NCBI GenBank assembly: GCA_032718475.1
Contig: JAUCBJ010007360.1
Span: 1 to 53,003, forward strand
Reading direction: 5' to 3'
Origin: Nemertoderma westbladi
Lineage: Eukaryota > Animalia > Xenacoelomorpha
DNA: 53,003 bases
Part shown: positions 1 to 53,003 of the stretch, piece after piece
How positions within the stretch are numbered: the stretch's first letter is position 1
How the letters are laid out: each line of letters starts with the position of its first letter
The notes under the pieces: model-generated
What the model saw: only the letters and a program-made list of their open reading frames with translations
Told to the model about the DNA's origin: nothing
Databases searched by the model: none
Translations under genes and position numbers: made by a program

Positions 1-504
1 CAATAAAATTAAACCGTCGAACCCAATCTCCCGGGAATATCCAGCGGGTGAATGGTCGCGCACGGATTGGTTTCGACTAGTGTAGTGAATCAAATACTTG
101 TCATAGGCTAAAAAGCGATTTAATATCTAGAAGACATCTTAATTTGGCGGGTTAAACTGCCAAAGGTCTGAAAGCGCGAACACGGTCTGTTAAATATAGG
201 ATAGCGTAGAATCTCAAAATGTCCAAAATGTGATGAAAAAGAGAGGGATGTTATAAACGTCTGCCACAACATTTAAAAAATGTCCATGGTTTCAGTATTC
301 AAAACTTAGAATCGGCTGATTGAATTAATCGATACGCCTACTGACGCACAAACCGACAGTAAAACGGACAGACAGCCATATCTCCAGAGTAATCTATGTA
401 AGAGAAATAACTGGCCCACTAAATTTAGGGGCTTTGCAGCAGCTTGGCGGGTCGCATCTGTAGTTGGCCATGACGTTGTTGTAAAACTTGGCGTAAGCCA
501 GGCG

Positions 505-790
505 CCATGCAGTCTGTCTGTGACCGTTAATCGTAAGAATGTAATTTAAAGTGATAAATTAACATACAATGGTATCTATACTAAGGTTAGTTACTAATAA
601 TTGTTCAATAATAGGGCTTAATACTTGCCGCCTTTGATTCCCTTTGAGACTATATTGATTGCATAAGCTCTCTGCTGTCATAGTCAGCTACTTTCCTATC
701 GCCAGTAAATCCTACAGGCGTCTGCGGCGACAAAGAATGGAAGCTGTACCTCATCAAGTGTGGGTTGGATGTTTCCTTAACCTTTTGCGT
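505..790. repeat. Diverged dispersed duplicate, copy 1 (pairs with ~6543-6810)
   Basis: Co-linear blocks such as taagaatgtaatttaaagtgataa, taatacttgccgcctttgatt and aagtgtgggttggatgtttccttaa occur in both copies. Confidence 0.85.
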
Positions 791-929
791 ACTAAAGATA
801 AATTACATAAATTTTTATTTCCAATGACCAAGAAAATATATTTGATCGGACCAAGGTCTATTTTCTTGTCGCTCCCAGAGATTTTTATATAAAGAAAGAG
901 GATGACCAACGATGAGACCAAAGAGGATG

Positions 930-1462
930 TAGAGACATTACCCCACGCCCGGGTAGAGACGTGACCCCGCGCCCGGGAAGAGACGTGACCCCGTGCCCGT
1001 GTAGAGACGTGACAGATCACCCCGTGCCCATGTAGAAGCGTGACCCCGCGCACGTGTAGAGACGTGACCCCGCGCCCGGGTAGAGACGTGACCCCGTGCC
1101 CGTGTAGAGACGTGAAAGATCACCCCGTGCCCATGTAGAAGCGTGACCCCGCGCACGTGTAGAGACGTGACCCCGCGCCCGGGAAGAGACGTGACACCGT
1201 GCCCGTGTAGAGACGTGACAGATCACCCCGTACCCATGTAGAAGCGTGACCCCGAGCACGTGTAGAGACGTGACCCCGTGCCCGTGTAGAGACGTGACCC
1301 CGCGCCCGTTTAGAGACGTGACCCCGCACCCGAGTAGAGACGTGACAGATCACCCCGTGCCCATGTAGAAGCGTGACCCCGCGCACGTGTAGAGACGTGA
1401 CCCCGCGCCCGGGTAGAGACGTGATACATAACCCCGTGCCCATGTAGAAGCGTGACCCCGTG
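930..1462. repeat. GC/CpG-rich minisatellite (gtagagacgtgaccccgcgccc family, ~23 and ~31 bp subunits, ~103 bp higher-order unit)
   Basis: Tandem gtagagacgtgacccc / gtagaagcgtgacccc units; ORF-track starts recur every 103 bp (1053, 1156, 1259). Confidence 0.95.
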
Positions 1463-1479
1463 TGTTATAAATAGTATTA

Positions 1480-1836
1480 AATTTTATTAAAAAATAATTT
1501 CGAAAAGTTGTATGATACTTTTATACAAGGTGGCTATGTGGACACCCACAGAAAGTTTCAGACTAATTGCTCAAAAATTATAGAAGTAGTAGGGTTTTGA
1601 AGTTGACAATTTCATAAAAAAATACTTTGAGATAATCGACATTTCCTTATACATACTAATAGTAATTTCAATAGGAATCCCTAAATGGAAATTGTTATAA
1701 CTTGAAAACTAAAAGAGCTATTAAATAGCGGTTTTCAGATTTGGAAACACCATTCAATGGTGCATTATAATAGACCATAAAAAAATTCGACACATTTTTG
1801 ACCAAAATGGTGTACCCCCCCCCCCCCCCCCCTTAA
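1480..1836. mobile_element. Possible terminal fragment of a non-autonomous DNA transposon (TTAA-GGGG end, Kolobok-like)
   Basis: Ends ...aaaatggtgtac(c)n-ttaa; no partner TIR found. Confidence 0.25.
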
Positions 1837-2199
1837 TTATTAATAATTGTCTGAGAATTGTCTGTGTTGCAATGTAAGGCATTGATGCTACGCCTTGTTT
1901 TTATCCCCTTTTTATCCTATGAAAATGGTTTTATCATGAGGTTTTTTGTTATAGAATAAATATTTGACCTTCTGACTGTAAATACGGTAGCTAACAATTT
2001 TGTGTGTGAGCTAGTAGCCTACATGTTATTAGATTGTAAAAAAATTAAAATTATATTTTTCTCATCAATTAAATTTCTCTGAAATAATTTATGAAACATA
2101 GCTAGTAATTTGTATTTGATAATCAGGATAGCTATTAATTATTTGCTACTATAGCTAGTTTTTTTTATAATATAATTAATTAAACCAAAAATATTGGTA

Positions 2200-3330
2200 C
2201 AGTAAAAACAAGGTACAAAATTTCACATATGCATAATGGTATTACGAAGAGATTACCCACGATTAATTAAGATTGCTGTAATAATATAAACTTTTAGAGT
2301 TCGCTCTACACGATATGAGATGGTACTGCGACGCAGGCTCGCCACAGAGTCTACAACAGCAACTACTAGAGGCTTCGTGAAAACGCCCTGTCGAGCAAAT
2401 ATGGTGATGGTAACCGTGCATTGCTAAACGTGAGAGAATTTGTCGAGACTTTTGGTTCGAGTTCGCCCAACTTCGATCAGAGTGGAGTCCTAAAGACCAA
2501 AATTCACTTTGGATGTCATCGAGTTTTTCATTAATATTACTGTGTGATATTAAACTCTGTTGTGAGTGGAAGATTTAACTTGTCTACCAACTCCAGTGCC
2601 AACGGAGGTTCCTGAGCCAATGCGTAGACTAGGCGATTTTTACTAAATTTTGAAACTGATAGAGTCTTCTTCAGATAGACTGTTTTAATTTTATCTAAAG
2701 TTTCCATATCACTGGATTTCAGATGGGGCCATATTACTCGTAAACCATATGTTATGACCGGTACAATCTTCATAGAAAATAAGCGCATAGCTGTCGATAC
2801 TGACAATAAGTGCGGATCGTGTATGGAATGGATTGCTTTTAAACATTTACAAGTGATTCCAACACAATGTTTGGTAAACGATAGGGACGGTTGAAAAATC
2901 ATTCCAAGATACTTGTAGTTATTTACTATTTTTGACTAGTTTTCCATTTAAGTAAAATTTATCGTTTAGACACAACTTCCCACCTCGTCGAAACTTCATA
3001 ATAGCAGTTTTATCCAAATTAACTTCAAGACCATTTGCTTGTGTCCAATCCCAAAGGGCGTTTTAATGCGGCTTGAATTTCTTCTCTAGTATGGCCGTAA
3101 AATAAAAGGTCATCAGCAAACAGCAATATTACAACTTCGCCTATTTTCCGTACTGCTTCTCTAACAAAACCAAAAATATCAAAAATGTAAAATCACAAAC
3201 AATAAAGGACTGAGACATTCACCCTGTGCCAATCCCCGTATCTGTGCTATAATCTTAGATAACCGCAGTCCATCATAAATTCTAATAAAATTTGTTGACA
3301 AAATGGCTTTAATAATTCTGTAGAGGCTTC
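2200..3330 (-). pseudogene. 5'-truncated, degenerate non-LTR retrotransposon (LINE, CR1/L2 group-like) reverse transcriptase and C-terminus
   Basis: Minus-strand motifs GLAQGECLSPLL (~3205-3240), LLFADDL (~3108-3130), NYKYLGMIF (~2895-2920), ORF 2537-2902, and C-terminal HGYHHHIC...CRLCGEPASQYHLISC (~2310-2420), with stops and frameshifts. Confidence 0.85.
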
Positions 3331-3471
3331 CTTTAGTTTTTTTTTTACAAAATATACAGTAGGGATGGCTGTCAAAATACAGTTTGCGGCCTACTATTCA
3401 GAAATGTAAATTATATACTTTTTTTTATTTTAACAATTTTATTTAATACGGTTATAACGATGACGAGACGA

Positions 3472-6399
3472 TAGAGACATGATGCCGCGCCCGGGGTAGA
3501 GACGTGACACATCACCCCGTGCCCATGTAGAAGCGTGACCCCGCGCCCAGGTAGAGACGTGACACATCACCCCGTGCCCGTGTAGAAGCGTGACCCCGCG
3601 CCCGGGTAGAGACGTGACACATCACTCCGTGCCCATGTAGAAGCGTGACCCCGCGCCCGGGTAGAAACGTGACACATTACCTGGTGCCCGTGTAGAAGCG
3701 TGACCCCGCGCCCATGTAGAAGCGTGACCCAGCGCCCAGGTAGAGACGTGACACATCACCCCGTGCCCGTGTAGAAGCGTGACCCCGCGCCCGTGTAGAA
3801 GCGTGACCCAGCGCCCAGGTAGAGACGTGACACATCACCCCGTGCCCGTGTAGAAGCGTGACCCCGCGCCCGGGTAGAGTAGTGACACATCACCCCGTGC
3901 CCGTGTAGAAGCGTGATCCCACGCCCGGGTAGAGACGTGACACACACCCCATGCTCGTGTAGAAGCGTGACCCCGCGCCCGGGTAGTAGAGACGTGACAC
4001 ATCACCCCGTGCCCATGTAGAAGCGTGACCCCGCGCCCAGGTAGAGACGTGACACATCACCCCGTGCCCGTGTAGAAGTGTGACCCCGCGCCCGGGTAGA
4101 GACGTGACACATCACTCCGTGCCCATGTAGAAGCATGACCCCGCGCCCGGGTAGAAACGTGACACATCACCCTGTGCCCGTGTAGAAGCGTGACCCTGCG
4201 CCCGTGTAGAAGCATGACCCTGCGCCCGTGTAGAGACGTGACCCCGCGCCCGTGTAGAAGCATGACCCTGCGCCTGTGTAGAGACGTGACCCTCGCGCCT
4301 GGGTAGAGACGTGACACATCACCCAGTGCCCGTGTAGAAGCGTGACCCCACGCCCATGTAGAAGCGTGACCCTGCGCCCGTGTAGAGACGTGACCCCGCG
4401 CCCGTGTAGAAGCATGACCCTGCGCCTGTGTAGAGACGTGACCCTCGCGCCTGGGTAGAGACGTGACACATCACCCCGTGCCCGTGTAGAAGCATGACCC
4501 CACGCCCGTGTAGAAGCGTGACCCTGCGTCTGTGTAGAGACGTGACCCCGCGCCGAGGTAGAGACGTGACACATCACCCAGTGCCCGTCTAGAAGCGTGA
4601 CCCCGCGCCCATGTAGAAGCGTGAACCTGCGCCCGTGTAGAGACGTGACCCCGCGCCCGTGTAGAAGCATGACCCTGCGCCTGTGTAGAGACATGACCCA
4701 GCGCCCGGGTAGAGATGTGACACATCACCCCGTGCCCGTGTAGAAGCATAACCCTGCGCCCGTGTAGAGACGTGACCCGGCGCACAGGTAGAGACATGAC
4801 ATATCACCCCGTGCCCGTGTAGAAGCGTGACCCCGCGCCCGTGTAGAAGCGTGACCCTGCGCCCGTGTAGAGACGTGACCCGGCGCCCGGGTAGAGACGT
4901 GACACATCACCCAGTGCCCGTGTAGAAGCGTGACCCCGCGCCCATGTAGAAGCGTGACCCTGCGCCCGTGTAGAGACGTGACCCCGCGCCCGTGTAGAAA
5001 CATGACCCTGCGCCTGTGTAGAGACGTGACCCCGCGCCTGGGTAGAGACGTGACACATCACCTCGTGCCCGTGTAGAAGCGTGACCCCACGCCCGTGTAG
5101 AAGCGTGACCCTGCGCCTGTGTAGAGACGTGACCCCGCGCCCAGGTAGAGACGTGACACATCACCCTGTGCCTGTGTAGAGACGTGACCCCGCACCCGTG
5201 TAGAAGCGTGACCCTGCGCCCATGTAGAGACGTGACCCCGCACCCGGGTAGGAACGTGACACATCACCCCGTACCCGTGTAGAAGCGTGACCCCGCGCCC
5301 GGGTAGAGACATGACACATCACCCCGTGCCTGTGTAGAAGCGTGACCCCGTGCCCGTGTAGAGACGTGACCCGGCGCCCGGGTAGAGACGTGACACATTA
5401 CCCAGTGCCCGTGTAGAAGCGTGACCCCGCGCCCATGTAGAAGCGTGACCCTGCGCCCGTGTAGAGACGTGACCCCGCGCCCGTGTAGAAGCATGACCCT
5501 GCACCTGTGTAGAGACGTGACCCCGCGCCTGGGTAGAGACGTGACACATCACCTCGTGCCCGTGTAGAAGCGTGACCCCACGACCGTGTAGAAGCGTGAC
5601 CCTGCGCCCGTGTAGAGACGTGACCCCGCGCCCATGTAGAAACATGACCCTGCGCCTGTGTAGAGACGTGACCCCGCGCCTGGGTAGAGACGTGACACAT
5701 CACCTCGTGCCCGTGTAGAAGCGTGACCCCACGCCCGTGTAGAAGCGTGACCCTGCGCCTGTGTAGAGACGTGACCCCGCGCCCAGGTAGAGACGTGACA
5801 CATCACCCTGTGCCTGTGTAGAGACGTGACCCCACACCCGTGTAGAAGCGTGACCCTGTGCCCATGTAGAGACGTGACCCCGCACCCGGGTAGGGACGTG
5901 ACACATCACCCCATGCCCGTGTAGAAGCGTGACCCTGCGCCCGGGTAGAGACATGACACATCACCCCGTGCCTGTGTAGAAGCGTGACCCCGCGCCCGTG
6001 TAGAAGCTTGACCCTGCGCCCGTGTAGAGACATGACCCCGTGCCCGGGTAGAGACGTGACACATCACCCCGTGTAGAAGCGTGACCCCGCGCCCGTGTAG
6101 AGACGTGATCCCGCGCCCAGGTAGAGACGTGACACATCACCCCGTGCCCGTGTAGAAGCAGGACCCCGCGCCCGTGTAGAAGCGTGACCCCGCGCCCGTG
6201 TAGAGACATGATCCCGCGCCCGGGTAGAGACGTGACACATCACCCCGTGCCCGTGTAGAAGCGGGACCCTGCACCAGTGTTGAAGCGTGACCCCGCGCCC
6301 GTGTAGAAGCGTGACCCCACGCCCATGTAGAGACGTGACCCCGCGCTCGGGTAGAGACGTGACACATTACCCCGTGTAGAAGCGTGACCCCGCGCCCGG
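3472..6399. repeat. Large array of the same GC/CpG-rich minisatellite as 930-1462
   Basis: Tandem 23/31-bp subunits; internal 642-bp higher-order duplication (near-identical ORF translations starting at 5061/5703, 5164/5806, 5312/5954). Confidence 0.95.
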
Positions 6400-6542
6400 A
6401 TTTGGAGTGTTGTAATTTAGTAACCTTTAATTTTATTTTTCACTGTTCAAGTAAATTACATTGATGTAAAAATTAGCGACACCCCTGTCTGTAACTGGTA
6501 GGCAGGTGCCAGCAGTCTGTTGGTAACTGGAAGCCAGGCGGC

Positions 6543-6810
6543 AGCAGTCTTTCCGTGACAGTTAATCATAAGAATGTAATTTAAAGTGATAACTAACACA
6601 CAGTGGTATCTACACTAAGGTAGTTACTAATAATTGTTCTATAAAGGTCTTAATACTTGCCGCCTTTGATTGCCTTTATGAGACTTTATTGATTGCATCA
6701 GCTCTCTGCTCTCAGCTCTTTTCTTTTCGCCAGTAAATCCAACAGGCGTCTGCGACAAAGAAGGGAAGTTTTACCTTATAAAGTGTGGGTTGGATGTTTC
6801 CTTAAACCCC
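6543..6810. repeat. Diverged dispersed duplicate, copy 2 (pairs with ~505-790)
   Basis: Direct sequence similarity to 505-790. Confidence 0.85.
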
Positions 6811-7017
6811 GGTTTATACACTCAAAAAAATTAATTGTTCTCCAAACTGCCAAAAACATTATCAGTACGACAACATAATCTATTTAAAAAATAGAAGAAT
6901 ATATGAGAATATATAGAATATATGAAAATATATAGAATATATGAGAATATATAGAATACAGGAATTAACAATTATTTAATTAATTTAATTATTAGATTAA
7001 TTTAGAATAATTATACA

Positions 7018-8200
7018 ATATTAGCGACCTACATTATTAGTGGACCTTAGTAAACCTACATGATTTGCGAACCTACATTATTAGCGACCTACTTTATTAG
7101 TAAACCTACATGATTTGCGAACCTACATTATTAGCAAACCTACATGATTTGCGAACCTACATTATTAATGAACCTACATTATTAGCGACCTACATTATTT
7201 GTGAACCTACATGATTTGCGAACCTACATTATTAGTGAACCTACATTATTAGTAAACCTAAATGATTTGCGAACCTACATTATTAGCGACCAACATTATT
7301 AGTGGACCATAGTGAACCTACATGATTTGCGAACCTACATTATTAGCGACCTACATTATTAGTGAACCTACATGATTTGCGAACCTATATTATTAGTGAA
7401 CCTACATTATTAGTGAACCTACATTATTAGCGAACCTACATTATTAGTGAATCAACATTATTAGCGAACCTACTTTATTAGTGGACCTTAGTAAACCTAC
7501 ATTATTAGCGACCTACATTATTAGTGAACCTACATTATTAGCAAACCTACATTATTAGTGAACCTACATTATTAGCGAACCTATATTATTAGCAAACCTA
7601 CATTATTAGTGAACCTACATTATTTGCAAACCTATATTATTAGTGAACCTACATTATTAGTGAACCTACATTATTAGCGAACCTACATTTTTAATGAACC
7701 TACATCATTAGTGGACCTTAGTGAACCTACATGATTTGCGAACCTACATTATTAGCGACCTACATTATTAGTAAACCTACATTATTAGTGAACCTACATT
7801 ATTAGTGAACCCACATTATTAGTGAACCTACATTATTTGTGAACCTACATTATTAGTGAACCTACATCATTAGCGAACCTACGTAATTAGCTAACCTACA
7901 TCATTAGCGAACCTACATTATTTGAGAACCTACGTAATTAGCAAACCTACATCATTAGCAAACCTACGTAATTAGCAAACCTACATCATTTGCGAACCTA
8001 CATTATTAGCGAACCTACATTATTAGTGGACCTTAGTGAACCTACATGATTTGCGAACCTACATTATTAGCGACCTACATTATTAGTGAACCTACATGAT
8101 TTGCGAACCTACATTATTAGTGAATCTACATTATTAGCGAACCTACATTATTAGTGAACCTACATTATTACTGAACCTACGTAATTAGCTAACCTACATC
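7018..8200. repeat. AT-rich 17-bp minisatellite (gaacctacattattagt)
   Basis: Many tandem aacctacattattag units with variants; short (gaatatat) repeat precedes it at ~6895-6960. Confidence 0.95.
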
Positions 8201-8292
8201 TTTCAATTTACATTTCTTTAATTTCAATTTACAATTGACAATCTTTAAATCAATCATAGGCCTACTGTATATCTGTATAATATTAAATAATA

Positions 8293-8895
8293 ATTTTTTT
8301 TTTACTCAAAAGTCTCCGTATATTATGATATAAAGAAACAATAATTCAAATATAAAAACGCACATAAACAAGTACAAAAATAACCCACCACCAGCTGATT
8401 CAAACTGTTACCTAGCAACAATACAAATTGGTTCAGTTCACCAGTCTGCCACTACTGCCGGTACCCAACAAAACCCGCCAGACCTCTAACATCTAAGATC
8501 TAAGCCGTCCCGGGGTCCGAGTCCGCGTTCGCCCCCACAATGGACGCGTCCACCACCGCTGGCCGCACCGGTCTTCTAGCGGCCGACCGGAACCCACGGA
8601 GGCACATCAGGGACGACCGGAGTAAGGCGAAGTTGATGCGTCGCCGCACCCACGCTACCGACTCCGGGTAGGGAACCTGTCGTTTCTCCGACAACGCCAG
8701 CCGCTTAACAATCTGCTTCGCAGCCGGCGCCATGCCCCCGAACGCGGAAAATATGAGGGGGGTGAAGGTTGAGTGCTCAACCTCACTGATCTGCTCGTCA
8801 TATCTCCGGATCTTCCTCGCCTCGTGATGGAGGTGGGCGGCGTCCAGCGACATCGTTGCGTTGGTGTCCGCCAGCGGGTTGAACACCGACACCTT
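8293..8895 (-). mobile_element. 3' end of a CRE-type (restriction-like endonuclease) non-LTR retrotransposon
   Basis: GC-rich island translating as VFNP...EARKIRRY...FTPLIFSAFGGM...KRLA...WVRRRINFALLRSSLMCLRG, stop at 8500, then a 3' UTR and an A-tract on the minus strand at ~8293-8303; the first ~28 aa of the track ORF are flanking DNA. Confidence 0.7.
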
Positions 8896-8951
8896 TAATT
8901 TTATTATTATATTTTCACTGTTCAAGTAGGATATAGTAGGATATTGTTCTA

Positions 8952-9746
8952 CAGGTGCACAAAAGTTGCTAAATGGCAAAAAAAATAAGGCAAAAAAAAT
9001 TATTTAAATTTCGTCTATATCTTCACGGATCCCAAGAGGGTTAAATTTTGAGCCGTCGCGATGCACCATAATGAGATATATAACAATATAAACACATTGA
9101 TGAAAGATCAATGACTCAAAGAAAGAACTTCCTGCATGCATCAAATGTGATCAAATGGGTCCAAACTTAGTTAGATGGTTGGGACTAAGGGAAGTAGTGC
9201 CACAGGCACATGGCCAGAACCTACCCTTTGGCACAAGTGACTCTTATTCTCAATTTTGGTGATGGACAACTTTTAGGCTATAAAAAGGCTGTAATGTAGA
9301 CTTGTGTCTGACTTCACATTTTCTGCGATATCTCAAGAACTATTCGCTCTACGTTTGTTTTGATGGTGTCTACCCCCACTAAGTCGGTCATTGCGGTTAT
9401 CATGAGCATAATATTAATGCCGTAGGAGAACTCAAAGTTGGCCATCGCGAAAATTGAAGTCTAGTGAAATCTAGTGGCACTAGTTCCATTGATCCAAAAA
9501 TTTAAATTTTGGTATCTAACTACTGTAGGTTTGGACCAATTTTTTTAAGACATTTGATGCAGGGAGGAAGTTCTTTCTTGAGTCTTTGATCTTTCATCAA
9601 TGTGTTATATTTTTATATATCTCATTAGGGTGCATCGCGACGGTTCAAAATTTCAACCCTCTTGGGATCTGTGAAGATATAGAGGAAATTCAAAGAATTT
9701 TTTTTTGCGTTATTTTTTTTACCATTTGGCAACTTTTGTGCACCGG
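8952..9746. mobile_element. Tc1/mariner-type MITE with ~200-bp terminal inverted repeats
   Basis: TA-caggtgcacaaaagttgc...gcatcaaatgt (8952-~9148) is the imperfect reverse complement of acatttgatgc...gcaacttttgtgcaccgg-TA (~9550-9746); TA on both flanks. Confidence 0.9.
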
Positions 9747-9959
9747 TAGAAAAATGAAATCGAAAAAAAGTAAAAAACGCACCGCCCTAGAAATCATTTT
9801 TTAATTTTTTTTGGCCAGACGAATCCAAGTAGGGTTAGAAGTTTAGACCAATAGTGCCGGAATAGATTTAAGACATTTCTTGTCTGAGATTTTATATTCC
9901 CTATTTGAGGCCGAATTAAATTTAAAAAAACTATTATTATCTCTGCTACTGTAGTTCTA

Positions 9960-12900
9960 CAGTCCAGCTCACCAACAGAGTGCCATCGGATCCGATCTGA
10001 ACCGATCGGATCCAACAGCTTCAAACACTTTCAGACAAACTCCAACAGTCCAACAACTTCAAACAGATTCAGACAGTTTCAAACAGATTCAAACAGTTTC
10101 AAACAGAATCAGACAACTTCCAACAACCTGTCAATCACTCCACCCACACTCAACCGCAACCCCAACTCAACTCCCCTTGTGCGCAGATAGAATGAAAGCC
10201 TTTGAAACTACTAAAGGAACTCCATTCATAAAGCCTCAATAACGACAGAGTGGACTGGCCACTGGCGGCGCCCTTGAACATTCACACTGTAACTTAAGCT
10301 GACCTGAAGGAACAGCCCATTAGTGTGGTCGGTATTTCTCTTTATTCCTGCCGCTATCTTTGAATAACACAATAGCAGAAAGCTAACCAGTGGTCTACCC
10401 CCAATACAAGAAAGACAAGTTGGCTACCATTGAAATGAATGGGGAATGGAATTCTGTGTTCACATACTTATGTTGCTTTGGGTTGGTCTAGAGCCATACA
10501 ATAGAGCTTTACGGAAATACACTTCCAAAGAGCCAAGCAGTGGCGGTATAGGTCCAAAATGCCCATGTAGAATTTCTTCGAATAAGGCTCAATTTCTTTA
10601 AGTTACATTAATTAAAAATACTGATAAATATATTTTGCTTTCCGCAGGAGGGACAGTATCCCCCTCTACAGTTATTATAGTGTACGTACATGTGTTAGTT
10701 ATATCGTTGCGTTTATTTATATTTATACAGGTTTGGATATGATCTCTACTACTGTAGTTTGATTTTTGTTTTGTCAATTAATTAATTGTGCGGTTAATTT
10801 GTCAATCACAGCCTTAATTGGCTACATTGCTTATTGTATGAATGAATATAATTAGTTATTAAGACATTATTTTAATTAGTATCTGGTGTGATTAGGTCTA
10901 CCTTTTACATAACAACAGTACGTCAATGGCGGATATACTACAGCTACTACTACTAAGTCGAGCGAACTCGGACAGTGGAAATGAGATTCTTCCAGGCTTC
11001 CCGATTCTCCATAGTTGTCGCAATTTCGTTTCTCCCAAGTTCAGAGATGGCGGATATACATTACATCATAATAGGCTCATTCCATGCAAATGTCAACCGC
11101 AGTGCCAATTTTGAAAAAAGTGAATTATTGCTTCTCATATCAATTTTCAGAACCAATATATGATGCGGTTTACGAATTTAATACAAAAAAGGTAGGCCTA
11201 AGGCTTAGGCTAAGGCCACCAACAAATGATACAAACAAATTTGCTATCGCCATGCCTACACTTCTGTTTTACTTACAGTATTAGGCACTATAATATGTTA
11301 ACCTCTATTTGTTTTTCTACTCCATTGGGGGGTATTCGTACATTGTCAGTGGTGGATGGCAGAACAGAACAATGATTTTGCGCCATTCTTTTCATGCTGG
11401 GACCGACTTTGAGAAAGGACAATGACAAACTTTGTTTGAAACTTTGTTACGTTATTTATCGCAATATTGGAATGCTAGAATGGCATATTAAAGCCCGTAC
11501 AGCCTTATGTTGGAGGCCTATTAATTATATCTATAATCCCCCCCCCCCCCCACCCCCACCCGCCTCTTCACAACTGTGCAATGTGCTGTGCACTGTACTA
11601 AAGGCCGGACCTCCAGTGGAATTGTATGCTTTAAATACTTGAACATTTACTTGACAGGCAGTCACATGTAAACATGTACACAGTACTGTAGTAAGGAGCT
11701 TTACAGGACCAACTACTGTAAGTTTGGTAGGTTAGGTTTAGTATTTTGGTTAGGGTTAGTTGCATGGTCATTAATCTTTAAGTTCAAATTATATGTAGCA
11801 ATCTCACTGAAAAGTTTATAATTATCACTTATTTAGTCGGAATAATGTAATAATTAACGATTTAATGTGTTTATAAATGATAAAATCGCACGTGTCCCGC
11901 ACTTTACAATGAAATGTCCCACACTTTACATGACTTTGCTGCACTTAAACTACTCCCCTGTTTCATTGAAGTTACCTACCAGCTTACTAAAGGCTAATCT
12001 ATTTTCCCTACATATCTCGGAACATCATGAAACAAAACATTTCCCACTAACTTTACCCAATTCGACAGTTGAGTATTTCACTTTCGTACGCGTCCCGCAC
12101 TTTACAATTTTTTGAAGCAATAATTCTGAGACATAAACTGCTGCAGGTTTTCCAAAGTGCTTTTTTATACAGAACCGATAATTGGTTTTTCTAAGAAACA
12201 CAAGCATTATAATATTGTAGTTCATTTTCATGATGTACAGTACTAAAGTCTGCACAAAACGTCGTACGAATGTCCCGCACTTTACATGGAATGAGCCAAT
12301 ATGGCATGGCAGTCACGTGAAAACAAGGGCCTTCACATTCCCAATTCTCTATCTAATCTATTATGGTTGTGCGTAATGCTCAATACTACTTTATGATATT
12401 AATTCATTCACGTTTAACATTAACAGCCACGTTTCATCACCCCCCCCCCCCCCCCCCCCTTCCAATGTGACAAACTATCACGATATGTTGGCGTTGGGCC
12501 CCGTCCCTACGTCCACCCTCCCTTGTGAAGGGCTAGGGGGGACTTTCGACCCATCATTACTAAAGGGTAGTGATAATATTCAAAGGATATGGAGTTCCGT
12601 TTCGAAGTTCGCCTTGCAGAGACTAAAGTTGCAATAACTTTTGAGTGTTTGAATGTAATTTACTCAACTAGGGTAGGTGCGCGAAAAAGTAGTTGGGCTA
12701 GAAGTATTACGTGCAAACCTTTTCATTTCGATGCTCTTTCAACACAACTAATAAAATTAACCAAAAATATTTTTTTCACTCATTGTAATTATATTTACTG
12801 TTTACTTAATCTGTTTGTGTTTATATCTGTTTATGTGTAGTATTTAGTGCCCTACGTCAAAGAAACTAATATAATTATAGCATTATTTACATTTCTAATT

Positions 12901-13322
12901 AAATTAAGGAATTAAAAACGTGTTGGTGTTATTATATTCATTTATCGGAATTTATATGATAGGAATTTATTATTCGTTTATGCATTCTAGTTAATTAATT
13001 GATATAATTAACGACATAATTATGTAAATAAAAATTGTTAAATGAAACAAATCTTTGTTTCGGTTTATAATTGAGAATAGCACACCCTCACAATCACTTC
13101 AAATTGAGAGTAAAAGTGATTGACATTTTGTTAATGAACTACGCTTTTATAAGGCATTGGCAAATTCCAACAAATTCCGATGGCGTCAAACATCTTCAGA
13201 CAACTTCAAACAGTTTCAGACAATTTCAAACAGCTTCAGACAACTTCAGACAACTTCAAACAACTTCAGATAGGTGTTGGATCCGATTGGAGCCGATGGC
13301 ACTCTGTTGGTGAGCGGGACTG
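9960..13322. mobile_element. Non-autonomous TIR DNA transposon (TA TSD, CAGT termini; Tc1/mariner-like)
   Basis: TA-cagtccagctcaccaacagagtgccatcgg... versus ...ccgatggcactctgttggtgagcgggactg-TA; 10-bp caacttcaRa-type repeats next to both ends; no transposase ORF. Confidence 0.8.
11074..12297. mobile_element. Nested TIR element with 4-bp TSD (AATA); superfamily uncertain, possibly Sola-like
   Basis: aata-ggctcattccatgcaaa ... tttacatggaatgagcc-aata; subterminal gtcccgcactttaca motif four times at 11894-12286. Confidence 0.7.
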
Positions 13323-13631
13323 TAGATATAGAGTTGTTTATTGATTATTAGCCTAATAAACATTTGTACCAAATACGGTATGTAACTAATAAATAAACGA
13401 TACCTTAATTAACGATCAATATTAGACTAATATCAGACGCACGGCGCACATCGGATATCAGATTCAGACCATCTGAAGTCTGATTCCGTATGTAACGATG
13501 CACAATGCTCTTCAGATTCAGAGTTAAAAATCTGACACCTCTGACAGTCCAGATAGTTTATACTCAAACAGACCATTGTATCAGATGTGAGGCACCTAGG
13601 AACGCTGTTTATATACAGTATCCCTGTCATA

Positions 13632-13753
13632 TCATATCAGCTCATATCAGTTGCCCCCAGCTCATATCAGTTGTCCCCAGCTCTTATCAGTTGTCCCCAG
13701 CTCCTATCAGTTGTCCCCAGCTCCTATCAGTTGTCCCAGCTCATATCTGTTGT
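13632..13753. repeat. 20-bp minisatellite (cagctcatatcagttgtccc), left part; the array continues at 28016-28070
   Basis: Tandem units stop at the LTR boundary and resume after the other LTR. Confidence 0.9.
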
Positions 13754-14290
13754 TGTGACGGGATCCAGGAGGGATCCCGATTTATCCGGTGTGGTATTTA
13801 GTCCACGCGTCCCCGCCGTGTGTAAGAGTGAAACAAAGATAACTGAGTTCTGAAGTTCGGTGTATAATAAGAGGTTATAAGATATAGATATATTGTGAAT
13901 GTGTACAAGGCGGGATACGGTAACTAAAGTCCCGTGATCCCCTAACTAAACTAATTGGCTGTACCCTACGCTAGCACTGCTGCACTGAGATAACTGAATC
14001 ACTGATTAATAGGTTATTGGTTATATTGCACGGTGGCCTTACTGCTACTCAATCGATGCCATTCCCCCCTCTGATTGGTTAATACCCTTGTTGGCGCCCC
14101 GTGGAGTATTCCCGTTCACTCCACCTGTTCTCTCTGGGTTAGGGGTTTGGCCCCTGACCCTCTATTGTGTGCTTCCTTCCCACTCTTATTGGGATGGCAC
14201 GAGTTGGTTAATTGCCCAATCTCCTGGCTCCCAATATTGCTTATTGGCTAATAACTTTATGGGGTGTTGGCGGGATTGAATAAGCTAACA
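13754..14290 (-). repeat. 3' LTR (537 bp)
   Basis: Matches 27498-28015 except for a 19-bp indel and one substitution that I could see. Confidence 0.97.
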
Positions 14291-14300
14291 CTCCCCCCCA
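14291..14300 (-). promoter_or_regulatory. Polypurine tract, preceded by an 11-bp-stem hairpin (14300-14328)
   Basis: Minus strand reads a G-run then AG immediately before TGTTAGC of the 3' LTR; stem atgctatcttc / gaagatagcat. Confidence 0.85.
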
Positions 14301-15000
14301 TGCTATCTTCCCGGTAAGAAGATAGCATCAACCAAAAAAGTGCGCTACAATCCCGCTGGATCCCGATCTAGTATCGGGTGTGGGGTGGAATTCTTTTCTC
14401 TCGGAGTCGGCTTTCCAGGCCGCCCCCTATGGGTATGATATCGCTACCCTGTGTGCCTGGCGTCTCATGTCGGGCCGGTCGCGCTCACCTCCCACGCAAC
14501 TTTTGTTTCCCCAACATTTTCGCCCTATCTCACCTTCACTCTCACCCTAACTCTCTCATACCCCCGGACCTCCTCGTCCCTTACTCAGCCTCTTATTCTC
14601 CCCCCCCCCACACTAGAATTGCGTTCGCACTCTCTCCGCACTTCACACTCTTATTCCGATTCTCAACTCCACTTTGACTGTTTTATCTCTCCTGACGAAC
14701 CTCCCCCCCCCCTCTCGTGCCGCCGCACTCAAGAAGTGTGGAATTGTCAGTTGTCTCGTCCATAGTGCCATAGTCAATTGTCCCCCAGTCCCAGTAGCTA
14801 ATTGAGAAAGGTTGCATGACTATAGTACTTACTCCAAACGTATGTATTTTACTGCTAATCACTACGTATGTACATACGAATTGCACTTATATAGTTATTT
14901 GCATTAATTAAATTTATACTTAATAGTTCGTACGTCACATGCGGCGCCTTCCAGGCGCACCACGTCCCAGTCTCAGTCTCATTCCCTCGCCTCCGGGAAC

Positions 15001-15252
15001 TTATCTGTACCTCCTCACGTCCTCCTCCCTGGCCCGTTTCTTGGTTATCACCGCTCCTCTGGCATCATCCGCTTTCTGCTTCCGGACCTTTGCCGCTACT
15101 TCCTTGCTGATCCCGGTCGTCGGCTCCTTGGGCGCTGGTGTTATTAAAGCCCGATACCGCTTCGCCGGTGGCCCCTCAGAATGGCCTGGTTGTTTCCCTC
15201 GTGTGGCGTCCCATAGGATCATTTTCATTGCCTTTGGTACGTGTTCCGCCAA
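15001..15252 (-). CDS. Basic, NLS-like small ORF; possibly the frameshifted C-terminus of the exonuclease ORF
   Basis: Frame is open upstream and overlaps the end of 15260-17554 (PPENRREFRDFLAEHVPK...PPAKRYR...KKRAREE); similar composition. Confidence 0.4.
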   Translation of the reverse strand: MAEHVPKAMKMILWDATRGKQPGHSEGPPAKRYRALITPAPKEPTTGISKEVAAKVRKQKADDARGAVITKKRAREEDVRRYR

Positions 15253-15259
15253 GAAATCC

Positions 15260-17554
15260 CTAAACTCCCTCCGGTTCTCTGGTGGTCCACCTGTCCAGGT
15301 ACCGTTGCGTGTTCATAACTCCGGTGAACGATGCCGCCGTAGCTACCTCTTGATAGGTAAACGGTAACCTTCGCTTTATGATTTCCATGTGGGTCTCCTG
15401 GTTTATGAGGAAGAAACCCCACTTGAACTCTTGGGCCTTCATGCGCTGGCGCGTCATGGCCCCGACGTCGGCCCACTCCTCGAACCTCGTGAACTTCTCC
15501 TCGTCGCTCATCCAGTCGCACTCGCGCCCGTAGTGTCCCCGAAAGTGGCACTTTGGACATCGGTTGTGCAACCGTGGACACGCCCCCATCCTGTGACTTG
15601 GTTCTCTACAATAGAGACAAAAGGTTCCCCGTTGGAACCGGTATAGGCAGCTGCTTTCCTGATGGGTCTGTCTCCCACAGTAGTCGCAGCCGAGTACCAA
15701 TGTCTCGCGTCCCACCTCGTCCTTCGTCCCAAGCGATCTCCGCGGTCTATGGAGTCGCTGGTAGGCAAACTTCTCCACGTTGCTCTCCCTGTTTACGTCG
15801 ATCTCTCCGCCCCTCTCGGGCATCGTCTCCCCGAATACTATCCGTGGTGCCGTCCCCGGTTGCTCGCCCAACCTGATGGTGCTCCCCGCGAAATCCATCG
15901 CCGGCCCCTCGTGCACCCAGGTCCGCTTGCCGGATCTGTTCCAGAAGGCCCTCGCCCCACTGGCCGTCACCACCCTTCCGCCAACCCAGTCCATGTCTGA
16001 GTGGCCTATCCTTTCGATGGGCGGTATCTCTCCGAACTCGTCGTCGTCGTCCTCCTCTTCTGGTAGTGTCTCCAATCCCGGTATCCCGGTGGATCCACTA
16101 TGTCCCTTCCCGCCTTGGCTCTTGCCCGTAGCTCTCCATCCCTCTAGCTCCCTTAACTTCCTTGGCGGTTGGTCGCCCTCGGCGCCCGCTGGTATGGGCA
16201 TCGCGTGCAACCCCGACGTCGACTGTTTCGGCGATCCCACCGTCCATCCCAATTCTCGCCCTAGAGACTCCCCCGAACTCCCCGACGAAGTCCAATGAAG
16301 TTCGTCTAGGCCCGCCTGATCCTCGAAGCCGTAACTCTGTGCCCTGGCCTCCTCTTCCCTCTCCTCTGCTTCTATCCTCTCCCGTCTAGCGACTTCTTCC
16401 AGTCGCTTTGCTTCCCGTCTATCCATCTCCAGCTGCTCCCATCTCTGATACGGTGTATCTGTCTCCCCATCTACCAGATGTCGGCTGTTGTAGTACACCG
16501 ACTCGCCCTTCAGCCCCGGGTGGTCTACCAGTTCTACCAGGTCGTCAAAGGCCGTCTTAAAGGCTCTCCTGTAGCTTAGGGGTGATCCCGATAACAGAAA
16601 TGCCCCTGGTTCCCTTTCGATAACTACGGTCATGAATAAGTTAAGTAAACTTATCATCATCCAGTCCTCCTGCAGGATATATCGCTTCTGATATACCTTT
16701 ATCGCTCCTCTGCGAAACTGATATACCTCCTGCTTTCCCGGTCTCGCTCCCCACTTCAGCGAGTTCGCTAGTTCTGCTCCGTATTCTTCCCTAAACTTCC
16801 CCCAATCCATTGGTTTGTGGCATACGAGCCCCAATAATTGGCCCATCGCCACCGCCCCGCATTGGCCTGAGTTCTCGACCACCCCCAATCCATCCGGTGC
16901 CGTCATAGCCATAAAGACTTTCTGCATATCCAGGAGGTTGGTGGCGTCCGGACCGATGATCCTCTCCGCGTCCTCGCGAATCGCCGATCCCACTTTCGTC
17001 GTCGACTTCTCTCTTACTAAGACCTGTACCGCTTTCGGCAGTCGGTCTAATTTCGGCCCGTCCTTCTTCCCATACGTCCCTAGGTCGAACAAGAAGATGT
17101 CCCCATTTGGCGCTGCCAAGTGCAAGAGTATGGTCCTGGCCGACCCTGCCGTTCCTCGTCTCGAACCCGCTTCGTCTTCCACGGTTCCCTCGTCATCTAG
17201 GATCATATATCCTCCTCTGTTGACGGACTCTATGAATCTTTTCCAGTCCTTCCTCGGCGATTCCCTCGGATACTTCGGAATCCCGAACTTCGCCTCGTCT
17301 CCTTTCACCACGTAGTGGAAGTGTTGGAAGATCGCGTTGTCCAGCGACGGCGTCCCGTAGGTCCCGACCAACCGCTGTTCGTGCGCCTCCCGGAAGTGAT
17401 CCTGCAGCGCTCGTGCCGCGTGACCCCTTTCCAACCTCTCGTAGTATCCTCTCGTCTTCTCCTCCGGGTGTCTTTCGGTGAAATCCACCAATATTTCTTT
17501 TCCTCCTGACTCCGCCTTTCTCTTCCTGATCAGCTTACTCGCCATTCCGAACAC
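15260..17554 (-). CDS. Accessory ORF: DEDDy 3'-5' exonuclease-like domain (WRN/EXD/mut-7/RNase D family) plus three CCHC zinc knuckles
   Basis: 764 aa, first ATG at 17545; ExoI-like MILDDEG, then LLHLA..GDIFLFDL, LPKAVQVLV..KVGSAIREDAERI (ExoII), NLLDMQ and QKRYILQED (ExoIII-like); knuckles CDYCGRQTHQESSC, CLYCREPSHRMGAC, CPKCHFRGHYGREC. Confidence 0.75.
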   Translation of the reverse strand: MFGMASKLIRKRKAESGGKEILVDFTERHPEEKTRGYYERLERGHAARALQDHFREAHEQRLVGTYGTPSLDNAIFQHFHYVVKGDEAKFGIPKYPRESPRKDWKRFIESVNRGGYMILDDEGTVEDEAGSRRGTAGSARTILLHLAAPNGDIFLFDLGTYGKKDGPKLDRLPKAVQVLVREKSTTKVGSAIREDAERIIGPDATNLLDMQKVFMAMTAPDGLGVVENSGQCGAVAMGQLLGLVCHKPMDWGKFREEYGAELANSLKWGARPGKQEVYQFRRGAIKVYQKRYILQEDWMMISLLNLFMTVVIEREPGAFLLSGSPLSYRRAFKTAFDDLVELVDHPGLKGESVYYNSRHLVDGETDTPYQRWEQLEMDRREAKRLEEVARRERIEAEEREEEARAQSYGFEDQAGLDELHWTSSGSSGESLGRELGWTVGSPKQSTSGLHAMPIPAGAEGDQPPRKLRELEGWRATGKSQGGKGHSGSTGIPGLETLPEEEDDDDEFGEIPPIERIGHSDMDWVGGRVVTASGARAFWNRSGKRTWVHEGPAMDFAGSTIRLGEQPGTAPRIVFGETMPERGGEIDVNRESNVEKFAYQRLHRPRRSLGTKDEVGRETLVLGCDYCGRQTHQESSCLYRFQRGTFCLYCREPSHRMGACPRLHNRCPKCHFRGHYGRECDWMSDEEKFTRFEEWADVGAMTRQRMKAQEFKWGFFLINQETHMEIIKRRLPFTYQEVATAASFTGVMNTQRYLDRWTTREPEGV

Positions 17555-18051
17555 TACACTCGCTCACCTGTAGGGTGGTGCCTTACCAAGGCGCAATACA
17601 GATGAGTGATGTATTAAGATGTTTCGTACAGTTCGATAATGGCCTACTTTTCTACTTAACTGCGCCTTTCAAGCTTAATTTAATCTAATTAATTTCGGAG
17701 CTAGTAAATCAGCCTAATTTACAATTTCCGTCCGTTACTTTTATTATGTTCTAGAACGACTTTCCTTGTGTTACCACTATTTTCCGATTTTTAGCCCTAT
17801 TCTATTTATTTATTTATTTTTGCTTTGATTCTACTGTCCTACTACTTACTACTGCCTATGGATTTATTCTATTCTCTCTCTGATCCATATTCTGGCCTAC
17901 TCAGTGGGCCTATGCAGTACAGCAGTATGCGTCGTGTGGCCACACGATTTATCCAGCTGCACTCATATGCCCCCCTCTCGCTACTAACTCTACTTACTGC
18001 TAACTAATATCTATATCCTATTTTTACCCCTTTTACCTCTCACTCTCTCTC

Positions 18052-18727
18052 TCTAACTAATGGTACTACGTACCCTCTAACTCTAACTCTTAGGCATTAC
18101 GTACCCTCTAACTCTAACTCTAACTAGGTACCACGTACCTACTAACTCTAACTCTATCGGTACTACCTACCCTCTAACTCTAACTCTAACTAGGTACCAC
18201 GTACCTACTAACTCTAACTCTATCGGTACTACCTACCCTCTAACTCTAACTCTAACTAGGCATTACGTACCCTCTAACTCTAACTAGGTACTACGTACCT
18301 ACTAACTAACTAACTCTAGGTACTACGTACCTACTAACTAACTTTAGGTACTACGTACCTACTGACTAACTAACTCTAGGTACTACGTACCTACTAACTA
18401 ACTAACTTTAGGTACTACGTACCTACTGACTAACTAACTCTAGGTACTACGTACCTACTAACTAACTAACTTTAGGTACTACGTACCTACTGACTAACTA
18501 ACTCTAGGTACTACGTACCTACTAACTAACTAACTTTAGGTACTACGTACCTACTGACTAACTAACTCTAGGTACTACGTACCTACTAACTAACTAACTT
18601 TAGGTACTACGTACCTACTGACTAACTAACTCTAGGTACTACGTACCTACTAACTAACTAACTTTAGGTACTACGTACCTACTGACTAACTAACTCTAGG
18701 TACTACGTACCTACTAACTAACTAACT
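18052..18727. repeat. Internal tandem array of ~20 hairpin-containing ~32-bp units
   Basis: Core taggtac-tac-gtaccta separated by (ctaa)n linkers; alternating 64-bp dimer in the right half. Confidence 0.95.
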
Positions 18728-18837
18728 TTTATTTTTATTTTTTATTTTATTTTATTTGTGTGGGAAGGGCGTCTCGCCCTCAATCCCACCCCCCTCAGTC
18801 CAAAACTTGGACGACTAAACTTCACTCTAACTCCGTT

Positions 18838-19314
18838 CTAAGGTGCTCCTTCTAAGAGACAGCATTTACCTACCGCTCTCCTGTAGGTTTTTCTGTCCTT
18901 CGCACCTATCTTTCCACCTATCCGCACTTCCACCGATCGGACTCTTCCGTCCTCGTCGGAGTAGGTGCCTACAACTCTCGCCAACCGCCATTGGTTGTTG
19001 ATGATAGTATCATCCGTGACGATTACGAGATCTCCCTCTCTCAACTCCCTGTTTGGCTTCCTCCACTTGCTTCGCTTATGGAGTGTGGGTAGGTATTCTT
19101 CTACCCACCTCCTCCAATACTCTGCGCTAATCGCTTTAGCTACTTTCCAACTTTGGCGGGAGTGTATATCATCTGGGTCTACACCCCGCATATCTATGGT
19201 TGCTGGCCTTTCCATCAGGAAATGGCTAGGCGTCAACACGTCTAATGACTCAGGGTCATCATTCTCCGGGTATAGCGGTCTGCTATCTATTAATGATCCC
19301 CTCGCACTTCGCAA
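18838..19314 (-). CDS. BEL/Pao integrase C-terminal part (DUF5641-like), frameshifted from pol
   Basis: SRPL...LTPSHFL...YWRRWVEEYLPTLHKRSKW...GDLVIV...WRLARV...DGRVRSVEVR; break caused by a duplicated 4-mer at 19283-19290. Confidence 0.9.
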   Translation of the reverse strand: MRSARGSLIDSRPLYPENDDPESLDVLTPSHFLMERPATIDMRGVDPDDIHSRQSWKVAKAISAEYWRRWVEEYLPTLHKRSKWRKPNRELREGDLVIVTDDTIINNQWRLARVVGTYSDEDGRVRSVEVRIGGKIGAKDRKTYRRAVGKCCLLEGAP

Positions 19315-22300
19315 GTACTGTCCGTAAGACGTCTTCAGTGACCATGTGGGTGTTCATCAGCTTCGTCATTAGACGTTTTGAACTGCCCACGAGTCTCTCG
19401 ACGCATCCTAACGTATGTGATGCATACGGCGTCCTTCTCTCCCACTTCACTTGTCGTCTTCTCATGGCCGCTCTGACTTCTTCTCCCTCCAAGATGTCTA
19501 AGGCCTCTGCCATCTCACTCTCTGCGCCCACAAAATTGGTGCCGTTGTCGCTATATATCACCGCGATCGTCCCACCTTTGCGGTCCCTAAACCTTTCTAA
19601 GGCGTTAATGAATGCTGATGCGGTTGCATCTTGGGCGAGTTCTATCCCTACCGCCCGCGTATTGTTGCATACGAAGATAATACCGTAGCGTTTCTCCGTG
19701 TGTCGCATCACCTTGATCTTTATCGGCCCGAACATGTCCACACCGCAATGCGTAAATGGCGGGTCGTGCTGTCTTACCCTACTCGCCGGTAGTGGCGCCA
19801 TCTCCTGTACGGCTCGCTCCTTCTTCGCTCGTCGGCAGGTCTGGCACTGTCCCACTACCGCTTTCACCTTCTTCCTTAGTTGTTTGACCCAATAGGTCCT
19901 CCTTATCTCTGTGAGGGTTCGGTTGGTGCCCCCATGCAGTATTGATTTGTGGGAGTCCCATATGATCTGGTGGACTATAGGCGATCCTGTGGGAATGATG
20001 ATGGGTTTCGGTGGCACGACTATACTGTTGTTATATCCCACCCTAGAATTCATCACTAGAATCCCTTCCTCGTTGAGTTGTGGCGACAGCGTGATCAACT
20101 CGCTATCCCGTCGGAGGTGTTGGTGGTTACCGACGCGTTCCACCTCGTCGCCGTAGTTCTTGCGTTGCTCATAGCGGATCACTGCCTTGGCCGCTCCTTC
20201 CAGATCTATGGTTGTCCTGGTCTTCTTGTCCTTGCTGACTCCCGCAAGGAAATTCCCAAAGGCTCTCCAGTACGCCACTAGTTTCTTGGTCTTATACCAA
20301 CTAGAACTGTAGCTGAGGAGTTTATCCGTCGGGTTATCGCACAGTTCCCTTCCTGGTTGCACGTCCCTGATCTCCCTCACCATCTGGGAGTATATCTCTT
20401 CTCCCTCTGAATCTCCCTCTTCTCCTTCTGATACTACTTCCGAGCCCGGGTCCACCTTCCTCATCGGCGGCCAGGCCTCTCTATCGCTCAGAAATTGTGG
20501 CCCATGTTGCCACAATACTTCCTTCTTCAGGAAAGTGTGGCATTCCACGCCCCTCGACAGCAAGTCCGCTGGGTTCTCATCTGTTGGGCAGTAGTGCCAC
20601 CTTTCCAGTTCTGTGCTCGCCCTTATTTCGTCCACTCTATTCGCGACGAATATCGGGTATCTCGTCTTTTCGTTGTGTAGCCAACCAAGCACTACCATGG
20701 AGTCCGTCCAGTAGTGTGTCTCCACTATGTTGGGAATTGTATCCACTAGGTAGGCTGTGGCTCTAACTCCTAGTCTCGCGGCTGTCAATTCTAACTTGGG
20801 AACAGATGCTGAATCTGGCGGCGTTGACTTAGCTTTGCTAAAGGCTAGTCTGGGCTTGTGAGGCCCCTCTCGTTGTACTAAATAGAGTGCCGCTCCGTAT
20901 GCCTCTAGGGACGCGTTGGAGAACATATGTAGGTCCAGATTCGTCATGTTCCCGTCCGGGAAATACACTCGCGGCATGTTGTATGTTCCCATCCTCTCCA
21001 AGTCTCCTGTCCATTTGCTCCACTGTTTCCTGATGTCTTCTGGTACCTCTACGTCCCACTCATCCTTCAACTTATATACTCTCTTGAGTATCTGTTTCCC
21101 CGTGACTAGTAATGGGGATGCTAGGCCTAAGGGATCGTATATCCTTGCTATATACAATACGTAACCCCTCTTCGTATGGGTGTCTGCGCCCTCCTGGCTC
21201 AGCTGATACTTCAGTTTGTCTGTTTTCCTATCCCACACGATTCCCAACGCCTTCTGCTGGGATTCCGTTCTCTTAATCGCCATGTCCTGTCCTTTGGCTG
21301 TTGTAGGGTTGTCCATGGTCGATTCTGGTTTCTTGTCTTCTATTTCCCTGATAAATTCTTCTGAACTGGATTGGAATTTGGTCAGGTTGAAGCCGGATCC
21401 TTTCAGGATGTCGCGAACCTCGCGCCCTGTTTTCAGTATCTCCTCAACCGTATTTCCAGACTCCATGCCGTCGTCTACGTAGAAACCGCGTCTGATCATA
21501 TCGACGGCGCTACTGCTATATCTATCTTCCTTGCCCTTTACCAGGTCTCTCACTGCCATAGTCGTCGTAAATGAGGACGACTTGGCCCCCATATTTTGTA
21601 CTACCATCTTATACGCTGGTATTACCGGCGGTTCTTCTTCGCCGTTATACCATAAGAAGCGTTGACTGTCACTATCTTCTTCTGTTACTCGGACTTGGTT
21701 GAACATGCCTTCTATGTCACACGTGAAGGCGTGTTTCCCATTCCTAAATCTAAGTAGTACTTCTATGCCCGAATTGTATATGTTTGGGCCCTCTAGTAGG
21801 TAATCGTTTAAGCACTTTCCGTCGGTCTTTGCCGATGCATCGACTACCATCCTAAGTTTACCTTTCTTTGGGTCTAAAGCTACGTGGAGTGGCAGGTAGT
21901 ATGTCCTGTCCGTGTTCGGTTCGTCGACCGGTAACTCCACGGCCCATCCTTTCTCGACGTACTTCTTAATCGTTTTGTGAATATACTCGTTCTTCTCGGG
22001 GCTCCGTTGCAGTGTTTGTTTCAGCTTGCGGAGTCTCGTGAGTACCATCCCTCTATTATCGGGTAGCGGTATCTTCGGTAGTTTCCATACCATTCCTATT
22101 GTATACCGCCCCTCATCACACGTCATCGATTCCTCCACACTTTGTAGAGCCTGCTTGTCTTCTACCGAGGTCCCGACCCCGGTCTCTTTCAGTCCCTCGA
22201 AGTCTTGTCTGAGCAGTCTTTTAAGCTGCTCCTCTGCTCCCTCGTCACCCATTTCCTGCATTGTTCCCGCGAACATGCATCCTGATGTCTCCGACATCCT

Positions 22301-24178
22301 GAATGGTATCTTGCTCTTAATTGGACCACTCAGCGTCCACCCGAATGGCGTTAATATGGCCACCGGGTCGCTCTGCTTGTCTTCGCCGAAGACCGTTTGC
22401 ATTCTCTCGTGGGCCGTTGGGCAGTCCATGCCTACTATGATGGATACCTTCCTAACGTCCACGTCTGGGATTGAGAAGTCAATGTTGTCCAGGAATTTGT
22501 ATTGCTCGACCTCGATGTTCGTTGGCCGCCTGGCATTGATGTTAATTGACTCTATTACTTGGATGGGGTCGATGGTTGCCCCATAATCGCATCCTGGTGC
22601 CACTGCTGCAATTGCGCACCGTCCTGTCCTCATCTCTAGGATCTCTTCTTTGCTAGAGATGGTTGTCACCGCCATCCTGCTTGGCCTCGTTCTCAACCCT
22701 ATTTCTTCGGCTACCCATTCCTCAACTAATGTGAAGGCAGCTCCACTATCAACCAGCATTAGTGTTGTTACTGATCGATTGCCTTCCCCGATCACTCGTA
22801 CTGGTACTACTCCAAGTAGCACTGTTCCTCTCTTCTTCGCCCCTACTGTGCTCGTTGCCATCGTCTGGCCTCTCCTTTGGCCAAACTTGACCGGTTTCTC
22901 TTGGCATTCCCTGGCCTTGTGTCCACTCTTCACACATCGCGAGCAGATTTTATTGCTCGACGCGTAATCTATCTGGTCTTGCCTCGGTAGCGCCTGCCAG
23001 TACCTGCAGTTCATGGTTTTATGAAGCGCATTTGCGTGTAGCTGGCATTTGCTCTTTGGGTCATAGCCCTCTTTATACAATGCATTGCGTATCGCAGTTA
23101 TATTCGTACCAAAGTCCCTACTATTCTTATTGACTGGGTTTGACCTATTGGACGTACTGGGGTTATGTTTATTCATGTTGTTATTGTTCCCCTGTCCGTC
23201 CCTTGATGTTGTCTTATCTTCGCTTGTCTGTGGACTTGCAGTCCCCTGCGTCGCTGCATATGGCAATGATTGTCTGAGCCTCGGCAATGCGTTTGATGTA
23301 TTGTGCTCTGGTTTGGGCCTGTAATGATCTGTCTTTGGTCCCTTTCCCAGGCTATCTTCACTATAAACTGGGTCCGTTATTAGTTCAGCCTCGTAATTCA
23401 AGAAGTTTGACATTTCTTCTAAACCTGGTTCCGCACCTTTCTTGTCTCGGGTGGAGAAAGCGACCTTCCTCCATTTGTTGCGCAGCCAGCTCGGTAGTGC
23501 CTGCGCTATCGTGGTGATGTTGTTGGACGCGTTGAGTTCGTATGGCGCGTCTAGCGTCTTCAGCACGATCAGCGCCTTCTCGACTTTGTTAGCAAACGTC
23601 TTAATGCTAACGGGATTATCCTGTAGGCCACCCGATGTTATGCCTCTCAGCGTTTGCCTGATGATCTTGGCCGGGTGCCCGTATTCCCTATCCAGTGCCC
23701 GCCATGCTGTCGTGAAGCCGCCCTCTATTCCCTGATATTGCCTCACGATGTCGTATGCTGGGCCTCCCGTGTACACTTGTAGATACTTTAGGCACTCCGC
23801 CTGCGTCAAATTTTTTGTTAGTATTTCGTTACTATACATTCGCCAAAACTGTAAGTATTCTTCCGGCCTGCTCCCATCGAATTTGAACGGTTCCACGGGT
23901 GGTAATTCGATCCTCGTTTTCAACGCATCGATCAACGTGGCCATCCCCATTGCCTGCGCTTCTAATGGATTCGACGGATGCTGTATAGTTTCCCCTGTCT
24001 GGTGCGGTTCGTCCGTCCTATTTCTTGATCTTCTCTGACTCGGATATGTCATCGGGGGTAGCGGCCCCCTCCATATGTCTGTATCACACGACCTGTTTTC
24101 GTCTAGGGGTCTCGTTGTTCTTGTTCCTGTCTGGGTATATTGTTGATATTGTGATGGGGGAATGTCACCCTGTCCCAC
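19283..24178 (-). CDS. BEL/Pao Gag-Pol polyprotein (capsid, zinc knuckles, aspartic protease, RT, RNase H, integrase core)
   Basis: FDGS..EYLQFW capsid region; CSRCVKSGHKAREC; LVDSGA; KLRMVVDAS, DIEGMFNQV, FYVDD; FSNAS...PKLEL...WTDS; H-H-CxxC; GVDMFGP, YSDNGTNFVGA, VERLV. Confidence 0.95.
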   Translation of the reverse strand: MGQGDIPPSQYQQYTQTGTRTTRPLDENRSCDTDIWRGPLPPMTYPSQRRSRNRTDEPHQTGETIQHPSNPLEAQAMGMATLIDALKTRIELPPVEPFKFDGSRPEEYLQFWRMYSNEILTKNLTQAECLKYLQVYTGGPAYDIVRQYQGIEGGFTTAWRALDREYGHPAKIIRQTLRGITSGGLQDNPVSIKTFANKVEKALIVLKTLDAPYELNASNNITTIAQALPSWLRNKWRKVAFSTRDKKGAEPGLEEMSNFLNYEAELITDPVYSEDSLGKGPKTDHYRPKPEHNTSNALPRLRQSLPYAATQGTASPQTSEDKTTSRDGQGNNNNMNKHNPSTSNRSNPVNKNSRDFGTNITAIRNALYKEGYDPKSKCQLHANALHKTMNCRYWQALPRQDQIDYASSNKICSRCVKSGHKARECQEKPVKFGQRRGQTMATSTVGAKKRGTVLLGVVPVRVIGEGNRSVTTLMLVDSGAAFTLVEEWVAEEIGLRTRPSRMAVTTISSKEEILEMRTGRCAIAAVAPGCDYGATIDPIQVIESININARRPTNIEVEQYKFLDNIDFSIPDVDVRKVSIIVGMDCPTAHERMQTVFGEDKQSDPVAILTPFGWTLSGPIKSKIPFRMSETSGCMFAGTMQEMGDEGAEEQLKRLLRQDFEGLKETGVGTSVEDKQALQSVEESMTCDEGRYTIGMVWKLPKIPLPDNRGMVLTRLRKLKQTLQRSPEKNEYIHKTIKKYVEKGWAVELPVDEPNTDRTYYLPLHVALDPKKGKLRMVVDASAKTDGKCLNDYLLEGPNIYNSGIEVLLRFRNGKHAFTCDIEGMFNQVRVTEEDSDSQRFLWYNGEEEPPVIPAYKMVVQNMGAKSSSFTTTMAVRDLVKGKEDRYSSSAVDMIRRGFYVDDGMESGNTVEEILKTGREVRDILKGSGFNLTKFQSSSEEFIREIEDKKPESTMDNPTTAKGQDMAIKRTESQQKALGIVWDRKTDKLKYQLSQEGADTHTKRGYVLYIARIYDPLGLASPLLVTGKQILKRVYKLKDEWDVEVPEDIRKQWSKWTGDLERMGTYNMPRVYFPDGNMTNLDLHMFSNASLEAYGAALYLVQREGPHKPRLAFSKAKSTPPDSASVPKLELTAARLGVRATAYLVDTIPNIVETHYWTDSMVVLGWLHNEKTRYPIFVANRVDEIRASTELERWHYCPTDENPADLLSRGVECHTFLKKEVLWQHGPQFLSDREAWPPMRKVDPGSEVVSEGEEGDSEGEEIYSQMVREIRDVQPGRELCDNPTDKLLSYSSSWYKTKKLVAYWRAFGNFLAGVSKDKKTRTTIDLEGAAKAVIRYEQRKNYGDEVERVGNHQHLRRDSELITLSPQLNEEGILVMNSRVGYNNSIVVPPKPIIIPTGSPIVHQIIWDSHKSILHGGTNRTLTEIRRTYWVKQLRKKVKAVVGQCQTCRRAKKERAVQEMAPLPASRVRQHDPPFTHCGVDMFGPIKIKVMRHTEKRYGIIFVCNNTRAVGIELAQDATASAFINALERFRDRKGGTIAVIYSDNGTNFVGAESEMAEALDILEGEEVRAAMRRRQVKWERRTPYASHTLGCVERLVGSSKRLMTKLMNTHMVTEDVLRTVLAKCEGIINR

Positions 24179-25172
24179 CCCCCACTGGTATGTCTGGTAC
24201 TGGGGTTGATGTTAATATGTTGGGGCCCATACACCTATCCGCAATAATTCCCCCCTCCCCTGGGTATATGTTATGTCCCTGCATGCTGTAGTCATACTGC
24301 TGTGCTGGTACCGGTATAGGCCTATCAGCTTCTGGCCTACCCGCCGGTATGTATTCCGCGACTTCCGGGTTTAATCCCGTTGTCCGCGCTATCCTATCGC
24401 CTACATTGCCTCTCTCAGTATGGCCTACGGTATGTGCAGTAAGGCCTATAGTATGTCCTACAGTCTGCATGTGGTGTTCGGGATCGAAGTTTATTCTTCT
24501 CGAATAATCCTCCCCGCGGCTACCGTAATCTCGATCGGTAGGTATATTCCGTCGGAAAGTTTCTCTTCGACCCCCCTCTCCACTGTTTTCATCTTCGTAC
24601 CGATACATCGCGCACCCCTCTCTCGGCGCGTAATGCGTCTCACCGGATCGCATCCCTCCGGGGTGACGGCAATCTCCCGGAGTCCGACCCCACTGACTCT
24701 CCGTTCTCATCTCGACTACCGACGGCTCGCTGTCCGTCCTCGCTCTTCTATCGTTTGCGGCGATACTTCTACTACTGTCTTCCCCTCTTCTCCTATCAGT
24801 GGAATATTCCCGCTCACGAGATCTCTCGTCGACCTCCCGGTTAAACCCCACTGTTCTTCTTTCCTCCTCTGATCGGGCTCGACGCTCCGTCTGCCCTCCC
24901 GCGACGTCAACCTGTCTTTCTCTGCTCGATCGCACGTCGCCGGGGATACTCGCAATCCCCCTATTACTCTCCGTCGCCGGTTGTTGCGGTTTACCTTGTT
25001 CGGCCCTCGCATTGTCCGCTGACGGCTGTGGGACACTCTCTGCCCCCCCCCTCTCGCCGCTAACTTTCTGTTGTGGGGTGCTCGTTGCCCCCCCCCCACT
25101 CGCTACATCTAACTTCGCTACCTCTCGCCCCGCTACTATATATTTCTCTAGTCGACACATCAATCCTACCAC
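24165..25172 (-). CDS. Low-complexity ORF upstream of gag, probably a frameshifted N-terminal extension
   Basis: 335-aa R/E/G-rich ORF overlapping the gag-pol frame at 24165-24211 around a G6 run. Confidence 0.55.
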   Translation of the reverse strand: MVGLMCRLEKYIVAGREVAKLDVASGGGATSTPQQKVSGERGGAESVPQPSADNARAEQGKPQQPATESNRGIASIPGDVRSSRERQVDVAGGQTERRARSEEERRTVGFNREVDERSREREYSTDRRRGEDSSRSIAANDRRARTDSEPSVVEMRTESQWGRTPGDCRHPGGMRSGETHYAPREGCAMYRYEDENSGEGGRRETFRRNIPTDRDYGSRGEDYSRRINFDPEHHMQTVGHTIGLTAHTVGHTERGNVGDRIARTTGLNPEVAEYIPAGRPEADRPIPVPAQQYDYSMQGHNIYPGEGGIIADRCMGPNILTSTPVPDIPVGGGTG

Positions 25173-25749
25173 AGTCGGGTCTATTCACCCCCGCCTCTCC
25201 CTCTGCTATTGCGTGGCCTTCCAGGCCCTCTGCTCCCTGTCTACCAACTACGTGGCCTACCAGGCCCTCTGCTCCCTGTCTACTAACTACGCGGCCCAAC
25301 GTGTTTACATTAATAGCACCCATATTGGAAACGGAATTAATTTGCTCATTTGAAACAAAATCATTTGTATTATTCTGCGCGACTACGTTATCTGAATTAT
25401 TTTGTAAATTCGGGCTAAGATCATTATTTGAATTATTCGAATTATTCTGTGTAATTGCGTTATTTAAGTTATTTTGTAGGTCCGAATTCGAGTTATTATT
25501 TTGATTATTTGAATTATTTTGCGTAACTACATCAATATTAGGATTATTTTCTACATTAACACTGGGATTGTTCTGATTTAAACCCAAATTACTACCACCA
25601 GGCAAAGTATTTCCTGTAATAAAGGTTTGATTAGCGTTATCCCATACGGTACTATTAATATCAACAACGTCTACTGTACCATTATTATCATTATTACCCC
25701 CCCCCGCTCGTACGGTCGCACCAGTCTTGAGTCTATCGTGCGGTCCCTG
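25060..25749 (-). CDS. Asn-rich ORF segment of the element's 5' region
   Basis: Frame is open 25749-25060; AT-rich NN..QNN repeats; overlaps both neighbouring ORFs. Confidence 0.45.
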   Translation of the reverse strand, partial: QGPHDRLKTGATVRAGGGNNDNNGTVDVVDINSTVWDNANQTFITGNTLPGGSNLGLNQNNPSVNVENNPNIDVVTQNNSNNQNNNSNSDLQNNLNNAITQNNSNNSNNDLSPNLQNNSDNVVAQNNTNDFVSNEQINSVSNMGAINVNTLGRVVSRQGAEGLVGHVVGRQGAEGLEGHAIAEGEAGVNRPDCGRIDVSTREIYSSGARGSEVRCSEWGGGNEHPTTES

Positions 25750-27376
25750 TCAGTGGGGTATTAATAAATGTATCTACGGCCCTCGGCTCCTCAAAAATAC
25801 TCGAGCCGGCCCCGGATTCAGACGGCGTCGCTTGCACGTATTCCAACTCGTGCTCCCCTCTAATTATATTTCCCGCAAACTCACTCTTCCGTTTCACTAA
25901 TTCCTTGCGCTCTTTTTCACTCTCTGCTACTTTCCCCTTACGCTCCTGGGTGTCCTTGATGGCCGAGTCTGCGGCACTCTTAATGCTCTCCCTTCGTCTC
26001 GCCCCACGCTCTTTGCGTTCCTTTTCCTTTCTCGTCTCATATTCCTTATGTTCCGCCTCACGCTCCTTGCGTTCCCTTTCCTCTCTCGCCTCACGCTCCT
26101 TGCGTTCCTTTTCCATTCCCGCCTCACGCTCCTTGCATTCCTTTTCCATTCCCGCCTCACGCTCCTTGCGTTCCGCCTCACGCTCCTTGCGTTCCCTTTC
26201 CATTCTCGCCTCACGCTCCTTGCGTTCCGCCTCACGCTCCTTGCGTTCCTTTTCCTCTCTCGCTTCACGCTCCCTACACTCCCTTTCCTCTATCTCATCA
26301 TACTCCCTTAGGCTTTTCAAAGCCCTTTCGGCCCTTTCTCCGGTTTCTCTAAGCAATACCGTTTCCCTCTCCAACCGCACTCTTCCCTCCTCTAGCCGTT
26401 CCTTCATTTCTCTCTGACCTTGCTCTGCCATGCTGAGACGGTATGCGGCTCCTATTTTCCTCACCGCTCTTTCTTTCGCGGAGGATGTAGCAGACTTATC
26501 GGTTATGACGGACTTCCCCCGCCTTCCCGACCTACTAACTTTCTCCCCCTTCCCGGAGCTTTCTCCGACCGACGAGGCCGAATCCTCGGTGTTAACCTCG
26601 GATTCGCCCTCTTCAGGTCCCTTCCAACCCACTGGTTTTACTCCCCGGGCATCGACCAAGTATGGCCCTATGTACACTGGCGCTACGCTAGGTTCCATAC
26701 TCCCACACTCCCATAGTTCAAACAGTTCGCCGGCTATCCTTTCTGCTCTCTCCCCGGCCAGTTCTCTCTGCCCAAAACGTATTAGGTAATTTAAGTGTTT
26801 ATCCGACTCACCTAGTCGCTTTCTCAGTCTCACCTCGTCTACCTTCGCCCCTTCCTTCTTAGCGTCGCTTATCAGCTTCCGGGTCGCGTTGTAGGCCCGT
26901 CAAAGTCGCTCAGAAACCCCGACGTCCTCGTCGCCGACCTCTCCTCCGTCCCTCCGGGTCCGACGTCGTACCGGCGGCTCCACCGTCGCCGTTCCGGTGG
27001 GCCGTCCGTCGCCCTCGGCCTGTAGCTGGCCGGCGACATCGGTACCGATCTCTCCTCCGTCTCTTCGTGTCCGGCGTCGCACCGTCGGCCCCACCGTCGC
27101 CGTTTCGGTGGGCCGCCCGTCGCCCTCGGCCTGTAGCTGGCCGGCGACATCGGCGCGCCGTTCTGCCTCTCGTGTCGACTCATCTCCTTCTCCCTCCGTC
27201 TCGCTCTCTCTCTCTCTTGGCTCGACTTCGGGTTCCAGGCCCTCCTCGTCCTGTGCTTCTGGTTCGCCCGTTATCGATGGCTCCGGCGTCGTGGGCCTGT
27301 ATCGTTTGGTCGCGGCCTCGCGGATCGTTAGGTCTTCGTCCGGGGTCCGCGTCGGTGTCTCGCCCGATTCACTCAT
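25733..27376 (-). CDS. 5' ORF: acidic repeat N-terminus plus E/R/K coiled-coil, with one in-frame TGA at 26900-26902
   Basis: Track ORFs 26900-27376 and 25733-26833 share a frame and are joined by RAYNATRKLISDAKKEGAKVDE; (ERKEREA)n repeats. Confidence 0.65.
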
Positions 27377-27497
27377 CTCGTTTGTGGCTGATGATTCGGC
27401 TAGCTAGGTTGTACCGGTAGTTCTTAGAGTTTAACTAGGGCGGCAGCTCGGTTTTAGTTACTGAGTTTAGCTGGGGAAGCAACACCGGTTTAGTTAC

Positions 27498-28015
27498 TGT
27501 GACGGGATCCAGGAGGGATCCCGATTTATCCGGTGTGGTATTTAGTCCACGCGTCCCCGCCGTGTGTAAGAGTGAAACAAAGATAACTGAGTTCTGAAGT
27601 TATAAGATATAGATATATTGTGAATGTGTACAAGGCGGGATACGGTAACTAAAGTCCCGTGATCCCCTAACTAAACTAATTGGCTGTACCCTACGCTAGC
27701 ACTGCTGCACTGAGATAACTGAATCACTGATTAATAGGTTATTGGTTATATTGCACGGTGGCCTTACTGCTACTCAATCGATGCCATTCCCCCCTCTGAT
27801 TGGTTAATACCCTTGTTGGCGCCCCGTGGAGTATTCCCGTTCACTCCACCTGTTCTCTCTGGGTTAGGGGTTTGGCCCCTGACCCTCTATTGTGTGCTTC
27901 CTTCCCACTCTTATTGGGATGGCACGAGTTGGTTAATTGCCCAATCTCCTGGCTCCCAATATTGCTTATCGGCTAATAACTTTATGGGGTGTTGGCGGGA
28001 TTGAATAAGCTAACA
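27498..28015 (-). repeat. 5' LTR (518 bp)
   Basis: Direct repeat of 13754-14290, followed by the TSD GTTGT. Confidence 0.97.
27717..27751 (-). promoter_or_regulatory. Putative LTR core promoter (ATATAA plus TCAGTT initiator)
   Basis: Minus-strand ATATAA at 27751-27746 and TCAGTT at 27722-27717, about 30 nt apart; several CCAAT boxes nearby. Confidence 0.45.
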
Positions 28016-28411
28016 GTTGTCCCCAGCTCATATCAGTTGTCCCCAGCTCCTATCAGTTGCCCCCCAACTCATTTCAGATTTCTTGTAATATTGTAATGTG
28101 GTGGATATTTCAAAATTTTCTGCCACGCCCACTTTTTGTAGTAGCATGTAAAATTATATTTGAGATGATAACACTCAATAGTTTAACCACTTAAAAACAA
28201 TAACTTCAAATCAACACTAAATGATTAATATTGATTTAGTACATAAATGTATTAATGTTATGTTATATAGAATTGTTATTATTATTTTATGTCCACAGTA
28301 TTGAATCGCAAACTTTCAACATTAAACTCAGATTCACCTGTAATGATTGGACTGGAAGGATAAAGTAGCGAACAATAATTATTATACTATATTTAAATGC
28401 GTGATCCACGA

Positions 28412-30897
28412 AAATTAGAAGGATCTTACCTACAACCTTGCCTCTTATACAGGTACTATAATACCAGTAGTCTAGGCCTTCGGTAAGTATCCAATTAGAA
28501 GGATCTTACCTACTACCCTGCCACTTGTACATGTACTATAATACCAGTAGTCCAGGCCTTCGGTAAGTATCCAATTAGAAGGACCTTACCTAAAACTCTG
28601 CCACTTGTACAGGTACTATAATACCAGTAGTCTAGGCCTTCGGTAAGTATCCAATTAGAAGGATCTTACCTACTACCCTGCCACTTGTACATGTACTATA
28701 ATACCAGTAGTCCAGGCCTTCGGTAAGTATCAAATTAGAAGGACCTTACCTAAAACTCTGCCACTTGTACAGGTACTATAATACCAGTAGTCCAGGCCTT
28801 CGGTAAGTATACAATTAGAAGTATCTTACCTCAGTACCTACTACCCTGCCTCTTGTACAATTACTATAATACCAGTAGTCCAGGCCTTCGGTAAGTATCA
28901 AATTAGAAGGATCTTACCTAAAACTCTGTCACTTGTACAGGTACTATAATACCAGTAGTCCAGGCCTTCGGTAAGTATCCAATTAGAAGGATCTCACCTA
29001 CAACCCTGCCACTTGTACAGGTACTATAATACCAGTAGTCCAGGCCTTCGGTAAGTATCCAATTAGAAGGATCTCACCTACAACCCTGCCACTTGTACAT
29101 GTACTATAATACCAGTAGTCCAGGCCTTCGGTAAGTATGAAATTAGAAGGATCTTACCTACAACTCTGCCACTTGTACAGGTACTATAATACCAGTAGTC
29201 CAGGCCTTCGGTAAGTATCAAATTAGAAGGATCTTACCTACTACCCTGCCACTTGTACAGGTACTATAATACCAGTAGTCCAGGCCTTCGGTAAGTATCA
29301 AATTAGAAGGATCTTACCTACTACCCTGCCACTTGTACAGGTACTATAATACCAGTAGTCCAGGCCTTTGGTAAGTATCCAATTAGAAGGATCTTACCTA
29401 CAACCCTGCCACTTGTACAGGTACTATAAATACCAGTAGTCCAGGCCTTCGGTAAGTATCAAATTAGAAGGATCTTACCTACAACTCTGCCACTTGTACA
29501 GGTACTATAATACCCGTAGTCCAGGCCTTCGATAAGTATCAAATTAGAAGGATCTTACCTACAACCCTGCCACTTGTACAGGTACTATAATACCAGTAGT
29601 CCAGGACTTCGGTAAGTATCCAATTAGAAGGATCTTACCTACAACCCTGCCTCTTGTACAGGTACTATAATACCAGTAGTCCAGGCCTTCGCTAAGTATC
29701 CAATTAGAAGGATCTTACCTACAACCCTGCCACTTGTACAGGTACTATAATACCCGTAGTCCAGGCCTTCGATAAGTATCAAATTAGAAGGATCTTACCT
29801 ACAACCCTGCCACTTGTACAGGTACTATAATACCCGTAGTCCAGGCCTTCGATAAGTATCAAATTAGAAGGATCTTACCTTCAACCCTGCCACTTGTACA
29901 AGTACTCTAATACCAGTAGTCCAGGCCTTCGGTAAGTATCCAATTAGAAGGATCTTACCTACAACCCTGCCACTTGTACAGGTACTATAATACCAGTAGT
30001 CCAGGCCTTCGGTAAGTATCCAATTAGAAGGATCTTACCTACAACCCTGCCACTTGTACAGGTACTATAATACCCGTAGTCCAGGCCTTCGATAAGTATC
30101 AAATTAGAAGGATCTTACCTACAACCCTGCCACTTGTACAGGTACTATAATACCAGTAGTCCAGGACTTCGGTAAGTATCCAATTAGAAGGATCTTACCT
30201 TCAACCCTGCCACTTGTACAAGTACTCTAATACCAGTAGTCCAGGCCTTCGATAAGTATCAAATTAGAAGGATCTTACCTACAACCCTGCCACTTGTACA
30301 GGTACTATAATACCAGTAGTCCAGGACTTCGGTAAGTATCCAATTAGAAGGATCTTACCTTCAACCCTGCCACTTGTACAAGTACTCTAATACCAGTAGT
30401 CCAGGCCTTCGGTAAGTATCCAATTAGAAGGATCTTACCTACAACCCTGCCACTTGTACAGGTACTATAATACCAGTAGTCCAGGCCTTCGGTAAGTATC
30501 CAATTAGAAGGATCTTACCTACAACCCTGCCACTTGTACAGGTACTATAATACCCGTAGTCCAGGCCTTCGATAAGTATCAAATTAGAAGGATCTTACCT
30601 ACAACCCTGCCACTTGTACAGGTACTATAATACCAGTAGTCCAGGACTTCGGTAAGTATCCAATTAGAAGGATCTTACCTTCAACCCTGCCACTTGTACA
30701 AGTACTCTAATACCAGTAGTCCAGGCCTTCGGTAAGTATCCAATTAGAAGGATCTTACCTACAACCCTGCCACTTGTACAGGTACTATAATACCAGTAGT
30801 CCAGGCCTTCGGTAAGTATCCAATTAGAAGGATCTTACCTACAACCCTGCCACTTGTACAGGTACTATAATACCAGTAGTCCAGGCCTTCGGTAAGC
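28412..30897. repeat. 80-bp satellite, ~31 copies
   Basis: Unit aattagaaggatcttacctacaaccctgccacttgtacaggtactataataccagtagtccaggccttcggtaagtatcc. Confidence 0.97.
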
Positions 30898-32301
30898 ATC
30901 CATTAATTGTCCTGCATTTAAAATTGAAGTTATACGGCGTTAATACATGAGGCCCTTCTTTTAAAGAATCTCATATTATCGTATCATACTTTCCCCTTAA
31001 GGATTTTAAGCCGTAAGACTTTCCCCTTTTTGAGATTTTGAAAGCCTAATGTACCTCCTCTTCTTCAAATGGTTCAAATAAAAAGTTTTTAAAGTTATTC
31101 CTAGATTAATTTATCGAGATATTTGTACTTACTGTAGCCAAGTTACAACAGTACCAACAAAATCATATTTACCACTGTTTAATTCCCTGTAATGTTTCTC
31201 GAAAGTATTATTGATATCAGTATTACCAGTGTCACTTTCGTTGCCGCTACATTTCTGTTTCCAAATTTTTTACTGTCTCTCTGGCTGAGACTTGCTAGAA
31301 TTTTTGACTGACTTAATTTCTAGTCGTGTCTCGAATTCCGTAAGACTTTCTATATTTAATACGGGCCTCGTTTACAAGATGATGTGATGCATTATTGTTG
31401 TTATTGCAACGGCATTTATTTACTTTATTATTTAAATCCCTAGGTAGGCCTACACCGCATTATATACTTCACTAAATTCCGAATTACCTCCCGTCACCTT
31501 TTCTATTAACCCTATTGACCTATTGTCTGCGTGACTTTTCCTAAAATTTAATGGGTTATCCAACAGCCAAAACGCCATTTACATGGATATGCTAGTTTTC
31601 GTGCTGTGGTCCCTCTCTGGCACCCATCATCAGTTTTTTTCATGCTAAAATTTTCAAAAAATTTTTGGCTCACTAACTAACATCAATTTATTTCCAGTAT
31701 ATAACGGTTTTTAGGAAGCTGATCACGAATCGAATATGATACTGAAATATATCGTATATTGAAGATTAGGGCATTTTAGTATTTGTGTCAATGTGCGCAC
31801 CAAAAATACAATTGAAGCACACATTTGATAATCAAAAATCATAACCAAATCAACCTGATTGTTAGATATTATGGGTTAACTAGTACGCTGATAACGAATA
31901 TGACACCCAAAAATATCGTATTATCCATCCAAATTCTATATTTGAAAAATTTAACAGTTTATAATTTTTGTGCTAGGCCTACTTGTACTTTCCGATCTGG
32001 GGCACCAGAATGGCACCAAAAATGGATTTGCATTACCAGAAATATTTAAAACTAGCGTCTTCGTGATCAGCGACCTCAAAAACAGTTATACCATCAAAAT
32101 TGTAATTTTTTGAGCCAAAGTTCTAAAATATTTCTAAAATGACCACTCCCCCCCCCCCCCCCTGGACCAATTACGTTGTAAAATAGTCGGGGCCAGATAG
32201 GGTTAACTATTCTGCTACACGGTTGTTTTAAAGTATATCGTATCATAATTCTATATGGAAAACATATAAAGAATACGATATTATATATCTGGGTGAAAAG
32301 T

Positions 32302-35300
32302 CGGATTGGGCTGAGGCTGGTGGAAGGGTGGAGCTGGAGCCACAGCGGGTGGTATAGGGAGGAGCAGTTGGATTGGGCTGAGGCTGGTCGAAGGGTGGAG
32401 CTGGAGCCACAGTGGGTGGTATAGGGCGGAGCAGTTGGATTGGGCTGAGGCTGGTGGAAGGGTGGAGCTGGAGCCACAGCAGGTGTTATAGGGAGGAGCA
32501 GTTGGATTGGGCTGAGGCTGGTGGAAGGTTGGAGCTGGAGCCACAGCGGGTGGTATCGGGAGGAGCAGTTGGATTGGGCTGAGGCTGGTGGAAGGGAGGA
32601 GCTGGAGCCACAGCGGGTGGTATAGGGAGGAGCAGTTGGATTGAGCTGAGGCTGTTGGAAGGGTGGAGCTAGAGCCACAGCGTGTGGTTTAGGGAGGAGC
32701 AGTTGGATTGGGCTGAGGCTGGTGGAAGGGTGGAGCTAGAGCCACAGCGGGTGGTATAGGGAGGAGCAGTTGGGTTGGGCTGAGGCTGGTGGAAGGGTGG
32801 AGCTGGAGCCACAGCGGGTGGTATAGGGAGGAGCAGTTGGATTGGGTTGAGGCTGTTGGAAGGGTGGAGCTGTAGCCACATCGGGTGGTATAGGGGGGAG
32901 CAGTTGGATTGGGCTGAGGCTGGTGGAAGGGCGGAGCTGGAGCCACAGCGGGTGTTATAGAGAGGAGCAGTTGGATTGGGCTGAGGCTGGTGGAAGGGTG
33001 GAGCTGGAGCCACAGCAGGTGTTATAGGGAGGAGCAGTTGGGTTGGGCTGAGGCTGGTGGACGGGTGGAGCTGGAGCTACAGCGGGTGGTATAGGGAGGA
33101 GCAGTTGGATTGGGTTGAGGCTGTTGGAAGGGTGGAGCTGTAGCCACATCGGGTGGTATAAGGAGGAGCAGTTTGATTGGGCTGAGGCTGGTAGAATGGT
33201 GGAGCTGGAGCCACAGCGGGTGTTATAGGGGGGAGCAGTTGGATTGGGCTGAGGCTGGTGGAAGGGCGGAGCTGGAGCCACAGCGGGTGTTATAGAGAGG
33301 AGCAGTTGGATTGGGCTGAGGCTGGTGGAAGGGTGGAGCTGGAGCCACAGCAGGTGTTATAGGGAGGAGCAGTTGGATTGGGCTGAGGCTGGTGGAAGGG
33401 TGGAGCTGGAGCCACAGCGGGTGGTATAGGGAGGAGCAGTTGGATTGGGCTGAGGCTGGTGGAAGGGTGGAGCTGGAGCCACAGCAGGTGTTATAGGGAG
33501 GAGCAGTTGGATTGGGCTGAGGCTGGTGGAAGGGTGGAGCTGGAGCCACAGCGGGTGGTATAGGTGGAGCAGTTGGATTGGGCTGAGGCTGGTGGAAGGG
33601 TGGAGCTGGAGCTACATTGGGTGGTATAGGGAGGAGCAGTTGGATTGGGCTGAGGCTGTTGGAAGGGTGGAGCTGGAGCCACAGCGGGTGTTTTAGGGAG
33701 GAGCAGTTGGATTGGGTTGAGGCTGGTGGAAGGGCGGAGCTGGAGCCACACCGAGTGTTATAGAGAGGAGCAGTTGGATTGGGCTGAGGCTGGTGGAAGG
33801 GTGGAGCTGGAGCCACAGCGGGTGTTATAGAGAGGAGCAGTTGGATTGGGCTGAGGCTGGTGGAAGGGTGGAGCTGGAGCCACAGCAGGTGTTATAGGGA
33901 GGAGCAGTTGGATTGGGCTGAGGCTGTTGGACGGGTGGAGGTGGAGCCACAGCGGGTATTATAGGGAGGAGCAGTTGGATTGGGCTGAGGCTGGTGGAAG
34001 GGTGGAGCTGGAGCTACATCGGGTGGTATAGGGAGGAGCAGTTGGATTGGGCTGAGGCTGTTGGAAGAGTGGAGCTGAAGCCACAGCGGGTGTTATAGGG
34101 AGGAGCAGTTGGATTGGGTTGAGGCTGGTGGAAGAGCGGAGCTGGAGCCACAGCGAGTGTTATAGAGAGGAACAGTTGGATTGGGCTGAGGCTGGTGGAA
34201 GTGTGGAGCTGGAGCCACAGCAGGTGTTATAGGGAGGAGCAGTTGGATTGGGCTGAGGCTGGTGGAAGGGTGGAGCTGGAGCCATAGCGGGTGGTATAGG
34301 GAGGAGCAGTTGGATTGGACTGAGGCTGGTGGAAGGGTGGAGCTGGAGCCACAGCGGGTGGTATAGGGAGGAGCAGTTGGATTGGGCTGAGGCTGGTGGA
34401 AGGGTGGAGCTAGAGCCACGGCGTGTGGTATAGGGAGGAGCAGTTGGATTGGGCTGAGGCTGGTGGAAGGGTGGAGCTGGAGCCAGAGCGGGTGGTATAG
34501 GGAGGAGCAGTTGGATTGGGCTGAGGCTGGTGGACGGGTGGAGGTGGAGCCACAGCGGGTATTATAGGGATGAGCAGTTGGATTGGGCTGAGGCTGGTGG
34601 AAGGGTGGAGCTGGAGATACAGCGGGTGGTATAGGGAGGAGCAGTTGGATTGGGCTGAGGCTGTTGGAAGGGTGGAGCTGGAGCCACATCGGGTGGTATA
34701 AGGAGGAGCAGTTTGATTGGGCTGAGGCTGGTAGAATGGTGGAGCTGGAGCCACAGCGGGTGGTATAGGGAGGGGCAGTTGGATTGGGCTGAGGCTGGTG
34801 GAAGGGTGGAGCTAGAGCCACAGCGTGTGGTATAGGGAGGAGCAGTTGGATTGGGCTGATGCTGGTGGAAGGGTGGAGCTGGAGCCACAGTAGGTGTTAT
34901 AGGGAGGAGCAGTTGGATTGGGCTGAGGCTGTTGGAAGGGTGGAGCTGGAGCCACATCGGGTGGTATAAGGAGGAGCAGTTTGATTGGGCTGAGGCTGGT
35001 AGAATGGTGGAGCTGGAGCCACAGCGGGTGGTATAGGGAGGGGCAGTTGGATTGGGCTGAGGCTGGTGGAAGGGTGGAGCTGGAGCCACAGCGGGTGTTA
35101 TAGGGAGGAGCAGTTGGATTGGGCTGAGGCTGGTGGAAGGGTGGAGCTGGAGCTACATCCGGTGGTATATGGAGCAGCAGTTGGATTGGGCTGAGGCTGG
35201 TGGAAGGGTGGAGCTGGAGCCACAGCGGGTGGTATAGGGAGGAGCAGTTGGATTGGGCTGGTGCAAGCGGAAGGGTGGAGCTGGAGCCACAGCGGGTGTT

Positions 35301-38300
35301 ATAGGGAGGACCAGTTGGATTGGGCTGAGGCTGGTGGAAGGGTGGAGCTGGAGCCACAGCGGGTGGTATAGGGGTGAGCAGTTGGATTGGGCTAAGGCTG
35401 GTGGAAGGGTGGAGCTGGAGCCACAGCGGCTGGTATAGGGAGGAGCAGTTGGATTGGGCTGAGGCTGGTGGAAGGGTGGAGCTGGAGCCACAGCGGGTGG
35501 TATAGGGAGGATCAGTTGGATTGGGCTGAGGCTAGTTGAAGGGTGGAGCTGGAGCCACAGCGGGTGGTATAGGGAGGAGCAATTGGATTGGGCTGATGCT
35601 GGTAGAAGGGTGGAGCTATAGCCACAGCGGGTGGTATAGGGAGGAGCAGTTGGATTGGGCTGGTGCAAGCAGAAGGGTGGAGCTGGAGCCACAGCAGGTG
35701 TTATAGGGAGGGACAGTTGGATTGGGCTGAGGCTGGTGGAAGGGAGGAGCTAGAGCCACAGCAGGTGTTATAGGGAGGAGCAGTTGGATTGGGCTGAGGC
35801 TGGTAGAAGGGTGAAGCTGGAGCCACAGCGTGTGGTATAGGGAGGAGCAGTTGGATTGGGCTGAGGCTGTTGGAAGGGTGGAGCTGCAGCCACATCAGGT
35901 GGTAGGGAGGAGCAGTTCAATTGGACTGAAGCTGGAGCCACAGCGGCTGTTATAGGGAGGAGCAGTTCGATTGGGCTGATGCTGGTGGAAGGGTGGAGCT
36001 GGAGCCACAGCGGGTGGTATAGGGAGGAGCAGTGGGATTGTGCTGAGGCTGGTGGAAGGGTGGAGCTGTAGCCACAGCGGGTGGTAGGGATGAGCAGTTG
36101 GATTGGGGTGATGCTGGTGGAAGGGTGGAGCTGGAGCCACAGCGGGTAATATAGGGAGGAGCAGTTGGATTGGGCTGAGGCTGGTGGAAGGGTGGAGCTG
36201 AAGCTACAGCGGGTGGTATAGGGAGGAGCAGTTGGATTGGTATAAGGCTGGTGGAAGGGTGGAGCTGGAGCCACAGCGGGTGGTATATGGAGGAGCAGTT
36301 GGATTGGGCTGGTGCAAGCGGAAGGGTGGAGCTGGAGCCACAGCGGGTGTTATAGGGAGGGACAGTTGGATTGGGCTGAGGCTGTTGGAAGGGTGGAGCT
36401 AGAGCCACAGCAGATGTTATAGGGAGGAGCAGTTGGATTGGGCTGAGGCTGGTAGAAGGGTGAAGCTGGAGCAACAGCATGTGGTATAGGGAGGAGCAGT
36501 TGGATTGGGCTGAGGCTGGTGGAAGGGTGGAGCTGGAGCAACAGCGGGTGTTATAGGGAGGGACAGTTGGATTGGGCTGAGGCTGGTGGAAGGGTGGAGC
36601 TGGAGCCACAGCGGGTGTTATAGGGAGGGACAGTTGGATTGGGCTGAGGCTGGTGGAAGGGTGGAGCTGGAGCCACAGCATATGTTATAGGGAGGAGCAG
36701 TTGGATTGGGCTGAGGCTGTTGGAAGGGTGGAGCTAGAGCCACAGCAGATGTTATAGGGAGGAGCAGTTGGATTGGGCTGAGGCTGGTAGAAGGGTGAAG
36801 CTGGAGCAACAGCGGGTGGTATAGGGAGGAGCAGTTGGATCGGGCTGAGGCTGGTGGAAGGGTGGAGCTGGAGCTACATCGGGTGGTATAGGGAGGAGCA
36901 GTTGGATTGGGCTGAGGCTGTTGGACGGGTGGAGGTGGAGCCACAGCGGGTATTATAGGGAGGAGCAGTTGGATTGGGCTGAGGCTGGTGGAAGGGTGGA
37001 GCTGGAGATACAGCGGGTGGTATAGGGAGGAGCAGTTGGATTGGGCTGAGGCTGTTGGAAGGGTGGAGCTGGAGCCACATCGGGTGGTATAAGGAGGAGC
37101 AGTTTGATTGGGCTGAGGCTGGTAGAATGGTGGAGCTGGAGCCACAGCAGGTGGTATAGGGAGGGGCAGTTGGATTGGGCTGAGGCTGGTGGAAGGGTGG
37201 AGCTAGAGCCACAGCGTGTGGTATAGGGAGGAGCAGTTGGATTGGGCTGATGCTGGTGGAAGGGTGGAGCTGGAGCCACAGCAGGTGTTATAGTGAGGAG
37301 CAGTTGGATTGGGCTGAGGCTGGTGGAAGGGTGGAGCTGGAGCCACAGCGGGTGTTATAGGGAGCAGCAGTTGGATTGGGCTGAGGCTGATGGAAGGGTG
37401 GAGCTGGAGCCACAGCGGGTGGTATAGGGAGGAGCAGTTGGATTGGGCTGGTGCAAGCGGAAGGGTGGAGCTGGAGCCACAGCGGGTGTTATAGGGAGGA
37501 CCAGTTGGATTGGGCTGAGGCTGGTGGAAGGGTGGAGCTGGAGCCACAGCGGGTGGTATAGGGGTGAGCAGTTGGATTGGGCTGAGGCTGGTGGAAGGGT
37601 GGAGCTAGAGCCACAGCGGGTGGTATAGGGAGGAGAAGTTGGATTGGGCTGGTGCAAGCGGAAGGGTGGAGCTGGAGCCACAGCGGGTGTTATAGGGAGG
37701 ACCACTTGGATTGGGCTGAGGCTGGTGGAAGGGTGGAGCTGGAGCCACAGCGGGTGGTATAGGGGTGAGCAGTTGGATTGGGCTAAGGCTGGTGGAAGGG
37801 TGGAGCTGGAGCCACAGCGGCTGGTATAGGGAGGAGCAGTTGGATTGGGCTGATGCTGGTGGAAGGGTGGAGCTGGAGCCACAGCGGGTGGTATAGGGAG
37901 GATCAGTTGGATTGGGCTGAGGCTAGTTGAAGGGTGGAGCTGGAGCCACAGCGGGTGGTATAGGGAGGAGCAATTGGATTGGGCTGATGCTGGTAGAAGG
38001 GTGGAGCTGGAGCCACAGCGGGTGGTATAGGGAGGAGCAGTTGGATTGGGCTGGTGCAAGCGGAAGGGTGGAGCTGGAGCCACAGCGGGCGTTATAGGGA
38101 GGGACAGTTGGATTGGGCTGAGGCTGGTGGAAGGGTGGAGCTAGAGCCACAGCAGGTGTTATAGGGAGGAGCAGTTGGATTGGGCTGAGGCTGGTAGAAG
38201 GGTGAAGCTGGAGCCACAGCGTGTGGTATAGGGAGGAGCAGTTGGATTGGGCTGAGGCTGTTGGAAGGGTGGAGCTGTAGCCACAGCGGGTGGTAGGGAT

Positions 38301-40420
38301 GAACAGTTAGATTGGGCTAAAGCTGGTGGAGCTGGAGCCACAGCGGGTGGTATAGGGAGGATCAGTTGGATTGGGCTGAGGCTAGTTGAAGGGTGGAGCT
38401 GGAGCCACAGCGGGTGGTATAGGGAGGAGCAATTGGATTGGGCTGATGCTGGTAGAAGGGTGGAGCTGGAGCCACAGCGGGTGGTATAGGGAGGAGCAGT
38501 TGGATTGGGCTGGTGCAAGCGGAAGGGTGGAGCTGGAGCCACAGCGGGTGTTATAGGGAGGGACAGTTGGATTGGGCTGAGGCTGGTGGAAGGGTGGAGC
38601 TAGAGCCACAGCAGGTGTTATAGGGAGGAGCAGTTGGATTGGGCTGAGGCTGGTAGAAGGGTGAAGCTGGAGCCACAGCGTGTGGTATAGGGAGGAGCAG
38701 TTGGATTGGGCTGAGGCTGTTGGAAGGGTGGAGCTGCAGCCACATCAGGTGGTAGGGAGGAGCAGTTCGATTGGACTGAAGCTGGAGCCACAGCGGCTGT
38801 TATAGGGAGGAGCAGTTGGATTGGGCTAAAGCTGGTGGAGCTGGAGCCACAGGGGGTGTTATAGGGAGGAGCAGTTGGATTGGGCTGAGGCTGTTGGAAG
38901 GGTGGAGCTGGAGCCACATCGGGTGGTAGGGAGAAGCAGTTGGATTGGACTGAAGCTGGAGCCACAGCGGCTGTTATAGGGAGGAGCAGTTGGATTGGGC
39001 TGATGCTGGTGGAAGGGTGGAGCTGGAGCCACAGCGGCTGTTATAGGGAGGAGCAGTTCGATTGGGCTGATGCTGGTGGAAGGGTGGAGCTGGAGCCACA
39101 GCGCGTGGTATAGGGAGGAGCAGTGGGATTGGGCTGAGGCTGGTGGAAGGGTGGAGCTGTAGCCACAGCGGGTGGTAGGGATGAGCAGTTGGATTGGGAT
39201 AAAGCTGGTGGAGCTGGAGCCACAGGGGGTGTTATAGGGATGAGCAGTTGGATTGGGCTGAGGCTGTTGGAAGGGTGGAGCTGGAGCCACATCGGGTGGT
39301 AGGGAGAAGCAGTTGGATTGGACTGAAGCTGGAGCCACAGCGGCTGTTATAGGGAGGAGCAGTTGGATTGGGCTGATGCTGGTGGAAGGGTGGAGCTGGA
39401 GCCACAGCGGGTGGTATAGGGAGGAGCAGTGGGATTGGGCTGAGGCTGGCAGAAGGGTGGAGCTGTAGCCACAGCGGGAGGTAGGGAGGAGCAGTTGGAT
39501 TGGGCTGAAGCTGGTGGAGCTGGAGCCACAGCGGGTAATATAGGGAGGAGCAGTTGGATTGGGCTGAGGCTGGTGGAAGGGTGGAGCTGAAGCTACAGCG
39601 GGTGGTATAGGGAGGAGCAGTTGGATTGGTATGAGGCTGGTGGAAGGGTGGAGCTTGAGCCACAGCGGGTGGTATAGGGAGGAGCAGTTGGATTGGTATG
39701 AGGCTGGTGGAATGGTGGAGCTGGAGCCACAGCGGGTGGTATAGGGAGGAGGAGTTGGATTGGTATGAGGCTGGTGGAAGGGTGGAGCTGGAGCCACAGC
39801 GGGAGGTATAGGGAGGAGCAGTTGGATTGGGCTGAGGCTGGTGGAAGGGTGGAGCTGGAGCCACAGCGGGTGGTATAGGGAGGAGCAGTTGGATTGGGCT
39901 GGTGCAAGCGGAAGGGTGGAGCTGGAGCCACAGCGGGTGGTATAGGGAGGATCAGTTGGATTGGGCTGAGGCTGGTGGAAGGGTGGAGCTGGAGCCACAG
40001 CAGGTGTTATAGGTAGGAGCAGTTCGATTGGGCTGAGGCTGGTGGAAGGGTGGAGCTGGAGCCACAGCGGGAGGTATAGGGAGGAGTAGTTGGATTGGGC
40101 TGAGGCTGGTGGAAGGGTGGAGCTGGAGCCATAGCGGGTGGTATAGGGAGGAGCAGTTGGATTGGGCTGAGGCTGGTGGAAGGGTGGAGCTGGAGCCAGA
40201 GCGGCTGGTATAGGGAGGAGCAGTTGGATTGGGCTGAGGCTGGTGGAAGGGTGGAGCTGGAGCCACAGCGGGTGGTATAGGGAGGAGCAGTTGGATTGGG
40301 CTGAGGCTGTTGGAAGGGTGGAGCTGCAGCCACATCAGGTGGTAGGGAGGAGCAGTTCAATTGGACTGAAGCTGGAGCCACAGCGGCTGTTATAGGGAGG
40401 AGCAGTTCGATTGGGCTGAT
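32302..40420. repeat. 67-bp G-rich satellite, ~120 copies
   Basis: Unit ggagcagttggattgggctgaggctggtggaagggtggagctggagccacagcgggtggtataggga with variants, deletions and higher-order duplications. Confidence 0.97.
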
Positions 40421-41745
40421 CGGACATATTTAAGTTATGTCCTTTTCTAGGAGAGGATGGCCTAATACGTATGAACAGCCGATTGGTGAAGACACCAACA
40501 AACCCTGATATGGCACAACCCATAATCCTATCCTCCAGTTGCCCAGTGACCAGGTTGATAGTGAGGTATACACATTCAGAGAACATGCACACAGGCAGAG
40601 ATCATACTTTGGCGATAGTAAGACAAATTTATTGGATTGTGGGGGGACCTTCTTTGGTAAAACGTATTGTATCCAGATGTGTACCCTGCAAAGTTCGCAA
40701 CCCAACTCCACTTAACCAAATAATGGCACCTCTACCCATCGATCGCATTACAGCATTTGAACCCTGCTTTACCTACACTGGTGTTGATTATTGGGGATTT
40801 ATGCTTGTACAACAGGGCAGAAGATCTGTGAAGATGTGGGGCGTAATTTTTACTTGCCTAGTCTCTCGAGCCGTTGCACTAGACTTAGCAGAAGATCTAT
40901 CTGCAAGCACATTCATAAACTGCTTCCGTAGATTTGTCTGCCAATATGGAAATGTAAAACTACTCAGATCCGACAATGGAACAAATTTCGTCGGAGCCGA
41001 AACCGAATTATCTGACGCAATCGACCACTGGGACGTTTCACGAATTCAACACAACTTAGGCCCTCAAACGAAATTCGAGTTCCAAGTACCTTATGCACCT
41101 CACACATCTGGAGTTTGGGAACGATTGAATCGGCCTGCTAAGGATGCTTTACGTGTTGCCCTAGGAAACAAGCTAGTCACCGAAGGCGTAGTGAGAACAG
41201 CACTCGCTGAGGCAGCAAGAATTATGAACTCAAGACCGCTCTGTAAAGTAACAGATGATCCGACTGCCGACCAGGTACTGACACCAAACGACTTGTTATT
41301 ACGTAAGATAGTTTCACCTTGCCCTGGGGTATATGAGGAGGGTGATATATATTGTCGAAAGACCTGGAAGCAGGCACAGGCATTGACTGAAATATTCTGG
41401 GATAGATGGCTTCTAGAATACTTACCGCTGTTGCGAGAAAGACAAAAGTGGTTCACTAAGAAAAGAAACCTACAACCAGGCGACCTTGTACTTCAAATGA
41501 CAGACACAAAGAATAGACGAACGTGGATCACCGGGGTGATAGACTCTGTAAATCTAGGATCCGACGGTTGTGTTAGATCAGCACAAGTTAGGTGTGGCGG
41601 CACAATCTACTCTAGACATGTCACAAAGCTATGCTTGCTCGAGGCGACCATTACAGAGGAAGAAACTGACGCAAAACGAGCAAATGAGGACTCAGCAGAT
41701 TCGTCTGACATTGCTCACGATAATAATATGAACGCAATTCAATAG
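40421..41745 (+). CDS. 5'-truncated BEL/Pao pol: complete integrase region
   Basis: KLCPFLGEDGLIRMNSRL, H..MH...CVPC, GVDYWG, RSDNGTNFVGA, GVWERL, NSRPL, FWDRWLLEYLPLL, DGCVRSA; track ORF 40471-41745. Confidence 0.93.
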
Positions 41746-41751
41746 TATGAT

Positions 41752-41950
41752 AATTCAATTAAACTCTGCCTTATTATGTACGTAATGGAAGTTGTGTACC
41801 ATCAACCCTTGAAGTAGTTAATTAAACTCTGCGTCATTATGTACGTAATGGAAGTTGTGTACTATCAACCCTTGAAGTATTGAAGTAATTAATTAAACTC
41901 TGCGTTATTATGTAATTAATGGATTTATGTAGCATCAACCCTAGAAGTAG
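41752..41950. repeat. Three ~60-70-bp tandem repeats just after the integrase stop
   Basis: aattaaactctgc..attatgta..aatgga...atcaaccct recurs three times. Confidence 0.85.
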
Positions 41951-42049
41951 AAGGTTTCGTTCGAATAGATCTAGAATAATTTATATGTACTGGCAACTCC
42001 GGAATTAAAGAAGACTAACTTATATTTAGTGACTTTATTAATGATACTC

Positions 42050-42174
42050 TACGCTGGCGAATAAAGTAATATAATACGCTGGCGAATAAAGTAATATAAT
42101 ATGCTGGCGAATAAAGTAATATAATACGCTGGCGAATAAAGTAATATAATACGCTGGCGAATAAAGTAATATAT
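42050..42174. repeat. 25-bp tandem repeat, five copies, each containing AATAAA
   Basis: tacgctggcgaataaagtaatataa. Confidence 0.9.
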
Positions 42175-42422
42175 GTAATAATACGTATGTTATGTATAAT
42201 GACAAATATGTATGGCATTGGACCTCTCCACTAAATGGATTTTAGAACTGTAATAATGTAATGTGGATATTAGTATCACCGAGTGACAACGACTGGGATG
42301 ATATGAATTTATTATGGAAATGTAATAATAATTATTTCTTTGTTTATTTCCAAAGTTATTACATCAAATTATATCTCATTCTACTCTACACTAGTCAACT
42401 TGAAGGAGATACCTGGGGACAC

Positions 42423-42993
42423 CTGGGTCTACTTGACATTATCCTTAGTCCTGGGTCGACTTCACGCCTGGGTCCTACCTTGAATTATCCTTAGCCCTGG
42501 GTCGACTTCAGCCTGGGTCTACTTGAATTATCCTTTGTCCTGGGTCGACTTCAGCCTGGGTCTACTTGAATTATCCTTAGCCCTGGGTCGACTTCAGCCT
42601 GGGTCTACTTGAATTATCCTTAGTCCTGGGTCGACTTCAGCCTGGGTCTACTTGAATTATCCTTAGCCCTGGGTCGACTTCAGCCTGGGTCTACTTGAAT
42701 TATCCTTAGTCCTGGGTCGACTTCAGCCTGGGTCTACTTGAATTATCCTTAGCCCTGGGTCGACTTCAGCCTGGGTCTACTTGAATTATCCTTAGCCCTG
42801 GGTCGACTTCAGCCTGGGTCTACTTGAATTATCCTTAGTCCTGGGTCGACTTCAGCCTGGGTCTACTTGAATTATCCTTAGTCCTGGGTCGACTTCAGCC
42901 TGGGTCTACTTGAATTATCCTTAGTCCTGGGTCGACTTCAGCATGGGTCTACTCGAATTATCCTCAGCCCTGGGTCGATTTCAGCCTGGGTCT
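42423..42993. repeat. 43-bp tandem repeat, ~13 copies
   Basis: gggtctacttgaattatccttagYcctgggtcgacttcagcct. Confidence 0.95.
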
Positions 42994-43780
42994 TTTCAAA
43001 TATAACAGCCATATGGGTCAGATATAGTTGGTTGGCTCGGTGTATAAATATCGAATCACATACAGCTTGTGGTTAGCGGTTAAGTGGTGCGTTAATTTGT
43101 TTCATTTCGGCAGATATTCACTTAACTATTGGGTTAAAAGGACATCAATAACTCGATGTATCAACTTCGAAGGAACACTATGAGTAGCTATTTGATTACT
43201 ATTTGATTCGTTGACCTGATTTGTACTGTACGGCACTATTATTATAAATAACTTAATCAGTAATCTTTGTACGTCACATAGTCCACTTAATCTCGTATAT
43301 TAAATGTCCCAACGGCTCCTGTTGAATTTTATCAAATTTAATAAATTTAACATTAATTTATTGTTTAAAACTTATTGCAACGACAGTGAGAATTTCAATG
43401 TATATCTGAATTAATTATTTTTCTTATTGAAAGTTATAGGTAGTGTGCTAGGTAAAATATAGTTATAAGTATTCATAAAGTGCAAGCTTCCTTTTTTGGT
43501 GTGTGTGTGTGTAGGTGGGTGTGTGTGCGTAACATCCTCAGCTTAAGGTCCTTGGTTGGGCAATTCGGTGGGGACGGTACGGTACGTGTTGTATGTATAA
43601 TATGCGTGATTATAGTGTGCGTGAGGAAAGCTTTTAACTTTAATTTAATTTCAGTTTGTAACTATATAGGCCCTGTTGTGTTTGTAGTTTCGTAATACGT
43701 TACACATATTCCGGGAGGCAGTCAATTATATTCATATAATTATATTTGTAATTTCAGTTTCACTTTAATTACGGAGGCAG

Positions 43781-46700
43781 TGTACCGGTCAGTACCTTAT
43801 TTCATATAATTGACTGCGCAACATATTAATTTTACACATACAGAATATATTGCATTCCGTTCTGCAGTTGCTTATCATTGTTATACTTATCAGAATCAGA
43901 GGGAGAAATGTTTATTGGCCAGTTGATTCAAAACGCTAATAGGATATGAGGTTGTTATATTGATAGGCTGTAGGCTACAGTGAACATGTGTTTGCTTAGT
44001 TAAGAGTCGTAGCGTATTCTGATTGGTTAGTTACTTTATATTTCCCTATTGTGGGGCGAGCCACGAAGTGAGTGAGCCTTAGCGTAGTGGTACCATTAAT
44101 CAACCTGTCGTTCTGTCGTTCTGTCGTTCTGTCGTTCTGTCGTTCTGTCGTGTTCAATTTTAAACGTTAATAACTCGGCCAATCTTTGATGAAATCTATC
44201 CAAACTTGGTACACATGTTGTATGGCAAAAGTTTAGAAATTTTCCAAGTAGAATTTCCGTGTGGCCTTCGAGAAGCTAAGATAATAGCAGTTAATTAGTT
44301 AATTAAGTTGATTACGGTAAAAACACCATTTTCAACCTGCCTTTTAAAGGAAATTAATTGTTTTACAGTATAAGACTTCAATAATTATACTTAAAAAATA
44401 TACAGATGTAATCCGCATACTCCATTCTATTATAGTTTTTAATTAGTTCAAGTGATTTGCTTTAATAATCGTGTCTTTAATTGATCTAAAGTAATTAAAC
44501 CGGCATAAAAAATGTATTCTCATTAAATACTGCTCATTTATTGGTTAACATCCAAGTTGGCTTGATTCCCAGCAACACTTGAGGTATTCAGTCAGCCTTG
44601 CTTGTAAGAGGCAGACTGCTGCTGCTGCTAGTAGCCATCCATTCACTCACTCTCCATTGAACTGGCTGATTGGAGGTGTGTGTGTATCGGGTTCAATGAC
44701 ATTAATATTATTACTAAAGTAACGTCGGGATGTTAATATTCACTGGAGCTATGAGTCTCTCTGGTTAGTTGAATGAATGAAATAAATAATTGTTTTACTG
44801 TTCCGAATATCAATGTTTATTTCTGTAGGCCAACTTACTGTATTATTATTTAATCTAAATGTACATAATAGTTTAAATAAATTATTTCACAATTTCATTC
44901 CAATTCATACTGCTTACGCAACCATGCTAATTAGGTATATTAAATGGCAGGATTGTTTTTAATTAAAATTTTTACAGAGCAAACAAGTATATTGTATTTA
45001 ACTGAAAGTTAATTTATTTCGGTAAGTAGGCCTTGCGGTTTGTTAGTTTAGTTAGTATAATAAGTATCAAATATATTACGTGCTGCTGTACAGTAAACGC
45101 GGCTTTGCGTTATTGAATTACAGAATTGGCGGTACAAAGTACATTAATAGGGATCAGGCATATTGCATTTATATAATTGTTGTTGTAAATGTACAATAAT
45201 ATGCGCCACTTTTATTTTAGTAACTGCAATGTGTATTTCATTTGTACCTGCAACCCATTAAAAAGGGCAGCTGAACATATCGCGGACAGGCTGACTATTC
45301 ACCATAACAAAAAAACCCAAATCGCCGCAGTTCCACTTACAGTTCCATATTATTCTGTTTTGCAATTCAACCCAATTTATCTGCTCTCTGCTACACGCGG
45401 TTTTATCCACGAGTTTTGTAAAGTCCCGACTTATCGGGAATGACATGAACTTAGCGTCCGGAATATTCTGATCAGATTAAATCTACTTGGCGCTGTAATA
45501 CTGCATCCCGTTGTACCAGAAGTTATTAAAACATACCGGCCCCTCAAATGCGCTTGCAGTGGGTTAGAGAACAACATATACCGCCCCAGTACAACCGCTA
45601 TTTTGATAAGGTCCAATATATAATATATATATATGGTCTAACATATGATAGTTCACTAATCAGCTAATAGGCCTATTAATTCGTGAGATTTCAATTTATA
45701 AATAAAACTAATATACGAGCTCATATGAGCTCAATTGATTGATTGATTGAAGGTATGACCGTTGTTGTGGGGGACTAGGTCTACCTGTCTAGCAGCTAAT
45801 AACTCGTCCGTGGAGAGAATAATATAAGTCGAGGAACATAACGAAACGCGTTTAATTTATTTATTTATTCCAATTGGGGATGCTTTCTAACGCGGGAATG
45901 CGGTGCTATTAAACATCAACACATTCCTGCGCGTGCGTCGATATTGTGCACCCTAATACTAACAACCCACCCAGACACCCCCTACCCCTCACCCCCCCCC
46001 CCCCCCCCCCCCCCCATCACCCAACATTACTATGTATAGATCAATGCAGCTCAATATATTAGTAAAGGTATCGTCTGATTAGCTTTCCTACACATGACCT
46101 CTTATCCTTGTAGTTGTTTATTTATTTACACTATTTTTTGTTGAGTAAATCTTTCTGATAGGGGGGGGGGGGGGGGGGGGGGGGACTTACTCTGGACGAG
46201 CGCAACGATTGAACGACGCTTATAATAATTAAGACGAGTACGGCGTTGATTATATTCATATACACCACCTGGCTTTGCATATTTAACGTGCGATTGGAAA
46301 TAAGTTCGTTCTACCCTTCCGTGGGTGGTAGATGTCACGGTTATGTATTGGTGGTTGAGAAGGGTGGGGGGGGGGGGGGGGGATTAAAAGGGGTGAACAC
46401 GTACTGTCCCCCTTTCTTTGATTGATTGGTGGTGTGGGTAAATTTCTCAAAACCTGATTTTGTGATACAGTCGCTTAATTTTAATTTGTATCTCATAACT
46501 GGACCTCGTGCTGCGCGAAGGCCCCACGAACGTGTAATAATTGTAGATGCCATATAGTTGATTATACGCGGTATATAAACCCGAGAAATATTGCAATATG
46601 CAGTGTGTGTAGCATTCTTCTAATATTTTACAGTACCTGCAGTTTTGTCTGTGATGTGAGCAATATTTAGATTATATTTTACTCGGTGTGCCTGGACTAC

Positions 46701-47200
46701 TTATGTGATATAATGTGTTGTAGTGTACAAGTACTCGATATTTCGTGAATATTTTATTGTGCATTGCGTTCGATAACTGCAACTACAAACAGGATTAAAG
46801 CCGTTGGGACCAGTTTCAATAATCGTAGCGTTACCCTATTAGAGCTGTAAGTATATCCTTATATTAATTCTATATTAGACGTTATTCAATATATTACTAT
46901 TCATGTTATATTTATGTACATTCAACCACGTTTTCAGCCGCCATTAGTTATCCAGCCCGTGTCCCTAGTATCACTTTATCTAAATGTCCCCACATCAAAG
47001 ATAGACCGCTATATTTCCCTTTCTGATCCCGTTATTGTCTTAAGTCACTGCCACACTCAACCCGACTCAACTCTACCCTATACCCAAAACACATATTTAT
47101 TGCCAGACCAGTCCGAGTCTTTGTGCTTCACCCTAAGCTACCATTTTATATCTTACTTACTTACTGGTAGCTACAATAGTGGGTCGCCACTATTGGCTAC
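43781..47200 (+). repeat. Putative BEL/Pao LTR (right boundary uncertain), interrupted by the 44040-46570 insert
   Basis: ggaggcag-TGTAC start; gattgg boxes before the insert; tatataaa right after it; ATTAAA and an intron-like gtaagt...ttttcag at 46847-46937; no second copy in the window to confirm. Confidence 0.4.
44040..46570 (+). mobile_element. DINE-1/HINE-like (Helentron-associated) non-autonomous element
   Basis: 5' gtggggcgagccacgaagtg, (ctgtcgtt)n microsatellite at 44105-44151, aataactc...aaacttggtacaca core, 3' gccccac inverted match at 46521-46527 followed by an imperfect hairpin. Confidence 0.6.
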
Positions 47201-47788
47201 AGTAGTTTCCAGGCCGTAGTATAATTAAAGAAGCACATTGTAACATATTTATTTAAATCCTTCCCGTTTCGTTTTCGCGCGGCGAAGCTGGAATGACCTT
47301 ATAAATTTGTTACGGGTGGTCTGGCAACCGCTACTTATAATTAGGCCCTCGCTTTGGTTGCGCAGCCGAGCGAGGACCATTTCTCTTTGTATTTGTAGAC
47401 AACGTATCGCGATACAACCCTAGCAGCACACACCCACGCCATATTATATATATTTGTTTCTAGCCAATTTGGTTATGTAGGTATCGTAATTGTATATAGT
47501 TTGTATTGAAACACGACCATAATCATTTGTAACAATAAGTGTATATAATTTTAGAAATTACACAATATTTTAGAATTTTGATATCAAATAAGTAACTAAT
47601 AATTACTGTTATACTGTATATTCGGTCCTTTTCATTAATTTCATGTCATTATTAACCAACTAACAAGATTGAGTTAAATATCGTCATCATTGTCAACTGT
47701 ACTCTGCTTGTTAATTAAGTCACTACGACGTATACATAATAATAAATTTTGTTGCAGTAAAGGAAAAATAATATTTAATTAAAATAAA

Positions 47789-50137
47789 ATGTCAGATCAT
47801 TACGGTACTAGTGCTGCATTGAGTTCCTCATGCGATTCGCAATCAGAAGATTTGTGCTGGGACGATGCTGCAATGGAACTCACCCCAGCAGAAAGGTCCC
47901 ATTCAGATTCATTAGCAGCATCTCAAACAGAACGTCAAGCTAATGAAATAGAGCAGCAGTGCTCTACAGTGTCTGTATCAGACACACAAAATCAACACCA
48001 AGACGACCCTAGGAATTTATTCGAAACCAGACAGGCTCCCGACAATACCATGCTTCGAAGGTCTACCCGTCTACCAACCAGGAACTACAGCTCAGCTGTC
48101 AATCATGAGCAACAAGTTGCCATTCGAAGACGATTGGCAGCTTATAAAGGGAGCCTTACTCAACTTTATAAATCTGAACAGCGCCTGAGTCAGAGTGATT
48201 TATATTTAACCCCATTAGCTGTATTTAGAACGCATGTGCATAGCATGGAATTAAGCTGGAAAAATATAGAAAGAAGTTACAAAGCGTTGGTGACTCTATG
48301 TCTTGAAGATGGGGATGATCGATTAGCATTAGATTACGACCAAGATTTACAGATTGCTGAGAACAATTTTTTCCAACACATGCGAATCGCTGAGGAACTA
48401 AATGACCAGGCCCAAATTTCACAGCAATCAAAAATTTTAAATGCAACCGTTTCAGTAACCAACAGGCCTCATATTCCACATGTCACCGCTGTGGATACAA
48501 TAAATGCAGTCCTTCCTGTAACTGCTGATTTGGTCACAGCTGCCCTGGAACAATCTGGAATAAATTTACCCTACGATGGGTTATCCCCAGCCACAGCTCA
48601 ATCAGCTGGTACTGTAGTAATAGGAGACCGCCCCAAAGGCCAGAACACCCCCGCTAAAGACTTATCCTTTATTCATGCAGGTACAGGTGTGAACGCAAGT
48701 ACAGATCAACCCGAAACTCAGTTGAATAGAGATGTACATGGGTGGCTTAATTCGAATCACAATAACAGCCAGTCACAAATAGGTATACCCCTTGAGCCCA
48801 AATCTAAGGAATTCCAAAGGATACAAGGTGAGTTCGATACTGCAGTGGCACAAGGAACCATTGAAAATTATTCTTATCGAACTCTAAAGGGTTTAAGACG
48901 AGAAAATAAATTACAAAATGAAATTGTCCCTAATGATTCCGTCTCCAATGTAGGAAGTAGGTATCATAAACGAGCTACTTCAAAGGCATCATCCAAGGTG
49001 TCACGAGTCACCCAATCTGAAACTGGAAGGTCTAACATTATGGCTGCCCGCAGAGAAGCTGAGCTTCTATCTTTAAAAGCAGAGATGGGGAAGGAGGCAG
49101 AAGAGATGAAACTTATTGAGCAAAGCAGACTCGATGCTCACCGCGCTGAGCACGAGCATCAAGAGCGAGCATTAAAGGTGAAAGTAAAGTTACAGGAAGC
49201 TAATGACAATGCAAAATTAGCCAGGGCCAGATTAAAATTATTGGAACGGGATGCTGTATTAAGGGATTTCGCCCAAAATAAATCTGGGGAAAAAATTCAG
49301 GAAACAAAAAATTCGCGAATATCGATAGACCCTGATGTTCCATGTGCCAATGCAAGTATTTCTATTAGTGACAATATTAATGTGATACCTGTTAGTAGTG
49401 TTAGTGTTAGTAGAGTGCAAATGGAGCGGAGTGCTGAAGTACCAAATGGACGTACGGGTGGAAGTGGAGTTGGTACACCAGTTCGTGCGACTGTTGAAGT
49501 GTGTAATGCAGCCAGTGGAAAAAGTAATGTACCGAAATTTATCTTAGTAGATAATGATGCTTCGGTGTCTATCGATGTTCATAATTGCCAAAATAAAGCC
49601 ACTGCAGTAAACCGAACTGCACCTCACTCTGGGAATGTCAGTACATTTCCCGATACTGTAGGGAATTCCAAAGATCACTCTATAAAATTGACTGAGCATG
49701 AGCTTGAACAGCCCAACATGGAAAACTTAGACCCGAGATTACACATTCAAGCGAAAGGTGGGTCAGTGTCTTTGGGCCACACGCAGTCGACACCCGGCCT
49801 AAAAGTGAAATCTATGAGAGTGGCACGTTACCATACATCCTACTCAGATGCATCACAGCATAACTGTTTTGAATATGTTGATACTCCTGTAAAGCATTCA
49901 AACTTTATTGCATCTACAGCAAGGTCATTGAACCCAATTAAACGACCAGTAACTGGAAGGGCAGCCGAACTTGACACAATTATTGAAGAGAAACAAGATG
50001 GCAATGACCATGAATGTGCTGCATGCTTGCAAGGAAGGGCCTCTTGCAGCAGTACACTACAACCCACGTGGCACCCCATATCATTTGCAAGCTGGCCCAA
50101 ATCCAATAGCCATTCCACACCCTGTACCAGTGTTTAA
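47789..50137 (+). CDS. BEL/Pao Gag N-terminal ORF (helical/coiled-coil and low-complexity)
   Basis: 782 aa; RRRLAAYKGSLTQL and IVPNDSVSNVGSR...ARREAELL resemble BEL gag N-termini; overlaps the downstream capsid ORF. Confidence 0.75.
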   Translation: MSDHYGTSAALSSSCDSQSEDLCWDDAAMELTPAERSHSDSLAASQTERQANEIEQQCSTVSVSDTQNQHQDDPRNLFETRQAPDNTMLRRSTRLPTRNYSSAVNHEQQVAIRRRLAAYKGSLTQLYKSEQRLSQSDLYLTPLAVFRTHVHSMELSWKNIERSYKALVTLCLEDGDDRLALDYDQDLQIAENNFFQHMRIAEELNDQAQISQQSKILNATVSVTNRPHIPHVTAVDTINAVLPVTADLVTAALEQSGINLPYDGLSPATAQSAGTVVIGDRPKGQNTPAKDLSFIHAGTGVNASTDQPETQLNRDVHGWLNSNHNNSQSQIGIPLEPKSKEFQRIQGEFDTAVAQGTIENYSYRTLKGLRRENKLQNEIVPNDSVSNVGSRYHKRATSKASSKVSRVTQSETGRSNIMAARREAELLSLKAEMGKEAEEMKLIEQSRLDAHRAEHEHQERALKVKVKLQEANDNAKLARARLKLLERDAVLRDFAQNKSGEKIQETKNSRISIDPDVPCANASISISDNINVIPVSSVSVSRVQMERSAEVPNGRTGGSGVGTPVRATVEVCNAASGKSNVPKFILVDNDASVSIDVHNCQNKATAVNRTAPHSGNVSTFPDTVGNSKDHSIKLTEHELEQPNMENLDPRLHIQAKGGSVSLGHTQSTPGLKVKSMRVARYHTSYSDASQHNCFEYVDTPVKHSNFIASTARSLNPIKRPVTGRAAELDTIIEEKQDGNDHECAACLQGRASCSSTLQPTWHPISFASWPKSNSHSTPCTSV

Positions 50138-53003
50138 ATCTCGTATCCAACCACCATTCCTACCTCGACCATACGGGAGCAATGGCATAAGAGCAACTCA
50201 GGAGCATTCCTTGGTAAAACCCCCTTTAGTGCTTGCTCCAATTTATGTACCTACAAAGCAGACTACAGAATTATCAACTGTGCTTAATCCTGCAGCCATC
50301 GTCAGCCCAGTGCTGTCTGAGCCAGAACCTATATATATTAGTTGCAATTCACAAAGACAGGTCACAAACGTTTACTCTCCCGAACAACAACAACCACAGA
50401 ATATGTTCGAACCCGATGATCACAAGCAGTCAGTTACCATGGCAACACAAACAGAATCTCATGGTAGGAAAGCGATTGGAGAACAAGACAGAAATTACAA
50501 CAAAGTAATTATTTCCAGTCCCAGAAAAATAATCAAAGTAAGAGAACATGAGGTGGATACAGATATGCCTGATGAACCTGAACATTCAAGTTCCAGAAAC
50601 AATGAAATATGTGACAGTAGGGTAAGAGGTCGGCTAATTTCTAAGGCTGATACTATTCTAGCTCAGATTCTGGGTACACACAACGATTTAAACTCTAATT
50701 CAATCCTTGGCACTGGCGCAGTTACAAATAATATAGGACAGTCAACAACTACAGAATCAGTTTGGAAAAATGTTGTTATGCATTTAACATTGCCACCACA
50801 AATTCCAGAACCATTCACTGGTAATCCTATTGAGTTTGTCAGCTTCATTCAAACCTTTTATGACAGAGTTCATGTCCATGACATTACAGACTCTGAAAGA
50901 CTTAATTACCTGTTACAATATACCCGTGGAACACCACATACTGCTATACGGAAGGTGAAAGGGCTGCAGTCTGGATATGCTAAAGCCTTGGAAATACTAA
51001 ATGACCGTTATGGAAATTCATTACAAATAGTTGATAAGACAATCTCCCAACTCGTTGATATCTCTCGTCTGGGTGATAATGATATCATTGGATTGAGAGA
51101 ATTGGCTGATAACCTCACTCAAGCAACACAGTTATTGGAACAAATGGGATGGTCTAATGAAATGAATAGTGTAGAGCATATGAAAAGAATAATAAGTGTC
51201 TGCCCCACTCATGTGCAGTATAAATGGCAAAAACGTGTTCATGAATTAAAAATGATCCATAAGAGACAACCAACTTTCAATGATGTAGTACAGCATATTG
51301 AATGGTCAGCAGGAGTGTCCTGTAACTCAGTATTTAAAGTCAATAGAAAGGCTATTGGAGATTCCACATTATCATCTCAAGGATATGGCAAGGGCCAGAA
51401 CAAGGATCGGGGAGGCAATAATAAAACAACATTTCGTCCACCAAATGATGGATCACAACACAATTCCTTTGAGAATTTGCCAGGGAGGCTGGGATTTCCA
51501 CAACATCCCCGTGCAACCATGTTACTCACTGATACTCATTACGGAAATACCAATCAACAACCCTATGGAGTAAATCAAGGCTACACCCATATGTCAGAAA
51601 ATGGACCATATCCTTTGCATCATGTTGCACCACCACCTTTATCAAATCCAGACTATCGACATCAGCCACTGACGGCACGATTTCAATCTCCAATGCAACT
51701 ACAACAAACCTATCGTAAACCTGTATTAAACCCACATAAACAGCAACAACCCAATAAGAATCATACAAATCCAACAGGTCCATCTATAGTCAGACCTTTC
51801 AAGGAGGCAGCATACAAGTGCATTTACTGTGGTGGAATTGGTCACCAAATATATTCATGTGGATCCTTCATGAAACTGAACCCAGGGGAAAGGCAGAAAC
51901 ATGTTGAAAGCAACAATTGGTGCACTAATTGTCTAGGAATGCACCTCACAGAAAAATGTCAGTCGAAAGCAACATGCACAAAATGTGGTAGAAACCACCA
52001 TACTCTACTCCACCCACTGAGCAGTACACCAGCTCATCAATCAATGCATCCTAAGCCACGGGAAGGTGAAATTGGTCTTCTTGTAAATACAGAATATCTG
52101 GAGGGAGCTATGGTACCAGTTATTCCTGTACTGATTAAGTTTATGGATAGAATTCCTATCACTACCTTCGCCATATTGGATGGAGGATCTACCACCTGTT
52201 TCTTGGATAAAGGAGTAGTGGATATGATGAACCTTCCATCAGAAAAAAGGTTCATAAAAGTAAATACACTATTAGAAAATGGTGTTCTTGTCGAAATAGC
52301 TAGAACTCAGTGTACAATAAGCGCTATGCTACCGGGATATCATGGAGAACTAGTTATGAACAATATGAATGTTCACGAAAGCATGCACTTTGACACACAA
52401 TTACCTGACTCAAGGATGATTGATTGGCCCCATTTTTATAACATTAGAGATAAGTTAGACTACCCACCTGTCGATGTTCATAAGATTTCTGTGATTTTGG
52501 GAAGCAATGTACCAGCAGCACACCTACGGACTGCACAGTGCTGTTGGAGTGATGTGAATAAACAACCCTTTGCGATAGAAGGCATATTTGGATGGTGTGT
52601 GACTGGTCCTAGACTTTGCTATATAGAGGAGTCAATGCAAGCCTGTGTGGGGGAAGTGATGGACAACCCTTCACTAATAGAAACATTGAACAAACCAATA
52701 TACGATCCAATAAATTATCCAATAAGTACCGATCCTGATAATGATCTTTACACACAGTTGGCACACTTTTGGAGCCAAGAGGGACAAGGCTTTACAACAC
52801 CTGAAGGTAAGGTGTATAAAACTGAAAGTGATAAGAGAGCTATAAATCTCCTAGAGAAGGCCGTACTTTTGCCAACTGGGCATTACCAGGTACCATTGTT
52901 ATTCAAACATGAAGACCGACAGTTAATAAATAACAAACCACTCGCTATTGCAAGACTGAAAAGTCTGACAGAAAGATTTGCTACAAACCCAGGAAGAGAG
53001 AAT
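49953..53003 (+). CDS. BEL/Pao Gag capsid, triple zinc knuckle, protease and start of pol; runs off the window end
   Basis: Frame translated by hand (absent from the track, consistent with having no stop in the window): LPPQIPEPFTGNPIEFVSFIQTF, RLNYLLQYTRG, CIYCGGIGHQIYSC, CTNCLGMHLTEKC, CTKCGRNHHTLLH, ILDGGST, FGWCVTGP, GHYQVPLLFK. Confidence 0.9.
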   Translation, partial: MEGQPNLTQLLKRNKMAMTMNVLHACKEGPLAAVHYNPRGTPYHLQAGPNPIAIPHPVPVFKSRIQPPFLPRPYGSNGIRATQEHSLVKPPLVLAPIYVPTKQTTELSTVLNPAAIVSPVLSEPEPIYISCNSQRQVTNVYSPEQQQPQNMFEPDDHKQSVTMATQTESHGRKAIGEQDRNYNKVIISSPRKIIKVREHEVDTDMPDEPEHSSSRNNEICDSRVRGRLISKADTILAQILGTHNDLNSNSILGTGAVTNNIGQSTTTESVWKNVVMHLTLPPQIPEPFTGNPIEFVSFIQTFYDRVHVHDITDSERLNYLLQYTRGTPHTAIRKVKGLQSGYAKALEILNDRYGNSLQIVDKTISQLVDISRLGDNDIIGLRELADNLTQATQLLEQMGWSNEMNSVEHMKRIISVCPTHVQYKWQKRVHELKMIHKRQPTFNDVVQHIEWSAGVSCNSVFKVNRKAIGDSTLSSQGYGKGQNKDRGGNNKTTFRPPNDGSQHNSFENLPGRLGFPQHPRATMLLTDTHYGNTNQQPYGVNQGYTHMSENGPYPLHHVAPPPLSNPDYRHQPLTARFQSPMQLQQTYRKPVLNPHKQQQPNKNHTNPTGPSIVRPFKEAAYKCIYCGGIGHQIYSCGSFMKLNPGERQKHVESNNWCTNCLGMHLTEKCQSKATCTKCGRNHHTLLHPLSSTPAHQSMHPKPREGEIGLLVNTEYLEGAMVPVIPVLIKFMDRIPITTFAILDGGSTTCFLDKGVVDMMNLPSEKRFIKVNTLLENGVLVEIARTQCTISAMLPGYHGELVMNNMNVHESMHFDTQLPDSRMIDWPHFYNIRDKLDYPPVDVHKISVILGSNVPAAHLRTAQCCWSDVNKQPFAIEGIFGWCVTGPRLCYIEESMQACVGEVMDNPSLIETLNKPIYDPINYPISTDPDNDLYTQLAHFWSQEGQGFTTPEGKVYKTESDKRAINLLEKAVLLPTGHYQVPLLFKHEDRQLINNKPLAIARLKSLTERFATNPGREN

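Follow-up and report, generated by a model that had tools for sequence, protein, structure and literature searches.

What does a BEL/Pao retrotransposon encode in the position usually held by env, and how might the product serve it? The question is raised by a 53,003-nucleotide stretch of Nemertoderma westbladi DNA (contig JAUCBJ010007360.1 of assembly GCA_032718475.1; hereafter the window), in which an open reading frame that we call ORF3 follows the integrase C-terminus (which ends at 18838), precedes the 3' LTR and is oriented like gag-pol (Table 1). The element around it is a recently inserted BEL/Pao retrotransposon of 14,262 bp (13754-28015, minus strand). It has the hallmarks of the group (a TG...CA LTR pair, a short target-site duplication and a polypurine tract), and its Pfam domains follow the order gag-PR-RT-RNase H (PF05380)-IN with DUF1759 and DUF5641; PF05380 is described as the Bel/Pao RNase H in the available text of PMC3985635. 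The known range of the group fits an animal host. By blastn the LTRs are identical at 517 of 537 positions, differing by one substitution and one 19-bp indel. This copy is nevertheless defective in both gag and pol. The 5' part of gag, which has no Pfam match and which we infer to be gag from its position, is fragmented, and the integrase is split, the main pol frame stopping at a frameshift near 19283. Young LTRs combined with several lesions suggest mobilization in trans or assembly errors. In addition, the first RNase H motif does not follow the pattern that 62 of 66 matches share elsewhere among BEL loci; this may be a peculiarity of the present, defective copy. A nested insertion was considered as the source of ORF3 and rejected, self-comparison having revealed no second terminal-repeat pair inside the element. 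We found no relative of the integrase among viral contigs, no Rfam match and no tRNA.

Table 1. Features of the element and of ORF3 in the window (residue numbers count from the ATG of ORF3).
Feature	Coordinates	Strand	Basis or remark
Target-site duplication GTTGT, left	13749..13753	.	5 bp; sequence inspection
3' LTR	13754..14290	-	537 bp, TG...CA; blastn against 5' LTR
Polypurine tract	14291..14299	-	abuts 3' LTR
Lys/Arg-rich open frame, 103 codons	15001..15312	-	overlaps ORF3 end; ORF list
ORF3, 761 aa from first ATG	15260..17545	-	purine at -3, G at +4
Three CX2CX4HX4C zinc knuckles, residues 620-676	15518..15688	-	exact pattern match
G/S/P-rich acidic linker, residues 401-520	15986..16345	-	composition
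Highly charged stretch, likely coiled coil, residues 361-400	16346..16465	-	composition only
Predicted DEDDy 3'-5' exonuclease domain, residues 95-310	16616..17263	-	Atlas, profile, alignment, MSA-guided model
ExoIII, Q286-x-x-Y289-x-x-x-E293-D294-W295	16661..16690	-	Q286, Y289 invariant; catalytic Asp column = E293
ExoII, KVG...D192	16970..16996	-	K184, G186, D192 invariant, 31 rows
ExoI, D117-x-E119	17189..17197	-	D117 invariant in 31-row MAFFT alignment
Candidate splice acceptor CAG	17568..17570	-	23 nt 5' of ATG; pyrimidine tract weak, 11/20
32/64-bp tandem array, spacer between pol and ORF3	18062..18729	.	many contigs cover the array in sequencing runs
Integrase C-terminal piece with DUF5641, different frame	18838..19353	-	ORF list, Pfam
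Gag core (DUF1759), protease, RT, BEL/Pao RNase H (PF05380), integrase	19283..24211	-	Pfam
Gag 5' part, long, low-complexity, several pieces in this copy	24165..27403	-	open frames
5' LTR	27498..28015	-	518 bp, TG...CA; blastn against 3' LTR
Target-site duplication GTTGT, right	28016..28020	.	sequence inspection

The first-pass annotation had described a 764-aa sense frame between pol and the 3' LTR; its place and sense stand, and its length needs correction. From stop to stop ORF3 spans 15260-17563 on the minus strand (767 aa), and the figure of 764 counts from a GTG at 17554, whereas the likely start is the ATG at 17545, which gives 761 aa. An indel at 17556, accounting for roughly one-fifth of sequencing depth in two runs, falls between the candidate splice acceptor and the ATG and so fits a non-coding leader. 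At the other end, in four of four runs one contig with nearly all of the local depth has an indel relative to this copy near 15284. This copy therefore appears to be broken by a frameshift and the family protein is probably longer, with the overlapping Lys/Arg-rich frame as its likely C-terminal tail. The product does not look like an envelope protein: hydropathy over 19 residues peaks at 1.3 and the N-terminus lacks hydrophobic character (0.19), and consequently we see no transmembrane segment or signal peptide. On these values an env or fusion glycoprotein identity was rejected, in agreement with the initial impression that signal peptide and fusion features are missing.

The motifs that had been read in the translation are all in place, with IRKRK starting at residue 6, DxE at residues 117-119, KVG at 184 leading to the I.ED that ends at D192, and Y289 followed by E293-D294. 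Likewise, three exact CX2CX4HX4C knuckles begin at residues 620, 643 and 663; among 20,000 shuffles one knuckle arose in 1 and two knuckles in 0. In searches the knuckle region drew weak zf-CCHC look-alikes (Atlas 0.85, PDB E 0.15-2.4). Between nuclease and knuckles lies a linker of approximately 310 residues, whose composition fits the proposed charged stretch plus acidic linker: residues 361-400 hold 24 charged residues out of 40 and 1 G/S/P, and are a likely coiled coil.

We consider it very probable that residues ~95-310 have a DEDDy exonuclease fold, the assignment originally made from motif order. Our reasoning is as follows: (i) an ESM Atlas feature search with residues 60-345, made without any prompting, led to a DNA_pol_A_exo1 cluster that scored 0.94 and had 172 features in common with the query, and 25 of 30 matches belonged to the DNA_pol_A_exo1 set, although the family is assigned to only 34% of the members of that cluster and the three best matches (0.95) were unnamed fungal clusters; (ii) a WRN/EXD2-like profile made from 30 bacterial stand-alone PF01612 proteins, a family picked after the motifs had been seen, put ORF3 at the top of the 274 window frames (E 0.1) and gave residues 95-310 a score of 9.0 bits, which 0 of 2000 shuffles reached (maximum 7.5), the controls being -2.6 bits for the reversed sequence and 3.5 for the best pol window; (iii) in a MAFFT alignment of 31 rows (the 30 proteins plus ORF3), D117, K184, G186, D192, Q286 and Y289 fall in invariant columns, and the profile of these rows matches WRN, mut-7 and EXD2 best in the PDB; and (iv) an AlphaFold model guided by an MSA reached pLDDT 69.6 and pTM 0.68, and its top fold matches were exclusively DEDD nucleases, a result that is partly circular given that the MSA consists of the chosen exonuclease family.

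The domain has no match in Pfam, NCBIfam, PHROG or the PDB at E up to 10, and the PF01612 HMM failed to match ORF3 by hmmscan over the same range; HRDC likewise gave no Pfam match, at a level of divergence where Pfam misses the nuclease itself. Identity to the bacterial WRN-like members is 15-23%, with insertions on the N-terminal side of ExoIII. Alignment of the domain by hhalign gave a probability of 1.4% (E 0.037), and with another profile, of 72 RNase D/NrnC/PolA sequences, ORF3 took second place among the 274 frames on domain score, at a marginal 3.9 bits versus a shuffle maximum of 3.8. The single-sequence AlphaFold model failed (pLDDT 33), which is why we take the MSA-guided model to lean on the alignment supplied; even so, the secondary-structure order of the unguided model is compatible with DEDD. 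A fold search with the single-sequence model (best Z 5.1, RWD domains) was set aside as meaningless at that pLDDT. For the MSA-guided, partly circular model the matches include EXD2 and TbRND (TMq 0.56), with VIA Z of 11-12.6 for apPol, Klenow, Nibbler, WRN and RNase D; the best has Z 12.6, rmsd 3.3 and 160 aligned residues. Further matches are Egalitarian, including the Egalitarian-BicD complex with I-factor RNA, Exd1, polymerase proofreading domains and giant-virus 3'-5' exonucleases.

The predicted metal ligands are D117, E119, D192 and E293 (or D294), with Y289 as the 'y'. For the ExoI Glu, MAFFT set the family residue against E123 and we chose E119 by spacing. The departure at ExoIII that was flagged early on is borne out by the alignment. 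By a regex tally, 26 of 30 WRN-like domains have Asp at this position; ORF3 has Y289-x3-E293 and then D294, the catalytic Asp column aligning with E293, and W295 aligns with a Trp that many rows carry two places later. The domain is more likely than not catalytically active, and the Glu in the Asp column may weaken catalysis.

Evidence that the protein matters to the family comes from its copies. The stretch or part of it was found in 6 listed sequencing runs from 4 studies, one of which may be the source sample. In three runs 2113, 1330 and 1092 contigs aligned to an 876-bp nuclease region, and 434, 337 and 308 of these, respectively, were less than 90% alike to this copy; contig depth is not copy number, but so many dissimilar contigs imply many diverged copies of the nuclease region. 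Linkage of ORF3 to pol in other copies is something we infer, as no contig bridges the two. The nuclease region has 107 variant sites, 40 of them listed. Among those 40, 30 are at third positions, 30 are synonymous and 0 create stops, whereas placing the same substitution types at random gives 12.2 +/- 2.8 synonymous sites (maximum 24 in 20,000 draws). In a separate listing 7 of 9 ORF3 variant sites were synonymous. This excess points to purifying selection on the ORF3 protein across the family. Codons 117, 119, 192, 289, 293 and 294 contain none of the 40 listed variants; conservation of the catalytic site is only partly seen in this sample of the 107. Sister copies thus keep the frame and do not evolve neutrally, and ORF3 is a conserved, multi-copy accessory gene under purifying selection.

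Relatives of ORF3 did not emerge from the collections that we searched. Word-index searches with the whole protein and with residues 61-352 and 590-755, covering near lengths only, gave no homolog, and phmmer with residues 1-352 found no true homolog among 1.84 billion representatives; the sole match, a 14-fold repeat protein with 19 residues aligned, was rejected as an artefact. Pattern scans of metagenome and genome contigs, and tblastn against phages, returned no relative, tblastn against plasmids returned one match at E 3, and 201 bacterial genomes yielded 3 weak short matches only. No such gene was seen in 80 other BEL/Pao loci, only 15 of which had at least 2.5 kb of downstream sequence. 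Long open frames 3' of the integrase in other BEL loci proved to be the gag of the next element in 4 of 8 cases and had no Pfam match in the other 4.

There is precedent for exonuclease genes in retroelements, as the first-pass annotation had noted. According to the available text of PMC5408684, DEDDy ORF3s lie downstream of pol in the bdelloid rotifer LTR elements Juno and Vesta, and ORF3s of rotifer elements typically reach expression through spliced messages; partial texts (PMC5408684, PMC6431247, PMC5718144) also place DEDDy ORFs in Athena/Terminon elements. The ORF3 described here resembles those of Juno and Vesta in being a sense frame 3' of pol in the env position, in its DEDDy type and in an Asp-to-Glu change (the rotifer motif being DEED, with Glu here at the fourth position), and in both cases the function is predicted. 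The differences lie in the host element, which is BEL/Pao here (PF05380, DUF1759, DUF5641) unlike Juno and Vesta, and in the accessory parts: the excerpts of PMC5408684 describe rotifer DEDDy ORFs without a coiled coil and mention no CCHC knuckles, only a Cys-His-Cys motif in Vesta2/5. In addition, variation in the rotifer env and GDSL ORF3s is given there as mostly neutral, whereas ours is strongly synonymous.

The closest analogue of the overall layout is TbRND, the Trypanosoma brucei RNase D (PDB 7c42-7c4c), which joins a DEDD domain to four CCHC knuckles; both the binding of RNA and its efficient trimming depend on these knuckles, which favor U-rich tails (PMC7797062, as far as its available text goes). 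ORF3 has the same order of parts, DEDD and then tandem CCHC, and the fold match (Z 11.4) is accompanied by a weak knuckle match at E 0.49. However, TbRND is a cellular mitochondrial enzyme, and the portion of the paper at hand gives it a 28-residue linker as against the roughly tenfold longer linker and three knuckles of ORF3, which also has N- and C-terminal extensions. We see no sign of common origin and the two layouts are likely to be convergent. Within the nuclease itself the resemblance is to WRN, mut-7 (Nibbler) and EXD2, through the KVG..I..D of ExoII, the Q..Y of ExoIII and a conserved Trp, with a WRN-type score above that for RNase D/NrnC/PolA (9.0 versus 3.9 bits); the Glu at the last catalytic position and the insertions before ExoIII set it apart. 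A transposon-borne WRN-like domain with the same blocks (QL..., FP.AL..LL, KVG...D, Q..Y) is known from Dada DNA transposons, and by eye the block order of ORF3 matches the printed alignment of WRN, MUT-7, Rrp6, RNase D and Dada domains (Fig. S1 of PMC3706591, seen in excerpt). The Dada domain differs in sitting inside a DDE transposase, in keeping all four DEDD residues and in having a proposed DNA substrate (same excerpt). VIPER/TATE was dropped as a precedent, the literature match being the unrelated word DedD.

We take ORF3 to be a real, selected accessory gene of a BEL/Pao element that likely encodes a DEDDy nuclease with a triple knuckle. The suggestion that this fusion is undescribed does not survive as a statement about layout, since TbRND combines exonuclease and CCHC knuckles; in the literature searched, which included few subscription papers or repeat-database reports, neither a BEL/Pao case of WRN type nor a knuckle-fused one turned up. 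Enzymatic accessory genes are rare in LTR retrotransposons. To the rotifer cases this one adds a different superfamily, a different nuclease subgroup and an RNA-binding module with a solved analogue, together with purifying selection, which the rotifer study, in its available text, did not find for the ORF3 types that were resequenced. ORF3 also offers a concrete protein domain with which to learn if animal retrotransposons make active suppressors of defenses based on small RNAs or tailing.

As a working model, which we favor with roughly even confidence, ORF3 would be a knuckle-tethered 3'-5' RNA exonuclease of the WRN/mut-7 type that trims RNA 3' ends to blunt host RNA defenses. The protein would be made from a separate, probably spliced mRNA; its three knuckles would likely hold single-stranded RNA for the nuclease, the substrate being RNA rather than DNA by analogy with the knuckles of the trypanosome RNase D, and the basic N-terminal patch may indicate a nuclear phase. 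As targets we place foremost the host's guide or antisense RNAs, together with 3' tails that the host adds to element RNA; these take up about half the weight of the model, and next comes the processing of RNA made by the element itself. Counter-defense is our first choice for the leading role, unproven as it is. mut-7 and Nibbler are small-RNA trimmers within this nuclease subgroup. BEL elements replicate without such a gene, none having been seen in the 80 other loci (only 15 with 2.5 kb downstream). These two points favor counter-defense, as does the restriction of LINE-1 by 3' uridylation (PMC6191937, available in part). In a narrower version, which we hold only tentatively, the knuckle-guided exoribonuclease would remove the U tails that the host puts on element RNA, or would cut back piRNA or siRNA guides that are not methylated. 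If that version is true, then together with the rotifer cases it would show that the capture of RNA-trimming enzymes by LTR elements, and their coupling to CCHC knuckles, has happened independently and more than once, in convergence with the layout of trypanosome RNase D. Mature piRNAs are 3'-methylated, which makes precursors or tailed RNAs more plausible substrates.

Several other readings have to be weighed against this model. The Glu at ExoIII could mean a weakened or dead nuclease that acts as an adaptor for RNA in the manner of Egalitarian, EXD1 or Maelstrom; its fold and knuckles would grip element RNA and the coiled coil would link it to transport or assembly machinery. The long linker and charged helix would suit such a role, Egalitarian (with BicD and I-factor RNA) and Exd1 are among the fold matches, and inactive DEDD derivatives occur in piRNA pathways (available text of PMC5408684). 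We nevertheless regard an adaptor as rather unlikely, since ORF3 retains three canonical carboxylates and the Tyr, has an acidic residue in the fourth place, and shows no variation at any of these among the 40 listed variant sites (of 107). Confinement of an active RNA exonuclease to the element's own cycle, where it would trim genomic or subgenomic RNA or remove primer remnants with no anti-silencing role, has been proposed for the rotifer DEDDy ORF3s (same partial text). It could be accommodated by the weak resemblance of the knuckles to those of nucleocapsid and by the deviant RNase H motif described above (elsewhere among BEL loci 62 of 66 matches keep the pattern). That deviation may, however, belong to this defective copy alone, and the fact that no such gene was seen in 80 other BEL/Pao loci (only 15 with at least 2.5 kb downstream) argues against a general need; we think this unlikely, somewhat more so than an adaptor.

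It is also possible that the substrate is DNA, with the enzyme proofreading reverse transcription or tidying cDNA ends before integration and the knuckles bringing it into the particle. WRN-type domains also act on DNA. The closest sequence type is WRN/EXD2, proofreading domains of polymerases are among the top VIA matches, the Dada DEDDy domain is proposed to process DNA ends (PMC3706591, partial text), and at 14.3 kb the element is large. Against this, ORF3 is a gene of its own 1.3 kb downstream of pol, whereas a domain with a proofreading role is as a rule joined to its polymerase. CCHC knuckles, moreover, point to RNA and the copies are very diverse, and we hold a DNA exonuclease to be unlikely, a shade below confinement to the element's own RNA. 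Finally, the exonuclease likeness could be spurious and ORF3 a conserved nucleic-acid-binding protein of another fold, as the failure of every curated family and database to match it and the uninformative single-sequence model might suggest. This we consider very improbable in light of the independent Atlas match, the 0 of 2000 shuffles, the occurrence of ExoI, ExoII and ExoIII in order, and a secondary-structure order that is compatible even in the unguided model.

The main BEL/Pao element was inserted into a 20-bp tandem repeat and splits it into two flanking parts. Within the element, a 32/64-bp tandem array occupies the spacer between pol and ORF3, the predicted exonuclease/zinc-knuckle accessory gene. 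Many contigs from other copies of the family cover this array too, and it may regulate ORF3 expression. We also found that the first RNase H motif of the main element deviates from the pattern of other BEL loci (62 of 66 matches there), a deviation that may be private to this copy or shared by the whole family.

Features of the window and of other BEL/Pao loci
Feature	Position	Strand	Remark
20-bp tandem repeat	13638-13753 and 28014-28077		interrupted by main element
32/64-bp tandem array	18062-18729		main element
First RNase H motif	about 20910-20932	-	main element
Integrase with DUF5641	40420-41745	+	piece of other BEL/Pao element
Long gag with DUF1759	47783-53003	+	other BEL/Pao element; extends past window end
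Large satellite arrays	32165-~40300 and 28300-~30900		67-bp and 80-bp units
Inverted-repeat pairs, 54-72 nt	8943-9755 and 9948-13334
167-aa frame	8500-9003	-
Sense ORFs after integrase	L222:7321-8457
	L215:5973-7082
	L238:5397-6293
	L244:4298-5044

It is possible that accessory genes are also present in four other BEL/Pao loci (L222, L215, L238 and L244), where sense ORFs of 249-379 aa lie downstream of integrase; a Pfam search with these ORFs returned zero matches.

Besides the main element, the window carries parts of further BEL/Pao elements, including an integrase piece with 36% identity to the main element's integrase. Long ORFs within the satellite arrays were rejected as genes, being repeat artefacts; the 67-bp unit gave 113 overlapping reference matches. 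The 167-aa frame had zero matches in a Pfam search and, judged by its motifs, presumably resembles the last part of a protein encoded by a non-LTR retrotransposon. The inverted-repeat pairs may be marks of non-autonomous DNA transposons.
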